Shown in pieces: positions 1 through 64,000 of a DNA stretch of 64,000 nucleotides; position 1 is the stretch's first letter; the number at the start of each line of letters is the position of its first letter. Source of the stretch: Oceanispirochaeta sp. (lineage in GTDB: Bacteria; Spirochaetota; Spirochaetia; DSM-2461). A model generated the notes under the pieces. It made no database searches. It was given only the letters and a program-made list of their open reading frames with translations, and was not told where the DNA came from. The position numbers and the translations under genes were made by a program. Location of the stretch: positions 992,001 through 1,056,000 of the forward strand of contig CAXXXD010000004.1 of assembly GCA_963663385.2 (NCBI GenBank), written 5' to 3'.

Positions 1-1499
1 CAAAAGTATATGAAAGCGGCAACAGGGAGTTGGGAAGCAGATTGTTAAATGAAAATCTTATCCTGGTCTATGAAATGTCTGCCCTGTGGGAAAGAATGGA
101 TGGCTATATGCTGGCCTATACAAAGGATTCAACCGAAGAGAACCTCACTGTGATCAAAGACAGTCTGGATGAAATGGAACAGCTTTTTAGAAGGGCCGAT
201 TTGATTTTTGCGACTGAAACCGGACGAAAAACAATTAATGAAGTGCGTGAGCCCTTTCATCAGTATATTGATATGATCCAGTCTTATATAGAAGTTGTCA
301 GGAATGAAACGGAGACTGTTTCAAAAGGAAGTGCGTCCGGGGCTGTTGCCGCCCAGTTTGCCGCAGCAACAACCGATGTTCTGGGGGTATCAGTTGTTGA
401 AATAACAAAAAAAACCATTTTCCTTACTATTCTTTTTACAATATCGGCCGTTCTGTTTGGTGCCGTAGCGGCTACATTTATAACTCAGGGAGTAAGAAAG
501 CCCATTATTCAATCCCTTGATTTTGCAAGTGCTCTTTCCAAAGGTGATTTTTCTGTTCGTCTTGCAATCGACCAGAAGGACGAAGTCGGTCGATTGGCAA
601 GCGCCTTGAATGAGATGGTTTATAAAGTAAAAGATGTTCTGGAGGGGATTCAGGAATCTTCCGGACAGGTTACAAATGCCAGTAGTCAGATTTCCTCTTC
701 AGCTCAATCTATTTCCAGCGGTACCAATGAACAGGCTGCCAATATGGAAGAGATTTCAGCTTCTCTTGAGGAACTGAACAGTAATATTCAGCAGAATTCG
801 GATAACTCGCAACAGTCAAATGTTATGACAAAAACAATAGCCAGGGAATCCGGAGAAGGGGCTGTTGCAGTACGGGATACAGTCAATGCCATGAGGGATA
901 TTTCAGAGAAAATTAATGTCATTGAAGAAATCGCCCGGAGTACAAATATGCTTGCACTGAATGCGGCTATTGAAGCGGCCCGAGCCGGAGATGCCGGAAA
1001 AGGATTTGCCGTAGTGGCTGCTGAGGTACGGAAGCTGGCTGAGAACAGCGGGTCGGCTGCCAAGGAAATTACAACTATTACCAAGGAGAGTGTTAAAAGA
1101 GCAGAACAGGCTCTGGAGATGATTGAACAGATTGTTCCTTCTATGAACAAGTCTGCCGATATGATTGAAGAGATTTCCTATGCCAGTCAGGAACAGTCAA
1201 AAGGGGCAGAGCAGATTAACACGGCTATGATAACCCTGGATCAGGTTGTACAGCAGAATGCCAGTGCCGCAGAGGAGTTGGCTTCCATGGCTGAGGAGCT
1301 GGATGCCCAGTCCAGGAGTATGAATGAGGCCATCGGTTTTTTTAAGCTTGGGAATACAATTCGGAGACGACAGGAACAGGTTGAATATAAGCCGGTAGAA
1401 CAGAACAATGTATACGGAACTCAGACCTCGCCAGAAGTTAAATCAATCAAGGCTGATACAATTAGCTATAATCAGGATGAGGCGTTTGAAGATTTTTAA
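1..1499 (+). CDS. Methyl-accepting chemotaxis protein (5' end probably outside the window)
   Basis: TM helix, HAMP ([13 protein letters not shown]) and signalling motif [41 protein letters not shown]. Confidence 0.95.
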
Positions 1500-1587
1500 A
1501 TGCTCCTTCCGGAATCCCGCATATGGTATACCAAGACGTTGTAGGGGACTATTTCGATAAAAGTAATGCATGGCTAATCTTTCAATT

Positions 1588-1612
1588 CAGCCCTCAGTCT
1601 GAGGGCTGTTTC
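1588..1612. terminator. Intrinsic terminator hairpin between convergent genes
   Basis: CAGCCCTCAG-T-CTGAGGGCTG inverted repeat followed by TTT. Confidence 0.65.
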
Positions 1613-1653
1613 CATCTGTTGAAAAGGTGAACCATGATGAGTTTTAAAACGTT

Positions 1654-3654
1654 TTATGGAGCAGTCAGCCAGTCTATTTCATAAATTTTCAGTCCTGCGG
1701 AAGTTGCCAGATAGGCGTAGGAACCCATAACAGCTACATCATAAGCGGTACAGGCTCCGTCATTGACTGTGGAGGCTAGATTAATATTTACATTGGCATA
1801 GCTTCCGATTCCCTGTATCCCGCTGTAAACAGCATAATCCCCCAGTGCAATTATATTATGAATGGGACCGGGCTCATTTGTATCCAGGTTTTCACCCGAA
1901 GTTCCTGTTGATGAACCGGGGTAAAGATTGCTGGATATATCAAAATACTCTATTATGATATCCCCTTGATACTTTCTGATAAAATGGAGTGTTGAATCTG
2001 AATAAGACATACGCCCAAGGTAATGAGGGAAAGAGGGATCTGTATAACCGGCTGTTAAATTGGAACTGGGGGTTTCGTTAATCAGAAAAAGGGGACTGTT
2101 TATTTCTAAGTATTTTAGGCTGTCGACATTATTGATCAGGGCAATATTTTTTCCCGAAGTATAGTGATGGATAAAGAACATATCCCCAGATTCAGGGAAA
2201 TTGGCGTTATAGCCCAAATATTCGGGAGCTGACGGGTCTGATATGTCATACATGCCCCATAATGTCTGATATCTGTTATCACTGTCTCCGTCATCCAGGC
2301 CATTGTATGTTGTATCCAGATAGTAATCCATAAGCATATAGAGATAGTTTCCGTAAAGGAAGGATCTCAGACCGAAATAGGGGTGTGTTCCCGAGGATTC
2401 ACTTAACTTCACCGGGGTGGCGGGATCACTCATATCCAGAATAATAAGGTCGGGTGCTGTTGCATCAAATCCTTTACAGGTTAGAAATCCATATATGCCA
2501 TTAATGGTAAAATGTATGGGTTCTGCTCCTGTCTGACTGAAACTTCCTGCGGATGCGGGAGAAGCGGGATTCGTTATATCAATGATCTGCAAACCGGAGC
2601 CTGTACAGGAATAGGCATAATTACCGGAAACAGTGATACTCTTAAAATCTCCGGCGAACAGGCCCTTATAGTTTAATTGATTGAGGTGTTCTCCCGTTTC
2701 GGCTCCTCCCTGAGTACAGGCCATCTTTTCTATCAGTTCTTCCTCAACGGGTGCTTCCGTACTATAGGGATAAACATGATAGTAATAGGGGATCGAAGGG
2801 GTTTCGGGGTAGTGGAGATAATTTTTGGCAGTTATTCCAATCGTTTCCCATGTTCCGTCAAGGGACGTTGCCCGTTGTACAACATACTTGTCGGCATCCG
2901 TCAGTTCTGGCCAGAGCAGATCTGTCGAATCTGAATTCAGTGTAATAACGGGTGTACAGTTGAGAGGGGAGAGAGGCATCATATCCTTAATGGAAGAGGT
3001 AAGGATGGTATCATCGGATGCAGATTGCGCATAAATGTAGAAACTGTAGTTCTTTCCATTATCAAGATTTTTCCAGGTATAGGAGTTTTCCTGTTCATTC
3101 GATTCAATCTCAACTGTACCCAGGCCATAGTACAGCTCTTTTATCGAATAGACGTACGACCCGTCTGTATCAATCCCGTCCCAGGAAAGGGTGAGCTCAC
3201 CATTACCTCTTTCAATGGAAAAGTTGGTGATTTCACCGTCAGCTTTGGCATAGTTCAAATTCTCTTCTGTTATATTCCCATTCCAGTCGGTGGCTGTCAG
3301 TTTGACTGTAATCGGTCCGGAGTAGGTATCACCGTAGGTCATCAGTTCTCCGGAAGAAAAACTTCCGTCATCTTCGATTGTGAGGGTGATCGGATCGGTG
3401 ATGTCGACGATTTCCAATGTTAATGTACTGATCTTTCCACTTTCCCCATTGGCATCCAGATCGGTTACTGTTCCGGAAATACTGGTATATGCTCCATAAG
3501 CGTATCCGTCTTCAGGAACTAAATCAGTAAACTCTGGCGCAATATCATCATGGGCTTTTGAGAGCATCTCATCGCTTACAGTTGGTACACAGGATGAAAG
3601 AAGGACGGCAGATCCCAGAGAAATTACCAATATGATTCTGTTAAAGCTTTTCAT
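1654..3654 (-). CDS. Surface lipoprotein with Ig-like/fibronectin-III domains and LVIVD repeats
   Basis: Lipobox LLSSC; FN3-like segment (LTLSW...YSFYIYA); LVIVD-type repeats (SGNYAYSCTGSGLQIIDITNP, MGSYAYLATSAGLKIYEI). Confidence 0.75.
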   Translation of the reverse strand: MKSFNRIILVISLGSAVLLSSCVPTVSDEMLSKAHDDIAPEFTDLVPEDGYAYGAYTSISGTVTDLDANGESGKISTLTLEIVDITDPITLTIEDDGSFSSGELMTYGDTYSGPITVKLTATDWNGNITEENLNYAKADGEITNFSIERGNGELTLSWDGIDTDGSYVYSIKELYYGLGTVEIESNEQENSYTWKNLDNGKNYSFYIYAQSASDDTILTSSIKDMMPLSPLNCTPVITLNSDSTDLLWPELTDADKYVVQRATSLDGTWETIGITAKNYLHYPETPSIPYYYHVYPYSTEAPVEEELIEKMACTQGGAETGEHLNQLNYKGLFAGDFKSITVSGNYAYSCTGSGLQIIDITNPASPASAGSFSQTGAEPIHFTINGIYGFLTCKGFDATAPDLIILDMSDPATPVKLSESSGTHPYFGLRSFLYGNYLYMLMDYYLDTTYNGLDDGDSDNRYQTLWGMYDISDPSAPEYLGYNANFPESGDMFFIHHYTSGKNIALINNVDSLKYLEINSPLFLINETPSSNLTAGYTDPSFPHYLGRMSYSDSTLHFIRKYQGDIIIEYFDISSNLYPGSSTGTSGENLDTNEPGPIHNIIALGDYAVYSGIQGIGSYANVNINLASTVNDGACTAYDVAVMGSYAYLATSAGLKIYEIDWLTAP

Positions 3655-3657
3655 TTA

Positions 3658-5823
3658 TTACTCCTCTTCATCCAGAAAGATAATCTGCTCTTCCTGCTGT
3701 TCTGCCGCCCTTGTCGCGGAGTCTCCGGATGACACGGAGGCCAGATAGGAGTATTCCGCTGTTTTTTTCCTATCAATGGCCTCGGCAGACTTGAAATACT
3801 CGTTGGCTTCGCTGAAGTGTTCCATGGCGTAATGGGCTTTGGACAGGTTCAAATTTACAATCAAAGCGGCATTGCTTCTGCTTCTGCCCTGTTTTTCCAG
3901 AATCGAAAGGGTTATATTAAGCTGTTCAATGGCTTTGTTGAAGCGGCTGTTCAGGTATTCCAGATTGGCCAGATTAACCCGGGGGCTCAGGTAATTTCCA
4001 TCCAGAGCGATGGATGACAGGAAGGCTTCTCTTGCTTTATCCAGACTGTTGAATTCTGCCAGGGCGATTCCCAGTCTGTTGAAATTCTGTTTTGTTTCTT
4101 TCTCGGCAACCTTTTTATAGAATTCAGCCAGCACAAGATCGGTAATCCCGCTCATATCTTTACGGAATGCCATACTGATGCTCTCGCCGCTGCCGTATTG
4201 AAGCCCCAGGTCTGTTTCGGTCAGTCCGATGGGCCGGAATACCTTCTGCGCTTCTGCTGTTATATACAGCCGTCTTTTCTCTGGAGTATCCTCCAGTTTG
4301 TTCCATTGTTCCGCCCCGTTCTTCCAGGCTTCCAGAAAGCCGGTCTTACCCAGCAGGGTTATCTCCAGAGGGATCCATAACTCACCGTCAATATTGATTG
4401 TCATATCCCTGTCGGGATGAATCCTGCCGAAGGATCGGGCATCAGCTCCTGTGTTGAATGCCGTATAGATATGACCGGGGACCGTGATAAAGGCTGTAGG
4501 GATGCCGATTGTTTCCAGGAGACTCAGATACATAACGGTCAGGTCGTCGCAATCTCCCGTCAGTTTCGAAAGGGTTCGTCGGGAAAGGCTGACCGAATCA
4601 ACAATCATGTTCTCTGTATCCGATACGGAGGCAAAGGGCTGCAGGGGATCGGCCTGATAGATACAGCCTATTTCATTCAGGGCATGGTAGATCTGAACGG
4701 CACCCTGCAGTTTTTCGTTGTAGTTTGGAATCTGATCTTCCTTGCAGCTTTTTCGTATAAAACTGGTGTAGTTCTGCAGGGCGCTGTCGGCGGGTGTTAT
4801 AAAAGCTGCCACCTTTGTATCGTCATCCCATATCAGGGATGTTTTATCATACAGGTCGTAAGATACCGGGTAGGTCTGTTCTACTGGTCTGTTATTGAAT
4901 GTGTAGGAAACTTTTACCTCTCCCGTCAGGGGCGTAATCCCTTCTGTCAGAAAAATCTCCTTGTTAAAAACTGCTGTGAGGGGAACTGACAGGGGTTCTC
5001 CCTTTTCCAGACTATCGATTTTTTTTACAATAGTGGGACCGTCCATAAATCCGGACTGAAAAAAGGATATAGTCAGATCCCTGAGGGAGGATTTTCCTGT
5101 GTTTTCAATCGTGATGCTTCCCAGAGGATTGTCCCTGTAGTAACTCTGCATGGCCGCAAAGAGGGGCTGTATGTCCGGATCGGAAAACCGGATATTTTTT
5201 ACGGCTGCATCGGGAGAGTCCGGGTCTTTACCGAAACGGAAGGATATGGTTCCGCCTATTCCGAAAAAAAGGCCGTCCATTTCTTTAAAAACAGGATCCA
5301 GGGAGTATTGGTACCGAAGGGCCGGAACCAGTTCTATACTCATGTTATAGGAGGGACTGAGGCCTATATGGATGCTTCCCTGTCCCAGGGCGTATCTGAC
5401 ACCCGCCGGATCATCGTCCAGGTTCTCGTATATCCCCTGGGCCATCCCTCCGCTTAATCCAAGGCCGAATTCGAAGGTTTTGGATGTTTTATGATTGAGC
5501 CGGAATCCTCCAAGGCCAAAGTAATTCACGCTGTCCCATTTATCCGGTTCCAGAGTGTTCTGGCTGTCGAACTGGCTCATGCCTCCGGACAGTTCTGCCT
5601 GCAGAAGCGGCAGAGCTTTGAAGGTATAGCGTACATTGCCGGAGAGGTCGAATATATTGTAGGGGGTTCCCGTTTCGATTCCGGACAGGGGATTGAAAGC
5701 CGTGTAGTTCAGCCCAAGGGAAAAAGGGGTTCTGTAGTAGGCTGTATTATTGATTTTGCCGTCCTGGGAATAGAGGAAGGAACCGATTAGCAGTATACAA
5801 GCCAGAAGACTGATTCTCTTCAT
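3658..5823 (-). CDS. Exported multidomain protein: beta-barrel-like N-terminus, transglutaminase-like Cys core, C-terminal TPRs
   Basis: Signal peptide; amphipathic beta-strand N-terminal region; GDCDD...PGHIY...WIPLE motifs; TPR-like helices (NRLGIALAEF, VNLANLEYL). Confidence 0.65.
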   Translation of the reverse strand: MKRISLLACILLIGSFLYSQDGKINNTAYYRTPFSLGLNYTAFNPLSGIETGTPYNIFDLSGNVRYTFKALPLLQAELSGGMSQFDSQNTLEPDKWDSVNYFGLGGFRLNHKTSKTFEFGLGLSGGMAQGIYENLDDDPAGVRYALGQGSIHIGLSPSYNMSIELVPALRYQYSLDPVFKEMDGLFFGIGGTISFRFGKDPDSPDAAVKNIRFSDPDIQPLFAAMQSYYRDNPLGSITIENTGKSSLRDLTISFFQSGFMDGPTIVKKIDSLEKGEPLSVPLTAVFNKEIFLTEGITPLTGEVKVSYTFNNRPVEQTYPVSYDLYDKTSLIWDDDTKVAAFITPADSALQNYTSFIRKSCKEDQIPNYNEKLQGAVQIYHALNEIGCIYQADPLQPFASVSDTENMIVDSVSLSRRTLSKLTGDCDDLTVMYLSLLETIGIPTAFITVPGHIYTAFNTGADARSFGRIHPDRDMTINIDGELWIPLEITLLGKTGFLEAWKNGAEQWNKLEDTPEKRRLYITAEAQKVFRPIGLTETDLGLQYGSGESISMAFRKDMSGITDLVLAEFYKKVAEKETKQNFNRLGIALAEFNSLDKAREAFLSSIALDGNYLSPRVNLANLEYLNSRFNKAIEQLNITLSILEKQGRSRSNAALIVNLNLSKAHYAMEHFSEANEYFKSAEAIDRKKTAEYSYLASVSSGDSATRAAEQQEEQIIFLDEEE

Positions 5824-5979
5824 TATTTGACTCCCGAAAATGAGATTAAGAGGTTCTTCTTTTGTGCCTGAAACAGATTGAGACGAAGTCTTGGAATCCT
5901 CTTTTTTACTATTTTATACCATGTTTCGGGAAAATGCCCGGAAGGAATGGAAAATCCTGTTTTTTCCGGGCATAGTATA

Positions 5980-7584
5980 TTATGACAGTTTACCGACCGG
6001 CTCCGGAGTTCCGGTTGGTGCATTTTGCTCTGTTTCCTGAAACCTGTCATATTTCCAGGGTTTCCTCATAATCACCATCAGGGAGATGATGCTGAAAATC
6101 CCCAGAAACAGGGCCGGGAATCCACCCAGGTAGGACATCATCTTTATCCCGTCCAGACCGAGAGTGGTAATGAATACCAGGGAAACGGAACCGACAATGA
6201 TCCCCCAGAGTATTTTTATCAGAAGGGGCGCTTCCTGTCCTCCATCCTGAATACCTTTTGTGCAGATACCGGCCATGGCATTGGTGGTTGAGTCGGTGGC
6301 TGTGATGAAAGAGATCATGACAGCCACAAGGTAGAGAGCTATGATGAGACCGGAAAAGGGCAGTTCTCCCAGAACAGCATAGGCAGCCGCTCCAGATCCC
6401 TGTTCATTCATAACCGCAAGGATGTCCACCCGGCCTGTCATCTGGAAATTGAGAGTTGTGCCGGAAAGGATGGTCATCCATATGGTGCTGAAAATACTGG
6501 GTATAATGAAATTCATGGTTACAACTTCCCGTATGGTATACCCATAGGCAATTCTGGCCAGGAATACCGCGGAAACCGGGGCCCAGGCCATCCAGTTCGA
6601 CCAGTAGAACATTGTCCATCCCGAAGCCCATCCGTCTCCGGCAGCCGCACCGGTAAACAGGGCTTTGGAGAAAAAGTTGTCCAGAAAGCCGCCGAAAGCT
6701 TCTGTTCCCAGGCTGAAAAAGTACATGGACGGTCCGAGAAGAAGAAGCAGAGCAATAATGACGTAGTAGATATAGACGTTTATATCCGAAAGAATCCGTA
6801 TCCCCTTCATAAGTCCAGTTCCGGAAGAGATTATGAAGGCGGCAGTACCAGTTAGAGTGATCATGATCCAAAGCCCCTGGCTGTTATCAAGACCCAGAAG
6901 GGCATTCAGCCCGCCGCCCATATTCATGACAGCCGTTCCGAAGGAAGATGAGATCCCGGCCGCTACGGTGAAAAGTACTACCGCATCGATAATTCCGTTG
7001 ATTTTCTTCTGACGTCCTGCTGTTACAAGGGGGGCTATCTGTGATCCGACACTGAAGGTGCGGCGCATATTATAATAGGAAAAGGCAAAGACAATAACGG
7101 GAACCGCATAGATCGCATAGGGAATGAAGGTCCAGTGAAGGAACATGGTTTCCATGGCAAATTTGGCAGCCTCTGCCGATAGGGGTTCTATCCCCAGGGA
7201 TTCCGGCGGGTAAGCCAGGTGCCACATGGGTTCCGCCGTTCCCCAGAAGAGGATCCCTGCGGCTATGGTGGTACAAAGGGTGACGGCAAACCATGAGGTT
7301 TTTTTCAGGAGAGGTTTGGCATCAGGTCCTCCCAGTTTGACATTCCCGATGGGGGAGAAGTAGGTAAAAACACAGACAATTACACACAGGATTCCTGTTA
7401 TGCTGAACAGCCAGCCCATATCGGTGACCATAAAGTCTTTGGACAGGGTGGTAATACGGATAAACGCATTATAGTCGACAAAACTTAAAATAATGGTTAA
7501 TGCAAGAAGAACAAACGAGGGATAGAAAACCCATGGCCTTAATTTACTGAACGTATTGTCTCCTTTAATACTACGGTTTTGCAA
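5980..7584 (-). CDS. BCCT family transporter
   Basis: About 12 TM helices; GILFWGTAEP, FLHW and WTMFYWSNWMAWAP..FLARI BCCT signatures. Confidence 0.9.
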   Translation of the reverse strand: MQNRSIKGDNTFSKLRPWVFYPSFVLLALTIILSFVDYNAFIRITTLSKDFMVTDMGWLFSITGILCVIVCVFTYFSPIGNVKLGGPDAKPLLKKTSWFAVTLCTTIAAGILFWGTAEPMWHLAYPPESLGIEPLSAEAAKFAMETMFLHWTFIPYAIYAVPVIVFAFSYYNMRRTFSVGSQIAPLVTAGRQKKINGIIDAVVLFTVAAGISSSFGTAVMNMGGGLNALLGLDNSQGLWIMITLTGTAAFIISSGTGLMKGIRILSDINVYIYYVIIALLLLLGPSMYFFSLGTEAFGGFLDNFFSKALFTGAAAGDGWASGWTMFYWSNWMAWAPVSAVFLARIAYGYTIREVVTMNFIIPSIFSTIWMTILSGTTLNFQMTGRVDILAVMNEQGSGAAAYAVLGELPFSGLIIALYLVAVMISFITATDSTTNAMAGICTKGIQDGGQEAPLLIKILWGIIVGSVSLVFITTLGLDGIKMMSYLGGFPALFLGIFSIISLMVIMRKPWKYDRFQETEQNAPTGTPEPVGKLS

Positions 7585-7614
7585 AATTTCCCCCTTAATT
7601 AATTAAAATGCTAA

Positions 7615-7660
7615 AAAACGGTAAAACAGGAAATCCTCGATTTTCCTGTTTTAACCGTTT
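7615..7660. terminator. Stem-loop between kinase and BCCT genes
   Basis: AAACGGTAAAACAGGAAA...TTTCCTGTTTTAACCGTTT inverted repeat. Confidence 0.5.
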
Positions 7661-7680
7661 CCCAATGTAATTAAATGATG

Positions 7681-9117
7681 CTAACGATTGAAAATCTCGT
7701 GGGACCTTCTCAGAATATCATCTGTATCATCGGCCAGTCGACTGTAGACTTTCTCGTTGATCTCTTTATACAGAGCAACATTTTCCGGAATGGGAGAAAA
7801 GGTATCTCTTCTCCGTACCATATTATCAATGGCTTCCTGCCGGTCTTTATAGATTCCCAGGGCAAGGGCCGTACAAATAGCGGCGCCCATGCTGGCAGAT
7901 CCGTTTACAACATTTCTGTGGGCCGGAACACCGAAGACATCGGCGAAGATCTGCATAAACAGCTCTCCGTTGGAACCGCCTCCGCTGACAACGATGTTCG
8001 TCAGTTCCACTCCCCGTTCATCGCACATGGCCTGAGCGTGGTTCTTCATGGTCATGGCAATTCCTTCCAGGACGGAACGGAACATATGCGGTCCTTTATG
8101 GGTTCCGTTAAATCCTATCATCATACCCCGTTCATGGAGGTGAGTAGGGCGGGCCAGCCAGTTCAGAACGGTATACAAGCCGTCGCAGCCTGCAGGAATA
8201 TCTGCTCCCAGTTCATTCAGGTAAGCTTCCGGCGATATCCCTCTTTTTTCCGCTTCCCTTACAATGTCACTGCCCAAAAGATCTTTAATCCATGTTACGG
8301 TAGCCATGCCCCGCCGTATCCCGCTGCTTTCATAGAGGAATTCACCCGGTGTGGCTCCAGGATTACTCCAGTAGGCAACCGTATCCGGGTTGTTTTCTTC
8401 TCCCACCATCATGGATGTAATGTAGGTTCCAAGGGAGACGAGAACAGTCCCGTCATTAACCAGACCCGCTCCCAGTCCTTCAACAGCTTTGTCGTTGGAG
8501 GTAGAGACCACCGGAACCCCCTCCGGAATACCGGTCGCTTCAGAGGCAAATGCGTTCACTGATCCCATTACGGTAGAAGGATCAACCAGATCGAACAGCA
8601 TTTCCCTTGGCGTTGTGAAGGAATTGAAAACCTCTTCATCCTCATGCCACTCCAAAGTTGCTGTATCAATGGGCCAGGGGCCGACATAGTTGGATCGGGT
8701 ATCCTTTGTTTCTCCGGTCATCCGGTGAGTCAGGTATCCTGTCGTGGTTGTAACATAACGAACGCTGTCGTCCTCATGCTCATAGGGTCTGGAGAGCCTG
8801 AGGTCCATCCAGCTTTGTACGGGAGCCGCCAGATTTCCATCTTCCCTGATGAGGGCCCGGCAGCACCTGATGGAGCCCAGTCCGACACCCACAATATCCT
8901 TTCTATCGCCATGAAACTTTTTAAACATCTTTTGGCAGGCTTCTTTCAGGCTGTCCCAGAGATCATCCTCAGGATGTTCGGCTCTGCTGTCGCCATAGAG
9001 TTCAATGGGTCTCAATTTTACCGTATGGGAGCAGATTTCCGTTCCCGCCAGATCAAATATGGCTACTTTTGTACTCTGTGTGCCACCGTCAATGGCAATG
9101 ATATATTTATTTTCCAT
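7681..9117 (-). CDS. ygcE: FGGY-family sugar kinase, YgcE-like
   Basis: IDGGTQSTK, AEHPEDDLW, GVGLGSIRCCRAL match E. coli YgcE as I recall it. Confidence 0.85.
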   Translation of the reverse strand: MENKYIIAIDGGTQSTKVAIFDLAGTEICSHTVKLRPIELYGDSRAEHPEDDLWDSLKEACQKMFKKFHGDRKDIVGVGLGSIRCCRALIREDGNLAAPVQSWMDLRLSRPYEHEDDSVRYVTTTTGYLTHRMTGETKDTRSNYVGPWPIDTATLEWHEDEEVFNSFTTPREMLFDLVDPSTVMGSVNAFASEATGIPEGVPVVSTSNDKAVEGLGAGLVNDGTVLVSLGTYITSMMVGEENNPDTVAYWSNPGATPGEFLYESSGIRRGMATVTWIKDLLGSDIVREAEKRGISPEAYLNELGADIPAGCDGLYTVLNWLARPTHLHERGMMIGFNGTHKGPHMFRSVLEGIAMTMKNHAQAMCDERGVELTNIVVSGGGSNGELFMQIFADVFGVPAHRNVVNGSASMGAAICTALALGIYKDRQEAIDNMVRRRDTFSPIPENVALYKEINEKVYSRLADDTDDILRRSHEIFNR

Positions 9118-9141
9118 ATGCTTGCTCTTATCTCTTTTTTA

Positions 9142-9921
9142 TTACCGCATCAGGTATCCGCCGTCGACGGTGAGGACGGTTCCGTTAACATAATCGGAAG
9201 CTGTACTTGAGAGGAAAATGGTCGCTCCCATGAGGTCTGCCGTATCGCCCCATCTGTTGGCAGGGATATGGGCCAGGATTTCCGCATTCCGTTTCTCATC
9301 TTTTCTGGTCATTTCTGTCAGGGGCGTGGCGTAGTAACCGGGGGCAATCGCGTTTACCTGAATATTCCACTGTCCCAGTTCGTCGCACATTGCCTTGGTC
9401 AGACCTACTATTCCATGTTTGGTGGAGGCGTAGGCCGGTGACCACTGCCCGCCCAGGAAGGAGTAGAGAGAAGCAATATTGATAATCTTTCCGCTTTCCT
9501 GTCTGATCATGAATTTGCAGGCTTCGTGGATCATTTCAAAAGCGGCTGTAAGATTGATGGAAACCATTTTGTCCCACTCTTTCCGGGTGTACTGCGTTAC
9601 ATCCCGTACATTGATGCTTATACCTGCACAGTTTACAAGTATATCGATGCTTCCCCATGTTTCTACACATTCTTCAACGATTCTCTTGCATTCGCCGTCT
9701 CTGGTTATATCGGCTTCGAGGAATTTGTACTCAACACCGCAGCCTTCCACCAGCTTTTTTGTCGTTCCGTCATCGTCCACCAGACTGGGTACCATTACAT
9801 TGGCGCCCGCTTTGGCAAGGGCTGTACAGAAAGCCTGACCCAGACCTCCGTTACCGCCGGTTACGACCGCATTTTTTCCTTTTAATGAAAAAAAATCCAT
9901 ATTGAAATCTGTTACATCCAT
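9142..9921 (-). CDS. ygcW: Short-chain dehydrogenase (KduD-like), YgcW-like
   Basis: FFSLKGKNAVVTGGNGGLG, LGGQWSPAYASTK (YxxxK), HIPANRWG, DGGYL. Confidence 0.88.
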   Translation of the reverse strand: MDVTDFNMDFFSLKGKNAVVTGGNGGLGQAFCTALAKAGANVMVPSLVDDDGTTKKLVEGCGVEYKFLEADITRDGECKRIVEECVETWGSIDILVNCAGISINVRDVTQYTRKEWDKMVSINLTAAFEMIHEACKFMIRQESGKIINIASLYSFLGGQWSPAYASTKHGIVGLTKAMCDELGQWNIQVNAIAPGYYATPLTEMTRKDEKRNAEILAHIPANRWGDTADLMGATIFLSSTASDYVNGTVLTVDGGYLMR

Positions 9922-9932
9922 ATTATCCCTCC

Positions 9933-10877
9933 TTAAGATGTCTCTTCCATTATTTTATTTGTCAATTTTGTTATAAACGTGCTGGCATCGCCTTCTACCA
10001 CAATATCCGACAGGCTGCAGATCGGGGCGTTTCTGTTGGTATTGACGGAGATGATGTAATCCACATTCTTCAGGCCTTCCACATGCTGAATAGCCCCGTT
10101 GATGCCCACTGCAAAATACAATCCCGGACTGACCGTTTTTCCCGACTGCCCTACCTGTATGCTGCGGGGGACAATCCCCTTGTCTACAATGGCACGGCTG
10201 GCGGACACCTGTCCTCCCAGAGCCTGTGCCAGCGGTTTCAGACTGTCAAAATCTCCTGATATGCCTCCGCCTCCGGAAATGAGAACGCCGCTGTCGCGTA
10301 TATCGTACTCAATGATTTTTTCCTCACAGCCCAGCAAATTTATGCCCCCCCTCCGGTAAGGTAATTCGTCCGCTTCGATGATTTCGGTATGGACCGCTTT
10401 TTTCTGTTCATACGTAAAAACTCCGGAACGGACGGTCATCATGACCGGCCCGTCTCCCGTAACGGTTATCCCTGCCATGATTCTTCCGCTGTAGGCGGGG
10501 CGAACCAGTTCCAGCCGGTCTTCCGTCCGGTAAATTTCCGTTACATCAGCCACAATCCCGGTTTTAAGGCGCATTGCCACCCTGGGAGCCAGCATTCTCC
10601 CCCGGGGGGAAGCCGGCATCAGTATGCTGTCAAACTTATACCGACTGTGCAGACCGGCTATGATGTCTGCTGCGGCAGTTAGATCATAATCCCTGATATT
10701 ACTATCGCTTAATCGAATTACCGCATCGAACAGGCTCATCAGATCTTTCCCGTCTGCATTCATTACAAGAGCATATGTTCTATAAGGTTCCTCGCCGTAA
10801 ATCTGCCTGACTGTTTCAAGCAGGTCCACAGCATCATTCTGATAATCCTGTTCCGTAAAAATTAATGCTCTTTTCAT
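9933..10877 (-). CDS. Electron transfer flavoprotein alpha subunit (FixB/YgcQ-like)
   Basis: ASRAIVD, QVGQSGKTVSP, GINGAIQHVEG motifs. Confidence 0.92.
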   Translation of the reverse strand: MKRALIFTEQDYQNDAVDLLETVRQIYGEEPYRTYALVMNADGKDLMSLFDAVIRLSDSNIRDYDLTAAADIIAGLHSRYKFDSILMPASPRGRMLAPRVAMRLKTGIVADVTEIYRTEDRLELVRPAYSGRIMAGITVTGDGPVMMTVRSGVFTYEQKKAVHTEIIEADELPYRRGGINLLGCEEKIIEYDIRDSGVLISGGGGISGDFDSLKPLAQALGGQVSASRAIVDKGIVPRSIQVGQSGKTVSPGLYFAVGINGAIQHVEGLKNVDYIISVNTNRNAPICSLSDIVVEGDASTFITKLTNKIMEETS

Positions 10878-10878
10878 A

Positions 10879-11673
10879 TCAGATGAATCTTTTCTCTTTC
10901 AGAAAAGAGAAAACCGCATCAACACCCTTTCCGTCAGCGCTGACAAGCAGCTTTTCCCTTTCCTGGTACTTTTTCGTATAAGTCCTGGACACTTTTGTAA
11001 GGGAGCCCTTTAGTCCGACCTCGTCCTTGTGAAAGCCCAGTGTTTCATTATTAATCCGGTTTAATCTGTGTGCGACATCCATTTTCTGATTCTTGTATCT
11101 CACATAGGGCAGTCTGTAAGCGCTCTCCCTTGTCAGACTCAGGATGGCTGGAAGCTCCACCTTATAGGTCGCCCTTGAACGGTCATCCTCTACTTCTACC
11201 ACAGCGGATGAACCGTGGAATCCTTCCTCATCAATGCGGGAAATTCCCGACAACTGGGGGATATTCAGTAATTCCCCCAGCTGGGACGGGACGTGGGACG
11301 TGTCCCCATCGACGGCATGGGTCCCTGTCAGGATGCAGTTATACCCGGCAGTACTCAGGTATCTGCCGAGTATCCGGCTTGTTGCATAGGTATCGCTGCC
11401 TGCGTACAGCCTGTCCGTTATAACTGTTCCCCGGTCTACATCCACTCTCAGTATGTTCTCCACAAGGGGGATGACCGAGTCCGGCGCCATGGTAACCACT
11501 TCAATGAATGTTTCCGGATTTCTCTTTTTCATATTCAGGGCAAAACCAATGGCACAGGCATCATCGGGGTTGATCAGCATTTTACTGTTCTCTCGAATCA
11601 GCACATGTTTTTCATGGTCATAGCTGAAGTTGTCCACATCCGGCACGAACTTTACAGCACAGATTATTTTCAT
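10879..11673 (-). CDS. Electron transfer flavoprotein beta subunit (FixA/YgcR-like)
   Basis: CAVKFVPD, INPDD, GSDTYATS, DGDTSHV motifs. Confidence 0.92.
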   Translation of the reverse strand: MKIICAVKFVPDVDNFSYDHEKHVLIRENSKMLINPDDACAIGFALNMKKRNPETFIEVVTMAPDSVIPLVENILRVDVDRGTVITDRLYAGSDTYATSRILGRYLSTAGYNCILTGTHAVDGDTSHVPSQLGELLNIPQLSGISRIDEEGFHGSSAVVEVEDDRSRATYKVELPAILSLTRESAYRLPYVRYKNQKMDVAHRLNRINNETLGFHKDEVGLKGSLTKVSRTYTKKYQEREKLLVSADGKGVDAVFSFLKEKRFI

Positions 11674-12965
11674 TAAGCTTCCTGTACTTTCAGATTTTCC
11701 GCTTCCGGTCTGTTCAATCTGTTGTAAACCAGGGCGATGGCAATACCTGCCAGACCCAGTATACCGCTGACGATAAAATAGGCATTATACCCACCGTTGG
11801 GGCCGAAAGTATTCCACAGGAAGGTGTTTAACTGGGGCAGAATGATATCGGGCAGATATCCGATAAAAGAGATCAGACCGATAGCGGTTCCCATCATGGC
11901 CGCCTCAATTTTCGATTGTCCCAGAAGAGACCAGTAGGTCCCGCGGATGGCATAGAGAAAAGCGCCGAGGACAACAATAAGGACGGTAAACAGCCTGGGA
12001 GACGTTGTTACGGGAACAACGGCTGTCAGTCCCAGGAGAACTGCCGCACCGAGCAGAGCTCCGCTGATGGTTTGGGTCCTTCCGAATTTATCCGCCAGAA
12101 AACCGCCGATGAAACCGCCCACAGGCCGCATCCAGAGGACCACAACCATGATTGTACCAACAGTTACGGCATCAATGCCTACGTTGGACTGCAGAAAGCC
12201 GCCCAGGTAGTAAACGGTCCAGAAAACGGCGTATCCCATAAAGATTATTCCGCCCATGAGATAGACGTATTTGTTTTTAAGGAGTTTCCCCACATCTTTG
12301 AGGTGGAATTTTTCCGCTTCCGAGCGTTCTCCGCTGTTTTCCGCGTGTTCCGCCAGTTTTTCATCGCTTTCTACAAAGATCATAATCAGGACAGCTGTAG
12401 CCAGAACAATGGAAGAATAAAGATAGATAACAGAAGTCAGGGCGGAGGTTTTGTCTGCCATGGCTGAGCTTGTACCGAGGATGGCGGCAAAGACGGCCAG
12501 TCCTACTGTTCCCATCAGGGCCTCCACAACACCGCGTCCGCCGTCGAGGATTCCGAAAAAACGGCCTTCTTCACTGGCTTTGGCCAGCATTTTTACAACC
12601 TTCATATGGGAGCTCCAGAAGGTGAATACGGAAAAGAATCCCCAGAGTACAAAGATTATATTAACGGCACCCAGAGTCGGAACCTGGGCAAACCAGAAAC
12701 CGCAGAGGGCCGTACCTGTCAGGGAAATGGCGATAAGCCATTTTGCCGAGAAGCGGTCACTTAACAGTCCGCTGGGAATGTATCCGAGAACAAACGCCAT
12801 TCCCATCATGGAATAGAAATTATTCATCTGGGGCAGGGTCATGTTGAATACTTCGAGAATTGTTTCCTGATAGTTGGTTTTAAGGTAAATTACGGGATAG
12901 ATGGCTCCCGCTGCCAGCACAATCAGAAAAAACTGAAAATAACGCCTGAAATTCTCCTTTTGCAT
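11673..12965 (-). CDS. MFS transporter, YqcE-like
   Basis: 12 TM helices; PSGLLSDRFS and GFLADKFGR motif A; EEGRFFGILDGGRG. Confidence 0.88.
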   Translation of the reverse strand: MQKENFRRYFQFFLIVLAAGAIYPVIYLKTNYQETILEVFNMTLPQMNNFYSMMGMAFVLGYIPSGLLSDRFSAKWLIAISLTGTALCGFWFAQVPTLGAVNIIFVLWGFFSVFTFWSSHMKVVKMLAKASEEGRFFGILDGGRGVVEALMGTVGLAVFAAILGTSSAMADKTSALTSVIYLYSSIVLATAVLIMIFVESDEKLAEHAENSGERSEAEKFHLKDVGKLLKNKYVYLMGGIIFMGYAVFWTVYYLGGFLQSNVGIDAVTVGTIMVVVLWMRPVGGFIGGFLADKFGRTQTISGALLGAAVLLGLTAVVPVTTSPRLFTVLIVVLGAFLYAIRGTYWSLLGQSKIEAAMMGTAIGLISFIGYLPDIILPQLNTFLWNTFGPNGGYNAYFIVSGILGLAGIAIALVYNRLNRPEAENLKVQEA

Positions 12966-13077
12966 AGTAACTCCATTTATATATAGTATTGTATTTTCAT
13001 CAGCAGGAAACAGATACCCTCCAGCACTGTCCCCCGCGGATAAACTGATTCAGCCGTACCATACGGTACCATGTCTT

Positions 13078-14553
13078 TTACCAGATGTACTTTTTGATCC
13101 CTTCTGTTTCGGGGAAGATAGTTCCGTAGTTCATAACACCCTTCGGATCAAAGGCTTTCTTGAGTTTTTCCAGCATATAGAATGCCGATCCGTGCTCGTC
13201 CTTTGCCCATTCGCTCCTGTATTTTCCGATGCCGTGGTGATGACACATGGAACCGCCGTGTTTCAGGGTTTCTTCCACGATGATCTTCTGAATCGGATGG
13301 TGGTAGATCACCATTTCATCTTCGGGCTCGCAATGGATTTTGTAGTTGTAAACAAAATACATATTTGTTCCGTTCAGATAACTATGGGAAGAGTGCCCGC
13401 CCAGCATGGTAAGATCTTCCGCACGTTCGAACTCGCTACGGACCCTGCTTATTACGCTGTTGTAGATTTTGGGAATTGTTTCCCAATCCGCCGAAATCTC
13501 GGTTGTGAATCCGGAATGGGAGTCCCCGGCTTCCATTTCGGCAAATTCATCATCAATGTCCTGCTGGGACCAGTTCAGGTGGTTGAACCAGTCTTCAATC
13601 AGTTTACTGTCCACCTGTTTGATAATGCCGTCCCGGAATTTTTCCACCCCTTCCTCAATGGCCTGACCGGTGGCTTCTACAATCCCTTTGGGGCCTTCCG
13701 CCATAAAAAGCAGAACGCATTTGTTCTCATGGAAATGATAGAAATGCTGGGCCGCATCCTCCTCCGAGTAGGTACGGGCGACAGAGGGTCTGAAGCCGTT
13801 AACCATTACTTCACGCAGTACACTGATCCCTGTTTCCACATCTTTAATCAGGTAGCCGTAAAACTTGTTGTTGTCAGGGTAATACTTGAAAATTTTGACT
13901 GTTACTTCGGTGATATAACAGAGGGTTCCTTCGTTACCGATGGCTATATGCCGGATATCAGGGCCGCCCGACCGTCTGGAAACATTTTTGATTCTGGCAA
14001 TATGCCCGTCGGGAAAAACACATTCCAGGCCCACGACCATATCTTCAATTCCTCCGTAAAGGGTGGAGAACTGACCGATACTCCTTGTGGCCACCAGACC
14101 GCCGTATTTGGCAACCGGTTTTGACTGGGGAGAGTGGCCGGCTGTATAGCCGACTTTTCTCAGCTCATCCTCCAGATCCTGAAGGGCCACTCCTGCCTGA
14201 ATGGTAGCCTGGGAGTTGTAGGTGTCAATTTTCAGGATTTTGTCCATTTTAAGAGCATCTATGACAATTGTTGCATCCTTCCAGTTTTCAAGTCCCCCTT
14301 CTGTGGCAGTCTTTCCGCCCCGTGGAATAACATTTATCTCATTTTCATTACAGAACCTGAGGAGGCGGCTGACCTCATCCCTGTTGTCGGGGTAGACAAT
14401 GGCAATGGGGGAAGGGGTATCCAGTACCTTCCTGGCTTTGGCAAATTTTTTATACCTGTCCGCTGAAGCATCGTACAGATCATCAGCATTTGTGTTTATC
14501 TGATCTGCGGCAACTATCTCTGCTATCTGATTCAGAATTGTTTTAGGATCCAA
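13078..14553 (-). CDS. ygcU: FAD-binding oxidoreductase (VAO/alkyl-DHAP synthase-like), YgcU-like
   Basis: ATEGGLE, GHSPQSKP, VATRSIGQFSTLYG, IGNEGTL, HHHGIGK. Confidence 0.88.
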   Translation of the reverse strand: MDPKTILNQIAEIVAADQINTNADDLYDASADRYKKFAKARKVLDTPSPIAIVYPDNRDEVSRLLRFCNENEINVIPRGGKTATEGGLENWKDATIVIDALKMDKILKIDTYNSQATIQAGVALQDLEDELRKVGYTAGHSPQSKPVAKYGGLVATRSIGQFSTLYGGIEDMVVGLECVFPDGHIARIKNVSRRSGGPDIRHIAIGNEGTLCYITEVTVKIFKYYPDNNKFYGYLIKDVETGISVLREVMVNGFRPSVARTYSEEDAAQHFYHFHENKCVLLFMAEGPKGIVEATGQAIEEGVEKFRDGIIKQVDSKLIEDWFNHLNWSQQDIDDEFAEMEAGDSHSGFTTEISADWETIPKIYNSVISRVRSEFERAEDLTMLGGHSSHSYLNGTNMYFVYNYKIHCEPEDEMVIYHHPIQKIIVEETLKHGGSMCHHHGIGKYRSEWAKDEHGSAFYMLEKLKKAFDPKGVMNYGTIFPETEGIKKYIW

Positions 14554-14636
14554 TTATTTTTCCTCCTGATTGAATTGGTAAAGGAGATTAATTCAACTAA
14601 CCTCGGAATCTTTTTGGTTTTAAAAGAATTGTAGGG

Positions 14637-14717
14637 GGATATTTTTCATCAGTCAAGAAAAAAATGGAAAATTTTCTATTAAGGTGTATTATAATATGTT
14701 TATTAGGAAAATTTTCC
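14637..14717. promoter_or_regulatory. Candidate operators of the RpiR-type regulator
   Basis: Palindrome GGAAAATTTTCC at 14706-14717, near copies GGAAAATTTTCT at 14666-14677 and GGATATTTTTCA at 14637-14648, in the divergent intergenic region. Confidence 0.6.
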
Positions 14718-14786
14718 ATTTAGGGTATACAGTCTATTGTAAGAATGTTAGATTCAGGTTTATAAAATGGATAAGGTATAACCGTC

Positions 14787-15515
14787 GTGATTAATATTGA
14801 TTTCAATGTATTAAACTCCCTGGAGAAGGGGATCCATGAAACACTCAGTATACATAGTAAAACTGTTGACACCATACGAATAACCCGGGCGGCAGAGCTG
14901 TGCGGGTGTTCTGTATCAAAGATATCGAAGTTTACCAAGAAACTTGGCTTCACCAATTATAAACAATACCTTGATTTCCTGTATGGCAAGGATTTGGGAG
15001 TAACGGGCCATTCCTCCGAATTAACCAGAATCCAAAATTTTATCCGGGATTTTGACAGCAGAAAAGTGGACGAAATGATAGAGCTGATTGAAAATCATGA
15101 TAAGATTGTGCTGTTCGGCTACGGTCCTTCCCTTCTCTGTGCCCAGTATTTTGAATATCGCCTTCGGACATGTACCAATAAGGTTATTATTGCCGTACCT
15201 GATGATCTGTCTGTAGCCTCCATGACGGATGACAAGTCTCTGCTGCTGATTTTTACAGTAACCGGCACTTTTCAGTCTTTTGAAAATATCTACCACGATA
15301 CCAAAGAGAAAGGCTGTGATGTTGCTATAGTTGTTGAAGAGTACAATACGTCTCTGTTCGAGCAGTGTGATAAGATATTTCTCCTTGCCAAAGAACCTCA
15401 GCCGAGTCATCTGCTTGCCTATGAAAAGTCCAGAACCATCTTTTTTATTTTCATGGAAGAGGTTATTCAGCGTTTAACAGTGCAGCAGAAAGCAATCAAT
15501 CGCAGGCTGAACTAG
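14787..15515 (+). CDS. RpiR/MurR family transcriptional regulator (HTH + SIS)
   Basis: AAELCGCSVSKISKFTKKLGF HTH; SIS domain (LFGYGPS). Confidence 0.85.
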   Translation: MINIDFNVLNSLEKGIHETLSIHSKTVDTIRITRAAELCGCSVSKISKFTKKLGFTNYKQYLDFLYGKDLGVTGHSSELTRIQNFIRDFDSRKVDEMIELIENHDKIVLFGYGPSLLCAQYFEYRLRTCTNKVIIAVPDDLSVASMTDDKSLLLIFTVTGTFQSFENIYHDTKEKGCDVAIVVEEYNTSLFEQCDKIFLLAKEPQPSHLLAYEKSRTIFFIFMEEVIQRLTVQQKAINRRLN

Positions 15516-15563
15516 TTATAGAATCTGTTTTTACTGCCCTGATCCCATAAACTGTTCTTAGGA

Positions 15564-16478
15564 TCAGGCGCTGGTTGCAGCCTTTTCCAGAGGGAGAGTA
15601 TCCACCGGATCATAGCTGAACCCTTCGCCGAAAACCTCTCTTGTTACAGAGATAAAAACAAAGGCTTTGGGGTCCAGCTCCTGTACCAGTTTTTTGACAT
15701 GCAGCACATCCCTGCTTTTTAACACACTCATCAGAACAGGTCTCTCTTCTCCGGTAAATTTGCCGTAACCGACCAGTTCGGTTACGCCCCTGTTCAGTTC
15801 CTGCAGTATCCTCCGGGATATCTCTTCATACTCCTGAGAGATGATATACACCGTATTTGTGTAGTTAACGCCAATCAGAATGGCATCGATTACCCGGGCA
15901 GAAATAAAGATGGATAGGGCTGCATAAAGCATCAGGTCGTAGTTATGGAATACAATACCTGCTGTAAATACCACTGTGGCATCGATGGCCAGTAGTATCT
16001 GTCCAATGGAAAACAGAGGGATAAGTTTATGCACAACCTTGGCGATGATATCCGTTCCTCCTGTGGAACCGTCATAATGAAAAATAACCCCCAGACCTGC
16101 ACCGACCATGACTCCTCCGGCCAGAGAAGCCAGAAGGGGGTCTCTGGAAAAGGGGTCCATATACGAGGTCAGATCGATCAGGAAGGAGAGGGCAACGGTG
16201 GCATAGAAGGTTTTTATACCGAAAACCTTCCCCAGAATAAGGATTCCCAGCAGAAAGAGGGGAATATTCATAGCCAGGGAAAAAACTCCCACCGGCCAGC
16301 CGAAAAGGTGATAGAACACCGTGGCCAGTCCGGAGACGCCTCCTGCCGCAATTTTATTGGGCACGAAGAACAGATTGATTCCCAATGCGGTAAACAGGGC
16401 ACCAAGGGTAATCATTAAAAAATCCCGGAAATCTTTGCGGGTAAAACCGTTCTTTTTCAAAGCTGTAAGCATCATCAA
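15564..16478 (-). CDS. YitT family membrane protein
   Basis: AAGGVSGLA, STGGTDI, RGVT, DPKAFV...EVFGEGF. Confidence 0.9.
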   Translation of the reverse strand: MMMLTALKKNGFTRKDFRDFLMITLGALFTALGINLFFVPNKIAAGGVSGLATVFYHLFGWPVGVFSLAMNIPLFLLGILILGKVFGIKTFYATVALSFLIDLTSYMDPFSRDPLLASLAGGVMVGAGLGVIFHYDGSTGGTDIIAKVVHKLIPLFSIGQILLAIDATVVFTAGIVFHNYDLMLYAALSIFISARVIDAILIGVNYTNTVYIISQEYEEISRRILQELNRGVTELVGYGKFTGEERPVLMSVLKSRDVLHVKKLVQELDPKAFVFISVTREVFGEGFSYDPVDTLPLEKAATSA

Positions 16479-16601
16479 TTCCTTACTATTATAGTAGTAA
16501 CAATTGGGATATTTCTATCACAGGCAATCTGAAAGGGTAAAGCGGCCGAGAGGCTTTTTCCGGATTTTTTTCTTGATTTTTATGAATTGAATGACTTAAT
16601 G

Positions 16602-16634
16602 AAAGAAGGCTGCTTGTTACAGCAGCCTTCTTTT
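16602..16634 (-). terminator. Intrinsic terminator downstream of the dehydrogenase gene
   Basis: AAAGAAGGCTGCT-TGTTAC-AGCAGCCTTCTTT hairpin with A/T tails. Confidence 0.75.
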
Positions 16635-16642
16635 GATATTTC

Positions 16643-19504
16643 CTAATTCTGATTCCGGATTATTTCTACTTCAGGGTGATGCAGGAATTCTTTATTAAAG
16701 AACTCCCTGGTTTCATCCGGAAGGGTTTCCGTTAATGCTTTTGCATCTTTTTCATCCATTTTGGATAATCCCGCTGCCAGTACCCTGAGCTGCGAATTGA
16801 TGAATCCCGCATCCTTCATGGACATCTGATGTTCCTCTGCATATCTGTAGTCCTCATTCACTGCAGAAAACATAATATCCCGAAGAATGGTGTTCCACAG
16901 GGCTGTTACCGTATCCGACTCTTCCTGACTGAGAACATCCTTTATCCTTCTTCTGAATTCCGGCATGATATAGCGGTCCATTACAGAGTCGTTGAATTCC
17001 TTTTCATAGATGACTTCCGCCTCATACCGGGCCCTCTGATAGAGGTTTCTGAGCCATTCAAAGTAGGATGCGGTAACACCGGCGCCATTGGCAAGGAAAT
17101 CATATACCACCAGAATGCCCCGTTCCTGAAGAATCTTTTCTGCTTTTGAGCTGTTGGAACCATTGGAACCGCATATTTCAATTTTCGTATTTATTTTTGG
17201 TGCATTCGCTTCGGTTACCGCATTTTCCAGAGCAGCCGGAAAGAGAATGTCACATTCCAGTTCAAGAATAGCTGAACCTTCTCCGGCTCCCATGATTTTT
17301 TCATTTACGTTTTTCTCTGCATGGATAACCGATGCCCGCAGAGCCCGGTCTTCCAGTTTCCGTGAATTCTCAACCGCTTCCAGAACCTCTTCGGGATCAA
17401 GATGATTTCCTATTACAGCTCCTCCCGCATCGGATATGGCAATCAGGTTAACGCCGAATACAGCCAGTTCGCGGATAATGGAACTTCCTACTTTACCGGA
17501 GCCCTGAACAACAATCTTTTTGTCCCTCAGCAGTTTGGGGTAGACCGTATCTCTGAGGATTTTCCAGTCTTCATCGCTTATGATATCGATCCCCTCTTTT
17601 TCAAGAATAAGGGGAACCGTGATGGCTGCTGTTTCCTTTAACAGAACCTCTTCCTTTTTCGTCAGTTTTTCGGAAGCTTCCCATTTCCCTTCCAGATACA
17701 GGTTGGTTACGGCGGACAGGGTGGCATAACATAGACCCCGTCCGGTGGCTCCGGTTCTGGCATTTATACCCATTCTGGGTTTTCCCGTGATCTGTGCTGC
17801 CACAACCAGTTCCAGGTAGTTCTGGTTTGCTCCCAATTCCTTCAGTATCCGGCTGTCGGTATGATCGATATTAAAGGCCTCTTTCAGGATCTTTCTGGCT
17901 TCTTCCAGTGATATTATCTGGTCTCCGATCATGGTTACATTATGCCGGACGCCGTACACCATCAGGGCAAGGTCTCTGAGGGCCGATTTGAATCCTTCGA
18001 ACATTCTTCCGATTTCATCTGCTCCGCAGCCGACGTCTCCGGCAGGTACGTCCCGTGCCGGACCGGTTACCAGAAAGAGGGAGCGTCCGAAGTTGCTGAG
18101 GGAATCGAAAAAGTCGATGCTTTTAGGGTCATATTCCCTGGGATTAAGCATCAGTCCTCCCTTCGCTCCACCGAAAAGGATGCGGCTGCGGGCGCTTTTC
18201 CAGGTCATCATAAAGGAGAGCGCGGCCACTTCGCAGAAGTTTACAATCGGATCAATTCGCAGGCCCCCTTTGGAGGCTCCTCTGATGGTACTGTGTTTGA
18301 TTCTGTAACCGGGAACATTCTGTGTTTCTCCGTCTTTCGGACAGGCTACAAAAAACTCGTCGAATTTTTCGAATCCCAGCAGGAGTTTCAGTATATGAGG
18401 ATTTTCAGCCAGTCCGGCTTTTCGGGCGGCTTCCATAAAGTCTGTTACACTGTTCAGATAGAAATTCCCTATTTCCGAACCGGGTTTGAGGTTTTCTCTG
18501 CACAGGAGGTTCAATTCATTTAAGTAGCTTTTTAGAGATTCCTCTTCAAGGGGAGCGGAAATCTTCCTGATAAGGTTTTCGATTTTATACTCAATACTGT
18601 CCTTTTTCGAGATAAAAGAGGCATTGCAGAATTCACTGAGTGTTTCCGTCAACTCTTTTTCAAGTTCTTTGTAATTTTTTGTAGGTTCATCAATATAGAA
18701 TGTGAACAGGCCGATCCTTTTTTCATCGTGTTCAAACAGATCGTAATAGCTGCGGTTCAGATTTATCTGCTCTTTTTTAAAATACCGCAGGGTTTTATCC
18801 AGGAATTTATCATGGGGGTTGTAACCGGCCATGGATATTCTCAGTACATCTTTGACGATGGCGGACTCGATGATCAATCCCTCCGACTTGGAAGCGGATT
18901 CATAAAGGTGAAGGTGCCGGAAAATTCTTTCGGGATAACGCTGAACGGACAGCTCTTCTCTCAGGTACTTGTTTGAGAGGGTTTGCAGAAACTCTTCTGT
19001 GTATTTCAGATGGTTTTCCCTGCCGTAGGTTTTGACATGGGCTCTCAGACTGTCGGCTCTTTCCTTCTCCTCATCCGACAGTTCCACATAGCTTTCGCCC
19101 CGTTTGTCTATAGTAACAATTCTGAGTCCGCTGGCAGTGGTTTCAGAATCAATGGCTACAATATCCATAGCCTGATTCTTGCGGACTACCCGGGAAAGGC
19201 GGCCGGGATAGTCCCGGCCCACATTGATAAAGTAGGTTTTTGACTGATTGTCCGCACCCGACTGGGACAGCATGTCGCTATTGGCATTGAGAAAGTGGGT
19301 CAGCATATATATGTGATGCGCTATAGTATCGGGGGTATTGCTGTAGAAGTACCAGGTAGGAAGGTAGCCTTCCGAAAAATACTCTTCAAGAATTTTGTCT
19401 TTTGTATTGATATCTATGCGGAACTGGTTCTCGAGGATTTCTCCCGTCTCCGCATAGATTCGTTTTAAATAATCTTCCTTAACTCCCATACTGAATTCTG
19501 ACAT
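16643..19504 (-). CDS. Glu/Leu/Phe/Val (glutamate) dehydrogenase with a long N-terminal extension
   Basis: KGGLR, FGGAKGG, DVPAGDVG, ATGRG, QGSGKVG, DFLANGAGVTASYFEW; the first ~390 aa lie outside the catalytic core. Confidence 0.85.
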   Translation of the reverse strand: MSEFSMGVKEDYLKRIYAETGEILENQFRIDINTKDKILEEYFSEGYLPTWYFYSNTPDTIAHHIYMLTHFLNANSDMLSQSGADNQSKTYFINVGRDYPGRLSRVVRKNQAMDIVAIDSETTASGLRIVTIDKRGESYVELSDEEKERADSLRAHVKTYGRENHLKYTEEFLQTLSNKYLREELSVQRYPERIFRHLHLYESASKSEGLIIESAIVKDVLRISMAGYNPHDKFLDKTLRYFKKEQINLNRSYYDLFEHDEKRIGLFTFYIDEPTKNYKELEKELTETLSEFCNASFISKKDSIEYKIENLIRKISAPLEEESLKSYLNELNLLCRENLKPGSEIGNFYLNSVTDFMEAARKAGLAENPHILKLLLGFEKFDEFFVACPKDGETQNVPGYRIKHSTIRGASKGGLRIDPIVNFCEVAALSFMMTWKSARSRILFGGAKGGLMLNPREYDPKSIDFFDSLSNFGRSLFLVTGPARDVPAGDVGCGADEIGRMFEGFKSALRDLALMVYGVRHNVTMIGDQIISLEEARKILKEAFNIDHTDSRILKELGANQNYLELVVAAQITGKPRMGINARTGATGRGLCYATLSAVTNLYLEGKWEASEKLTKKEEVLLKETAAITVPLILEKEGIDIISDEDWKILRDTVYPKLLRDKKIVVQGSGKVGSSIIRELAVFGVNLIAISDAGGAVIGNHLDPEEVLEAVENSRKLEDRALRASVIHAEKNVNEKIMGAGEGSAILELECDILFPAALENAVTEANAPKINTKIEICGSNGSNSSKAEKILQERGILVVYDFLANGAGVTASYFEWLRNLYQRARYEAEVIYEKEFNDSVMDRYIMPEFRRRIKDVLSQEESDTVTALWNTILRDIMFSAVNEDYRYAEEHQMSMKDAGFINSQLRVLAAGLSKMDEKDAKALTETLPDETREFFNKEFLHHPEVEIIRNQN

Positions 19505-19644
19505 AATACCCTCCGTTACATTTAATACAGCATCTTACTATTTTAGTAGTTATACTGTTATTATTACTCTTTTTTGGAATATCGCAAGGTTTATTTTTTC
19601 GAAATCAGCAATTAATGGTTGGTTAATTCAGGGTTATGGAAATA

Positions 19645-20277
19645 TTAGCTCTCTATGGTTTCCAGAAATACAAGATTAAGCCCCCAGTTATCCCGGGGGG
19701 GGCCTCCGCACAATCCCTCTACATCCGTTTCAATGATTTCTTCATCCTTCCGGCTTATATTCCGTCCGATAACCATATGCCAGTTTACAGGGCTGTGTTC
19801 TTTTATAAACCGGGCTACTTCGTCCGGATTGTTTGTTTCATCCGTATACAGGATTATGCTCTCTTTACTGTCCAGGGCCGGAAGGATATTGCTCAGTTCC
19901 CGTCCATGAACGGAAATCTGGCGGGGGAGGGGGCTCTGCAGTCCCAGATAGGCTGAAAACACCTGAGCACTGCCTATGCCGGGAATGATTCTGTATTTCT
20001 CCCGGGGAAGTGTGCCGGTAAAGCGGCGGGAGAGGCTGAATATCAGAGGGTCTCCCGATACCAGAACGGCCAGTGTGAGAGAATCATCCATGGCTGCCAG
20101 TTTTCCGGGCAGTTCCGTCAGGGCTCCCTGGATGGACTCTCCTTTTTCTTCGGGAATTGCCATTTGCCGGAGGTGATGGGGAAAGGCATAAACCCTGTCG
20201 GCTTTTTCTATGATTTTTTTGGCTTTGTCCGTAATGTAATCCGGGTCTCCCGGTCCCATTCCTACCAGATATATCAT
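19645..20277 (-). CDS. cbiE: Precorrin-6y/cobalt-precorrin-7 C5-methyltransferase (CbiE-like)
   Basis: VGMGPGDPDYIT, SGDPLIFS, IIPGIGS, ISVHGR tetrapyrrole methylase motifs. Confidence 0.8.
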   Translation of the reverse strand: MIYLVGMGPGDPDYITDKAKKIIEKADRVYAFPHHLRQMAIPEEKGESIQGALTELPGKLAAMDDSLTLAVLVSGDPLIFSLSRRFTGTLPREKYRIIPGIGSAQVFSAYLGLQSPLPRQISVHGRELSNILPALDSKESIILYTDETNNPDEVARFIKEHSPVNWHMVIGRNISRKDEEIIETDVEGLCGGPPRDNWGLNLVFLETIES

Positions 20278-20689
20278 GTCAGTCTCCCTTGTATTGTTAT
20301 TTTCATCTTCATTAAAAGGACGGTTAATTGATCTGTATGATGATTGAACTGAAGGGTAGGTGTCAAGGTAAAAAAGGCAGGGGAGACTATCCTCAGAGCC
20401 GTTTTCGGGTATCGGGAAGGAGCCGGATATCTGTAGTACCTGTCTTTCAGTCAGATGTAGTACTTTTTCAAAATAAATCTGTTTAAAGTTATGGAATTCC
20501 GGGTAATTGCTATTGTACTATCCCTTGCGGAACCTGTTCTGCAATTGTCCGCCATGTACAGGAAGGGTAGGATTAATAGTGCCTCAGCTGCCATTGCGCC
20601 CCTTCTGCTTGTGTTTATTGCGAATCTGGTTCCTATCTGTTTTATCCGGCGGTTCGGGCTGCTGGCTGCTCTTAACTGGCGGCTGGCGG

Positions 20690-21022
20690 ATTATATTGTC
20701 TGGCTATCAGATGATTTATTTCCTCCCGGGATAGTACATCCGGCAGTCGTTTTCTTTCCCTGATTCCGTTAAGTTTATATGGGCGCTCTTTTTTAAGGAC
20801 CAGTTTTTAGAACAGTTTTATGGCAGACCATGCCAGCCGTCGCTGTTCGCTGGTTTTCTGCTCTCTGTCGAGGAACTCTGCAATTCTTGCGTCCGGTTCC
20901 GGTTCCGTTTTTCTGTTGAAGCGAAGAAACTGATCCAGATACAGGCAATACTCCCGAATGGTATTGCGGGAATAACTCCTGTTTCTCATTTCCCTTCGGA
21001 AAATATCCAGATAATTCTGCAT
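20690..21022 (-). pseudogene. intI: Integron integrase remnant (N-terminal SAM-like domain only)
   Basis: MQNYLDIFRREMRNRSYSRNTIREYC...AWSAIKLF then a premature TAA, KLVLKK..., a frameshift, then KRLPDVLSREEI (20752-20717, IntI RLPxVLSxEE motif); no catalytic RHRY domain follows; divergent from an attC array. Confidence 0.8.
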
Positions 21023-21068
21023 AAATCACGTCCTTTTATCTGAAGAACAATGAATAATTATCCCCTGA

Positions 21069-21097
21069 TTGCATTTCCGTTAAAATAAATCTAAAAT
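21069..21097 (+). promoter_or_regulatory. Candidate cassette promoter Pc
   Basis: TTGCAT-17 bp-TAAAAT immediately upstream of the attI junction. Confidence 0.55.
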
Positions 21098-21104
21098 AAA
21101 TCAC

Positions 21105-21129
21105 GCAATGCGCATAATTGTAGTTATTT
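21105..21129 (+). other. Candidate attI site, crossover G/TT at 21123-21124
   Basis: CATAATTGTAGTTATTT; GTTATTT is complementary (1 mismatch) to R'' ACATAAC at the end of cassette 1. Confidence 0.6.
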
Positions 21130-21148
21130 GTCATTCTTTGGAGACTTA

Positions 21149-21796
21149 ATGAAAGAAATAAATATACCAAAACTGTATAAACAATACTTTGTGGATAAAA
21201 ATGAGGAAAGAAAAGTTTTATTCGAGAAATTGAAGGATACGTACAAACCACAGAAAGGTATTTACCCAGGAAGTTTCGTGCATATCTCTCCTTCTTTTTA
21301 TATTCAAGAAATGCTTTATATCGATTCTGATAAGAGAATTACAAAATTTTTTGAAGATGAAAAAGTCTTAAAATATATAAACCTTAATAAAACTTATGAA
21401 GAAAAACCTAAAATTAAATCATTGCAAGCGGACTTTTCAATTAATTTACCAATTGATGAGAATTATTTCGATATTATGTTTTCCTTTTTTGCAGGTTTTA
21501 TATCACAATCCTGCAAAAAATATTTGAAAAATAATGGTATACTGGTGTGTAATAACAGTCATGGTGATGCGAGCATCGCTTATACTGACAAAGAATATGA
21601 ATTAGTTGCTGTAATAAAAAGAAATGGAAACAATTTCAGCATAAATGATAAAGATTTGGATGAGTATTTCATAAAAAAAGATGGAACCTCCATTGATACA
21701 GATAAAGTTCTAAGTAAGATGATAGGAGAAAATTTTACAAAAAAAGGGTATGCTTATGTGTTTAAATTTAACCGATACCCAAAAAACAACACATAA
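21149..21796 (+). CDS. Cassette 1: putative SAM-dependent methyltransferase-like protein
   Basis: GGAG RBS before ATG 21149; IYPGSFVH, FDIMFS, YLKNNGILV; stop codon inside R''. Confidence 0.6.
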   Translation: MKEINIPKLYKQYFVDKNEERKVLFEKLKDTYKPQKGIYPGSFVHISPSFYIQEMLYIDSDKRITKFFEDEKVLKYINLNKTYEEKPKIKSLQADFSINLPIDENYFDIMFSFFAGFISQSCKKYLKNNGILVCNNSHGDASIAYTDKEYELVAVIKRNGNNFSINDKDLDEYFIKKDGTSIDTDKVLSKMIGENFTKKGYAYVFKFNRYPKNNT

Positions 21797-21870
21797 CAGC
21801 TAATATGCGGTTCCGCTTTGCTTCACTCAAATCGCCTGCGGCGACTTCGCATATTCGCGGAACGTTATAG
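21791..21870 (+). repeat. attC site 1 (intact, 80 bp)
   Basis: ACATAAC-AGCT-AATATGCG ... CGCATATT-CGCGGAAC-GTTATAG. Confidence 0.88.
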
Positions 21871-21966
21871 GCAATAAGCGCCGGCAGAAATTGTTTCTTT
21901 TGTTGGAAGAACTCGCTATCCATGGCTCGTAATAACTTTAAAGTTATAAAGGAGTGTGATAATATA

Positions 21967-22620
21967 ATGAATATGACATTATCTATTATAGGATTCTTCG
22001 GTGGCCTTTTATGTGCTATAGCCGATATGTTATTGGATATCAAAGGTAAAGATAATCTAAAATGTGGTACTAAAAAAATCATGGACAGCAACTGGGTCAA
22101 AATGCCTTCGTGGCGTTTTATCACATCCATTATAATTGTAATGTTTGCAGTTCCGATGTATAGTATGGGAGTTCTCTCGTTAGCAAATCAAATTGCGCTA
22201 AATAATAAATCCCTCGGTGATTTACTTAAACTTTCAATTTTTATTGGAGCAATGGGAGGTTTTTTTATTCATACCCTTATTTGTATTGTTCCTATTATCT
22301 ACAAGGAAATTATGAAAGAAAATAATTTTGAGCTTGCAGATCGAGTAATTACCAATGTGTATAAAGCTGTTAAAATCCCATTTGTTGTACTGTATATTAT
22401 TTTAATATTGATACCTGCAATTATTGTAATTTTTTCAATTAATACAGGATTATTATATGTCCCTAAATGGTTCGTTCTTCTGAACCCGGTAACATTTCAA
22501 ATAATAGGATGGGTTCTTCGAGCAATAAAAAAGGATTGGTTTTATGAAGTTCCTTCTATTTTTATGGCTAGTCTTGGTTTAGCTATGTATGGAATTATTG
22601 GAATAGTTAATTTGATTTAG
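21967..22620 (+). CDS. Cassette 2: multi-pass membrane protein (DUF6796-like)
   Basis: AAGGAG RBS; about 6 hydrophobic helices; CAIADMLL N-terminal motif. Confidence 0.6.
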   Translation: MNMTLSIIGFFGGLLCAIADMLLDIKGKDNLKCGTKKIMDSNWVKMPSWRFITSIIIVMFAVPMYSMGVLSLANQIALNNKSLGDLLKLSIFIGAMGGFFIHTLICIVPIIYKEIMKENNFELADRVITNVYKAVKIPFVVLYIILILIPAIIVIFSINTGLLYVPKWFVLLNPVTFQIIGWVLRAIKKDWFYEVPSIFMASLGLAMYGIIGIVNLI

Positions 22621-22683
22621 GCTTATTAACTGAATAATATACTGTGGCCGTTTGCCATCCATGGCTAACTGCTTTTAAATAAT

Positions 22684-22777
22684 CTGGCACTTACTGCAAA
22701 TATATGTGGCGCCTTCGGCATAAGCTTCGCAACATTTTTGCTACGCAAAAAAGTCATATATTTGCAAAACACTAGAC
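22684..22777 (+). repeat. attC site 2, degenerate (R'' deleted, R' mutated)
   Basis: Perfect TGCAAATATATG/CATATATTTGCA inverted repeat (22695-22706 / 22755-22766); R' reads ACTAGAC; CTATAAC is missing. Confidence 0.65.
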
Positions 22778-22969
22778 GCCATTTTTTTACTAGGGAATAC
22801 AAAATGAAAAATACCAAAATACTATTAATCATATTTACAGGCATTTCATTATACTTAGTAGCTTTTAAATTCCTTCTAATGTTTCAGGATCGTTCTGCTA
22901 CTGCAAAGTAAGCGGTAATTCTCTCCATCTTGCGTGATTTCGAAATGATTATATACTCCATGAAAAATC

Positions 22970-23266
22970 ATGGAGGAACCTAATATGACCAACTGGAATT
23001 GGCCTGAATTAATCGAAGAACAAAAACAGAGCGGGAAAACAATTTCTGAGTTCTGCGCAGATAAAGGAGTTCACTATACATCTTTCTACAAGAATCGAAA
23101 AAAATTAAAGAAAAGCAGTTTTATTGAAATCAAACAGAAAGCCCCGGTATTACAGCCACAAAACCCCACAATGATACTCAGATACAAGGATTTCTCATTG
23201 GATCTGGCATCAGGTTATAACAGGCAATCCCTGATAGATCTTCTGAAGATTCTGAGAGAGTTGTAA
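22970..23266 (+). CDS. tnpA: IS66 TnpA (HTH accessory protein)
   Basis: WPELIEEQKQSGKTISEFCADKGVHYTSFY; position in the IS. Confidence 0.88.
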   Translation: MEEPNMTNWNWPELIEEQKQSGKTISEFCADKGVHYTSFYKNRKKLKKSSFIEIKQKAPVLQPQNPTMILRYKDFSLDLASGYNRQSLIDLLKILREL

Positions 23267-23610
23267 TGTTTGTTGACCTGAACGAATACCGGATCTTTCT
23301 GAGACCCGGCACGACAGACTTAAGAAAAGCGATCAACGGATTATCTCTGTTTATCCAGAATGAAATGAATCATGATTTATTCGCCAAATCGCTATTCCTC
23401 TTTTGTAACCGGCAGAGAAAACTTCTGAAAATTGTCTACTGGGATAATACCGGTTTTTGTCTCTGGCAGAAGAGACTGGAAGAGAACAGATATCCCTGGC
23501 CGGAAACAGATGAAGATGCTAAAGAGATCAGCATGGATGAATTGAAAATGCTCCTGACGGGAATAGACTTTTTCAAAGCGCATAAAAAATTATCATATTC
23601 CCGTATTTAG
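23266..23610 (+). CDS. tnpB: IS66 TnpB accessory protein
   Basis: DLRKAINGL, LFLFCNR, KIVYWD..GFCLWQKRLE. Confidence 0.95.
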   Translation: MFVDLNEYRIFLRPGTTDLRKAINGLSLFIQNEMNHDLFAKSLFLFCNRQRKLLKIVYWDNTGFCLWQKRLEENRYPWPETDEDAKEISMDELKMLLTGIDFFKAHKKLSYSRI

Positions 23611-23649
23611 AGATTTTATAATTATAGAAACTTTGATAGAATTCCCCGT

Positions 23650-25212
23650 ATGGAGAATGAAGAACAGCATTTAAGAGAACAACTTGATGCACAAAAAATA
23701 GAAATTGCTGAACTGAAAAGACTTAATGCCATTCTCCAGGAGCAAGTAGCAAAACTGAACCTCCTGCACTTTGGAACAAAATCAGAGAAGATAACTGCCG
23801 AAGATAAGAAACAAGCTTCTCTCTTCAATGAAGCGGAAGATAGTGCTTTTGCTCAGAATGATGAAGAGCAGGAGAAAAATGTTATTGAAACGGTTGAGGT
23901 CGGTTCCTACAAGAAAAATATTAAAAAATCCGGCCGGAAACCTCTGCCGGCAGATCTGCCGAGAGAGATCGTGGAATATGATATTCCGGATAAAGATAAG
24001 ATCTGTGCCTGCGGAACAGAAAAGACCTGTATCGGTGAAGATGTTTCCGAGAGAGCAAAAATTATTCCGTCAAAAGTCGTTGTTATTCAGGAACGTAGAA
24101 AAAAGTACTCCTGCAAGAATTGTGAAGGGACGACTCTTGATGAAGCTGCTGTACAGACCGCAGAAGGAGCAAAGCATCTGGTCGCGGGCAGTATTGCCGA
24201 TGAAAGCCTGCTCGCTTGGAGTATAAGCGAAAAGTTTGAGTTCGCTCTTCCTTTCTACAGGCAATCAAAACGGTTAAACCAGATAGGCATACCGATCCCC
24301 CGGGCGACATTGAGCAATCTTACGATAAAATCGGCAACGGCATGTAAGCCTCTATATGATTTGCTGAAAGAAAACATTAAATCCGGTTCCATTATTAATG
24401 CCGATGAGACGAGAGTTCAGGTTCTAAAGGAACCGAAACGAAAAGCTTCAGATAAATCATGGATGTGGGTCTTTCTCAGAGGAGATCCCGATAAAAAATG
24501 TGTCATATTTCAGTATGAGCAAGGCCGATCCCATGCAATTCCGTTGGATTTCTTGGAAAATTACTCTGGCTGGGTTCAAACTGATGATTTTGAGGCCTAC
24601 CATACTGCCCGAAAAAAAGTTGATGGAGATATAAAGCATGTCTTATGCTGGGCCCATGCCAGAAGAAAGTTCTTCCAATATTGGGAATCAACCAAGAAAA
24701 AAGATGCAGAAGCAAAGCAAATTCTCGACCTGATAAAGGATCTGTTTGAACTGGAATCATTACGGGATAATTATTCGCTAAAAGGGTTTCATAAACAGCG
24801 ACAAAATAGAGCAGAACCGATACTAGATAAGTTACAGAAAAAACTGACGAAGCTTTATCCTCAAGTACCTCCTTCTTTAGAGTTCGGTAAGGCGATGAAG
24901 TATACATTGAGCAACTGGGAGCAGTTGGTTCTATATCTGAAAAATCCTGTTTTGACTCCTTCGAACAATAGCGCTGAAAATGCAATCAGACCCTTCGTAA
25001 TCGGGAGAAAAAACTGGCTTTTTGCCGGAAGCCCGAAAGGTGCTGAATCATCGGCAATTCTGTACAGTCTCGTTGAATCTGCGAAGATGAACAATCTTCC
25101 AGTTTATGCTTACTTGTACTTTATCTTCCGGGAATTGCCCTGCTGTGAAAAACAGAGTGATTATGAAAAATTACTTCCCTATAATTTAACTGCTGAAGAT
25201 ATTGCAATCTGA
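23650..25212 (+). CDS. tnpC: IS66 DDE transposase TnpC
   Basis: FGTKSEK, zinc-finger Cys, ADET, QTDDF, CWAHARRKF, NNSAENAIRP..IGRKNWLF. Confidence 0.96.
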   Translation: MENEEQHLREQLDAQKIEIAELKRLNAILQEQVAKLNLLHFGTKSEKITAEDKKQASLFNEAEDSAFAQNDEEQEKNVIETVEVGSYKKNIKKSGRKPLPADLPREIVEYDIPDKDKICACGTEKTCIGEDVSERAKIIPSKVVVIQERRKKYSCKNCEGTTLDEAAVQTAEGAKHLVAGSIADESLLAWSISEKFEFALPFYRQSKRLNQIGIPIPRATLSNLTIKSATACKPLYDLLKENIKSGSIINADETRVQVLKEPKRKASDKSWMWVFLRGDPDKKCVIFQYEQGRSHAIPLDFLENYSGWVQTDDFEAYHTARKKVDGDIKHVLCWAHARRKFFQYWESTKKKDAEAKQILDLIKDLFELESLRDNYSLKGFHKQRQNRAEPILDKLQKKLTKLYPQVPPSLEFGKAMKYTLSNWEQLVLYLKNPVLTPSNNSAENAIRPFVIGRKNWLFAGSPKGAESSAILYSLVESAKMNNLPVYAYLYFIFRELPCCEKQSDYEKLLPYNLTAEDIAI

Positions 25213-25518
25213 TCCATCAGTCCTAAAATGCTGTCAATGTGGGAAGAATTACCGCTTACACTGCAAATCCCCCAGCAGTTTCTGTTTCAGCCAACTTAGT
25301 TGCATCGGCCCTGATTTTCATTTTTTTCTTCCTGGCTTCTATTCTTTTTTCCTTTAGTATTTTTACTTGTATTCAAATTTTAAAATTTAATATATTTCTT
25401 TTTATTGGCTATTCAATTTTGCTTTTCTTATCTGACTTCACTCTTGTCGGTATTTCATTTATAGCATTAGTAATTATATTAATTAGAGGCCTTTTACACT
25501 CAAAGCGTAAAAAACAGC

Positions 25519-25605
25519 GTATAAAAAAATATACGTTACGCTTTGCTTCACCCAAATTGGCCGATGGCTCTGTGGTTTGCTTCGTATATTCTCGAAACGT
25601 TAGGT
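25519..25605 (+). repeat. attC site 3 (R'' eroded)
   Basis: GTATAAA..AATATACG ... CGTATATT-CTCGAAAC-GTTAGGT. Confidence 0.78.
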
Positions 25606-25662
25606 GTAATGCTTGACAGAAAAAAAAATCAAAAATAATCTTAAATGAACGGAGGATAAATA

Positions 25663-26289
25663 ATGAAAATTAAGGTTCTAATAGTTATTTTTACAGTTAT
25701 TCTTTTGGCTGGGTGTGCAAGTGGTCCAAAATCACAGGCATACGTATATAAAGATCAATATTGGGATGAGCTTATTTCGCGAAATAAGGTAGTTCAATTA
25801 CTTGATACTCGGTTTGAAGTGGCTTCTCAAGTTGGAAATACACAAAAAGGAGCTCCTTTAGAAAACATTGAAAAAGATGAAATAACTCCTATTGTTGTTG
25901 AAATTCTTAAGAAACATGATTTTGAAGTAAATGTTGTTGGTGGAATCCAATTAGTAGACTCAAATTATACTAACTTTCCACAGGAAAGAATACCCGAAGA
26001 GTCAAGAGATAAATTCTTTGTCCAGGCGTCTTCAATTTACCTTGATAGAAGTTCAACAAATTCAAATTACCAATCTATTTTTAAACTTTACTATGTAACT
26101 CCCGAAGGCGATATTATAAAATTAGGTTTTGGATTGTCAGAACAAAGAGTAGAACATTATGATTCCCTTAATGCTGATGATTTAATTCAAATAAAACAGA
26201 ATGTAAGTACTTCAGATGGTTTCGAAACAATAGTTCTTTCTGTTGTTAAATCTTCTATAGAAACGTTTTTAACCAAAAAAGAGCTCTAA
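25663..26289 (+). CDS. Cassette 4: hypothetical lipoprotein
   Basis: GGAGG RBS; lipobox LLAGC; own promoter TTGACA(25613)-17-TAATCT. Confidence 0.75.
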   Translation: MKIKVLIVIFTVILLAGCASGPKSQAYVYKDQYWDELISRNKVVQLLDTRFEVASQVGNTQKGAPLENIEKDEITPIVVEILKKHDFEVNVVGGIQLVDSNYTNFPQERIPEESRDKFFVQASSIYLDRSSTNSNYQSIFKLYYVTPEGDIIKLGFGLSEQRVEHYDSLNADDLIQIKQNVSTSDGFETIVLSVVKSSIETFLTKKEL

Positions 26290-26304
26290 ACCCCAAAGCA
26301 TTAC

Positions 26305-26420
26305 ACCTACCAGCAAATATACGCTGCGGCTTCGCCTTGGCCTTCGGCAAATAAACCCTTTGAATATATTCAAGCCCTCAAGGGGCCGGGGTTACTTCGT
26401 ATATTCTCGGAATGTTTAGG
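26305..26420 (+). repeat. attC site 4 (116 bp)
   Basis: AAGCATTACACCTACC is complementary to the cassette start GTTAGGTGTAATGCTT; AATATACG...CGTATATT; R' GTTTAGG. Confidence 0.8.
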
Positions 26421-26487
26421 CAATAAGCACTTTAATTTTTAATAAAATAGAGAAAATGCCACCCCGGCGGCTCGTATTGGAGGTAAA

Positions 26488-26892
26488 ATGAAACATTTAG
26501 GTTCGTGTCTTTGCGGAAATATCAAATATGAAATAAGAGGGAATTTTGAGAACTTTTTTTTCTGTCACTGTAAATCTTGTCGTAAAGATACTGGGTCAGT
26601 TCATGCTTCAAATCTTTTTTCAACAACTGCAACATTAAAATGGTTGAAAGGAGAGGAAAAAGTAAAAATGTATAACCACAAAAATTCAGGCCACATAAAA
26701 AGCTTCTGTCCTAACTGTGGCTCTGCATTACCTAATATTCAAATGGATAGTAAACTACTTGTTGTTCCTGCAGGAAGTCTTGATACAGATATAGAAATGG
26801 TTCCTACTGGTCACATCTATTTAAAAGAGAAAGCGAATTGGGATCACAATCTTGAGATGATTCCACACTATGAGGATTTGCCAAAAGAATAA
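26488..26892 (+). CDS. Cassette 5: GFA (CENP-V/glutathione-dependent formaldehyde-activating) family protein
   Basis: GSCLCG, CHCKSCRK, FCPNCGS. Confidence 0.92.
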   Translation: MKHLGSCLCGNIKYEIRGNFENFFFCHCKSCRKDTGSVHASNLFSTTATLKWLKGEEKVKMYNHKNSGHIKSFCPNCGSALPNIQMDSKLLVVPAGSLDTDIEMVPTGHIYLKEKANWDHNLEMIPHYEDLPKE

Positions 26893-26975
26893 AATGTGTA
26901 GAAATCTGAATTTACCGGAAATCAGGCATCGTTCGCCGCCATCTGCACACATTTCAATATATCAGAGCTTAATGC

Positions 26976-27061
26976 CTATAACAGCGTTTTATATGCGGTG
27001 CCTGCGACGTGGGCTTCGTAACAGCCTATAGCAAACGTCATATAAACGCGGAACGTTATAG
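26976..27061 (+). repeat. attC site 5 (intact, 86 bp)
   Basis: CTATAAC-AGCGTTTTATATG ... CATATAAACGC-GGAAC-GTTATAG. Confidence 0.88.
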
Positions 27062-27134
27062 GCAATAAGCGGTTAGATTTTCTATAAGCAATAAGAATCC
27101 GCCATATATGGCGGATAAAAAAAATAAAAAAGTA

Positions 27135-27165
27135 TTGCAGTTGTCCCAACGTCAAGTTCTATACT
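27135..27165 (+). promoter_or_regulatory. MerR-type promoter with a 19-bp spacer
   Basis: TTGCAG-19 bp-TATACT with a TTG..CAA dyad in the spacer, upstream of a MerR gene. Confidence 0.6.
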
Positions 27166-27210
27166 CCAAAGTGATGATCATCAATAACTGTAAAAGAATG
27201 GATATTAACT

Positions 27211-28131
27211 ATGAATGATTCTGTATCAATAAACGAGATTTCTTCTCTGTTAGGAGTAACAAGCAGAACTATAAGGTTTTGGGAATCGGAAGGTCTTTTT
27301 GAATGTAAGAGACATCCATATTCAGGTCATAGGCTTGTTGAAAACACTATGGTAAATAAAGTTAAACTTTGTTCAGAACTGCGAAATATTGGAATTTCAA
27401 TAAAAGATATTAAACGGATTTTCGAATCGCAATCACTAGCTTCTGTAACAAAAGTTATTGAAGAAAACCTTGCATCAATAGATGCCGATTCTCAAATCTT
27501 TGAGAATCGAAAAGCAATGTTAATAATGCTTTTTAATATTCTCAAAACAGAAGAAAAGATCGCTGCAGGTTCTTTCATTGATTTTCATTCTTTTCTAATC
27601 AATTTACTTCAAGAAAATAACTTGAAGAAATCACAGGAGAAGAAAATGATAAATAGTGACCTGAAAAAAGTGTATGAAATAGTAGAGCTTCCAAAAATGA
27701 GAGTGGTTTATAATATTTCAGTTAGTAAAAGTCCTGAAGATGAAGCAATAGAACCGATACTGGAATGGATAAAAGAGAAAGGGCTTCTTGGTGTATCAAG
27801 ATTGTTTGGTGGAAATGTGAAACCATTTCCCAAGGATTCAAATAGTGAATATGGCTATGGGATGTGTGCGTCAATACCGGCAGATATTGATGTTCCAGAT
27901 CATTTGAAAGAGATGGAAATCCCGGGTGGTTTATATGCACTACTCCCTAGCGATGATGATATTGCTGATTCATGGAAAAAGTTTATGAAAAGTTTTAAGA
28001 AGGATAAGAAGTATTGCTCCGATAGATCTAGATTGTGTTTTGAAGAGCATATTTATTATGGAAGGCCTGGCGATAGTGGGTACTCCTTTAAAATAAATTT
28101 ATTAGAACCAATAAAAGATGTTAATCAGTAG
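27211..28131 (+). CDS. Cassette 6: MerR family regulator with GyrI-like effector domain
   Basis: SINEISSLLGVTSRTIRFWESEGL, GISIKDIK; C-terminal YGYGMC, IPGGLYA, CFEEH. Confidence 0.88.
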   Translation: MNDSVSINEISSLLGVTSRTIRFWESEGLFECKRHPYSGHRLVENTMVNKVKLCSELRNIGISIKDIKRIFESQSLASVTKVIEENLASIDADSQIFENRKAMLIMLFNILKTEEKIAAGSFIDFHSFLINLLQENNLKKSQEKKMINSDLKKVYEIVELPKMRVVYNISVSKSPEDEAIEPILEWIKEKGLLGVSRLFGGNVKPFPKDSNSEYGYGMCASIPADIDVPDHLKEMEIPGGLYALLPSDDDIADSWKKFMKSFKKDKKYCSDRSRLCFEEHIYYGRPGDSGYSFKINLLEPIKDVNQ

Positions 28132-28203
28132 ATAATATCTTTAGCAGAGAGGCCGTTCGCCATCCTTGGCTCACTACTTGTTATTCAACGCAGCGCTTAC
28201 TAC

Positions 28204-28293
28204 CTATAACAGAGTTTACAAGGTTGGGCCTACGGCCTCTCCCAAATTGTCTTGCTGAGCAAGACAACTTTCTGTAAAATCAAAACGTTAAGT
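28204..28293 (+). repeat. attC site 6 (90 bp)
   Basis: CTATAAC-AGAG-TTTACA ... TTGTCTTGCT/AGCAAGACAA hairpin ... TGTAAA-ATCAAAAC-GTTAAGT. Confidence 0.82.
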
Positions 28294-28306
28294 GAAATCT
28301 CGTTTT

Positions 28307-28335
28307 TTGACTGGAGACAGGATTTTTGATAAAAT
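28307..28335 (+). promoter_or_regulatory. Cassette-internal sigma70 promoter for the MBL gene
   Basis: TTGACT-17 bp-TAAAAT with an extended -10 TGn. Confidence 0.65.
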
Positions 28336-28378
28336 GATATCAATGAGGTTTGCATGATAATTTTCAAAGGGAAATAAC

Positions 28379-29227
28379 ATGAAAAAAGCAGTAAAATATT
28401 TCACTATTTGTATGGTATTAGTATTTACCATTTCAAGTTGCTCCAGAAAAGATGAAAAACTGTCTGTATTTCAATTAACCGGGGAATTAAGAATTACTGA
28501 GATTGAAAGCAATATATTTTTAGTTACGCACAGCTTTCCCTGGCCGGGTAATTCTTTGATGATTGTTATGGATAAAAAGAATATTCTCTGGATCGATACA
28601 CCATATACACCGGAGGCCACTGCTTTAGTATTGAACTGGATTGAAGAAAAGTATGGAAAAGGGTATTCAATTACAGAAATCAATACAGGGTTTCATATTG
28701 ACAATTTGGGTGGCAATCAAGAATTAGTAAAAAGAAATATACCAATATATGGCTCTAATTTGACGTGCGAGCTTCTTGGAACAAGAAGCAAAAACACGAT
28801 GCTGAATATGATGAATTGGCTAAAAGGGGAAAAATACGAAGATTACAGAAACGTGTATTCTGATTTTACATTTTACAGCCCTACTATTACTTTTAACATT
28901 CATGATGAACAAACAATTGTTTTTGGATCAAATGAAGTGATTATATATTATCCTGGACCAACACATACGTATGACAATCTGGTTGTCTATATACCAAGTC
29001 AAAAAATTCTTTTTGGAGGATGTATGATACTGTCCACCGATGCCGATAAAGTTGGTTATATTGAAGATGGGAACTTGGAAGAATGGGCAAATTCACTCAC
29101 AAAATTAGAAAATCGTTTTGATAATATAAGAGTCATTGTTCCTGGTCATGGAAATCCAGGAGACTCTACGCTAATAGCTCATACAAAAGACATCGTTAAT
29201 GCTTCTGGAGAAACGACAGAAGAATGA
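28379..29227 (+). CDS. Cassette 7: subclass B1 metallo-beta-lactamase, SPS-1/SPM-1-like, lipoprotein
   Basis: IDTPYTPEAT, INTGFHIDNLGGN, YPGPTHTYDNLVVY, LFGGCMI, GNLEEW, VPGHG; lipobox ISSC. Confidence 0.88.
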   Translation: MKKAVKYFTICMVLVFTISSCSRKDEKLSVFQLTGELRITEIESNIFLVTHSFPWPGNSLMIVMDKKNILWIDTPYTPEATALVLNWIEEKYGKGYSITEINTGFHIDNLGGNQELVKRNIPIYGSNLTCELLGTRSKNTMLNMMNWLKGEKYEDYRNVYSDFTFYSPTITFNIHDEQTIVFGSNEVIIYYPGPTHTYDNLVVYIPSQKILFGGCMILSTDADKVGYIEDGNLEEWANSLTKLENRFDNIRVIVPGHGNPGDSTLIAHTKDIVNASGETTEE

Positions 29228-29238
29228 AAAATTATTTC

Positions 29239-29275
29239 GCCTAACAGCGAATATGCGGTTACGCCTCCGGTTCCA
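29239..29275 (+). repeat. attC site 7, left half only
   Basis: ATTTCGCCTAAC-AGCG-AATATGCG pairs with the cassette start GTTAAGTGAAAT; the right half is replaced by coding debris. Confidence 0.72.
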
Positions 29276-29281
29276 TACTGT

Positions 29282-29445
29282 GATAGAGAAGAACTAGTTA
29301 AAATATTGAGTGATACAGAATCAATGAAATTTTATCCGGCACCGTTTAGCCATAAGAAAGTAGAGAACTGGATAAAATGGAATGAAATTTGTGAAATATT
29401 CTGAGAAAGAAGTTATGGGAGAAGCGGTTCGGGAAATACTCTAAT
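29282..29445 (+). pseudogene. Internally deleted RimJ/RimL-type GNAT cassette remnant
   Basis: DREELVKILSDTESMKFYPAPFSHKKVENWIKWN fused out of frame to FVKYSEKEVMGEAVREIL; R'-like GTTATAT at 29463. Confidence 0.55.
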
Positions 29446-29512
29446 GTATACACCGATGAAATGTTATATATCAGCAGAACATTCCGTCTGATTATCTTTG
29501 TAGAGATGTTAA

Positions 29513-29806
29513 ATGGAAAATATTGAAACATATAAAGCAACAGATGGTGAGAACATATTAGGATTTATCTCCTTACAGGATGAGTATCTTGCTGCCATTT
29601 TCGTGAGATCTGAATTCCAGGGGAGAGGGATTGGATCTTTATTATTAAACCATGCAATGGATCTCCGTAATAATCTGCAGTTAGAAATGTTCTGTAAAAA
29701 CCAAAAGAGTGTAGAATTTTATAAAACAAAAGGATTTTCTATAATTTCCGAATCAATAGATAATGAGACAGGAGAAAATGAGTTTGTCATGGGGTGGCAG
29801 AAATAA
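29513..29806 (+). pseudogene. N-terminally truncated YiaC/YjaB-like acetyltransferase
   Basis: LGFISL..YLAAIFVRSEFQGRGIGSLLL, N..SVEFY..KGF; N-terminal part of the fold is missing. Confidence 0.7.
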
Positions 29807-29812
29807 AACCGG

Positions 29813-29877
29813 GCATAGCTCGAATATGCGATATCGATTCACCACAGTCAACTTCGAATATTTGTGGGATGTTATAT
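29813..29877 (+). repeat. Degenerate attC site
   Basis: GCATAGC-TCGAATATGCG ... TTCGAATATT ... GTTATAT. Confidence 0.62.
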
Positions 29878-29946
29878 CAAAATTCAAGTATAATTGTGTT
29901 AATTATACCGGAACAAACCGTGGTGCGGTAGTAGAAAGAAGAGTAA

Positions 29947-30840
29947 ATGATTAAATATACAGAAAATATTGAAGATGTTAAGAAATTTATCCAGGAGAAT
30001 TATAATCAAACCATTGATTTGAGTTCTTTAGCGAATGTTGCCTGTTTATCATCTTTCCATTTTTCTAGGATTTTTCGTTCGATTACGGGTTATACGCCTA
30101 TGCAATATCTAAAGAAAATCCGACTTGAAAAATCAATCTACTATCTGACACATAGTTCCTTAAATGTCTCCGAAGTTGCATATAAATGTGGTTTCAATTC
30201 AATATCAAGTTTCAATTCTTCCTTTAAAGCACAATATAATAGAAGACCGAATGAATTCAGAAACATACAAAAAAGCAAGATTAAGGAAGAATTCGGCAAT
30301 AATCAGAAAGAGTTTTCCATAGAGAACAAACATAATCTCAATAACTCGTTTTTAAGGAGAATTTGGGATATGAATGTGAATATCAAAGAACTGCCGGAAT
30401 ACAGAATTGCATTTTTCAGGCATGTCGGAAGTTATTTAAATACAGGAGAAAACTGGAATAAATTACTTAAATGGGTTGAAGCAAAGGATCTATTTAAAAC
30501 AAATCCATTGTTTATTGGAATATCACGAGATGATCCAGCAACAACAGAGGAAAATGCATGTAGACATGATGCCTGTGTAACTCTGCCGGGAGACTTTAAT
30601 GAAGAGGCCGATGGGAGTGAGGTCTTGTATGATAGAATAGCATCTGGAAAATACGCAATCTATGAGTTTTATGATACTATAGATAAGTTGGGATTAGTAT
30701 ACAGAAATCTTTTTATAGAATGGTTACCCCAAAGTGATTATGAAATGGATTGCAGGCCATGTTTAGAAATAAATTTAAATAATCCGGCTGATGATCCTGA
30801 AGGAAAAAGCAGATGTAACATCTGTATTCCAATAAAATAG
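29947..30840 (+). CDS. Cassette: AraC family regulator with GyrI-like domain
   Basis: LANVACLSSFHFSRIF, EVAYKCGFNSISSF; DDP..T..CRHDAC, GKYA, WLPQS. Confidence 0.92.
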   Translation: MIKYTENIEDVKKFIQENYNQTIDLSSLANVACLSSFHFSRIFRSITGYTPMQYLKKIRLEKSIYYLTHSSLNVSEVAYKCGFNSISSFNSSFKAQYNRRPNEFRNIQKSKIKEEFGNNQKEFSIENKHNLNNSFLRRIWDMNVNIKELPEYRIAFFRHVGSYLNTGENWNKLLKWVEAKDLFKTNPLFIGISRDDPATTEENACRHDACVTLPGDFNEEADGSEVLYDRIASGKYAIYEFYDTIDKLGLVYRNLFIEWLPQSDYEMDCRPCLEINLNNPADDPEGKSRCNICIPIK

Positions 30841-30910
30841 TACCTATTTGGACCGTCTTAAAATACACCCTTGTATTTTGGGGGAATAAATGAAGTAAGC
30901 TATAATCTTC

Positions 30911-30992
30911 ATATAACAGGGAATCCGCGGTTACACCTTCGGCTCCATTCAAAGGATCTCCTGTAACTTAGCATATTCTCAGAACGTAAAAT
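30911..30992 (+). repeat. attC site, eroded
   Basis: ATATAAC (perfect complement of the cassette start GTTATAT) ... GCATATTCTCAGAAC-GTAAAAT. Confidence 0.72.
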
Positions 30993-31016
30993 GAAATACC
31001 AGGGGGCGTAATCAAG

Positions 31017-31199
31017 TTGAAAAAGAAAATTCGGCGATATGTTTTAATACTTTTAGTTTTTATTCTATTTATCCCGGCAATCTATTTGGGGCTCTTGTTT
31101 TATATTCATGATTTTGATCATAATTTTTTAAAAATAGATCAATGTTTAGATAATGGCGGAAGATGGGATTATAACGATTGTGAATGTAAGCAGGAATAA
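31017..31199 (+). CDS. Cassette: small membrane-anchored protein
   Basis: One TM helix then IDQCLDNGGRWDYNDCEC; followed by an internally deleted attC (31210-31243). Confidence 0.55.
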   Translation: MKKKIRRYVLILLVFILFIPAIYLGLLFYIHDFDHNFLKIDQCLDNGGRWDYNDCECKQE

Positions 31200-31506
31200 G
31201 GCTGTAAAAAGATAACCGCCGCATATTTTCTGAGCCGTTAAATTAAATCCATTATTTTAGGGAAATAAAAATGTTAAAAGAATTCATAGGAAAATCTGTT
31301 CATATATAGTGGTATCTACTCTTATTTAACCAACCCGGAGAAAGTTGTCATGATTGATGTTGATGAGAGCTGGTTAAAGCTCGAAAGTCGAAGCAAAATA
31401 ATACTGCCGGATGTAAATAAAATCAGCAAGGTTAAAACGAATAAATGATGTATTTTATATATTGTTGAAATGTTATAGGCAATGATTCAGCTGGAGAAAA
31501 ACGTAC

Positions 31507-31986
31507 ATGAAATATATGTGTCCATTGATAGTTGTAAGTGATGTAAAACGCTCACGGGAATTCTATGAAAAGATTCTGAAACAGACTGTCAAATATGATT
31601 TCGGGGAAAATGTGACATTTGCTGGTGATTTCGCCATACATGAAAAAGCCCATTTTGAATCACTGATAAATAATGCTGAAATTAAAGAGAAATCGAATAA
31701 TTTTGAACTTTATTTTGAGCATGATGATTTGGAAGAGATGGTGGTTAGAATAAAGGAATCAGGGCTGGAGTTTGTACATGAAATAGTAGAACAGCCCTGG
31801 AAGCAGCAGGTTCTAAGGTTTTATGACTATGATAAAAATATGATAGAAGTCGGAGAAAGACTGGAGCATACAGCGTATAGATTATCAAAGCAGAATTATT
31901 CGATTGAAGACATATGCAGAATAACGTATCTGGAAAAAGAAATTGTTGAAAACGCGATAGATGAGTATTCGCATCTGGAGGGATAA
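31507..31986 (+). CDS. Cassette: VOC/glyoxalase family protein
   Basis: LIVVSDVKRSREFY, ELYFE, EQPWKQQVLRFYDYDKNMIEVGE; preceded by R' GTTATAGGCAAT at 31472. Confidence 0.9.
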   Translation: MKYMCPLIVVSDVKRSREFYEKILKQTVKYDFGENVTFAGDFAIHEKAHFESLINNAEIKEKSNNFELYFEHDDLEEMVVRIKESGLEFVHEIVEQPWKQQVLRFYDYDKNMIEVGERLEHTAYRLSKQNYSIEDICRITYLEKEIVENAIDEYSHLEG

Positions 31987-32115
31987 CTATTTTAAAAATA
32001 ACAGATTCAGGACTGGAGTAAATATCGGAACCTGGCAAGGAGCCGTCGGTTCGTATATAAAGTTTTTTCTCAGCCTTAATTTCGGGTTAAAGTCTGGGTT
32101 TGGATTTTTCTAGTC

Positions 32116-32310
32116 TTGGGCCTGACTACAGTTATTTCCTGGTCTTTGCCGGAATCCTTCGGAGAATCCCGTTTGCCAATACTTTTACCAAATATTTATA
32201 TCTTTCCTGTGTATTGGTTCTTGATGGTATTTTTAGGCGGCGGTCAGGAAGAAATTGGCTGGGGTTCCTGCATTGCACCCGGTAAATATCATGAAGTATT
32301 ATGGAAATAA
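32116..32310 (+). pseudogene. Fragment of a CPBP (CAAX/Abi) intramembrane protease
   Basis: FLGGGQEEIGW motif 1 only; the rest is absent. Confidence 0.55.
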
Positions 32311-32394
32311 AAATGAAATGGAGATTCCTAATGCCGTTGATCTGATATTATTTCAAGTATAATATCAACGTTGAGTGCAATAGGGAGGAGCAGG

Positions 32395-34062
32395 ATGAGA
32401 ACAGGTTTAATTCTATTAATAACAATGACAGTCTCGCTTTCGGTGTTTCCCAATGGAAGGACGGAAGGCCCTGCCGTTTCCGGAGCCGGCGAGAGCAGAG
32501 CGATTCGTATTGATAATAAAACGGAATTGCCGGAAGCAGGATCATCTGAATATCATGGTTCATCTGCATTTAAAGATTATACCGGCCGTGATCCGGATTA
32601 CAGTCTTACTTATAGGGATGGCGAGTACCCTCCTGATTGGACCGCCTGGCTGGAAGGGGATTTCCCCCGGTATCAGGACTGGGGACATGATCGTACCTCA
32701 GAAACAATCGACTTCTCATTTAACAATAGAGAAAATACTCTGGAAATCGGAGTCCCGGCGGAGCAGAATCCCGGCGGGGCATCCTTCTTTTTTACCGGAG
32801 GCAGGTTCCAGACCGGTGAAGAGAGAGAAATCGGCCGTTTTTTTCTCAGATTCAATGTTCTGTTCAACCCTGAGTCTGTCGGAACGTGGCAGTATTACTT
32901 CTACGGAATGGCGCCTACCCCCAGTTCCTTTTACCTGGCAGGGGATCAGAAGGGATACTTTGAACTTGGACATCCCGAATTCGGGGTTTTGGCCAGTGCT
33001 GAGGCTCCTTCCTTTGTTCCCGATCAATATAATCTTGTTGAATTGCTGGTTTCAGCGGATAAGGTCTCCCTTAATGTGAATGAAGCGGAAATCTTTGAGT
33101 TCCATTATACATTTTCAGAACTCTTCGGTGAGTCCGTATGGAAGGTGACTGTTCCGGAGGAAAAAGGTCTCGGACTTCATATAGACGAAATATCAATATG
33201 GAGGATAGAGCTTTCAAAGGTTTCTGAGCTTCCCCGGGATAAACGGGATTTTTTCCTCTATGATACGGGAGAAGAAAAGCTCAGTCTTCACCTGACGGCG
33301 GTTCCATCAGGGGAATTCCTTATGGGACACCCCTCAGTGACCGGCAGGCAATCAAAGGTAACCCTCGATTCCTTTATGATCGGTACCTATCCGGTTACAT
33401 ACGGAGAGTGGAATGAAGTCGCCGGATGGGCGGAACAATCCGGGTATACGTTCAGGAACAAGGCACTGCACGGGAAGATCTTCTATACCACGGATCTGGA
33501 TACATTGAAGACCCCTGCAACAGGAATAAGCTGGTATGATGCGGCAGCCTGGTGCAATGCCATGTCGGAATACCAGGGACTGACTCCCCTGTATTACAGC
33601 GATTCGTCCATGCAGAGGGTTTACAGGAACTCCAATCAAATTGATGCAGAGATCTTCTGCAAATGGGAGTCCGATGGCTACCGGCTGCCGACAGAAGCTG
33701 AGTGGGAATATGCGGCACGGTCGGCGGGAACGACTGACGGCAGCTTTTCCAGCGGCTCTCCGGACCCCCGCATTACATCGATTTTCAATGAAAACAGACA
33801 GAATAGTCTTGCCGTGGATACAATGAAGCCCAATCCTCTAGGTTTATTCGATATGAGCGGTAACGCTTATGAGCTATGCTGGGACTGGTTTTCAGACGCA
33901 CTTCCCTCCGGAGTCAATCCCAGAGGACCGGCAACTGGAACAGAGAGAATAACACGCGGCGCATCCTGTTACAGCCCGGCCCGGGAAGACTCATTTCGGG
34001 AGCGTTCCACAGAGCCCTGGGATGAAGGTTTTGAATGCCTTAGAGTTGTCCGGTGCGAATAG
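32395..34062 (+). CDS. Exported FGE-sulfatase (SUMF1/EgtB/PvdO) domain protein
   Basis: Signal peptide; GEFLMG, SWYDAAAWCN, GYRLPTEAEWEYAAR, PNPLGLFDMSGN. Confidence 0.88.
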   Translation: MRTGLILLITMTVSLSVFPNGRTEGPAVSGAGESRAIRIDNKTELPEAGSSEYHGSSAFKDYTGRDPDYSLTYRDGEYPPDWTAWLEGDFPRYQDWGHDRTSETIDFSFNNRENTLEIGVPAEQNPGGASFFFTGGRFQTGEEREIGRFFLRFNVLFNPESVGTWQYYFYGMAPTPSSFYLAGDQKGYFELGHPEFGVLASAEAPSFVPDQYNLVELLVSADKVSLNVNEAEIFEFHYTFSELFGESVWKVTVPEEKGLGLHIDEISIWRIELSKVSELPRDKRDFFLYDTGEEKLSLHLTAVPSGEFLMGHPSVTGRQSKVTLDSFMIGTYPVTYGEWNEVAGWAEQSGYTFRNKALHGKIFYTTDLDTLKTPATGISWYDAAAWCNAMSEYQGLTPLYYSDSSMQRVYRNSNQIDAEIFCKWESDGYRLPTEAEWEYAARSAGTTDGSFSSGSPDPRITSIFNENRQNSLAVDTMKPNPLGLFDMSGNAYELCWDWFSDALPSGVNPRGPATGTERITRGASCYSPAREDSFRERSTEPWDEGFECLRVVRCE

Positions 34063-34165
34063 AAATATTATTCAGCAAATGACAGCTGATTATCAGATCT
34101 TACCCGGTTAAGATCTGATAATCCAAATAACCGTTACGTACCGGCCTTGGCAAAAGGAGCAAGTT

Positions 34166-34705
34166 TTGCGAATAAAAGTTATTTATTGGTCCAGAACAGG
34201 GAACACAAAAAAGGTTGCACAGGCAATAGAGCGTTCCATTCTGAACAGGGGTGAGGAAGTATCTGTCTCATCATTTGACGATTTAAGCGGGATCAGCTTT
34301 CTGGATTACGATCTGATCTTTCTGGGGTTCCCTTCATATTCATGGCGGCCGCCCGGGGAGGTTGTCGAGTATCTGACAGAAGAACACAGAGCTTATGTCC
34401 GGGCCGGCCATGTGCAGAATTGTTCTCCCAGAATCCCCGGAAAGCACTATTGTACATTTTGTACCTACTCAGGGCCTCACACCGGTATCAATGAAGCTAT
34501 TCCGGCGGCATTGGTTGCAAACCAGTATTTTGACCACCTCGGTTATACGATCCTGGATCCCATTTATGTTGTAGGAGAGTTTCACGGCAATAAAGAATTC
34601 AGTACTCTTGGACGACTTGGAGATATTACCGGTCGTCCGAACGAAAAAGATATTCAGGACGTTTCAAACAGGGTTGAAGAAATTCTCGACACTCTCAGGG
34701 GCTGA
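34166..34705 (+). CDS. Flavodoxin family protein
   Basis: YWSRTGNTKKVA, DYDLIFLGFP. Confidence 0.82.
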   Translation: MRIKVIYWSRTGNTKKVAQAIERSILNRGEEVSVSSFDDLSGISFLDYDLIFLGFPSYSWRPPGEVVEYLTEEHRAYVRAGHVQNCSPRIPGKHYCTFCTYSGPHTGINEAIPAALVANQYFDHLGYTILDPIYVVGEFHGNKEFSTLGRLGDITGRPNEKDIQDVSNRVEEILDTLRG

Positions 34706-34854
34706 TATTTCAAGTTGGAAAATGGGTATAATAAAAGTCTTTTTATTAACCCATATTACAGAACAAACTGATAAAGCTTCATAAAATACTACCAAAATTG
34801 CAAATTATTTCTATTGTCCGTTATCTTTCTATCAGATACTATCAAATCAGTTGA

Positions 34855-35020
34855 AGTGTGAACGTTGCCTCCCGATTTGGGGGGCAGCGCACTTAATAGG
34901 GAATCCGGTGAAAATCCGGAGCGATCCCGTCACTGTAAACGGGGGTGTGTCCGCTCAAAGCCACTGAGTTCTGCTCGGGAAGGCGGTGGATATTGGCCCG
35001 TAAGTCAGGAGACCTGCTTC
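34855..35020 (+). ncRNA. Cobalamin (B12) riboswitch
   Basis: TTAATAGGGAATCCGGTGAAAATCCGGAGCG..CCCGTCACTGT, GCCACTG..GGGAAGGC, AAGTCAGGAGACCTGC (B12 box); upstream of cbiK. Ends approximate. Confidence 0.93.
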
Positions 35021-35171
35021 AGCGGAACAGCCTGTGCTGTTTCTGTATGGCTCTTCGAGGAAAGAGCGGTATGGGTCGGACTGTCTCTCAGACTTTTCCC
35101 TTCTCCCCGCAAGTATCTTCGATGCCTCTTATTAAAAGATTCGTCAATGGGACGAAAATAAGGAGCTTTCT

Positions 35172-36038
35172 ATGAAAAATCTTTTAACTATTGCCGTAGC
35201 AGTCGTGTTACTGGCCGGTCTTGCCGGTTGTGCAACCTCTTCTGCTAGAGCTGCCAAAACAAGCGGTAAACCCGTTATTCTGGTAACGGCTTTTGGAAGC
35301 AGCTATGAATCCGGCCAGAAGAACCTGGAAGATATGGATACCGCTATTAGAGCAGCTTATCCAGAAAATGAGGTCTACTGGGCTTTCACCGCTTCTTTTA
35401 TTGTAAACAAACTGCGGAAAGAGGGGCAGACAACCCTGTTTGCCAGAGAAACCCCCCTGATGACTCCCGATGAGGCCTATGACCTTTTCAGGGCGGAAGG
35501 AAAAACAGATGTAGCCGTCCAGGTTCTGATGGTTATGGTTGGAGCGGAATTCCGTCAGGTTGTTAATACGCCTACCAACGGCCTTAATGTTAAATACGGA
35601 TATCCCCTTTTCTTCAATCCTGAAGATATCCAGAATACCGCTTCTGCTCTCTCCGGTAATTTCGGCGGTGCCGACACCTTTACCCTTCTTTCCGCTCATG
35701 GTAACGACCATCACCCCGAATTCAATGCGGAGCTGATTCAGCTGGACGATTATCTGCAGGAAAATTACAGCAATGTTCGTGTGGCTACCGTAGAAGGTTC
35801 TCCTCATTTTGATACGGTTAAGGATGAAGTTCTGGCTTCAGGGGTTTCTGAAATCCAGTTCATTCCTCTTATGCTGACATACGGTGACCATATCACCAAT
35901 GATGTAATGGGTGATGAAGAGGATTCCTGGAAAGTTATCCTGGGCAAAGAAGCGGAATGTACCAACGGTATGGCCAGCAATCCAGCTATTCAGGCAATTT
36001 ATCTCAGCCATATCAAACAGACTCTGAGCCAGTTCTGA
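35172..36038 (+). CDS. cbiK: CbiK-type cobaltochelatase, exported lipoprotein form
   Basis: ILVTAFGSS, WAFTA, SAHG, ATVEG, PLMLTYGDHITNDVMG; lipobox LAGC. Confidence 0.87.
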   Translation: MKNLLTIAVAVVLLAGLAGCATSSARAAKTSGKPVILVTAFGSSYESGQKNLEDMDTAIRAAYPENEVYWAFTASFIVNKLRKEGQTTLFARETPLMTPDEAYDLFRAEGKTDVAVQVLMVMVGAEFRQVVNTPTNGLNVKYGYPLFFNPEDIQNTASALSGNFGGADTFTLLSAHGNDHHPEFNAELIQLDDYLQENYSNVRVATVEGSPHFDTVKDEVLASGVSEIQFIPLMLTYGDHITNDVMGDEEDSWKVILGKEAECTNGMASNPAIQAIYLSHIKQTLSQF

Positions 36039-36141
36039 TTAACTCTGTTCCTCTTCCTCAGGAAGAGAATACAGGAGAGGGCGGGAAAAGCAGATTTTTT
36101 CAACTGTTTCTTGAGCCCTCTTGCAGATAACTTTAATTTTT

Positions 36142-36176
36142 AAGGGACTGTCCGGTAATGCAGCAGTCCCTTTTTT
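36142..36176 (+). terminator. Terminator-like hairpin between cbiK and the ABC genes
   Basis: AAGGGACTG...CAGTCCCTTTTTT. Confidence 0.55.
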
Positions 36177-36192
36177 ATATTAGGATATACCC

Positions 36193-37263
36193 ATGATCAC
36201 TCAAAAAGACAGATTCACAGTAATAGCTCTCCTGCTGCTTTTTATTCTTTCCGGGCTTTCTGCCGGCGGACAGCAGGATGCTGTTTCAGATGCGGCCCCT
36301 GCTGCATCTGAATCCGGTTCCGCTGCAGGCGGAATTATAATCGACTACAGGAAAAATGAAGTGCCGGTCCCCGCCGAAGTAAACAGGATTGTCAGCCTGA
36401 ATTCAGGACTCTCCGTTCTGGTCGGGGCATTGGGAATGACAGACGCCGTAGTAGGCCGGGACAGTAACTCAACCTTTCCGCATGCTCTGAAGAAGGCTTA
36501 TGTGGTAGCTCAGAATTCTTCCAGCCCCAATGTTGAACTGATTCTGGAAAAAAGGCCCGATCTGGTTCTGGCAGACGCCATGCTTCCGGTCAATGTATAC
36601 GAGAAGCTGAGCTCTCTCGGAATCCCCGTTGCCATCTTTTCTACCAGTGATCCCCGGGAATTTGAAGACACCATTTTGAATGTGGGACAGCTGACCCACA
36701 GAGAGGATAAGGCTGCTGCTCTGCTGGATCGGCTCCAGTCCGATATCCGTCTGGTGGAAGACACCGCAGCCAATGCATTAGCCTCCGGCAGGATTCCGCA
36801 GAATATATTTTTCGAGAACAGAAAACCCTACAGCAGCGTATCTGCCAAAAGCGGGAATCATCTGTCTATCATCGGAGCCGGCGGGGTGAATATAGCCGCG
36901 GATGAACCTGTTGTCTCTCCCAAACTGTCTGCCGAATATGTACTGGAGAAAAATCCTGATGTTATTATCCGGCGTATGAGCGGTGACGGTACTCTGGATG
37001 TGATGAACAATATGCGGGATACCATTATCCGCAGGGCCGGACTGGAAGACGTCAGGGCTGTTCAGGATAACCGGGTCTATATCATCAAGGCAGACCTTTT
37101 TCTTCTGCTGCGTTATCCTGTGGGTATGGCCTATATGGCTTCCTGGTTTTATCCGGACGCTTTTGCAGAACTGAATCCGGAAGAGTTTCATAAGGATTTG
37201 ATTGTCGATCTTTTCGGAACAGAGGAGTGGGAACTGATGAGGGAAGTCTTTGTCTGCCCCTGA
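36193..37263 (+). CDS. Cobalamin/iron-chelate ABC substrate-binding protein (BtuF-like)
   Basis: VNRIVSL, PNVELILEKRPDLV, NPDVII, AVQDNRVY. Confidence 0.88.
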   Translation: MITQKDRFTVIALLLLFILSGLSAGGQQDAVSDAAPAASESGSAAGGIIIDYRKNEVPVPAEVNRIVSLNSGLSVLVGALGMTDAVVGRDSNSTFPHALKKAYVVAQNSSSPNVELILEKRPDLVLADAMLPVNVYEKLSSLGIPVAIFSTSDPREFEDTILNVGQLTHREDKAAALLDRLQSDIRLVEDTAANALASGRIPQNIFFENRKPYSSVSAKSGNHLSIIGAGGVNIAADEPVVSPKLSAEYVLEKNPDVIIRRMSGDGTLDVMNNMRDTIIRRAGLEDVRAVQDNRVYIIKADLFLLLRYPVGMAYMASWFYPDAFAELNPEEFHKDLIVDLFGTEEWELMREVFVCP

Positions 37264-38302
37264 ATCGCTGCTTGAAGCGGATTACAGGAAGAATGTCAGA
37301 GGCAGGCTTCTCTATATTTTCGGTTGTCTTGCCGTTCTGTTGCTGCTGGTTTTTCTCTCTCTGACCCACGGCGCTGCCAGTATTGGAGCGGGGGAAGCTT
37401 TCCGTATGATCTTTGTTCCCGGAAAGGGAGATCCTTTTGTCCGTTCTGTTGTCTGGAAAATCCGTATGCCCCGTATTATGACAGCTATACTGGCCGGAGC
37501 GGGGCTGGGGATGGCCGGAGGAGTCATGCAGGGGATCCTGAGAAACCCCCTGGCCAGTCCTTTTACCCTGGGGATCTCCTCGGCGGCAGGTTTTGGTGCT
37601 TCTGTGGCGATTGTTCTGGGAGTCGGACTGGCCGGGGCGGGGCAGTTTCTGATTGTAAGCAACGCCTTCTTTTTTGCTTTAGGGGCTTTCGGTCTGGTTT
37701 ACCTGCTGGCCAGGAGCCGGGGGCTGATTTCCGAAACCCTGATCCTTTCGGGAATCGCTGTGATGTACCTCTTCTCGTCCCTGACCTCCTTCCTCCAGTA
37801 TATTGCCACGGCAGAGCAGCTCAGTACGGTGGTCTTCTGGATGATGGGAAGCCTTTCCGGAGCAACCTGGATTCCTGTCTGCGTTATGGGCGGAACCTTT
37901 CTTCTGGCATCCCCAGTTCTCTATCGTTCCGCCTGGGATTTGAATGCTCTCTCATCGGGCAGAGAGACGGCCATTTCCCTGGGAATCCATGTTTCCCGTG
38001 TAACTGCGGTCTGTATGGTCCTTTCCGCCCTGTTAACAGCCTCGATTATCAGTTTTACCGGTGTTATCGGCTTTATCGGTCTGGTGGCTCCCCATATTAC
38101 CCGGATGATTACAGGAGGGGACCACCGCTTCCTCCTTCCCGCTGCTTCTCTGGGCGGGGCCGTACTCCTTTTGGGAGCCGACACGCTGAGCCGTATTATC
38201 ATACCTCCATCCGAGATCCCTCTGGGGATCATGACCTCCCTAATAGGTGTACCCTTTTTCATCTACCTTCTGATGACCCGGAAAAAGGAGAGTTTTTCAT
38301 GA
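37250..38302 (+). CDS. FecCD/BtuC family ABC permease
   Basis: IRMPRI, QGILRNPLASPFTLGISS, GVIGFIGLVAPHI. Confidence 0.93.
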   Translation: MSAPESLLEADYRKNVRGRLLYIFGCLAVLLLLVFLSLTHGAASIGAGEAFRMIFVPGKGDPFVRSVVWKIRMPRIMTAILAGAGLGMAGGVMQGILRNPLASPFTLGISSAAGFGASVAIVLGVGLAGAGQFLIVSNAFFFALGAFGLVYLLARSRGLISETLILSGIAVMYLFSSLTSFLQYIATAEQLSTVVFWMMGSLSGATWIPVCVMGGTFLLASPVLYRSAWDLNALSSGRETAISLGIHVSRVTAVCMVLSALLTASIISFTGVIGFIGLVAPHITRMITGGDHRFLLPAASLGGAVLLLGADTLSRIIIPPSEIPLGIMTSLIGVPFFIYLLMTRKKESFS

Positions 38303-39075
38303 ATCTGGAAATACGCGGATTGAGCTATTCCTATTCTTTAAAGATTCCGGTTCTCAGGGATATTTTCTTTTCGGCCCGGAAGGGTGAGATTACCGCTCTG
38401 GTGGGTCAGAACGGAAGCGGGAAATCAACGCTGCTCAAGTGTATCAACGGCATCCATACCCCCCGGGCAGGGCAGGTTTTCTTCGAGGGAAGGGATCTGC
38501 TCGGCTGTTCCATGAACGAACGGGCCCGAATTGTCAGTTATGTTCCCCAGGCTATCCCCGGTTCACTGAATATGTCTGTATTTGATGTTGTTCTTATGGG
38601 CCGCCGCCCCTACATCCGCTGGAGTGTGGGACGAAAGGACAGGGCGGTTGTTTATGAAACTCTGGAGATGCTGGGCCTGGATGGTTTAACTTTCCGTTCC
38701 TATTCGGAGCTGTCCGGCGGGCAGAAGCAGAAGGTGCTGATTGCCAGGGCCCTGGCCCAGAAGCCCCGGCTCCTTATTATGGATGAACCCACCAGCAGTC
38801 TGGATCTCAGGCATCAGCTGGAGATCCTTGGTCAGATCAGAGGATTCGCCCGGTCTGAGCAGCTTTGCATATTACTGACAGCCCATGATCTGAATCTGGT
38901 GATGAACTTTGCCGACAGGATGGTTATGCTCAAGGACGGACGGATTTCTCATAGGGGAAGGGTTGATGAAATTCTGACTACCGAGGCCGTACGGGATGTT
39001 TTTGAGGTGGAAACAGCTGTAGGGATCCATCAGGGAGCCCGGTTTATAGCTCCTCTGATACTTGACAATTCATGA
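38299..39075 (+). CDS. ABC ATPase (FepC/BtuD-like)
   Basis: True start ATG 38299 (ATGA overlap with the permease stop); GQNGSGKST, LSGGQKQK, DEPTSSLD, HDLN. Confidence 0.92.
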   Translation: MNLEIRGLSYSYSLKIPVLRDIFFSARKGEITALVGQNGSGKSTLLKCINGIHTPRAGQVFFEGRDLLGCSMNERARIVSYVPQAIPGSLNMSVFDVVLMGRRPYIRWSVGRKDRAVVYETLEMLGLDGLTFRSYSELSGGQKQKVLIARALAQKPRLLIMDEPTSSLDLRHQLEILGQIRGFARSEQLCILLTAHDLNLVMNFADRMVMLKDGRISHRGRVDEILTTEAVRDVFEVETAVGIHQGARFIAPLILDNS

Positions 39076-39111
39076 AACGGATATTATAGTTTTTATATAC
39101 AAGTTTGAGTA
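39062..39111 (+). promoter_or_regulatory. padR promoter and candidate operator
   Basis: TTGACA-17-TATAGT followed by TATACAAGTTTGAGTA; near-identical TATACAAGCTTGAATA at 39690-39705. Confidence 0.65.
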
Positions 39112-39125
39112 ATAAGGGGAGTTTT

Positions 39126-39662
39126 TTGTCCATTCGTCTGATTTTACTGGGATTTCTTAATGAACGGCCGCTCTATGGTTATGAGATTAAACAGCTGATT
39201 GAGCACCGGATGGGCGATTGGACAGATGTTAAATTCGGATCAATCTACTTCTCACTTGATAAACTGACTAAAGACGGTTTTATCGATAAGAAGGGAGAGA
39301 TTCAGGAAGGTGCCCGCCCCAGGAAGACTGTCTATGAGATAAACGAAGCAGGGAGAAAGGAATTCCTTCGTCTGGTTAGAGAGCAATGGAAGGACAGAAA
39401 GCAGGATTTCTATCACTTTGATCTGGCTGTTTACAATATCTCTTTTATTCCCCGTGAAGAGGTGGAAAAGTTTCTTCAGCACAGGATTGAATGGCATGGC
39501 AGAACTCTGACTTACCTGGATAGACATGAAGGGGATTTCAAAAAGAACCCGTATATCCCGCCTGTCGCCTATGCCATTACCGATCATAGCAGAATGCACC
39601 TTGAGGCGGAAAAAAAGTGGCTGGAAAAACTGCTGGAGAATCTGGATCAGTATTATACATAG
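39126..39662 (+). CDS. PadR family transcriptional regulator
   Basis: LILLGFL..PLYGYEIK, GSIY..L.KL, YEINEAGR; likely TTG start after an AAGGGGAG RBS. Confidence 0.9.
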   Translation: MSIRLILLGFLNERPLYGYEIKQLIEHRMGDWTDVKFGSIYFSLDKLTKDGFIDKKGEIQEGARPRKTVYEINEAGRKEFLRLVREQWKDRKQDFYHFDLAVYNISFIPREEVEKFLQHRIEWHGRTLTYLDRHEGDFKKNPYIPPVAYAITDHSRMHLEAEKKWLEKLLENLDQYYT

Positions 39663-39718
39663 GTATTTGAGATTTTTTATTTAGGTAGGTATACAAGCTT
39701 GAATATTAAATATTTAAT

Positions 39719-40387
39719 ATGGAGGACTATATGGTAAAGGAACGAGTGATTGAGACTAATGAGGGGATTCAGGATGTCCTGACAGTCAGGGATTTTGATC
39801 AGTTTCAGCGGAAAATGAGAGATCGGGGCTGGATTGAAACAGACAGCATTCTTGATTCCGGAATAAACCGGGGACATGTTCTGGAAATCGGTTCCGGTCC
39901 GGGTTATCTGGGGCTGGAATGGCTGAGGAAAACAGAGGAGGCTAACCTGACGGCCCTCGAAATCAGCAGGGAAATGATACAGCAGAGCATCCGCAACAGG
40001 GGGGAGTATGGTCTTGATGCCCGCCTTGAATATGTGGAAGGAAATGCCCTTCGGATGCCCTTTGAGGAAAATTTCTTTGATGGAGCATTCAGTACCGGTT
40101 CTCTTCATGAGTGGGAGGATCCCATTCTGGTTTTCAATGAAATCCATAGGGTCCTCAAACCCGGTGCCCGGTTTTTTGTCGGCGATATGAGACGGGATTC
40201 CCATCCTGTCATTAACTGGATTATGAAGGCTTCCACAAAAGGACGGGCGATGAAGCAGGGGTTTTCCACCTCTCTGGACGCTTCTTATACAAAAGAGGAG
40301 ATAGAGATTATCCTTAATCAGTCCTCTTTTAAGGAGTTTCGGGTGGAGCCGAACCTGTTCGGGATGAATATTTCCGGAAAGAAGTAG
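39719..40387 (+). CDS. Class I SAM-dependent methyltransferase
   Basis: VLEIGSGPG, MPFEENFFD, HRVLKPG. Confidence 0.9.
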   Translation: MEDYMVKERVIETNEGIQDVLTVRDFDQFQRKMRDRGWIETDSILDSGINRGHVLEIGSGPGYLGLEWLRKTEEANLTALEISREMIQQSIRNRGEYGLDARLEYVEGNALRMPFEENFFDGAFSTGSLHEWEDPILVFNEIHRVLKPGARFFVGDMRRDSHPVINWIMKASTKGRAMKQGFSTSLDASYTKEEIEIILNQSSFKEFRVEPNLFGMNISGKK

Positions 40388-40453
40388 CCCTGTAAGGCAA
40401 TTAAGGTAATGAACGGAATGCGCTCCTGCCCGGAGAGTCATCCGTTCAGTTTT

Positions 40454-41047
40454 TCAGGCTGATCCTATGCCAGACATATATGACTCTATTTTTTTAAGTT
40501 TTTCCTGCTGCTTCCCCCTGTTCTGTTCCATTCCGCCAAACTCGAAAAAGCGGACATCCCTTATGCCAACAAAATTGAAAACAGCCTTTTTCATCAGGAT
40601 TTTATGGGCATTACGGAGCATAAGAGCGGGATACCCGGCAGGCCCTTTCATAGTGGATATGCATATAACCCTTTTATCTCCGAATAATCCCGCAGGCATT
40701 ATCCTGCCCGGTTCCTGTTTATAGGCAAAATCCGATGCAAACAGCTGATCGATATAACCCAGGAGCATGGCCGGGGGACGGCCCCACCAGATAGGATAGA
40801 TGAATATCAGCAGGTCCGCCCGGCTCAGCTGGGCTCTGTGTTTTTCAAAGGCCGGATCCCGGTGCATATCCCTTCTTTTTCTGGTTTCATCAAAGCGGAG
40901 CCTCGGGTCGAAATCCTCAGCATATAAATCCAGAACTTCCGTATGGCCGATTTCCGGATTTGCATCCAGTCCTTTCAGGGTTCTGTCTAAAAAGGCACCG
41001 TTCAGGCTGTTCCGCCTGGGATGGGAATAGACGACCAGTGTATTCAT
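40454..41047 (-). CDS. NAD(P)H-dependent (quinone) oxidoreductase, flavodoxin-2 fold
   Basis: VYSHPRRNSLN, DLY..DFDP, YPIWWGRPPAMLLGYID. Confidence 0.9.
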   Translation of the reverse strand: MNTLVVYSHPRRNSLNGAFLDRTLKGLDANPEIGHTEVLDLYAEDFDPRLRFDETRKRRDMHRDPAFEKHRAQLSRADLLIFIYPIWWGRPPAMLLGYIDQLFASDFAYKQEPGRIMPAGLFGDKRVICISTMKGPAGYPALMLRNAHKILMKKAVFNFVGIRDVRFFEFGGMEQNRGKQQEKLKKIESYMSGIGSA

Positions 41048-41069
41048 GCTATTTCTCCTGATTTAATTG

Positions 41070-41120
41070 TTATCATATGATAAATATAGGTATCAGGATT
41101 ATGGTTGTCAATAGATAATT
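41070..41120. promoter_or_regulatory. Candidate MarR operators
   Basis: Palindrome TTATCATATGATAA (41070-41083) and a similar TTGTCAATAGATAA nearby, between the divergent genes. Confidence 0.55.
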
Positions 41121-41167
41121 ATTAAAAGATAATTGTATTTGCATAAGTATTCCGTTAGAATAGTTTT

Positions 41168-41605
41168 ATGCATCAGGATCAGCTATTTCAGAAAATGCTC
41201 CATTTTGTTACAGCTCTCCATCAGATGGAGGATTCTCTCCTTTCATCCGGTAACGGATCTGATATAACTGATACGCAGACGAATCTTATGACCATCCTCT
41301 ACCTGTCCGGGCCGAAGAATCTCAGTTCTCTCAGCAGCTGTCTGCATATGAATCTGCCTAACTGCAGCCGGGAAGTCAGGAAACTGACTCAGAAAGGGTA
41401 TATCAGGAAAGAGAGTTCGGATCGGGACAGAAGGATTATCGAAATATCCCTCTCCTCCGAAGGACGTTCTTTTATGGATCTTACATTTACCGCTTTGAAA
41501 AGAGGTTTTTTTGAAAAAACCGGCAACTGGGATGCTGCCCGGCTGGAACGGGTCTATTCGGCTATTCAGGTTCTGGAGAAGGATCTGCTGCCCCCGGAAA
41601 TCTGA
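41168..41605 (+). CDS. MarR family transcriptional regulator
   Basis: SREVRKLTQKGYI...DRR...LSSEG. Confidence 0.9.
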   Translation: MHQDQLFQKMLHFVTALHQMEDSLLSSGNGSDITDTQTNLMTILYLSGPKNLSSLSSCLHMNLPNCSREVRKLTQKGYIRKESSDRDRRIIEISLSSEGRSFMDLTFTALKRGFFEKTGNWDAARLERVYSAIQVLEKDLLPPEI

Positions 41606-41731
41606 TTATGTAACCTATGTTACGATTTCATACATCTTGTACTCTATTATCGCTTTATGATTATCCGGTTTGTTGACAATGGAATGCTATATAAGTAATT
41701 TAGTACCTAAATACATTATATGGAGAGATGC

Positions 41732-42145
41732 ATGAGCAGTCTGTTGAATATATCCGAAGGAACCTCCCTGGCTTTTCACGCCCTGGCCCTGATAGCGGAA
41801 AAAGCACCGGAAAGGCAGAACGCCAAATCTCTGGCAGCCGATCTTCATGCTTCGGAAGCTCATCTGGCCAAGATTCTGCAGCGTCTGAACAAAGCGGGGA
41901 TTATATCTTCCGCAAGGGGGCCGTCGGGAGGGTTTATTTTGAATAAACCAGCTGAGGAGATCAGTTTCCTGGATGTATACGAAGTTCTGGAATCCTCTGT
42001 AACCTTTGAGGATTGTCCTCTGGGTAAGAATCAGTGTTCCTTCACCAGCTGTATTTTTGCCGGAAAATTATCAAAAATTATCCGGGATGCCTATCATGTC
42101 CTTGAGGATATAAAACTATCGGATTTTTCCGGTCAGGATAGGTAG
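41732..42145 (+). CDS. Rrf2 family regulator with three Cys (Fe-S type)
   Basis: HLAKILQRLNKAGII.SARGPSGGF; CPLGKNQCSFTSC. Confidence 0.9.
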   Translation: MSSLLNISEGTSLAFHALALIAEKAPERQNAKSLAADLHASEAHLAKILQRLNKAGIISSARGPSGGFILNKPAEEISFLDVYEVLESSVTFEDCPLGKNQCSFTSCIFAGKLSKIIRDAYHVLEDIKLSDFSGQDR

Positions 42146-42149
42146 AACA

Positions 42150-43379
42150 GTGTCCTATTTAAAATCGGAAGATACCCTGTTGAAAATTGTGGAAGAGTAC
42201 CCGGAAACAATCCCCGTATTTGTATCCAACGGTTTTTCACAGATGAATGATAAAGCAAAGCGGGAGAAGTTCGGAGGAACGATTACACTGGCAGGTGCTC
42301 TGCTGCTGAAGCAGCTTGATCTGGAAATTTTCATCGGCCTGCTGAATGAGGCCATTGATCAGAAAAAGGGAAAAGGGGCGGATGCCACCCTGGTTGAATC
42401 GGAAAGGCAGGATGAGGGGGAATCCCTTGAGGTGGTGGGACTTTTGCCCTGTCCCGTACGGCTTCCCCTGCTGGAGCAGTTTAACCTGTTTTATGATGAG
42501 TATAAGAAGAGTCATAACACTTATATCAACCATGAGTTGAAAGCGGCTTCCATGGGGCTTGAATGGGTTCAGGAGAATCTGGAAGGAGTTGAGGACTCTG
42601 GCAAACTGCCGGATCTGTTCCTTTCGGCCGGGTTTGATATGTTTTTTGATGAGAAAAAGATTGGAAAATTCAAAAAGCGGGGTGTGTTCAAAGATTCGAC
42701 CGCTCTGGACAGATTCAATGCCGAATTTGAAGAGATCGGCCTGAAAGACCCTGCCGGTCATTACAGTATGATCGGTGTGGTCCCCGCTGTTTTTCTAATC
42801 AATGAAGAGGAACTGGGTTGCCGGGAGATGCCTAAAACCTGGAAGGATATCCTTAAACCCGAATTTGAACGCCGGGTCTCCCTTCCTGTAGGAGACTTTG
42901 ACCTGTTTAACGGGATTCTCCTGAATATTCATAAACAGTATGGAGACGAAGGGGTGCGGAAACTGGGGCGCAGCCTGCTGGAATCCATGCACCCTTCGGA
43001 AATGGTAAAGAGCAACCGGAAGAAGGATGAAAAACCGATAGTTACCATAATGCCCTACTTTTTTACCAAAATGGTTCGGGAGGGTTCCGGGATGGCTGCC
43101 GTCTGGCCCGAAGAAGGAGCCATTATCAGCCCGATTTTTATGCTCTCCAGAAAGGACAAGCTGGAGAAACTGCAGCCTGTTATCGACTTTTTTGCTTCCA
43201 GAGGGGTAGGGGAGGTGCTTTCTCATGGCGGCCGTTTTCCGTCGGTTCACCCCGAAGTGGATAACGGAATCGGTGAGGGTCGAAAGTATATGTGGCTGGG
43301 CTGGGACTATATCTACTCCCATGATATTGCCTCCCTGATCGAACATTGTGAAAAGACCTTTCATGAGGAGACTGTATGA
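42150..43379 (+). CDS. DUF1858-like domain fused to a solute-binding-protein fold, no signal peptide
   Basis: IVEEYPETIPVFVSNGF N-terminal domain; LLPCPVRLP; PKTWKDILKP, WPEEGAIISP. Confidence 0.75.
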   Translation: MSYLKSEDTLLKIVEEYPETIPVFVSNGFSQMNDKAKREKFGGTITLAGALLLKQLDLEIFIGLLNEAIDQKKGKGADATLVESERQDEGESLEVVGLLPCPVRLPLLEQFNLFYDEYKKSHNTYINHELKAASMGLEWVQENLEGVEDSGKLPDLFLSAGFDMFFDEKKIGKFKKRGVFKDSTALDRFNAEFEEIGLKDPAGHYSMIGVVPAVFLINEEELGCREMPKTWKDILKPEFERRVSLPVGDFDLFNGILLNIHKQYGDEGVRKLGRSLLESMHPSEMVKSNRKKDEKPIVTIMPYFFTKMVREGSGMAAVWPEEGAIISPIFMLSRKDKLEKLQPVIDFFASRGVGEVLSHGGRFPSVHPEVDNGIGEGRKYMWLGWDYIYSHDIASLIEHCEKTFHEETV

Positions 43380-44089
43380 ATCTGATTACCGTATCCGGTC
43401 CTCCCTCGTCCGGGAAGACTTCGGTTATTCTGAAAACGATCGATGCCCTGCGTAAGCAGGGACTGATGGTCGGGGTTGCCAAATTTGACTGCCTCCATAC
43501 GGATGACGATACCCTCTATGAAAAAGCGGGTATTCCTGTAAGGAAGGGGCTTTCGGGCGCTTTGTGTCCGGATCACTACTTTGTGAGCAATGTGGAGGAG
43601 GTGACACAGTGGGGCATCCGGGAAGGATTTGATGTTCTGATCAGTGAATCCGCCGGTCTGTGCAATCGTTGTTCCCCCTACATCAGGGATATTAAGGCTG
43701 TCTGCGTGATCGATAATCTGAGCGGGATCAATACGCCGAAAAAGATAGGCCCCATGCTGAAGTCGGCGGATATTGTGGTCATCACCAAGGGGGATATTGT
43801 GTCCCAGGCGGAACGGGAAGTGTTTTCCAGCCGGGTGAATATGGTGAATCCCTCGGCTGTCATTATGCATATTAACGGTCTGACCGGACAGGGCAGTTAC
43901 GAACTGAGTACCCTTATGTTCAGCGAAGGGGATAATATCGACACTCTGGCGGGCAGAAAACTGCGCTTCTCCATGCCCTCCGCCCTCTGCTCGTACTGTC
44001 TGGGCGAAACCAGAATCGGTGAGAATTTCCAGATGGGGAATGTGAGGAAAATGAATCTTCAGGAAAAAACGGAAGGAGGTACCCGGTGA
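43376..44089 (+). CDS. HypB/UreG-like (G3E/SIMIBI) GTPase
   Basis: GPPSSGKT, CPDH, ESAGLCNRC, ITKGD, C-terminal CSYC. Confidence 0.85.
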   Translation: MNLITVSGPPSSGKTSVILKTIDALRKQGLMVGVAKFDCLHTDDDTLYEKAGIPVRKGLSGALCPDHYFVSNVEEVTQWGIREGFDVLISESAGLCNRCSPYIRDIKAVCVIDNLSGINTPKKIGPMLKSADIVVITKGDIVSQAEREVFSSRVNMVNPSAVIMHINGLTGQGSYELSTLMFSEGDNIDTLAGRKLRFSMPSALCSYCLGETRIGENFQMGNVRKMNLQEKTEGGTR

Positions 44090-45117
44090 TTGCACAGGAA
44101 AGGATCAAAGACCGCACGATAGGGGACCTTCTCGCAGATTATCCGTTTATTACAGCTTTTTTTGTCAATAATGCTATCAGGGTTGAAGGAAACGAAAAGA
44201 TGACCTTGCGGGGAATCCTTCAGAATATGGATGAGGAAGAGCGGGAGGACCGTGCCATCGATCCCGTCCTGATGGAACAGCAGCTGACGGAGTATATCGA
44301 TCAGATGCTGGACTTTCTGGATGAAAATGATGCGGTTCACTCCCTGACGATCCTGCCGGGAACGGATAAATCGGGGAATCCCGAAGGGTTTCGGGATCTG
44401 GTCATCCGGAAGAGTGAAGTTATTTCCATTGTCGGTCCCACCGGTTCCGGGAAGAGCCGCCTGCTGGGAGACATTGAATGGGTGGCCCAGAAAGACACGC
44501 CTACCTCCAGACAGATTTTGATAAACCATGAGGTCCCCGATACCTCCTGGCGGTTCTCTTCCTCCAAAAAGCTGGTAGCTCAGCTCTCTCAGAATATGAA
44601 CTTTGTTATGGACCTTTCGGTCCGGGAGTTCGTGGGACTTCATGCGGAGAGCCGTATGGTGGAAGACCGGGAGTCTGTTGTGGACCGGATTATTGAAGAA
44701 GCCAATAAGCTGGCGGGAGAAAAATTCGATCCCTATACACCGATTACAAGCCTGTCCGGAGGGCAGTCCAGGGCTCTGATGATTGCGGATACAGCCATTT
44801 TGAGTAAATCCCCCATTATTCTGATTGACGAGATTGAAAATGCGGGGATCGACAGAAAAAAGGCCCTGGCCCTGCTTCTGTCGGAAGAGAAAATTGTCTT
44901 GATGGCAACCCATGATCCGGTTCTGGCCCTGATGGGTGACCGGCGGATTGTTATCAAAAACGGCGGCATTGCCAGGGTGATAGAAACAACTGACAAGGAG
45001 AGGACCATTCTGGGAAAACTGGAAGAACTGGACCGGACCCTGCTCGGTTACAGGACCCGTCTGCGGATGGGGGAGAGTCTGACAGATAACAAGGAAGGCG
45101 GCCGGGAAAATGCATGA
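44086..45117 (+). CDS. ABC ATPase with an N-terminal DUF1858-like domain
   Basis: TIGDLLADYPF; GPTGSGKS, LSGGQ, ILIDE, ATHD. Confidence 0.85.
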   Translation: MIAQERIKDRTIGDLLADYPFITAFFVNNAIRVEGNEKMTLRGILQNMDEEEREDRAIDPVLMEQQLTEYIDQMLDFLDENDAVHSLTILPGTDKSGNPEGFRDLVIRKSEVISIVGPTGSGKSRLLGDIEWVAQKDTPTSRQILINHEVPDTSWRFSSSKKLVAQLSQNMNFVMDLSVREFVGLHAESRMVEDRESVVDRIIEEANKLAGEKFDPYTPITSLSGGQSRALMIADTAILSKSPIILIDEIENAGIDRKKALALLLSEEKIVLMATHDPVLALMGDRRIVIKNGGIARVIETTDKERTILGKLEELDRTLLGYRTRLRMGESLTDNKEGGRENA

Positions 45118-45352
45118 GGGATGTTCGGGAAGTTTTGAATCAGGAAAACAGGTAGTGGATAAGGTCAGGATAATGGGATTCTCCGGGCAGTTCATGCCTC
45201 TGCCCATGCAGGTCTCCTGCGGGAACTGTGAAGAAACCTTTCAAATGGAGAAGTTTGAGGAAAAGTGCCCCGGATGCGGCGCTGTTCATGCTGTTACGCC
45301 CTGCCATGCCTTCGATCCGGTCAATGTTATGTCGGCCGGTGTGGGATATTAA
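45110..45352 (+). CDS. Small Cys/His-rich zinc-ribbon protein
   Basis: MHEGC, CGNC, CPGC, PCH; overlaps the upstream gene end. Confidence 0.75.
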   Translation: MHEGCSGSFESGKQVVDKVRIMGFSGQFMPLPMQVSCGNCEETFQMEKFEEKCPGCGAVHAVTPCHAFDPVNVMSAGVGY

Positions 45353-45432
45353 CAGAATCTGCAACTGAAGTCTTCCGTAAGCTTGAGATCCGGGATTCTG
45401 ATAAGTTCAGTGAACTGTCTGGATTTAACAGA

Positions 45433-47241
45433 TCAGGATTTCCGTGTTTTGAAATAACTTACCGCTTTCTGCAGGGCTTCCGCTTTTGCGCTGAAGCCTT
45501 CGGCGGTTGCAGCCAGCTCCTCCGATGCTGCGGCATTCTGCTGAATGACATCATCCAGCTGATTCAGGGCGCTGCTTACCTGTTCGGCTCCTGTTCTCTG
45601 CTCGGTCGTTGCTGCCTGTATTTCAAAAGTAAGCTCTGCCGTTTTCTGAATTCCCGGGACCACCAGGTTCTTGAGAATCTCACCCGCTTTTTCGGCAACA
45701 TTCAGTGACTCATTCACTTCCGCAATGATTTCATTCGCGGCAGCCTGGCTATTCCCCGCCAGTTTTCTGACTTCGCTGGCAACTACGGAAAACCCTTTTC
45801 CGGCTTCACCGGCTCTTGCCGCTTCTATAGCGGCGTTCAGGGCCAGCAGATTGGTTTGCCGGGCTATTTCGTTGATAATCTGAATCCTTTCAGAGATATT
45901 TTTCATATGATCCAGGGTGTCATCCATTGCTTCTCCCCCTGAATCGGCATTTTCAGATACGGAGCGGGCCGTTTTTTCAGTCTGCACAGTATTATCCGCA
46001 TTGGAATGGATGGATGCGTTCATCTCCTCCATAGACGCTGCAACCTCCTGGGATGTGGCGGCCTGTCTCGCAGCCCCTTCCGAAAGGGTTGTACTGGTTG
46101 ATGTGATTTCATCGCTGCCGGTCTTTATATAATCGGATGTTTGCTGAATTTCGGTCATATTCTGACGGAGAATCTCGATCATATTATTGAGGGACCGGGA
46201 CAAATCCCCGATTTCATCCCCGCGATTCAGGATTTCTGGGTCAATCTCCACTGTTAAGTCGCCTTTTGAAATCTCGGCTGTCTTCTTGGCCGTCCGAATA
46301 ATGATACGGCTCAGATTCCGGGAAAAAAAGATGATGGCTGTCATCAATATAACAATACTGACCGATACAATCAGGAGGTTAATACCAAACGCATCCCTCA
46401 TGGCGGCGTTATATTCCGACAATCCTATGGATATTCCCATCTTCCAGCCGGGTGTTCCTTTGATGTTCGAGAGGAACACGACGGCCATACCTTCCAGATA
46501 ATCGGGGATAATACCCGAAACACTGCCGCTTTCCATGGTAGTAATCAGTTTGGACAGACCTGCCGATCCGGTCCGGTTTTCCATGGATTCTACCGATTCC
46601 ATATGAATTTTTTCATCCGGATGGGCAACAATGGAAGCTTCGCCGTCCAGAATAAAACCGTATCCGCTTTTGCCGATTTTTATCGCTTCGGCGATATCGG
46701 ACAAAGTCGTCAATTTGATTGTTGCAGCCAGTATCCCTTCGAATTCCCCATTGCTGTTCTCCACTTTTCTGGCAAGCACGAAAATGGGGATTCCCAGGGA
46801 TTTGGAAACTACCGGATTACTCAAGGCATCAGTAGTTTCGCCGTTTCTGATAGAAATGAAGTAATCCCTATCTCCCACAGTTCCTTCTGCTCCCAGACTC
46901 GAAATGTAATCCCCGTTCCTGTCTGCGAAAAACACCATGGCGAATTCCTCATTGAAGGAACTGCTCCTTTCTGCAAGGTAATCGCCGATCTGGGCCATAT
47001 CTCCGGATTTGATAATGTTCAGTTCAGAAAGCCCTCTTACCTCATTTCTCAATCCGTTTATCCAGCGATTGATTTCGTCAGCCCTTGCAAGAGTCAGTTG
47101 CGTATTCAGAGTCGTATTAATATTACCAATAGAATCCTGCATTATCAGCATCTGACTTGTGCTGAGAAGAATGAAAAGCAGCAGAGAGGTAAGTCCGAAA
47201 CTTACCAGCAATTTAACCATTAGAGACATTCTTTTTTTCAT
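45433..47241 (-). CDS. Methyl-accepting chemotaxis protein with a dCache sensor
   Basis: Two TM helices, [40 protein letters not shown]. Confidence 0.95.
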
Positions 47242-47457
47242 AAGAATCCTACCTCATTAATTAATTATATACATACTGGCATTTAATACCATATAAAAGA
47301 GATAGACCATTTTTATGAGGGTATTGAACAAATATTCTTTTTACCAAATTCCCGAAAAGCTGTCCTGCGGGGCCTGCACTGTCTGAAATGTTATTCCCCA
47401 CAGACGGATTATTGGTTATGATCTAACGTATCCTGATAGTATTGCAAGGAGGCCGGG

Positions 47458-48012
47458 ATGAGTTACTATCCGAAAATGCGTGGGGAGCAGTGTTACCTTT
47501 CCCCCATAAACCTGGATGATGCACCGATGTATACAGCCTGGCTGAATGATCTGGAGGTCACAAGAAACCTGACCCTGTCCGGTATGATGGTCAGTGAACA
47601 GGGGGAACGGGGCTTTCTGGAACAGCTCTCTAAAGAGCATAATTATGCCATCGTTACCAGAGACGGTGACAAGCTTATCGGCAACTGCGGTCTTCTGAAT
47701 ACAGACCAGAAAAACCGTTCCTGTGAGGTTGGCATCTTTATCGGAGACAAGGCATACTGGGGAAGGGGATTCGGAACGGAAGCTCTGGTTCTGCTCTGTG
47801 GGTACGCTTTTGATTATCTGAATATGCGGAATATCATGCTCAAGGTCTTCGGGTTCAATGCAAGAGCAGCCAGCTGCTATAAAAAGGTCGGGTTCCGGAT
47901 AATCGGACACCGACGGAACGCTCTGCAGGTGGAGGGTAAGGAGTATGATGAAATTTATATGGACCTTCTGGATGAGGAGTTCCGGAATCTGTATACTTCC
48001 TCCTCTGAATAA
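47458..48012 (+). CDS. RimJ/RimL-type GNAT acetyltransferase
   Basis: IGDKAYWGRGFGTEA, FNARA..CYKKVGF. Confidence 0.9.
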   Translation: MSYYPKMRGEQCYLSPINLDDAPMYTAWLNDLEVTRNLTLSGMMVSEQGERGFLEQLSKEHNYAIVTRDGDKLIGNCGLLNTDQKNRSCEVGIFIGDKAYWGRGFGTEALVLLCGYAFDYLNMRNIMLKVFGFNARAASCYKKVGFRIIGHRRNALQVEGKEYDEIYMDLLDEEFRNLYTSSSE

Positions 48013-48074
48013 TCCTGTTTAGTTTCATCCCGAAAGAATTTGCTCGCTCCCCCGGGAGTGAGTATATTTAATAT

Positions 48075-50324
48075 GTGAAAAATACAACATTTTATCAGAT
48101 CCTCGAAAAAATTTCTAAAAAGGCATCCCTCTTTGAATCCCTCCAGGAGGCGAACAGTTTTCTGAAAGAGACTGTCCGCAAGGTTATGGAAAAAGCCGGT
48201 TCAACTCTGGGCGCCGTATATATTTATAATGAAACAACAAAAGAACTGGAATTCCGGGTCGGTTACGACAGGGATGATTTCTGGGATACCTGCCGCTGCG
48301 GAGGGGAAAAAGCACCCCTCAGTTTTGCCCTGGACGGAAACGATGCGGGGAAAGCCTTTACGGAGGGGACAATTCGGGTTCTCAGGTATGACAATCCCTC
48401 TTCTCCCATCCGGTCAAAAATCCTGGTTCCCATAATACGCGGACCCGAGAAAATCGGAGTTCTCCTTATCGCCCATAAGAATCCCGACTTTTTTGATACC
48501 CTGAATAAAGCGGATATCCTCGGGGCGGCATCCATGCTGGGGGATATCTTTGTTGAAGCGACAGCTCTCCTGGAACAGAAACAGGCAGTAGAAAAGGCTC
48601 AGGAGAAAAAAAATCCCTCAAAGATCATTGGAAAGAAAGCGTCGGAAGGGGTCGTGCAGGGAACCGTTCTGCCCGTATGGGCCGATATGGAATCGGTTAT
48701 TGAACACCTTCCGCTTCAGGGAACCACAGAAGAGGAAAAGGCACTGTTTGACTCAGCTCTGACTGAATCCCTGAAACAGCTGGAACAGCTCCAGGACAGC
48801 GCCGCTTCCGGAGAGGGCGATGAGGACATGGTCTCCCTGATCTTCACAGCTCAGCTTTATATGCTGAAAGATCCGAGTTTTATCGATAAAATGCGGAGCC
48901 TTATTGAAGAGGGCTTATCTGCTGCCCATGCTGTGAAGCAGGTGATAAACGAGTATGCCGGCCGCTTTTCCGCCATGAAGGAGATCCGGCTGGCGGAAAA
49001 AGCCCAGGATGTGAGGGATCTCGGATTCCGTATGATTTCCAATATGGGCCGGGCAGAGGAGAAGAACTTCTCCTATAAGGGGAAAATCGTACTGTCCCGT
49101 CATATTTATCCCTCGGATCTTTATCGCCTGGCTGTGGAAGGAGTGGCGGGTGTGGTCCTCCGGGGAACAGGTGTTACAGCCCATATAGCCATACTGGCCC
49201 GTTCTCTCAGTCTTCCTGTACTTATTACAGATGATAACTCTCTTCTGGATATCCCGGAGGGTACCGCTGTGCTGCTGGATGCCAGCGGCGGGACCCTTTA
49301 TATTAATCCTGCCCGGGAAACTCTTGAACGCCTGCTTGAAAACGGGGATAAAAAAGAAACCCCTAAAGCTTATACCCTGAAAGGGAAGACGGCGGATAAT
49401 GTAGCTGTCACTGTTTCGGCTAATGTCAATATCCTGCAGGATGCCAAGGAAGCGGTTAAACAAGGTGCTGAAGGGATTGGTCTTTACCGGAGCGAGTTCC
49501 CCTTTATCCTTAAAAATGATTTCCTTTCGGAAGAGCAGCAGCTCCGGATCTACCGGTCTATTGTAACCAGCCAGAAGGGGAAGCCGGTTGTGCTCCGTAC
49601 GGCGGATATCGGAGGGGACAAGCTCCTGCAGGGACGCAGTGAAGCCGAGGATAATCCCTTTCTGGGGGTTCGGGGGATCCGATTCTCCCTGGCAAACAGG
49701 GAGCTTTTCCGGGACCAGCTGCGGGCCATGATGCGGGCGGGGTTTGATGCGGATCTCCGTATCCTGCTCCCCATGGTTTCGGGGGTGGAAGAGGTCCTTC
49801 AGGCCCGGTCTGAAATTGCCTTCTGCCGGAGTCAGCTGGAAAAGCGGGGCGTTCCCTTTAACGGGGAACCGAAAATCGGTGCCATGATTGAGCTGCCGTC
49901 TGCCGCCATGGCTGTGGAGGAACTGGCTGCCGAGACCGATTTCCTGTCCATTGGATCCAATGATCTGACAATGTATCTTCTTGCGGTGGACCGGACAAAT
50001 CAGAATCTGAGTCACCTCTACAGAAGCCATCATCCTACTGTATTGCGTGTTATGGCTACTATCGCCCGTGAGTCGGGGGATTCCCTTTCCGAACTTTCCG
50101 TATGCGGTGATACCGCCGCAGATCCTCTGATGATTCCATTCTTTGTCGGTTTGGGTATCCGGAAATTGAGTGTATCTCCCGGCAGTGTGGAAAAGGTGAA
50201 ACAGCATCTGAACCGGTTTTCTGTTACTGAGGCGGAGGAGATTACCCGGAAAATGCTCTCGATTAAACGCCTGAGTGAAATGGAAGAGTTCATTGCCGAT
50301 TTTAACAGGACTTACGACTTTTAG
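48075..50324 (+). CDS. ptsP: PTS enzyme I with an N-terminal GAF domain (PtsP/EI-Ntr-like)
   Basis: GAF N-terminus; TAHIAILARSL phospho-His motif; GIGLYRSE, NPFLGVRGIR, SIGSNDL, VCG. Confidence 0.9.
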   Translation: MKNTTFYQILEKISKKASLFESLQEANSFLKETVRKVMEKAGSTLGAVYIYNETTKELEFRVGYDRDDFWDTCRCGGEKAPLSFALDGNDAGKAFTEGTIRVLRYDNPSSPIRSKILVPIIRGPEKIGVLLIAHKNPDFFDTLNKADILGAASMLGDIFVEATALLEQKQAVEKAQEKKNPSKIIGKKASEGVVQGTVLPVWADMESVIEHLPLQGTTEEEKALFDSALTESLKQLEQLQDSAASGEGDEDMVSLIFTAQLYMLKDPSFIDKMRSLIEEGLSAAHAVKQVINEYAGRFSAMKEIRLAEKAQDVRDLGFRMISNMGRAEEKNFSYKGKIVLSRHIYPSDLYRLAVEGVAGVVLRGTGVTAHIAILARSLSLPVLITDDNSLLDIPEGTAVLLDASGGTLYINPARETLERLLENGDKKETPKAYTLKGKTADNVAVTVSANVNILQDAKEAVKQGAEGIGLYRSEFPFILKNDFLSEEQQLRIYRSIVTSQKGKPVVLRTADIGGDKLLQGRSEAEDNPFLGVRGIRFSLANRELFRDQLRAMMRAGFDADLRILLPMVSGVEEVLQARSEIAFCRSQLEKRGVPFNGEPKIGAMIELPSAAMAVEELAAETDFLSIGSNDLTMYLLAVDRTNQNLSHLYRSHHPTVLRVMATIARESGDSLSELSVCGDTAADPLMIPFFVGLGIRKLSVSPGSVEKVKQHLNRFSVTEAEEITRKMLSIKRLSEMEEFIADFNRTYDF

Positions 50325-50411
50325 TTTATGGTCAAGCGAAGCCGAGGGAGAACAGAAACCCTGCCTTTATGTGTTATTATATAAACAACAGTTTAAAAAA
50401 GGAGACGTACT

Positions 50412-50888
50412 ATGAAAACAGCTGTAGTCTATTCCTCAAAAAAAGGCTTTGTGAAAGAAGCGGCGGAGAGGATTCAGTCCGGTCTGGGCGAACAGGCTGA
50501 TCTGTTTGATCTATCCGGTGGAAAACCGGGTAATCTTGAAAACTATGATGCTGTGATATTTGCCGTATCCGTCAGGGCCGGGCGTTTCCCCGGCAGATTC
50601 AACAGGTTTTGCGAGAAACAGGTTCCCCGATTGAAAAATCAGAAAGTAAGTCTTCTTGTGAGCGGTCTGGATGAAAAAACCTATAATGAGGCAGTAGACC
50701 GGAATTTGCCGGTTGAAGTTAAGGGCTGTTTTCAAAAAATCCTCTATATAGGAGGACGCTATCTGCCCGAGCAGTACGGACGGTTTATAAGAATGCTTAT
50801 GACCAGGATCAATGAAAACGACGGTCCTGTACTGAATGAGAAAATGGATGCGGTAGACGCACTGATTGAGGAGCTGAATGCTCAATAG
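50412..50888 (+). CDS. Flavodoxin-domain protein (HemG-like)
   Basis: VVYSSKKGFVKEAAERI, YDAVIF. Confidence 0.7.
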   Translation: MKTAVVYSSKKGFVKEAAERIQSGLGEQADLFDLSGGKPGNLENYDAVIFAVSVRAGRFPGRFNRFCEKQVPRLKNQKVSLLVSGLDEKTYNEAVDRNLPVEVKGCFQKILYIGGRYLPEQYGRFIRMLMTRINENDGPVLNEKMDAVDALIEELNAQ

Positions 50889-50982
50889 AACCGGGTCTGC
50901 GACTTCTTAAGAATAAAAAAATCGTATCAATACCGGTAATAACAATCTATAATTAAGGGTAATAATAAAAAAGGATGAATCC

Positions 50983-52929
50983 ATGTATAATTCCCTTCTT
51001 GATATACCCTTTGAAGCCGCCGGGAAGTACCCGGACAGAATATCTCATCAATTCCGCAGCGGAAAACAGACCGAAACCAGAACCTTTAAAGATTTCAGTC
51101 GGATGATTGAAGTTCTGACAGCCGGATTTGACTCCTTTGGAATTGAAAAGAAAGACCATGCAGGCTTTTTTATGAACAACCGTTTTGAGTGGATCTGTAC
51201 GGATTTTGCTTTAATGGCTCTGGGTGCCGTGTCTGTTCCCCGCGGTTCGGATACTACACCAAAGGAAGTTCAGTTCATCTTCCATCACTCCGATTCGGTT
51301 TATCTGATTCTGGAAAACCAGCAGCAGCTGAAGGAGCTGATACCCGTTTTTTCTGCACAAGACTGGAAACAGTGTAAAAGGGTTTTTGTACTGGATAAAA
51401 AGGAGGGGTTTACTCTTCCGGACGATTTTACAAACGACCTGATCTACTACGATGAGATAATTGCCGCCGGAGAGAAAGCCCTGGCGGAACAACCGGATCT
51501 GATGCGGAAACTTTCTCCCCTGATCAGGAAGGATGATCTTCTGACCATTGTTTATACATCGGGAACAACCGGAAATCCAAAGGGCGTTATGCTGACCCAC
51601 GGGAATTTCCTCCAGAATGTTGTGGCAAATACCCCGCGACTTGAAATTGATCCGGTCAAGGCGGAGAAAACAGTCGTCATGCTTCCCTCCTGGCATGTGT
51701 ATGAAAGAGCTTTCGAATACTGTGCCCTGTCCTGTGCCCTGACCCTGGTCTACTCCTCAGCCGGCCGTTTTGCGGCGGATCTGCTGGCGGTCAAGCCGGA
51801 AATCCTGATATCTGTTCCCCGGGTTTGGGAATCTATCTATCAGAAAATGATCCGGGCTATCAGTGAAATGCCCGCTTTTAAGCGGTATCTTATCTTTTTC
51901 TTTATCAAGCTGAATCAGCAGTATCTCAGTTCAAGGCAATACCTGATGGGGTGTTATATCTCTCTGCACAAAAGGAATTCTCTTGTGAAGACCGCTGTGT
52001 GGATCTATCATCTCTTCCGTCTGATATTATGGACGCCCGGACACGGGATGGCCCATATCCTTTTCAAACCCTTCCGGGACAAGGTGGGAGGGCGTCTGCG
52101 GGGGGCTACTTCCGCCGCCGGATCCCTTCCCAAATACCTGGACGAAATTTTCAACTCCCTGGGGATTAATATTGTTAATGCCTACGGGATGACCGAGTGT
52201 GCTCCCGGGATTCTTTCCCGGACATTTTCCCGTAACACCTTTGGAACCACCGGGGTCCCCTTTGACAATACGGAAGTACAGATCCGCCGGGAGGACGGCA
52301 GCGAAACCGATATCGGGGAGAAGGGGGTGATCTATGCCAGAGGGCCCCAGGTTATGCTGGGGTACTACAAAAATCCCGAGGCGACGAAGGCTGTTCTCAG
52401 TGAAGACGGGTGGCTGAATACGGGGGATCTGGCGGTCCGGTCTGAAAACGGGGAAATAATAATTGTCGGGCGATTAAAAGATACGATTGTTTTAATGGGC
52501 GGAGAAAATGTGGAGCCCGAACCGATAGAGGAAAAAATCAAGGAGAGCCTGTATATCGATCATGCGGTTGTACTGGGGCAGGACCAGAAACAGCTCTCAG
52601 CCATTGTCGCGGTTAACGAAGAGGAACTTATGAAACTGGCGGCGGAGCTTAAACTTTCTGATGTGGAAGTACAGATTGACGGAGATAACTCCATTGAACA
52701 GGATAAGGTTTATGAGGTTCTGCTTAAAGAGGTGAATCGTCTGATTTCAAAGGAGCACGGCTTTAAGCCCTTTGAGTTTGTAACAAAGATACTTCCTGTT
52801 AAAAATGACTTTTCCATCGGGAAGGAACTGACCCAGACCCTTAAAGTGAAGCGCCAGTATATCGAAGAGAAATACAAGAGCCTGATAGCCAGGCTGCATG
52901 AAGATACAGAAAAAAAACGGAAAAAATAA
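50983..52929 (+). CDS. Long-chain fatty acid-CoA ligase
   Basis: YTSGTTGNPKGVMLTH, AYGMTE, GWLNTGD, GRLKD. Confidence 0.93.
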   Translation: MYNSLLDIPFEAAGKYPDRISHQFRSGKQTETRTFKDFSRMIEVLTAGFDSFGIEKKDHAGFFMNNRFEWICTDFALMALGAVSVPRGSDTTPKEVQFIFHHSDSVYLILENQQQLKELIPVFSAQDWKQCKRVFVLDKKEGFTLPDDFTNDLIYYDEIIAAGEKALAEQPDLMRKLSPLIRKDDLLTIVYTSGTTGNPKGVMLTHGNFLQNVVANTPRLEIDPVKAEKTVVMLPSWHVYERAFEYCALSCALTLVYSSAGRFAADLLAVKPEILISVPRVWESIYQKMIRAISEMPAFKRYLIFFFIKLNQQYLSSRQYLMGCYISLHKRNSLVKTAVWIYHLFRLILWTPGHGMAHILFKPFRDKVGGRLRGATSAAGSLPKYLDEIFNSLGINIVNAYGMTECAPGILSRTFSRNTFGTTGVPFDNTEVQIRREDGSETDIGEKGVIYARGPQVMLGYYKNPEATKAVLSEDGWLNTGDLAVRSENGEIIIVGRLKDTIVLMGGENVEPEPIEEKIKESLYIDHAVVLGQDQKQLSAIVAVNEEELMKLAAELKLSDVEVQIDGDNSIEQDKVYEVLLKEVNRLISKEHGFKPFEFVTKILPVKNDFSIGKELTQTLKVKRQYIEEKYKSLIARLHEDTEKKRKK

Positions 52930-53570
52930 TGCTTGGAAAAACAAAAGTCCTGGAAAAAGATATCGATATCTTTCTGGAGAAAATCCAGAATATCAATCAG
53001 ACCTCCTTTGAGGCCGTTCATGACTATATGAGGGGAGAGGAAGATCACTTCCAATCACATAAAGAGAAGACCCGGACTCTGGAGTCAGAGATTGATGCTA
53101 TAAGAATCGAGATTGAACACGGTCTATACGGGGGAATGCTGATCCCCGAATCCAGAGGCGATGTGCTGGGAATTCTGGAGTCCCTGGATGATGTGGCCGA
53201 TTCGGCCAAGGAAATTGCGGTTGCTCTGGATATTGAAAGACCTGAATTCCCGGATTTTATTCGGAGTGATTTTCTGAAAATCGCCCGTATGAGCCGTGAC
53301 TCTGTGGATGAGCTGATACAGGCGGTAACCCTGTTCTTTACCAGTTCCGATCTGACCGGGAATTTCATTAAAAAAGTTAATTACTACGAGCACGAAATAG
53401 ATCAGCTGGAGGAGGAACTGAAACGGAAGATTTTTGCCAGCAATGATATTGCCCGGCTCAGTCATAAAATGCACTTGCGGTATTTTGTGGAGACTCAGGC
53501 GAAATTGTCGGATGAGGCGGAATCTGTCTGCCAGAGACTGGCCCTTTCCTCCATGAAGAGAAGCATCTAA
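52929..53570 (+). CDS. DUF47 (PhoU-like) phosphate transport accessory protein
   Basis: LESEID, LDDVAD, EHEIDQLE, LSDEAE; upstream of PiT. Confidence 0.85.
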   Translation: MLGKTKVLEKDIDIFLEKIQNINQTSFEAVHDYMRGEEDHFQSHKEKTRTLESEIDAIRIEIEHGLYGGMLIPESRGDVLGILESLDDVADSAKEIAVALDIERPEFPDFIRSDFLKIARMSRDSVDELIQAVTLFFTSSDLTGNFIKKVNYYEHEIDQLEEELKRKIFASNDIARLSHKMHLRYFVETQAKLSDEAESVCQRLALSSMKRSI

Positions 53571-53579
53571 GGGGCTCTC

Positions 53580-54625
53580 ATGATCACAATCCTGTTCTAC
53601 CTTTCCAGCGGTCTCTTTCTGGGCTGGTCTCTGGGGGCCAATGATGCGGCCAATGTCTTCGGTACTGCTGTCGGTTCCAAAATGGTCCGTTTCAAGGTGG
53701 CCGCGGTTATCTGCAGTATTTTTCTGATTATCGGCGCCGTTGCCGGCGGGGCCGGAGCCAGTCATACCCTGGGGAAGCTGGGAGCCGTCAGCTCCCTGCC
53801 GGGCGCTTATACAGTAGCCCTGTCTGCTGCCATTTCGGTTTTTTTTATGACCCGTACAGGGCTGCCTGTTTCGACTTCCCAGGCTATTGTCGGAGGGATT
53901 ATCGGCTGGAATATTTATGCAGGACTGGCGACAGATCCGGAGGTTTTCAGGAAGATCGCCCTGACCTGGGTCCTCTGTCCGGTTCTGGCCTGTGTTTTCA
54001 GTGTCCTTCTGTACTGGCTGCTGCGATTTGTTCTTTCAAAGCTGACGCTCCATATCCTCCGTCTGGATATCTATACCCGGGCCTCCCTGATCCTGGTGGG
54101 CGCCTTCGGCTCCTACAGTCTGGGGGCTAATAATATTGCCAATGTAATGGGGGTTTTTATACCTTCCTCTCCTTTTTCGGATCTTATACTCCCCGGGGGG
54201 CTGGTATTCAGCAGTGTGCAGCAGCTCTTTCTATTGGGAGGAGTTTCCATTGCAGCGGGGGTTATCACCTACTCCCGGAAGGTGATGAATACGGTTGGCA
54301 CGGGTATTTTCCCGCTCTCTCCCATTACAGCTGTAGTTGTGGTTGTGGCCAGTTCTCTGGTTCTGTTTGTATTTGCCTCCCAGGACCTTCAGAATCTGAT
54401 GCGCTCTGCCGGACTGCCGGCTTTTCCGCTTGTTCCGGTTTCCAGCTCTCAGGCGGTCGTCGGGGCGGTTATGGGGATAGGTCTGGTGAAGGGGGGAGGA
54501 ATCTGAAACTGGGTTCCCTGGGGAAAATAGGGCTGGGCTGGATTGCCACCCCCCTGATGGCGGCGCTGATCTGCTTTATCATGCTGTATTTTATGGAGAA
54601 TGTTTTTATGACGCAGGTTGTGTAG
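53580..54625 (+). pseudogene. PiT family phosphate transporter with a frameshift in a G-run
   Basis: GANDAAN, GANNIAN, PVS motifs; the ORF stops at 54506 but the final helix (GLGWIATPLMAALIC) continues in another frame to TAG 54625. Confidence 0.8.
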
Positions 54626-54636
54626 GGTCTTTTCCC

Positions 54637-56937
54637 CTACTTGATCCACTCCTCCAGCCTGTTCTGCTCCCGTATCAGATGATACCGGACAAATTCATTT
54701 AAAAAGCGCATTCCCTCTTCCGCAGTGAGAAAAACAGGGACTCCGCCGCTTTCCAGAAACTGCCCCATCCTGTTGTAGGAGGAGTCCATTCCCGATGTGG
54801 CGGTAAGGGATACAATCAGGGGTTTTTTATGCCGGGCTGCCACTTCCGTAATCCCTTTGGCAATATGATCGGGGTAGCAGGCAATCTCCTCGTCCGTGGT
54901 ATGGAGGTAGCCCGAATGGGGGACGATGGAAACCAGGAGGGCGTCCACTTCTTCTGATGCCAGCAGCAGATCAATCGCTTTGACAAACACTTCGTCTCCT
55001 ATCATGGGTGTCAGATCCAGAAGAGTTTCCACAGTTACAAAAGAGGGCAGGAGCGCCCGGAGTCTGTCGGATGTTTCAGCACCCAGATTCGCCAGAACAA
55101 GGTCTTTCAGATTGTCTGCGGCATTGGCTTTCTCATAACCCGCATTGGTAATGACAGCTGTTCTGTTTCCCCTGACCCTGCAGTCGTGAAGCATGGAGAA
55201 TGTTTTGATATACCCCAGATGCTCGGACATGGTGTCCGCCACAATCAGCCCGGCCTGCTTCATGGCAGCTTTGGCCACGGCATACTCCCCGGCAATACTG
55301 GCGGTATGGGATTGGGTGGCCATCTGTCCTTCCTGAGTCCGTCCCGCCTTGTAGACAACGATGGGGACCCTGTTCTGATCTGCCAGCCCCCGGGAGCCGA
55401 TATTGAAAAAACGCCGGCCCGCCCCGGGCTGAAATCCCTCAATGTACACACCGATAACCCGGATATCAGGGTCATCCCCCCAGAACCGGATCAGGTCGCA
55501 GGGATCCACATCCAGCTGGTTCCCGTAACTGACCACGACCTTTGGACTGACCGCATGACGCAGCTCCGACAGCTCCACCAGCCCCAGGGCGCCGCTCTGG
55601 CTGAAGAGGGCCATATTCCGGTCCCGGGAAAGGTCCAGATGGAACTTCTTCTCCGGAATGAAGAAGGTATTCATTCCCTCTTCACTGCTGTTCCCGGCAT
55701 AAACGACGCCGAGACAGTTGGGGCCCATTATCCGGATATCCTTTTCCCGGCAGAGCCGGAGGATTTCCTCCTCCGGGCCCTTGTCATGGGATGTTTCGCT
55801 GAATCCGCCAGGGATCAGCAGGATGGCCTTACAGGAAATACTGACTGCCTCCTCCACCACAGCCCGTGCCGCGCCGGCCGGAACCGTTACGACAACCAGT
55901 TCTACCGGGACAGGTAGATTCTGCAGGGATTGATAGAGGGGGACGTTTTGTCCCTCTATCTCAGTGCTGCCTCCCTTCGGATTGACGCAGTACACATCCT
56001 GTCTCTTCAGGCGGAGCAGATTGGATGCTATGATATTCCCCGGCCGGAGACTGTCTGATGAACTGACTCCCACAACAGCAATCCCTTTTGGACGGAAGAA
56101 GGCATCCATATTGGTGAATTGTCTGGAATCTTTGGGGATTTCCGGCCGTGACAGGGATTCTTCATCCTTTGCGAACACGGCATACCCGTCCAGGGCAATC
56201 ATCCGGTGGTCCTTATCAAAAACAAAGGGATTGATTTCAAACTCCCTGAGAGTAAAAGAGGAATCTGAGGGAAAGAAGTTGGAGAACGATGTGGACAGTT
56301 CGCTGAATTTCAGTTTCACATCCAGGATCTGTTCCATAAAGTCCCCTTTCCCCTCCTGTTCATATTTCTTGTGTATTTCTGTGGAGGAGAGGAGAGCCCG
56401 GGCCCAGTCCGCATTGATGGGGGGAAGAACCAGGTTGGGGGGAGAAAAGTGTTTGGCAAAGTGCTCCGCATCCGAACCGCCCTTGCTGAAACTGATGACA
56501 GGACCGAAGGTCTCGCTTTCCCTGAATCCGATCATTACCTCATTTCCCAGTTCCGGGGAGTAGTCGATAAACTCGGTGAGCAGGGCCCCTTCGGTTTTAT
56601 AGCCGGCGGAGTGGAAACGCTCCATCATGGCCTGATAAGAGTAACGGATAAAATCCGTATCCTTGTGGAGGACTTTGACTCCCCCCAGCTTTTCCTTATG
56701 GGCCACTTCGGGCGAGACGATCTTCAGAACAACCCGGCTGCTGCCGAATCGGGAGAGAAGCTCCCGGTTTATCTGGGACTCTTCTGTGATAAGGGTATGT
56801 CTGGGGGTCCGGATTTCCAGTATTTCCAGTATCCTGTAGACCTCATATTCGTACAATTCCGTTCTGTTTTCGGATGAGGCTTTCTCAAGTACTGTATTGA
56901 TTTCCTTTTGCCAGTCAGGATGGGATATATGTTTCAT
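54637..56937 (-). CDS. ADP-forming acetate/acyl-CoA synthetase, fused subunits
   Basis: N-terminal ATP-grasp (LKIVSPEVAHKE..GGV, EINP); CoA-binding (GPNCLG, SQSGA, YGNQLD, SHTASIAG). Confidence 0.88.
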   Translation of the reverse strand: MKHISHPDWQKEINTVLEKASSENRTELYEYEVYRILEILEIRTPRHTLITEESQINRELLSRFGSSRVVLKIVSPEVAHKEKLGGVKVLHKDTDFIRYSYQAMMERFHSAGYKTEGALLTEFIDYSPELGNEVMIGFRESETFGPVISFSKGGSDAEHFAKHFSPPNLVLPPINADWARALLSSTEIHKKYEQEGKGDFMEQILDVKLKFSELSTSFSNFFPSDSSFTLREFEINPFVFDKDHRMIALDGYAVFAKDEESLSRPEIPKDSRQFTNMDAFFRPKGIAVVGVSSSDSLRPGNIIASNLLRLKRQDVYCVNPKGGSTEIEGQNVPLYQSLQNLPVPVELVVVTVPAGAARAVVEEAVSISCKAILLIPGGFSETSHDKGPEEEILRLCREKDIRIMGPNCLGVVYAGNSSEEGMNTFFIPEKKFHLDLSRDRNMALFSQSGALGLVELSELRHAVSPKVVVSYGNQLDVDPCDLIRFWGDDPDIRVIGVYIEGFQPGAGRRFFNIGSRGLADQNRVPIVVYKAGRTQEGQMATQSHTASIAGEYAVAKAAMKQAGLIVADTMSEHLGYIKTFSMLHDCRVRGNRTAVITNAGYEKANAADNLKDLVLANLGAETSDRLRALLPSFVTVETLLDLTPMIGDEVFVKAIDLLLASEEVDALLVSIVPHSGYLHTTDEEIACYPDHIAKGITEVAARHKKPLIVSLTATSGMDSSYNRMGQFLESGGVPVFLTAEEGMRFLNEFVRYHLIREQNRLEEWIK

Positions 56938-57077
56938 AGGGGGGGCTCCTTCAATCAGTTCCTATTCAGATTCTAACGGTTGGGGAGCTTTCCTGCCAGA
57001 AGAAAATCTAACAGGGACAGGACAGACTCTGACTGGACAGAATGGACTTTTTTTAGAAAAGGCAATAAAGAACGCTG

Positions 57078-58124
57078 CTAAAGGGTCACTTCCTTCTGTT
57101 CTCCCATGGCTGTGAATCCCTCAAAAGATACGATCTCTCCGCCGGGCAGAGAGACTGTTCCTTTCAGTTCACCGAAAATGCCATGATAGTCGGAACGGGC
57201 CAATCCAAGATTAAATTGAATGGGAACATCCGAACCCGGATGAAAGTCCAGATTGATCCAGCCGTATTCATCCCTGATCTGCCAGGTTCCCATTACTCCG
57301 TCGGGACGGGAGAAACTAACAGGCGGGAGAGGGTACAGCTCCCCGTCTTTCCATAATCCGTTTTCATTGTATTTATCGGGATTCTGAATCTGATTACGGG
57401 TCAGGTTGATACCGGTCCGCTTTCCCTCTTCGTCCAGCCCCATGGTTGTGATCCAGTCATATTTCATGGTACGGGGATAGAATCCCTTATGGTCGTCCAG
57501 GACGACAGAGCTCTCTTCTGGAATAAAATCGGAGGTTTCATCCCCGATGGTTAACGAGCCTTCCCCGGACATAAGGGCTTTATGGGAGTAAAGGGGACGG
57601 TTCTTATCAAAGGGATGAACAATCACAAGGGGAGCGGCTGTATTCCGGGCTATAATTGAACCGCTGATGGCCGGCAGACCCGCAAAGTTCCAGGCGCTGA
57701 ATTCCATTTCAATGGTATCTTCTTTCAGGTTGTTGAAAATATCGATATTCAGATTATTGCTGTAATAGTAACAGCGGGATTTATCCAGACCCAGGGGAAG
57801 GTGCAGCTGCCAGGGGGGGACTTTCCTCTCATAACGGTAGACCCGGTTCTCCTTTTTGTTATAGGCCATTATAACGGCTATCCCCAGCAGTTTGGCGTTG
57901 TAAACAGCCAGACAGATAAACCACTCCCTGTTTGACAGCTGGTATGCCTGCCACTCCTTGAGTCTCATATTGTTCAGAAAGCGGGGAAGGGGAAATCCCA
58001 GAGGGGCAGAGGTCTTCAGCAGATCAGGATTTGCGACCGCCCCGTTATAATTCCCCATCTGACACTGCCCGTCGGGGCAGAGTTCTTCCGGGGGAGGTTT
58101 TATCGTTCGTTTGTAATCCTGCAT
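57078..58124 (-). CDS. DUF2804 family protein
   Basis: RLKEWQAY, LYSHK, LDDHKGFYP, NENGLW. Confidence 0.75.
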   Translation of the reverse strand: MQDYKRTIKPPPEELCPDGQCQMGNYNGAVANPDLLKTSAPLGFPLPRFLNNMRLKEWQAYQLSNREWFICLAVYNAKLLGIAVIMAYNKKENRVYRYERKVPPWQLHLPLGLDKSRCYYYSNNLNIDIFNNLKEDTIEMEFSAWNFAGLPAISGSIIARNTAAPLVIVHPFDKNRPLYSHKALMSGEGSLTIGDETSDFIPEESSVVLDDHKGFYPRTMKYDWITTMGLDEEGKRTGINLTRNQIQNPDKYNENGLWKDGELYPLPPVSFSRPDGVMGTWQIRDEYGWINLDFHPGSDVPIQFNLGLARSDYHGIFGELKGTVSLPGGEIVSFEGFTAMGEQKEVTL

Positions 58125-58208
58125 ATACCGGCTCCTCAGGCACCATTGTACTCCCCGTAACCCGCTCTGTATACTATTCTTAAAGGGAGATTTGCCTGAC
58201 AGCCAAGG

Positions 58209-59552
58209 TCAGGACTCCTCTTCAACCGGGGGGGATGGACGGCGTACTTTGAATGCCAGTACAAACAGTACCAGGCTTACGGACAGACAGGACAGGGATG
58301 CCATACTGTAGGAACCCGTGTACCTTTTTACCATACTGAAAAAGTAAGGGCCGATAGCAGAGCCGGCTACAAGAAATCCCATAACCTGTCCCGTAATAGC
58401 TCCCAGATGGGTAATCCCGTAATAACGGGGCCATATGACGCTGTTTGTAATATTGAACAGCCCCCCCATAATCCCGTATCCGATAATCACCATGATATAG
58501 TTTATTCCGGGAGAGAGGCGCGCCATAAAAAACATGCATACCACCTGGCTGACCAGCTGGACAATAAGGATATAGCGGATGCGGATATAATCGCTGAGCC
58601 AACTGGCGGTGAAGTTGAAAATTACAGACAGGATGGAAGCGGGAAAGAAAATTCCGATAGCCTGAATCCGGGTCATCCCCGCGGAGGCAAAGATGGATAC
58701 TATGTGAAAGGTAAATGCCGTAACATAGAGGGAGTGCATCCCCAGGGTTAAACCGATAACCCAGAAGGGGAGGGTTTTTCTGGCCTGTTTCAGAGTGAAG
58801 TCTTGAGCCGGATGGCCGGGAGGTCTCTTTCTGTTGACGGCAATTTTCTTTTTGCTGTCCGGTTTCATTCCGCATTCAAAGGGGTTGTCCCGGCTGATCA
58901 GCCAGAATAAAAGGGCACCTATCGTTGCCGTTATCCACCCGATCTGCCGCCAGGCCCCATTCCAGCCGCCGGTTTTCATCATCCCGTTAAGTACCCGCGG
59001 AGCAAGGGAGAACCCGAAAGATATGGAGATCCCCAGTATGGCGTTGGCCATTCCCCTGTGATGATCAAACCATTTCATCACCATATTTTTGGAAATAAGA
59101 GTCAGCATCCCCTGTCCCAGGAAACGGAGGAGAAAAAAGGACACGGATATGGTTAGAAACGCAACAGCAGGCGGCGACAGGGGAAGGAGCCTGTTCAGGG
59201 AGTAGAGAACCGATTCAAGGCAGGAGAGGAATAGCAGGAGGAGCCCCAGCAGAAGCGCCGAGGCAGTCCCTATTTTTCTGGCCCCGTACTGATCCAGCTT
59301 TTTTCCGGCCGGTGTCAGGATTACGGCACTGACAATGGTCCCTATCATATAAGCCAGGGAAAGATTCACTCTGGAAAGGCCCAGAACCCGGATCAGATCG
59401 TCTGTAAAAACCGATACGCCCATGGTCTGGCCCGGTATGCTCATCATCACGCCGATGATGCTCATCCCCAGTATGATCCAGCCGTAGAAAATCGGTACCC
59501 TGGACGGAGCGAATGGTACGGATGTATGTTTTTTGATTGTGCTTTGATTCAT
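58209..59552 (-). CDS. MFS transporter
   Basis: FYGWII, PGQTMGVSVF, GKKLDQYGAR, RYYGITHLGAI. Confidence 0.9.
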   Translation of the reverse strand: MNQSTIKKHTSVPFAPSRVPIFYGWIILGMSIIGVMMSIPGQTMGVSVFTDDLIRVLGLSRVNLSLAYMIGTIVSAVILTPAGKKLDQYGARKIGTASALLLGLLLLFLSCLESVLYSLNRLLPLSPPAVAFLTISVSFFLLRFLGQGMLTLISKNMVMKWFDHHRGMANAILGISISFGFSLAPRVLNGMMKTGGWNGAWRQIGWITATIGALLFWLISRDNPFECGMKPDSKKKIAVNRKRPPGHPAQDFTLKQARKTLPFWVIGLTLGMHSLYVTAFTFHIVSIFASAGMTRIQAIGIFFPASILSVIFNFTASWLSDYIRIRYILIVQLVSQVVCMFFMARLSPGINYIMVIIGYGIMGGLFNITNSVIWPRYYGITHLGAITGQVMGFLVAGSAIGPYFFSMVKRYTGSYSMASLSCLSVSLVLFVLAFKVRRPSPPVEEES

Positions 59553-59618
59553 TACCCGCCATCATAAGCGGTCTACCTGTCTCAGGCAACAGGTTGGAAA
59601 CATTATTGTCAGACAATA

Positions 59619-60098
59619 TCAGGGAATTGTTATTTCTCCTTCAAATATCAGGTCTGCCGGTTTTGATGAATCATCATCCCTGCCAGCTCCCAGAAACAGG
59701 CGGTAGGTTTTTCCTCTTTCCAGAGTTGTATCCAGTTCATCGTCGCTGTTCAGAGGGATGGAGAAGGTCATGGCTGTCCGGTCTCTATCCTGATTTCCTT
59801 CCAGCACCTGTATATCCTGGGAACCCTCCTGGAGCATATCGTTTCTGTGTTCCTCCAGGGAGCCGAAATGATCTTCTCCCATGGGAAGCCCCAGCATATC
59901 CTCCATCCAGACAATAATCAGATTGTCTTCAAGGCCGAAACCAAGCCAGCCGGTTCCGGGGCCTGTCAGATCGACTATCAGTTTTTCTCCTCTGGTTTCA
60001 CAGGACAGACTGAAATTTTCTGTATTCACCTTTTCCTGAGCTGGTACGGGAAATAAGACAGCAAGTAAAAATAAAGCGATTAAGGAATAATATTTCAT
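59619..60098 (-). CDS. Exported DOMON-like domain protein
   Basis: Signal peptide; GTGWLGFG, FSIPLNS.D. Confidence 0.65.
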   Translation of the reverse strand: MKYYSLIALFLLAVLFPVPAQEKVNTENFSLSCETRGEKLIVDLTGPGTGWLGFGLEDNLIIVWMEDMLGLPMGEDHFGSLEEHRNDMLQEGSQDIQVLEGNQDRDRTAMTFSIPLNSDDELDTTLERGKTYRLFLGAGRDDDSSKPADLIFEGEITIP

Positions 60099-60286
60099 TT
60101 CATTCTCCGGGAAATGGGCATGTTCTGATTAATTGACTGGAATAACGGGATTTCAGCTTTCCATTCCTGTTTTATTTTACGGGAATCCCCTCCGATATAT
60201 TAAGTAATTCCGTAAAAAGATCTGGAAAAATGGAATTTCCGGGGCTAGAATTGACTTTAAGTGAGACTTGTAAGGGGGATTGTTCC

Positions 60287-60829
60287 ATGGATAAACATCT
60301 GGCTGTAATAACTGCCGTAGGTAGTGACCGAATAGGAATTGTAGATGATTTCACATCATTTATCGAAGATAAGAAGGCTAACATTCAGGAGAGCCGGATG
60401 GCTGTTCTTGGAGGGGAATTTGCCGTTATTATGCTGGTTTCCGGTCAGAAGAGAGCCATCAGCGGATTAATTGGTTCCGTAGAGGAACTTGAAAAAAAAT
60501 CAGGGCTGAGAATTGAGATAAAACCGACCATTCCCCAGGACAAGGATGAAAACAGTATTCCCTATCTGCTGGAATGCGTATCCCTGGACAGCCCCGGGCT
60601 GGTACACTCGGTTACCCGGTTTATCCGTCAGGAAGGGATAAATATTGAGGACCTTGAGACTGAAACAACACACGCCCCCTGGACGGGAGCACCCCTTTTC
60701 AAGATGAAGGCTCATGTGTTTGTCCCCATGTCGCTGTCTGTCCAGAAAATAAAGGCCGGACTGACCCGGCTGGAGCAGGAGAAGGACCTGGATATTACCT
60801 TCCGTGCCATAACCGGCCAGAACAGCTGA
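60287..60829 (+). CDS. GcvR-like tandem ACT domain protein
   Basis: ITAVGSDRIGIV, NIQESRMAVLGGEF, DSPGLVHSVT..INIEDL. Confidence 0.85.
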   Translation: MDKHLAVITAVGSDRIGIVDDFTSFIEDKKANIQESRMAVLGGEFAVIMLVSGQKRAISGLIGSVEELEKKSGLRIEIKPTIPQDKDENSIPYLLECVSLDSPGLVHSVTRFIRQEGINIEDLETETTHAPWTGAPLFKMKAHVFVPMSLSVQKIKAGLTRLEQEKDLDITFRAITGQNS

Positions 60830-61786
60830 TTGGACAGTATGGTATTACAAAGCAACAGACACTATCTCTTATTCCTAGACAGGAAAGTTCTTATTGAAGA
60901 AGGCAGAACATTGACTATCGGCAGGGATGAGAACTGTGATATTTATCTGGATGAGAGAACAGTCTCCCGGCAGCATGCCAGTATCACACGGGATAAAGAC
61001 AAGGTCATAATCCGGGACCTCGGGAGTACAAACGGTATTCAGCTCAATTACAGGAATGTTACAGAACAGATTCTAAACAGTGAGGACCGCATCACAATCG
61101 GCCCTTTTGTTCTGGTCTACAGGGTCGTTTCCAATGAGGCGGCAGAAGAGAGCAATCTCAGATCCGAAGAGAATATGCTTTCGGAGACACTTGTTCTGGA
61201 AAACAAGGTTGCGGCCATTCTGAACAGTATCAAAGATCCGGATATCCGGAATCAGCTGTTTGAACTGAAGCACATTATCAACCGGTCCAAAGAGAAGCTT
61301 TCCCGGCTGGCGCTGGTGGACAGGCTGACCCTGCTGTATAACAGGCGGTACTTTGATGACGTTCTCCCCCGGGAGGTGGAACGGTCCCGCCGGTATAAAC
61401 AGGACCTCTGTCTGGTAATGATCGATATCGACCATTTCAAGGACTTCAATGATACCCACGGGCATCAGAAGGGTGATGAAATCCTGAAGGAGACCGCCCG
61501 AATAATCAGTGACAATATTCGTCTGAATGACATCGCCGCCCGCTACGGAGGAGAGGAAATGGCTGTCATCCTTCCCGAAGCCTCCCTGTCCAGCGCTTTT
61601 TTTACAGCTGAGAAACTGAGGGCTGCCATCGAAACCGAATCCCGGTTGAGAACGGGGCTTCAGGTTACAGCCAGTCTGGGTGTGGCTGCCTTTTCGGACA
61701 GTGAGAACGCTGTTTCTGATCTGATCAGCCGGGCGGACAGTGCTCTGTATAAAGCTAAGGATGCCGGGCGTAACTGTGTAAAATAG
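60830..61786 (+). CDS. FHA-GGDEF diguanylate cyclase
   Basis: IGR, VSRQHA, DLGSTNG (FHA); DIDHFK..ND..GH..GD, RYGGEE. Confidence 0.92.
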   Translation: MDSMVLQSNRHYLLFLDRKVLIEEGRTLTIGRDENCDIYLDERTVSRQHASITRDKDKVIIRDLGSTNGIQLNYRNVTEQILNSEDRITIGPFVLVYRVVSNEAAEESNLRSEENMLSETLVLENKVAAILNSIKDPDIRNQLFELKHIINRSKEKLSRLALVDRLTLLYNRRYFDDVLPREVERSRRYKQDLCLVMIDIDHFKDFNDTHGHQKGDEILKETARIISDNIRLNDIAARYGGEEMAVILPEASLSSAFFTAEKLRAAIETESRLRTGLQVTASLGVAAFSDSENAVSDLISRADSALYKAKDAGRNCVK

Positions 61787-61812
61787 ACTCCATTGCTGAA
61801 CTTGAGGAAGAA

Positions 61813-63039
61813 TTGATGAGAAAGGATCACAAAATAGGAGAGGGCCGGCCCGACCGGTTAGCGCGTATCATATGGCGTTCAGGCAGTGTTGTTGCCAGAC
61901 TGCTATATAATAGAACCCTGAATATACAGTTGAAAAACTTTGAGTGGTTTGACCAGGTCGAGCCGCCCTTTCTGATACTGGGTAACCATGTAACCAATTA
62001 TGATCCTGTTATAATCTCATCCAACCAGAAGCATCTGATTCACTGGGTGGCGGGGGATGCCGTATTCCGGCATCCTGTTCTCCGCTGGGTCTTCAACCGC
62101 ATTCAGACCATTCCGAAAACCAAAGGAACCTCCGATCTGGATACGGTACGGCTGATGCACCAGAAAGTGCGGGAAGGGGGTGTTGTCGGTTTGTTCCCCG
62201 AAGGACACGCCTGTTGGGACGGGAAAACCCATGATGTTATGCCTGCCACGGCTAAACTGGTTAAACTGCTGAAGGTGCCTGTTATCTCTGTTGTAAACCG
62301 CGGGGGGTATATCACTCAGCCCCGCTGGGTCTGGTCCGGAAACAGAAGGCGGAGCAGGATCCTTCTGGAAGCGAATCTGATGATAGGGCAGGATGAGTTA
62401 AAGAGTCTGAGCGCAGAGGATATAGACCGTAAAATTACCAAGGCCCTTTATAACGATGATTTTCTGTTCCAGAGAGAAAACCCTGTTCGCCTGGAGAGTG
62501 AAAAAAGGGCGGAACACCTGGAACTGTTCTCCTATATCTGTCCCGGATGCGGCAGTCTGGAGACACTCCGTTCAAAGGGAAATGATGTGAAGTGTCTTCA
62601 CTGCGGCTGGGGCTTTTCCATTGATCCCTACGGTCAGTTTCCTGAAGGAGGAGATTTCCCTTTTGCCGATTTAACCGAGTGGGATGCCTGGCAGCAGGGG
62701 GAAACCCGTAAAATCGCGAAAGCTTATCTTGCAGAAGAAAATCCCTCCGGTCCTTTACTGGAAGACAGGCATATCACACTCCTGACCGGTGCGGGACTTG
62801 TCCCCCTGAAGCCCTTCTGCAAGGGTGATGCCCGCCTGTTGAAGGACCGGATTCTCTTTATCCCGGTAAAGGGGGAATTACTCAGTTTTATTCTGAAAGA
62901 GGTGGAAGCCGTCAGTATTTTCAAACAGCAGAAACTGGAATTCTATTACAACAGAATACTCTACCGTTTCCATTTTGATAAACCCTGGGATTCCGCCTAT
63001 AAGTGGCTCTCTTTTATAGAGGTTCTTCAGGAGGACTGA
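61813..63039 (+). CDS. Lysophospholipid/glycerol acyltransferase (PlsC-like) with a C-terminal Zn-ribbon region
   Basis: NHVTNYD, LFPEG; CPGC..CLHC. Confidence 0.85.
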   Translation: MMRKDHKIGEGRPDRLARIIWRSGSVVARLLYNRTLNIQLKNFEWFDQVEPPFLILGNHVTNYDPVIISSNQKHLIHWVAGDAVFRHPVLRWVFNRIQTIPKTKGTSDLDTVRLMHQKVREGGVVGLFPEGHACWDGKTHDVMPATAKLVKLLKVPVISVVNRGGYITQPRWVWSGNRRRSRILLEANLMIGQDELKSLSAEDIDRKITKALYNDDFLFQRENPVRLESEKRAEHLELFSYICPGCGSLETLRSKGNDVKCLHCGWGFSIDPYGQFPEGGDFPFADLTEWDAWQQGETRKIAKAYLAEENPSGPLLEDRHITLLTGAGLVPLKPFCKGDARLLKDRILFIPVKGELLSFILKEVEAVSIFKQQKLEFYYNRILYRFHFDKPWDSAYKWLSFIEVLQED

Positions 63040-63463
63040 TCAGATCCTCCTTCCCGGCTTTTCTTCGGATCCGGTTGATTCCGTTATGTATGCTGTTCCG
63101 TGAGATAAGGGAAATCTCCATTTTCCTTTTTCCCGGGAAATCCATCAGAAAAATACCGGCCATTATGGTAAGCAGTCCCTGTCCGGGGATAAAAAGCATA
63201 ATAAATCCCAGGATAAGCAGCAGGAATCCTGTTATATTTTTCACTCCTGTCAGGAGCAGTCTCAGGATCAGTAAGCCTTTTCCGGTAGAGGGATGCCGTT
63301 CCTTTCTGGTATGGATGAAATAGTCCGGAGGTATCCGGATCAGGATCAGGGGCAGAATGAGAAGGGTTCCGAAAAATGTCAGAACCGAGATGCTCCCCAG
63401 GATCCAGATCAGATTCGGATACCCGCTGACAATGCTGTCTAATTCAGAGGACAAGAAGTCCAT
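63014..63463 (-). CDS. PGPGW-family membrane protein
   Basis: IPPDYF, KNITG, MLFIPGQGLLTI..G..LMDFPGK. Confidence 0.8.
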   Translation of the reverse strand: MDFLSSELDSIVSGYPNLIWILGSISVLTFFGTLLILPLILIRIPPDYFIHTRKERHPSTGKGLLILRLLLTGVKNITGFLLLILGFIMLFIPGQGLLTIMAGIFLMDFPGKRKMEISLISRNSIHNGINRIRRKAGKEDLISPPEEPL

Positions 63464-64000
63464 AATCCATCAGTTCCGTAAAGAGGGGCTTTTCAAACCA
63501 GAGAGAACCGTCTATCCCGAATTGTTCCGCCAGAATTTCGGCATCACAAGCGCTGATCCCCCTTTTATTTTCCCGTTTCGGATCAGCCTGTTTTAAAAGT
63601 TCCATAATAAAAAGGCCTTCATCTTTTTCTACAGTAAGAAGCTCCTGATAGCTGTTGCCGCGGAAGATCAGTGTCTCGCCTTCCAGCTGCGGCGGATTCT
63701 CTATCCAGATCAGACGGGAATCATTTTTCAGATCAAGTTCCATGGGGCTGCCGAGGAGAGCGGCAATCTCTCTTTTTTTGACTTTGGGAGAAGGGGTTCT
63801 GAAATCGAACCAGTTTCTGAGAGGCATGGAGAACCCCTTGTTGTTCATATAATTGTAGAGAGCCGTTCTTAATCCCTCACCGTACCGGGACAGATCAGGG
63901 CTATCCTGATCAAAAAGAAGGTCGTTCCTGGCAAAACCGGCAAATTCAGGTCCTTTTATCCTGACTCCGTACTTTTCGGGATTTTTTCCGACCGGGCTGT
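63444..64000 (-). CDS. C-terminal part of a probable radical SAM protein (runs off the window)
   Basis: Frame is open to the window edge: SPVGKNPEKYGV...FARND...GEGLRTALYNYM...WFDF, resembling the C-terminus of B12-binding radical SAM proteins. Confidence 0.55.
   Translation of the reverse strand, partial: SPVGKNPEKYGVRIKGPEFAGFARNDLLFDQDSPDLSRYGEGLRTALYNYMNNKGFSMPLRNWFDFRTPSPKVKKREIAALLGSPMELDLKNDSRLIWIENPPQLEGETLIFRGNSYQELLTVEKDEGLFIMELLKQADPKRENKRGISACDAEILAEQFGIDGSLWFEKPLFTELMDYGLLVL

What the first reader, a model, noticed from the sequence alone, without database searches (positions are those of the whole stretch)
21864..28210. Shared non-coding cassette 'chassis' with paired GCCATCCATGGC motifs around unrelated genes
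Seen: cassettes 2, 5 and 6 carry unrelated ORFs but begin GTT(A)TAGGCAATAAGC and end in variants of GCTTAnTGCCTATAAC (R'' deleted in cassette 2). The VOC cassette shares the start only. About 45-50 nt inside the 5' end lies a GCCATCCATGGC-like palindrome (21915, 27101, degenerate 26458). A second direct copy in the context GGCCGTTYGCCATCCWTGGCTMACT lies about 35-45 nt before R'' (22654, 28159, degenerate ~26931). Ordinary attC biology does not explain this. Established: how new cassettes are made is unresolved, and short REP-like palindromes are substrates of HUH (RAYT/IS200-type) enzymes. Inference: a reusable cassette frame whose cargo is exchanged or captured between two internal REP-like sites by a second system, or conserved RNA-processing elements.
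Basis: partly seen in the sequence, partly recalled or inferred. Interest (0 to 1): 0.8.

Follow-up and report, generated by a model that had tools for sequence, protein, structure and literature searches.

The report
Hairpin frame around spirochaete gene cassettes
Many mobile gene cassettes of free-living spirochaetes carry unrelated genes inside the same non-coding frame, a long terminal stem plus two small hairpins that fold around the recombination site when the cassette is a circle, which gives a concrete handle on the open question of how new cassettes are made.

Summary
In 126 distinct cassettes from 14 Spirochaetia genomes, a hairpin lies 34-50 nt inside the 5' end and a second one 38-60 nt before the end of R''. 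The two go together across the cargo (34 both, 8 one, 84 neither), not across attC in the array. Stems co-vary. The loop is fixed as C-ANGGAN-G on the attC bottom strand, which is the Csr/Rsm consensus. Cassette termini pair for about 20 nt (9-11 in print), cassette-specifically, usually with a G·T at position 11. In the circle this folds as hairpin, extended attC, hairpin: the layout of the TD-2 repeat (Rfam), although no array reached TD-2's cut-off. Near-identical frames hold unrelated genes, and identity ends just inside the hairpins. A second frame family exists. The 'chassis' is supported; RAYT involvement is not. Best reading: an accessory frame of attC that stabilises the circular form and is re-used when cargo is replaced. 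Function is untested. The scan noted this frame before in other spirochaetes (e1-6741725, e1-7611329). Verdict: new variant of a known kind; interest 0.6.

The parts
20672..21025 (-). Truncated, frameshifted integrase remnant at the head of the array
   Evidence: 72-aa frame 20807-21025 hits Phage_int_SAM_4; a short second frame 20672-20806 follows. A full-length integron integrase lies elsewhere, G000:C2:1688005-1688940.
21794..21866 (+). attC of cassette 1 (AAC to GTT)
   Evidence: sequence; attC scan
21864..21883 (+). Cassette 2, 5' terminal arm (R' plus extension)
   Evidence: same start as a G071 cassette
21911..21930 (-). Cassette 2, 5' hairpin; bottom-strand loop AUGGAU, one stem mismatch, tandem GA pair
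21967..22620 (+). Cargo: DUF6796 membrane protein
   Evidence: Pfam PF20599
22646..22670 (-). Cassette 2, 3' hairpin (GCCATCCATGGC at 22654)
22686..22697 (+). Cassette 2, remnant of 3' arm; R'' deleted
   Evidence: alignment with cassette 6
22902..25265 (+). IS66 inserted in cassette 3 (not part of the frame)
   Evidence: terminal inverted repeat I3; Pfam
26414..26430 (+). Cassette 5, 5' arm (one base deleted in R')
26458..26471 (-). Cassette 5, degenerate 5' hairpin
26488..26892 (+). Cargo: GFA-family protein
   Evidence: PF04828
26930..26949 (-). Cassette 5, degenerate 3' hairpin
   Evidence: alignment with cassette 6
26967..26982 (+). Cassette 5, 3' arm and R''
26983..27054 (+). attC core of cassette 5
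   Evidence: attC scan, score 9.8
27055..27073 (+). Cassette 6, 5' arm; pairs with its own 3' arm at 15 of 18 positions
27097..27116 (-). Cassette 6, 5' hairpin; 8-bp stem, loop has lost the GGA
27211..28131 (+). Cargo: MerR plus GyrI-like/Cass2 regulator
28151..28175 (-). Cassette 6, 3' hairpin (GCCATCCTTGGC at 28159); bottom-strand loop AAGGAU, tandem GA pair
28193..28210 (+). Cassette 6, 3' arm and R''
28211..28289 (+). attC core of cassette 6 up to the next GTT (28287)
31472..31483 (+). VOC cassette start; shares the first 12 nt only, no hairpin

Best explanation
A lineage of Spirochaetia integron cassettes carries an accessory non-coding frame around attC. SHOWN: (1) each cassette's two ends pair for about 20 nt, cassette-specifically, usually with a bottom-strand G·T at position 11; (2) about 30% also carry one ANGGAN-loop hairpin inside each end (family A) and about 20-25% a GGA-triloop pair (family B), and A and B were never mixed; (3) the pair belongs to the cassette unit; (4) polarity follows the attC bottom strand, not the gene; (5) near-identical frames surround unrelated genes. 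INFERRED: (6) in the excised single-stranded circle the arms extend the attC stem by about 13 bp, so the circle folds better than the same attC in the array, which would favour integration over excision; (7) the family A hairpins descend from the TD-2 repeat, with attC in place of its central palindrome, and are read by a Csr/Rsm-type GGA-binding protein on bottom-strand nucleic acid; (8) new cassettes in this lineage arise by replacing the cargo between the two hairpins of an existing cassette, the frame serving as template or homology arms. The enzyme for step 8 is not identified. Confidence is about 0.9 for steps 1-5 and about 0.45 for the whole.
For: A5/A3 co-occurrence 34/3/5/84 in 126 cassettes; within-genome permutation mean 14.7, maximum 24 in 10,000; no link across attC in arrays, 12/26/30/86, p=0.53. 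Terminal positions 8-18 pair 7.9 of 11 within a cassette against 4.1 between cassettes of one genome. Position 11 is top A·C in 93 of 126. 35 control cassettes from four other spirochaete genomes pair only to about position 8 and have no hairpin. Hairpins picked by loop alone still pair own against cross, 0.74-1.0 against 0.24-0.64 at the 3' end. Tandem GA·GA on the bottom strand in 23 of 76 stems, 0 on top. Circle junction -38.0 against array junction -27.6 kcal/mol, lower in 84 of 93; bottom strand more stable than top in 90 of 93. Triloops are mixed in attC cores (GAA 69, GCA 43, GTA 16, GGA 16) but GGA in 45 of 46 in B frames. An ANGGAX hexaloop on a stem is the high-affinity Csr/RsmE site (PMC4005645); CsrA is present in 5 of 5 genomes. 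TD-2 read backwards has the same two hairpin types in the same order. In three IMG/VR records the same 5' hairpin follows an R' site, two hold complete two-hairpin cassettes, and the genes lie on the bottom strand.
Against: No functional data. CsrA is known as an RNA-binding protein, and in the chromosomal arrays the site is antisense to the mRNA; a bottom-strand promoter consensus was found in only 6 of 99 attC cores, and promoter-like cores showed no link to the 3' hairpin (p=0.33). CsrA was found in every genome tested, and genomes without the frame were not tested, so its presence says little. Two thirds of cassettes have no family A hairpin. attC cores are not co-inherited with near-identical frames (6 of 24 same-genome pairs share a core at 90%, 0 of 16 in G246), which cargo replacement alone does not explain. 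No array locus reached the TD-2 or TwoAYGGAY cut-off. The sharp identity boundary is also what passive recombination in conserved hairpins would leave. The folding advantage of the circle follows from the arms by construction. The B-loop count is biased by the pattern used to call family B. Genomes and cassettes are related, so p-values overstate.
Confidence: 0.45

Rival explanations
1. Cassette genesis by a mobile TD-2-type module. A module (3'-type hairpin, arm, attC, arm, 5'-type hairpin) inserts at gene boundaries; two copies around a gene, or a gene entering a module circle, give a new cassette that IntI then moves.
For: In family f2 genomes stand-alone TD-2 copies sit just before an RBS and start codon in 7 of 7 loci, and just behind a stop codon in most, in cassette polarity (read by eye); some form tandem runs. 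In cassettes the 3' hairpin often lies 7-29 nt behind the stop and the RBS directly follows the 5' hairpin. TwoAYGGAY elements are described as expanding like mobile elements (preprint 10.64898/2026.09.22.753630).
Against: No stand-alone module with an attC centre was seen (0 of 16 TD-2 copies have AAC...GTT cores). Arms and cores are not co-inherited. TD-2 was not found in f1 (0/5), f10 (0/6) or f16 (0/6), where frames are common, and G507 has 81 TD-2 matches but a frameless array. In G507 orientation to neighbouring genes is mixed. No mobilising enzyme is known.
Confidence: 0.2
2. Passive mosaicism plus expression signals. The hairpins are terminators or RNA-stability elements of cassette genes; shared frames come from host recombination between cassettes and have no role in recombination or genesis.
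For: The hairpins bracket the ORF closely. The terminator scan flags two 5' hairpins of the window on the minus strand. Many 3' hairpins have A-tract/T-tract stems. An earlier scan note reached a mosaic reading for a phage array (e1-6102771, not tested on its data).
Against: A T-rich tail follows only 13 of 37 5' hairpins (bottom) and 9 of 39 3' hairpins (top). Terminators do not need a fixed ANGGAN loop. Polarity follows attC even where genes are reversed. It does not explain cassette-specific co-variation of arms 0.4-2.9 kb apart, or concerted sharing of both ends.
Confidence: 0.2
4. One reading: a RAYT/IS200-type HUH enzyme cuts at the two REP-like hairpins and exchanges cargo.
For: Bottom-strand hairpins with tandem GA pairs suit single-stranded DNA; Y1_Tnp genes occur in 4 of 5 genomes.
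Against: None in G071 (98% complete, many frames). The own genome's five copies are flanked by another repeat, GGGGACGGAGG. Stems vary freely while the loop is fixed. No conserved cleavage dinucleotide was evident at the boundaries (by eye).
Confidence: 0.07

Closest known systems
attC sites and cassettes of sedentary chromosomal integrons and CALINs (PMC2727003, PMC5371416, PMC5027507; passages read)
   Same: AAC...GTT boxes, bottom-strand folding with G·T bias, cassette arrays, host-typical sites.
   Different: Terminal pairing runs to about 20 nt with a fixed wobble (print: 9-11 nt). Two conserved hairpins lie inside the cassette ends. Frames are re-used around unrelated genes. Cores are decoupled from frames.
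TD-2 / TD-1 motifs (Rfam RF03162, RF03155; Weinberg 2007, PMC1950547; table, TD section and supplement search read)
   Same: Two ANGGAN hairpins, one GC-stem type and one A/T-tract type, in the same order around a central hairpin; spirochaete range.
   Different: Here the centre is an arm-extended attC and the unit is cognate only in the circle. No array reached the Rfam cut-off. The paper does not mention integrons or attC, nor do the supplements searched mention integrons.
TwoAYGGAY RNA (RF01731; PMC2864571 table row; preprint 10.64898/2026.09.22.753630, abstract and passages)
   Same: Paired AYGGAY loops; proposed Csr/Rsm binding; mobile-like spread.
   Different: No match over cut-off in 5 genomes; the preprint's main text has 0 occurrences of integron or attC.
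Csr/Rsm binding sites (PMC4005645, passages)
   Same: ANGGAX hexaloop directly on a stem, plus the AGGAX pentaloop variant.
   Different: Antisense to the cargo gene in chromosomal arrays; binding untested; may act on DNA.
REP/RAYT elements (recalled)
   Same: Short non-coding hairpins at gene boundaries.
   Different: No associated RAYT; fixed loop with variable stem.
DUF1874 motif (PMC5737381, passage)
   Same: Proposed multi-stem ssDNA structure between cassette-like genes.
   Different: A different motif; no Rfam hit here.

Membership tests
Integron attC cassette | R''(AAC)-L''...L'-R'(GTT) hairpin between genes | tested here: met
   folds
Integron attC cassette | Self-complementary R box at the two ends of one cassette | tested here: met
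   126 of 143 distinct cassettes pair at 6 or more of 7
Integron attC cassette | Integron integrase available | tested here: met
   remnant beside the array; full-length TIGR02249 hit elsewhere in G000; over cut-off in 4 of 5 relatives
Integron attC cassette | IntI-mediated recombination of the sites | not testable with these tools
   needs an assay
TD-2 (RF03162) | Covariance-model score at or above the gathering cut-off | tested here: not met
   0 hits in 7 array loci, none in the window, none in G000; the attC centre does not fit the model
TD-2 (RF03162) | Two ANGGAN hairpins of the two stem types in fixed order around a central hairpin | tested here: met
   consensus
TD-2 (RF03162) | Dispersed multi-copy intergenic distribution | tested here: not met
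   32 of 40 matches at cassettes in five genomes
TwoAYGGAY (RF01731) | Two sequential AYGGAY hairpins on one basal stem, score over cut-off | tested here: not met
   0 of 5 genomes over cut-off
Csr/Rsm binding site | ANGGAX loop on a stem | tested here: met
   43 of 109 hexaloop hairpins in the flanks are C-ANGGAN-G; PMC4005645
Csr/Rsm binding site | Present in an RNA | tested here: inconclusive
   no RNA holder listed; bottom-strand promoter consensus in 6 of 99 cores
Csr/Rsm binding site | Bound by CsrA | not testable with these tools
   needs a binding assay
REP/RAYT | Cognate RAYT gene flanked by the same palindrome | tested here: not met
   own genome's five genes carry another repeat; none in G071; flanks in G246, G077, G234 not examined
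Intrinsic terminator | GC-rich stem followed by a U-tract | tested here: inconclusive
   minority only: 1 to 14 of 37-39 per end and strand

The most novel reading that the evidence does not exclude
The frame is the footprint of the cassette-building machine. A TD-2-type, GGA-hairpin-bearing mobile module that seeks gene boundaries has taken attC as its central hairpin and loads genes between its two hairpins; cassette-specific 20-bp arms then act as a ratchet that makes the circle a better IntI substrate than the array site. Cassette bodies and attC cores would be separately exchangeable parts, and a Csr/Rsm-type protein would take part in cassette formation or recombination.
Probability: 0.2. 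Interest if true: 0.9.

Novelty: new variant of a known kind. Interest (0 to 1): 0.6.

Why it matters
De novo cassette formation is described as largely unknown (PMC5371416). Here recent-looking events are visible: frames 92-99% identical at both ends around unrelated genes, with boundaries mapped to a few bases. That makes the question testable with defined substrates. It also widens the functional attC by about 60 nt on each side, suggests a circle-versus-array ratchet, and gives the orphan TD-2 motif a possible role. Spirochaete-type attC sites were predicted for six clinical aminoglycoside-resistance cassettes (PMC8352920), so cassette formation in this group bears on the origin of resistance cassettes.

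Tried and rejected
Exact 24-mer scan of genome contigs: 0. A looser scan gave 18 loci, mostly non-integron repeats in other phyla. Metagenome scan: 2 loci, not examined. Rfam on the window and arrays: nothing relevant. R'+hairpin pattern outside Spirochaetia: 14 matches against 11 control in 201 genomes of the phylum of L035, 0 of 14 with attC or terminal repeat; 7 against 8 in 251 genomes of the phylum of L042, loci not examined. So not found in those searched, with a pattern tuned to spirochaetes. IMG/VR: 3 convincing of 80 matches; a 3' pattern gave 19 loci, 2 convincing, both in records already found; no integron integrase or CsrA in the three records, two of them fragments. BLAST of junctions against plasmids and phages: no match. 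No RNA holder listed. Contigs of four runs showed other cassette starts joined at the window's attC sites but no joint at a hairpin; uninformative. RAYT link rejected. Antisense promoter link not found. RNA folding energy does not separate the strands for the small hairpins. A suspected same-frame pair in G015 shared interior sequence and was excluded. The window folds and four of the six pairing lines used shifted or decayed ends and are not used. Literature searches found no paper linking AYGGAY/TD-2 hairpins or 20-nt arms to cassettes. The library lacks most subscription papers. Conserved flanks of Pseudomonas PAR cassettes are recalled only (one search returned nothing). The preprint's supplements were not seen; supplement 5 of PMC1950547 was not searched and supplement 1 is cut.
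Full report
Setting. The region is a cassette array headed by a truncated integrase, interrupted by IS66, with several decayed attC sites. The genome has a full-length integron integrase on another contig. That the organism is a spirochaete of class Spirochaetia is inferred from kin-related records and attC types.

Observation. All listed motifs are at the stated places. The exact 12-mer occurs twice in 5.3 Mb, both in this array. To go beyond three cassettes I searched relatives. A pattern joining an attC R' site to the hairpin 28-58 nt downstream gave 32 matches in 19 of 331 Spirochaetia genomes against 4 for the reversed pattern; two matches look like chance. From the fetched regions I called 160 attC sites with my own pairing score. 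The hairpin was in 41 of 138 distinct 5' ends (39 within 34-50 nt) and 35 of 135 distinct 3' ends (33 within 38-60 nt), never on the other strand, shuffle means below 0.2. The loci were chosen with motif patterns, so these fractions are upper estimates; 20 of 83 3' ends carry the hairpin in loci chosen by the 5' pattern alone.

What is conserved. The stem varies and stays paired; the loop does not vary. Picked by loop alone, 3' stems pair at 0.74-1.0 per position against 0.24-0.64 for swapped arms, with up to four pair types per position. On the attC bottom strand the loop reads C-A-N-GGA-N-G: 43 of 109 hexaloop hairpins in the flanks. 23 of 76 stems contain opposed GA/GA on the bottom strand and none on the top; that these form sheared pairs is recalled knowledge. 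The 5' type has a short GC stem, the 3' type mostly a long A/T-tract stem. A second frame family (B) has other stems, with GGA triloops in 45 of 46 counted, whereas attC cores use mixed GNA loops (family B was called with a pattern containing the loop, so this is partly circular).

The frame belongs to the cassette. Of 158 complete cassettes, 143 were distinct and 126 with a self-complementary R box were kept (17 dropped), from 14 genomes. Both A hairpins 34, 5' only 3, 3' only 5, neither 84; both B 27, 5' only 8, 3' only 1; A and B never mixed. Within-genome permutation gives a mean of 14.7 and a maximum of 24. Across an attC in the array the two hairpins are unlinked (p=0.53). Independently of hairpins, termini pair to about position 20 with a break at 11, which is A·C on top, hence G·T on the bottom, in 93 of 126. 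Own ends pair 7.9 of 11 beyond the R box, foreign ends 4.1. In 35 control cassettes from G507, G534, G540 and G117 pairing stops near position 8 and no hairpin occurs. Print gives 9-11 nt (PMC2727003). Modelled circle junctions fold as hairpin, extended attC, hairpin in most of the 11 examples printed, on average 10 kcal/mol below the array junction.

Re-use. 32 two-hairpin cassettes fall into 30 protein clusters. 35 pairs with no BLAST similarity inside share at least 19 of 22 bases at both termini; 29 are family B, 2 A/A, 4 A with unclassified. The pairs are not independent: one G246 family gives most of them. In the best pairs about 60 nt at each end are 92-98% identical, and identity ends 0-9 nt inside the hairpins. 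A G071 pair with the window's own start sequence shares 98% of its last 60 bases around unrelated genes. Against a simple model, attC cores do not follow the frame: 6 of 24 same-genome pairs share a core, four of them ORF-less duplicates, and 0 of 16 in G246. This needs exchange at R''. Top-strand recombination, reported at 1,000-10,000-fold lower frequency (PMC5027507), is one candidate (inference).

Polarity. Three IMG/VR records have the same 5' hairpin behind an R' site; two hold complete two-hairpin cassettes with long arms, and in all seven cassettes called in these records the longest ORF is on the bottom strand. The motif therefore follows attC, not the gene. None of the three has an integron integrase or CsrA hit.

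Relation to known motifs. A weak TwoAYGGAY search led to TD-2. Read backwards, TD-2 is 3'-type hairpin, central palindrome, 5'-type hairpin, the order of the circular junction. TD-2 is dispersed: 81 matches in G507, none listed inside its array loci; 7 of 121 genomes, families f2 and f31 only. In f2 genomes it sits just before an RBS and mostly just behind a stop codon, sometimes in tandem (by eye); in G507 orientation is mixed. Frames do not reach the TD-2 cut-off and occur in genomes without TD-2 hits. In five such or TD-2-poor genomes, 32 of 40 pattern matches lie in array loci or at cassette starts. So the frame works like, and probably descends from, TD-2, but is not a member by the Rfam test. 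The loop equals the high-affinity Csr/RsmE site (PMC4005645) and CsrA is encoded in 5 of 5 genomes, but nothing shows an RNA. RAYT is not supported.

Mechanism. I favour an accessory attC frame: arms that stabilise the circle, TD-2-derived GGA hairpins, and cargo replacement between them (0.45). Rivals are genesis by a mobile module (0.2), passive mosaicism with expression signals (0.2), chance neighbourhood of a dispersed repeat (0.08) and HUH exchange (0.07). The anatomy is shown; all function is inferred.

Papers. Passages only were read for PMC4909258, PMC3607928, PMC2864571, PMC1950547 (plus a supplement search), PMC8946536, PMC2727003, PMC5371416, PMC5027507, PMC4005645, PMC8352920, PMC5737381 and the preprint 10.64898/2026.09.22.753630 (also outline and abstract). 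Ten searches found no description of this frame; subscription papers are mostly missing.

Earlier notes. The scan recorded the frame before in other spirochaetes. I had reached TD-2 on my own before seeing them. My data agree with e1-6741725 and with the TD-2 kinship in e1-7611329, but contradict the latter's 'not special to cassettes' for the genomes tested here. e1-6102771 supplied the mosaic rival.

Verdict. Real, lineage-wide, not found in the literature searched; a new variant of the attC cassette. Interest 0.6; 0.9 if the frame proves to be the cassette-building substrate (probability about 0.2).

Noticed in passing
G000:C2:about 1,652,000-1,689,000 (own genome, outside the window): Second integron with a full-length integrase. 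A group II intron is inserted just behind the TAA of the R'' box in most junctions; 8 copies of its 5' end genome-wide and 9 of its 3' end in this region. It looks like a group IIC-attC intron burst (class name recalled).
   Followed up: partly
window 28379-29227: Cassette gene for a metallo-beta-lactamase-like protein; best PDB match 6cqs, E 1e-59.
   Followed up: partly
L002:1555-1810; L005:1555-1810; L010, L057, L122: attC sites of about 250 nt that hold a second complete attC (ATACAAC...GTTGTAT) and a TATAAT box inside their terminal region.
   Followed up: no
attC cores in L006, L057, L117, L122, L123; window 26310-26413: A class of 130-137-nt attC cores carries a palindromic promoter-like segment, TTGACA...TATGAT on top and TTGATA-16-TATCAT on the bottom. 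The window's copy lacks 25 letters that contigs of two runs have at 26371.
   Followed up: partly
L051, L053, L056, L116, L118, L128: Frame family B (5' CCCGGACCTCCGGCC hairpin, 3' three-way hairpin) gives the clearest same-frame, different-cargo pairs.
   Followed up: yes
L051, L052, L128: Two alternating families of ORF-less cassettes of about 400 bp, repeated many times in one array, with weaker terminal pairing.
   Followed up: no
L186, L194, L232 (L259-L261): IMG/VR records with spirochaete-like attC arrays, no integrase hit, genes on the bottom strand, some ORFs running through attC.
   Followed up: partly
G234, G077, G071, G015: The arrays studied lie hundreds of kb from, or on another contig than, the integron integrase gene.
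   Followed up: no
L013, L014, L015, L025: tRNA-linked repeats with a T-arm-like GTTCGA(T/A)TCC that contain the same 3'-type hairpin.
   Followed up: no
L281, L287; G000:C3:1005656-1005710, C3:1518235-1518290, C4:677734-678090: Clusters of several ANGGAN/AGGAN hairpins outside integrons; candidates for Csr-type sponge RNAs or repeats.
   Followed up: no
G000:C2:636477, C2:486153, C2:1217534, C4:803924, C4:603892: Five Y1_Tnp (RAYT-like) genes flanked by inverted GGGGACGGAGG repeats.
   Followed up: partly
L036, L040: Tandem run of an 11-nt unit directly before the 3' hairpin of a triplicated cassette.
   Followed up: no
L033 / L132: A record titled Clostridiaceae has an R'-like GTTAGAT, the hairpin, then a HicAB-like pair (family recognised by eye); no attC or terminal repeat was confirmed.
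   Followed up: partly

Follow-up and report, generated by a model that had tools for sequence, protein, structure and literature searches.

A probable SPS-1-type metallo-beta-lactamase gene in a damaged cassette of a decayed spirochaete chromosomal array

The chromosomal sources of the integron-borne carbapenemases IMP and VIM are described as unknown in the accessible part of PMC13616975. The locus considered here, in the genome (5.3 Mb) of an Oceanispirochaeta sp., raises the question of whether a carbapenemase-like gene standing in a chromosomal cassette array is what it seems to be, whether it arrived as a cassette, and whether it can still leave. The window analysed is a stretch of 64,000 nucleotides (contig CAXXXD010000004.1, positions 992,001 to 1,056,000). 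An earlier note had proposed that it encodes a lipoprotein metallo-beta-lactamase resembling SPS-1 and SPM-1, probably a new allele of a carbapenemase family, packaged as an integron cassette.

The lactamase gene and its predicted protein

The gene and its putative expression signals are located as follows (window positions):

28379-29227 (+): open reading frame of an SPS-1-type (Gly116) subclass B1 metallo-beta-lactamase, 282 residues, with a predicted lipoprotein signal at Cys21
28307-28335 (+): predicted sigma70 promoter within the cassette, TTGACT-17-TAAAAT, with an extended -10 TG
28366-28372 (+): ribosome-binding-like, purine-rich AAAGGGA ahead of the ATG, read from the sequence

The open reading frame has a GC content of 0.34, compared to 0.465 for the genome. 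All the motifs that had been listed in the earlier note were found in its product: ISSC starts at residue 18 (with Cys21), INTGFHID at 101, GPTH at 193, GGCM at 213, and PGHG at 255. The Zn2 ligands (D120, C221, and H263) and the Zn1 ligands (H118 and H196) are all present, and the canonical B1 His116 is replaced by Gly104, the same as in SPS-1. In the pairwise mapping, the SPS-1 residues W48, G96, Y97, H98, D100, T187, H188, N192, C207, and H245 correspond to W55, G104, F105, H106, D108, T195, H196, N200, C215, and H257 of the lactamase, respectively; the published Thr146 of SPS-1 could not be placed, as this number gave a Glu. In an alignment of 105 sequences (the lactamase plus 104 of the best 120 of 443 homologs), H118, D120, H196, C221, and H263 are invariant, and G116 and N200 are at least 90% conserved.

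The SPM-1-style central insertion was recovered as well: it forms helices 127-147 and 151-160 in the AlphaFold model (pLDDT 93), and in the sequence alignment it is a gap with respect to GIM-1 and continuous with SPS-1. G104, T195, N200, and helices 127-160 place the protein among the SPS-1-type (Gly116, group B1-5) enzymes. From the sequence search on the PDB, SPS-1 (6CQS) was the top match (E 1e-59; next best 9e-34); probing by fold with the model retrieved SPS-1 first (E 2.6e-30, TM 0.96, rmsd 1.3 A) and SPM-1 second (TM 0.89-0.91), and all 40 of the 40 matches listed are B1 lactamases. The kinship to SPS-1 and SPM-1 is thus borne out. Of the 55 NCBIfam families matching the protein, the best 25 are all B1; the best of them, NF033088 (B1), gave 180.7 bits, under its curated cut-off of 200. 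Clustering with non-lactamase MBL-fold hydrolases was the outcome that had been named as speaking against this identification, and no such protein occurs among the listed sequence and fold matches. Furthermore, dN/dS values of 0.10-0.18 with respect to four relatives (the fifth being saturated) showed that the gene is under purifying selection.

The N-terminus (MKK...ISSC21) carries a basic N-region, a hydrophobic core, and the lipobox with Cys that had been claimed, all of them predicted. A Cys at or near position 21 is found in most of the nearest relatives and is missing in SPS-1 and in many distant ones. The predicted lipoboxes of environmental MBLs went unused in E. coli, according to the accessible text of PMC13616975. 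The protein database entry (P0001, 271 residues) begins at Met12, which cuts the signal peptide (28379-28411); the relatives favour the upstream start over Met12.

As far as the available part of 10.1101/336024 describes it, SPS-1 binds two Zn and has His116 replaced by Gly plus a water held via Gly96, Thr187, Asn192, and the backbone of Tyr97; it cleaves imipenem and meropenem, with a carbapenem kcat of about 500 per s and high Km values, whereas penicillins, cefuroxime, and cephalexin are not hydrolysed. By analogy, Zn2 of the lactamase would be held by D108, C215, and H257, and Zn1 by H106, H196, and a water in place of His116, which G104, the backbone of residue 105, T195, and N200 would position; helices 127-160 together with W55 would keep out penicillins as well as bulky cephalosporins, and the signal peptide would be lipidated at Cys21. 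The protein is probably an SPS-1-type B1 enzyme and a lipoprotein carbapenemase, and its carbapenemase activity is what we infer from SPS-1. Judged by its 39% identity to SPS-1, the one Gly116 enzyme with known kinetics, it is a separate, new, and unnamed family rather than an SPS-1 allele; because of this value, it does not belong to the SPS family in the narrow (allele) sense. An identity of 70% is used for MBL family clustering in PMC6598227, as given in the text available. The claim of a new carbapenemase-family allele therefore stood as to novelty and not as to the allele, and close unnamed relatives with up to 78% identity are already in public databases.

The claim that the gene has its own promoter fared unevenly. 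In the 91-nt leader, a site of at least 10/12 occurs in 3% of shuffles, and one with the TG, as seen here, in 0.24%, but the region as a whole has six promoter-like sites compared to 6.0 expected by chance. A strong cassette-internal promoter is thus predicted, from which the lactamase would be expressed 7 kb from the array head. The part of the leader around AAAGGGA is similar to the leaders of the four closest relatives.

The cassette, its array, and the recombinases

The features of the array to which the gene belongs are:

20702-21022 (-): tyrosine-recombinase remnant at the array head, reduced to the N-terminal SAM-like domain, with one in-frame stop and without the catalytic domain
21069-21129 (+): by eye only, a possible Pc-like promoter (TTGCAT-17-TAAAAT) together with an attI-like first crossover box (GTTATTT)
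21123-31990 (+): low-GC (0.35) cassette array with eight full-length attC matches on one strand; all cassette open reading frames are on the + strand
about 22902-25265: an IS66 element that has inverted ends and interrupts a cassette
about 28204-28293 (+): intact attC of the preceding MerR/GyrI cassette (covariance model, fold)
29239-29276 (+): left half of the attC of the lactamase cassette (R'' GCCTAAC, L'', start of the loop), right half deleted
29277-29390 (+): part of the interior of a GNAT acetyltransferase gene, joined to the half attC; a remnant of the next cassette
29813-29877 (+): next downstream attC, shortened, conserved R'' triplet altered, no attC hairpin, fold z 0.0
30911-30992 (+): second downstream attC, after the AraC/GyrI cassette, conserved R' triplet altered, fold z -0.6

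The attC sites were searched for with covariance and HMM models, which replaced two hand-written scanners (one with canonical spacer lengths missed most sites, the second was too strict). The covariance model of the short attC family was built from seven other attC-like sites of the array, and with this held-out model the upstream attC was matched at 28203-28294 with 41 bits (E 2e-9); its fold z is -3.6. At 28287-28293, the R' box of this site (GTTAAGT) bounds the lactamase cassette on the 5' side. The cassette ends, GTTAAGTGAAAT (28287) and ATTTCGCCTAAC (to 29245), are complementary at 10/12 positions; among 4120 ORFs of this genome, 1.0% attain a complementarity of at least 8/10. The cassette form is thus supported by both the ends and the intact upstream attC. 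The loss of the right half of the gene's own attC, which had also been noticed, was confirmed: without its right arm the site gave 15 bits (E 0.08) and a fold z of 0.0, and it runs into the GNAT fragment, which starts at about 29277 and matches PF13302 with E 0.004, below the family cut-off. The remaining R'' and L'' are 83% alike over 35 nt to the site at 30914, and the L'' half is 83-91% alike to the sister sites of the array. Contigs of two studies cover 26565-33500 with zero differences, and a contig of a third one covers 27970-29854, i.e., the cassette and the junction, with five differences; one of the sequencing runs compared may be the source of the window itself. Since the contigs of several studies span the same junction between half attC and GNAT fragment, this is no assembly error. 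The lactamase cassette, with an R' start and a complementary R'' end and no complete, foldable attC of its own, is a damaged cassette.

In the short attC family, 42 sites covary, with a score of 0.417 compared to 0.18 for shuffled ones, in an alignment fitted to the model. Applied to other spirochaetes, the model recovers arrays there as well, with 28 sites in genome G124 and 17 in G096; it gave zero matches to the attC of four clinical class 1 integron loci. BLAST with the first attC of the window and with the site of the SPS-1 locus gave no meaningful plasmid match.

The accessory genes of the island comprise DUF6796, GFA, MerR/GyrI, GNAT, AraC/GyrI, glyoxalase, and IS66. The read depth of IS66 is about eightfold in two runs, which suggests several copies. 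One run (X6) represents a strain variant without 29855-31219, in which the joint connects two attC-like right halves some 17 nt ahead of the R' boxes. The sole Rfam match nearby is a cobalamin riboswitch (RF00174, 34838-35035, + strand, 107 bits), which, by eye, precedes apparent cobalt chelatase and ABC transporter genes.

The recombinase remnant is 62% identical to the short recombinase of genome G011, 50% to that of G180, and about 30% to the recombinases heading short-attC arrays in G124 and G096 (loci compared: L134:7647-8462, L135:3044-4117, L136:268-1065, and L142:1441-1872). Three full-length short recombinases (265-357 residues) lack the IntI insertion, and the remnant-based comparison gave no match to the canonical IntI of the genome. 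On sequence grounds, the in-cis recombinase of the array is of a truncated, short XerA-like type, not a canonical IntI. In G124 and G096, the short recombinases head arrays whose attC sites belong to this short family, with a divergent orientation in one case and co-orientation in the other, and together with these sites they may form a cassette system of its own.

An intact canonical IntI lies on another contig (G000:C2:1688005, 408 residues, 381 bits, over the cut-off); no intact IntI with the IntI insertion stands beside the lactamase array. In the surroundings of the former (G000:C2:1672000-1691500), a divergent array is interrupted by three ORFs of equal length (426 residues); scanning one of them identified a group II intron reverse transcriptase (RVT_1 and GIIM), which is located at an attC-like end. 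In G096 and G124, the arrays headed by canonical IntIs belong to another attC family, of about 140 nt, and one short-type attC is inside the canonical IntI array of G096 (L130:15740-15832).

According to the earlier note, excision would need a downstream site; this route is doubtful too, as a conserved triplet is missing in each of the next two attC sites downstream. Given the truncated recombinase and the damage to these two sites, the lactamase cassette is probably stranded. Among the contigs of four runs, no joint excising the lactamase at its own boundaries is listed. The gene would have arrived in a cassette whose attC was of the short spirochaete type; subsequently the recombinase would have been truncated, a deletion would have taken the right half of the attC and part of the next cassette, and the downstream sites would have decayed, possibly in this order.

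The SPS-1 locus and the relatives of the lactamase

The gene encoding SPS-1 was located in genome G101, its product being identical to the SPS-1 PDB chain over residues 32-276:

L075:16996-18042; G101:C1 about 3,021,995-3,023,041 (-): locus of the SPS-1-encoding gene, assigned by identity to the PDB chain

A 154-nt site, running from an AAC box to GTTATGA, ends sixty bases upstream of the gene start and matches repeats in the arrays beside the intact IntIs of G096 and G124. This long attC family was first found with the SPS-1 upstream site as query; an HMM of 25 long-type sites, from which the SPS-1 site was excluded, retrieved it with E 1e-9 at nearly full length in 829 kb searched. At the gene end, a matching R'' box (8/10) is followed by no right arm, i.e., its own attC is truncated. 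Upstream lies a ParE/RelE-like toxin-antitoxin pair, and downstream a DUF1330-GNAT, a mutator-family transposase, and two further attC halves. The long-family HMM also gave a weak match (14.9 bits, E 0.008) to the attC of the clinical aac(6')-Ia cassette (L145:5906-6025) and matched no other attC in the four class 1 integron loci; this agrees with the Spirochaetes assignment in the part of PMC8352920 available. As the SPS-1 gene, too, sits behind a cassette recombination site, it is likely, as these data suggest, that the SPS-1-type group moves between anaerobes as cassettes.

The lactamase gene was found in 0 of 10 congeners and, counting the genome of the window, in 2 of 38 family and 14 of 401 class genomes; the profile search detected the family in 2 of the 301 genomes sampled from the phylum of Wukongibacter. 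In a tree of 44 sequences (quick method), the lactamase groups with relatives from three phyla. The check suggested earlier, i.e., whether homologs are flanked by attC sites, gave a divided answer: a significant adjacent match was found in 3 of the 48 distinct relatives with DNA, and none of the 48 stands between two intact sites. These three are the SPS-1 locus, L060/L073 (70% identity; match downstream, E 8e-5), and L003 (66%, Wukongibacter, Bacillota; match upstream, E 5e-4, and two more sites nearby). The L003 matches (7895-7972, 10806-10895, and 11621-11731, around the lactamase) are of spirochaete type, and in the genome (Wukongibacter sp. M2B1) no integron integrase scored over the cut-off. 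Of the four closest relatives, two adjoin significant matches, one of them from Bacillota. L002/L034 (75%) has a weak half-site match (E 0.07), and L001 (78%, a Mariniphaga MAG, Bacteroidota) a weak one (E 1.7), its gene having a GC of 0.33 in a locus of 0.44. L061 and L016/L050 are cassette-like by eye only, and the attC-like flanks of L061/L074 and L016/L050 rest on such reading; the other 41 of the 48 gave nothing with the short and long attC models (one search on faster filters). With a significant adjacent attC match in only three of the 48 relatives, a cassette existence does not hold for the family as a whole.

In the strict cassette-end test (at least 8/10), only the lactamase and SPS-1 passed among the 42 loci with sufficient flanks (those of another 7, out of 49, were short); for L001, L002, L003, L060, and L061, this test lends no support to cassette status. 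The attC-like flanks of L016, L073, L003, and L074 have fold z values of -0.3 to -1.7 (-2.1 for a shorter cut of L074) and are at best degenerate. A clustering statistic of attC-adjacent tree tips was dropped, as its labels took in weak and by-eye cases. In plasmids (20 records), the best relatives are clinical B1 enzymes with about 30-32% identity, and no relative above 32% was found. The locus of the 70% relative in G124 (L073:3000-12000) continues with a GNAT gene, IS elements, a PF10706 gene (aminoglycoside 2''-adenylyltransferase-like), and a long-type attC, and appears as another decayed array.

In the accessible text of PMC5637372, SPS-1 is classed as B1 despite the missing His116, Berglund et al. 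treat SPS-1 and G76 as Gly116 B1-5 enzymes, and neither is tied to integrons. G76 was considered as the present lactamase and, by eye, is another Gly116 protein. According to excerpts of PMC6598227, 1N7 from hospital sewage adds to the SPS-type enzymes; in those of PMC13616975, B2 enzymes are placed, with low support, inside a His116-less lineage of Spirochaetia and Clostridia.

Competing explanations and known systems

According to these data, we consider it quite probable that the gene encodes an SPS-1-type (Gly116) B1 enzyme, predicted to be membrane-anchored and carbapenem-preferring, and that the gene, now likely stranded, lies in a cassette of a chromosomal array that has decayed. It is unlikely that the cassette is still mobile, with the intact canonical IntI elsewhere (G000:C2:1688005, 381 bits) excising the lactamase plus downstream DNA through the upstream attC and a downstream site: this IntI, the short-type attC in the canonical IntI array of G096, and the strain variant, joined inside attC-like sequence, would fit such a scenario, but both downstream sites are unfolded and altered in a conserved triplet, the variant joint is not at the crossover between G and TT and the lactamase is retained, the canonical IntIs of G096 and G124 head arrays of the other attC family, and the lack of a boundary-exact joint in the contigs of the four runs adds a weak argument. 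We give slightly less credit to the idea that the protein, while related to SPS-1 in fold, acts in nature mainly on something other than a beta-lactam, with carbapenemase activity being weak or incidental. The spread over anaerobes of several phyla, the non-mobile context and genome-like GC of some distant members, the high Km values of SPS-1 (in the accessible text), and the score under the NCBIfam B1 cut-off are in line with it; the conservation of all SPS-1 zinc ligands and water-network residues, the lack of non-lactamase MBL-fold proteins among the listed matches, and the reported SPS-1 kcat speak against it.

It is very improbable that the gene was never a cassette and was put beside the attC by another route, with coincidental flanking boxes. 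The 91-nt leader with its promoter is longer than in the relatives, most of which lack attC signals; on the other hand, the complementarity of the ends, the likeness of the L'' half to the sister sites, the same strand and GC as the array, and the attC remains beside the nearest relatives argue against coincidence. Beyond the reading of a stranded SPS-1-type cassette, a wider scenario can be depicted, which is possible and rather doubtful: Gly116 (SPS-type) carbapenemases might be an old cassette-borne pool circulating among anaerobes of at least three phyla (Spirochaetota, Bacillota, and Bacteroidota) via two attC families, a short one, served by recombinases without the IntI insertion, and a long one, common to clinical class 1 aacA cassettes. 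SPS-1 would be one such cassette, and intact versions in unsequenced arrays could be captured by mobile integrons.

The SPS-type enzyme class and the spirochaete integrons have each been described before; the novelty lies in the two coming together, both at this locus and at that of SPS-1, and traces of this are seen in other phyla. The earlier note had seen in this gene a link between environmental spirochaetes and the integron pool. That spirochaetes feed this pool is already published (PMC8352920 and PMC3607928, the latter describing Treponema integrons, in the parts available), while the short attC family matched no attC in the four clinical loci. The spirochaete-type resistance cassettes in the accessible text of PMC8352920 are all AAC(6') genes, with zero lactamases; SPS-type cassettes are unmentioned in the available parts of PMC7370490, PMC10740994, and PMC6663966, and we found no report on cassette carriage of the SPS-1-type clade in the open-licence literature. 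The two loci are tangible examples of environmental anaerobes with a B1 lactamase in a chromosomal cassette array. The lactamase scores under the cut-off for naming by NCBIfam, and most of its relatives carry the annotation 'MBL fold metallo-hydrolase', so that surveillance with such models would miss the family. It is also a second case, this time a predicted lipoprotein, for testing the Zn1 site of two histidines plus a water that has been proposed as a B1/B2 intermediate. Its near-term clinical weight is low, as the cassette looks stranded and no plasmid relative was found.

Compared to known systems, the lactamase is closest to SPS-1, sharing Gly116, H118/H196/D120/C221/H263, the second-shell Thr and Asn, Trp48, and the extended helices that lie over the active site, with the predicted model overlaying at 1.3 A; the SPS-1 gene in G101 is also behind an attC, with its own attC truncated. 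It differs in its 39% identity, in the signal region (without Cys in SPS-1, with a lipobox in the lactamase), and in the upstream attC (long family, about 150 nt, in SPS-1; short, about 85 nt, in the lactamase). SPM-1, whose gene has ISCR4 as its context, and PAN-1 are likewise B1 enzymes with a central helical insertion. Unlike the lactamase, both keep His116, according to the accessible parts of 10.1101/336024 and PMC6663966; SPM-1 is 28-29% identical to it, and PAN-1 is chromosomal, with no mobile element. The MBL cassettes of class 1 integrons (IMP, VIM, GIM, and DIM) share a B1 enzyme between attC sites, but they encode His116 enzymes with at most 32% identity, reside in mobile proteobacterial IntI1 integrons, and in four loci have attC sites unmatched by the short spirochaete model. 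NDM-1 shares the lipoprotein anchor, predicted in the lactamase, and belongs to another B1 clade, with His116 and no central helices; lipidation stabilises NDM. Lastly, the chromosomal integrons and CALIN-type arrays of spirochaetes (PMC3607928, PMC8352920, and PMC4889954) show the same low-GC cassettes on one strand, attC hairpins, IS insertions, and integrase loss, whereas the recombinase remnant of the lactamase array is nearest to short enzymes without the IntI-specific insertion.
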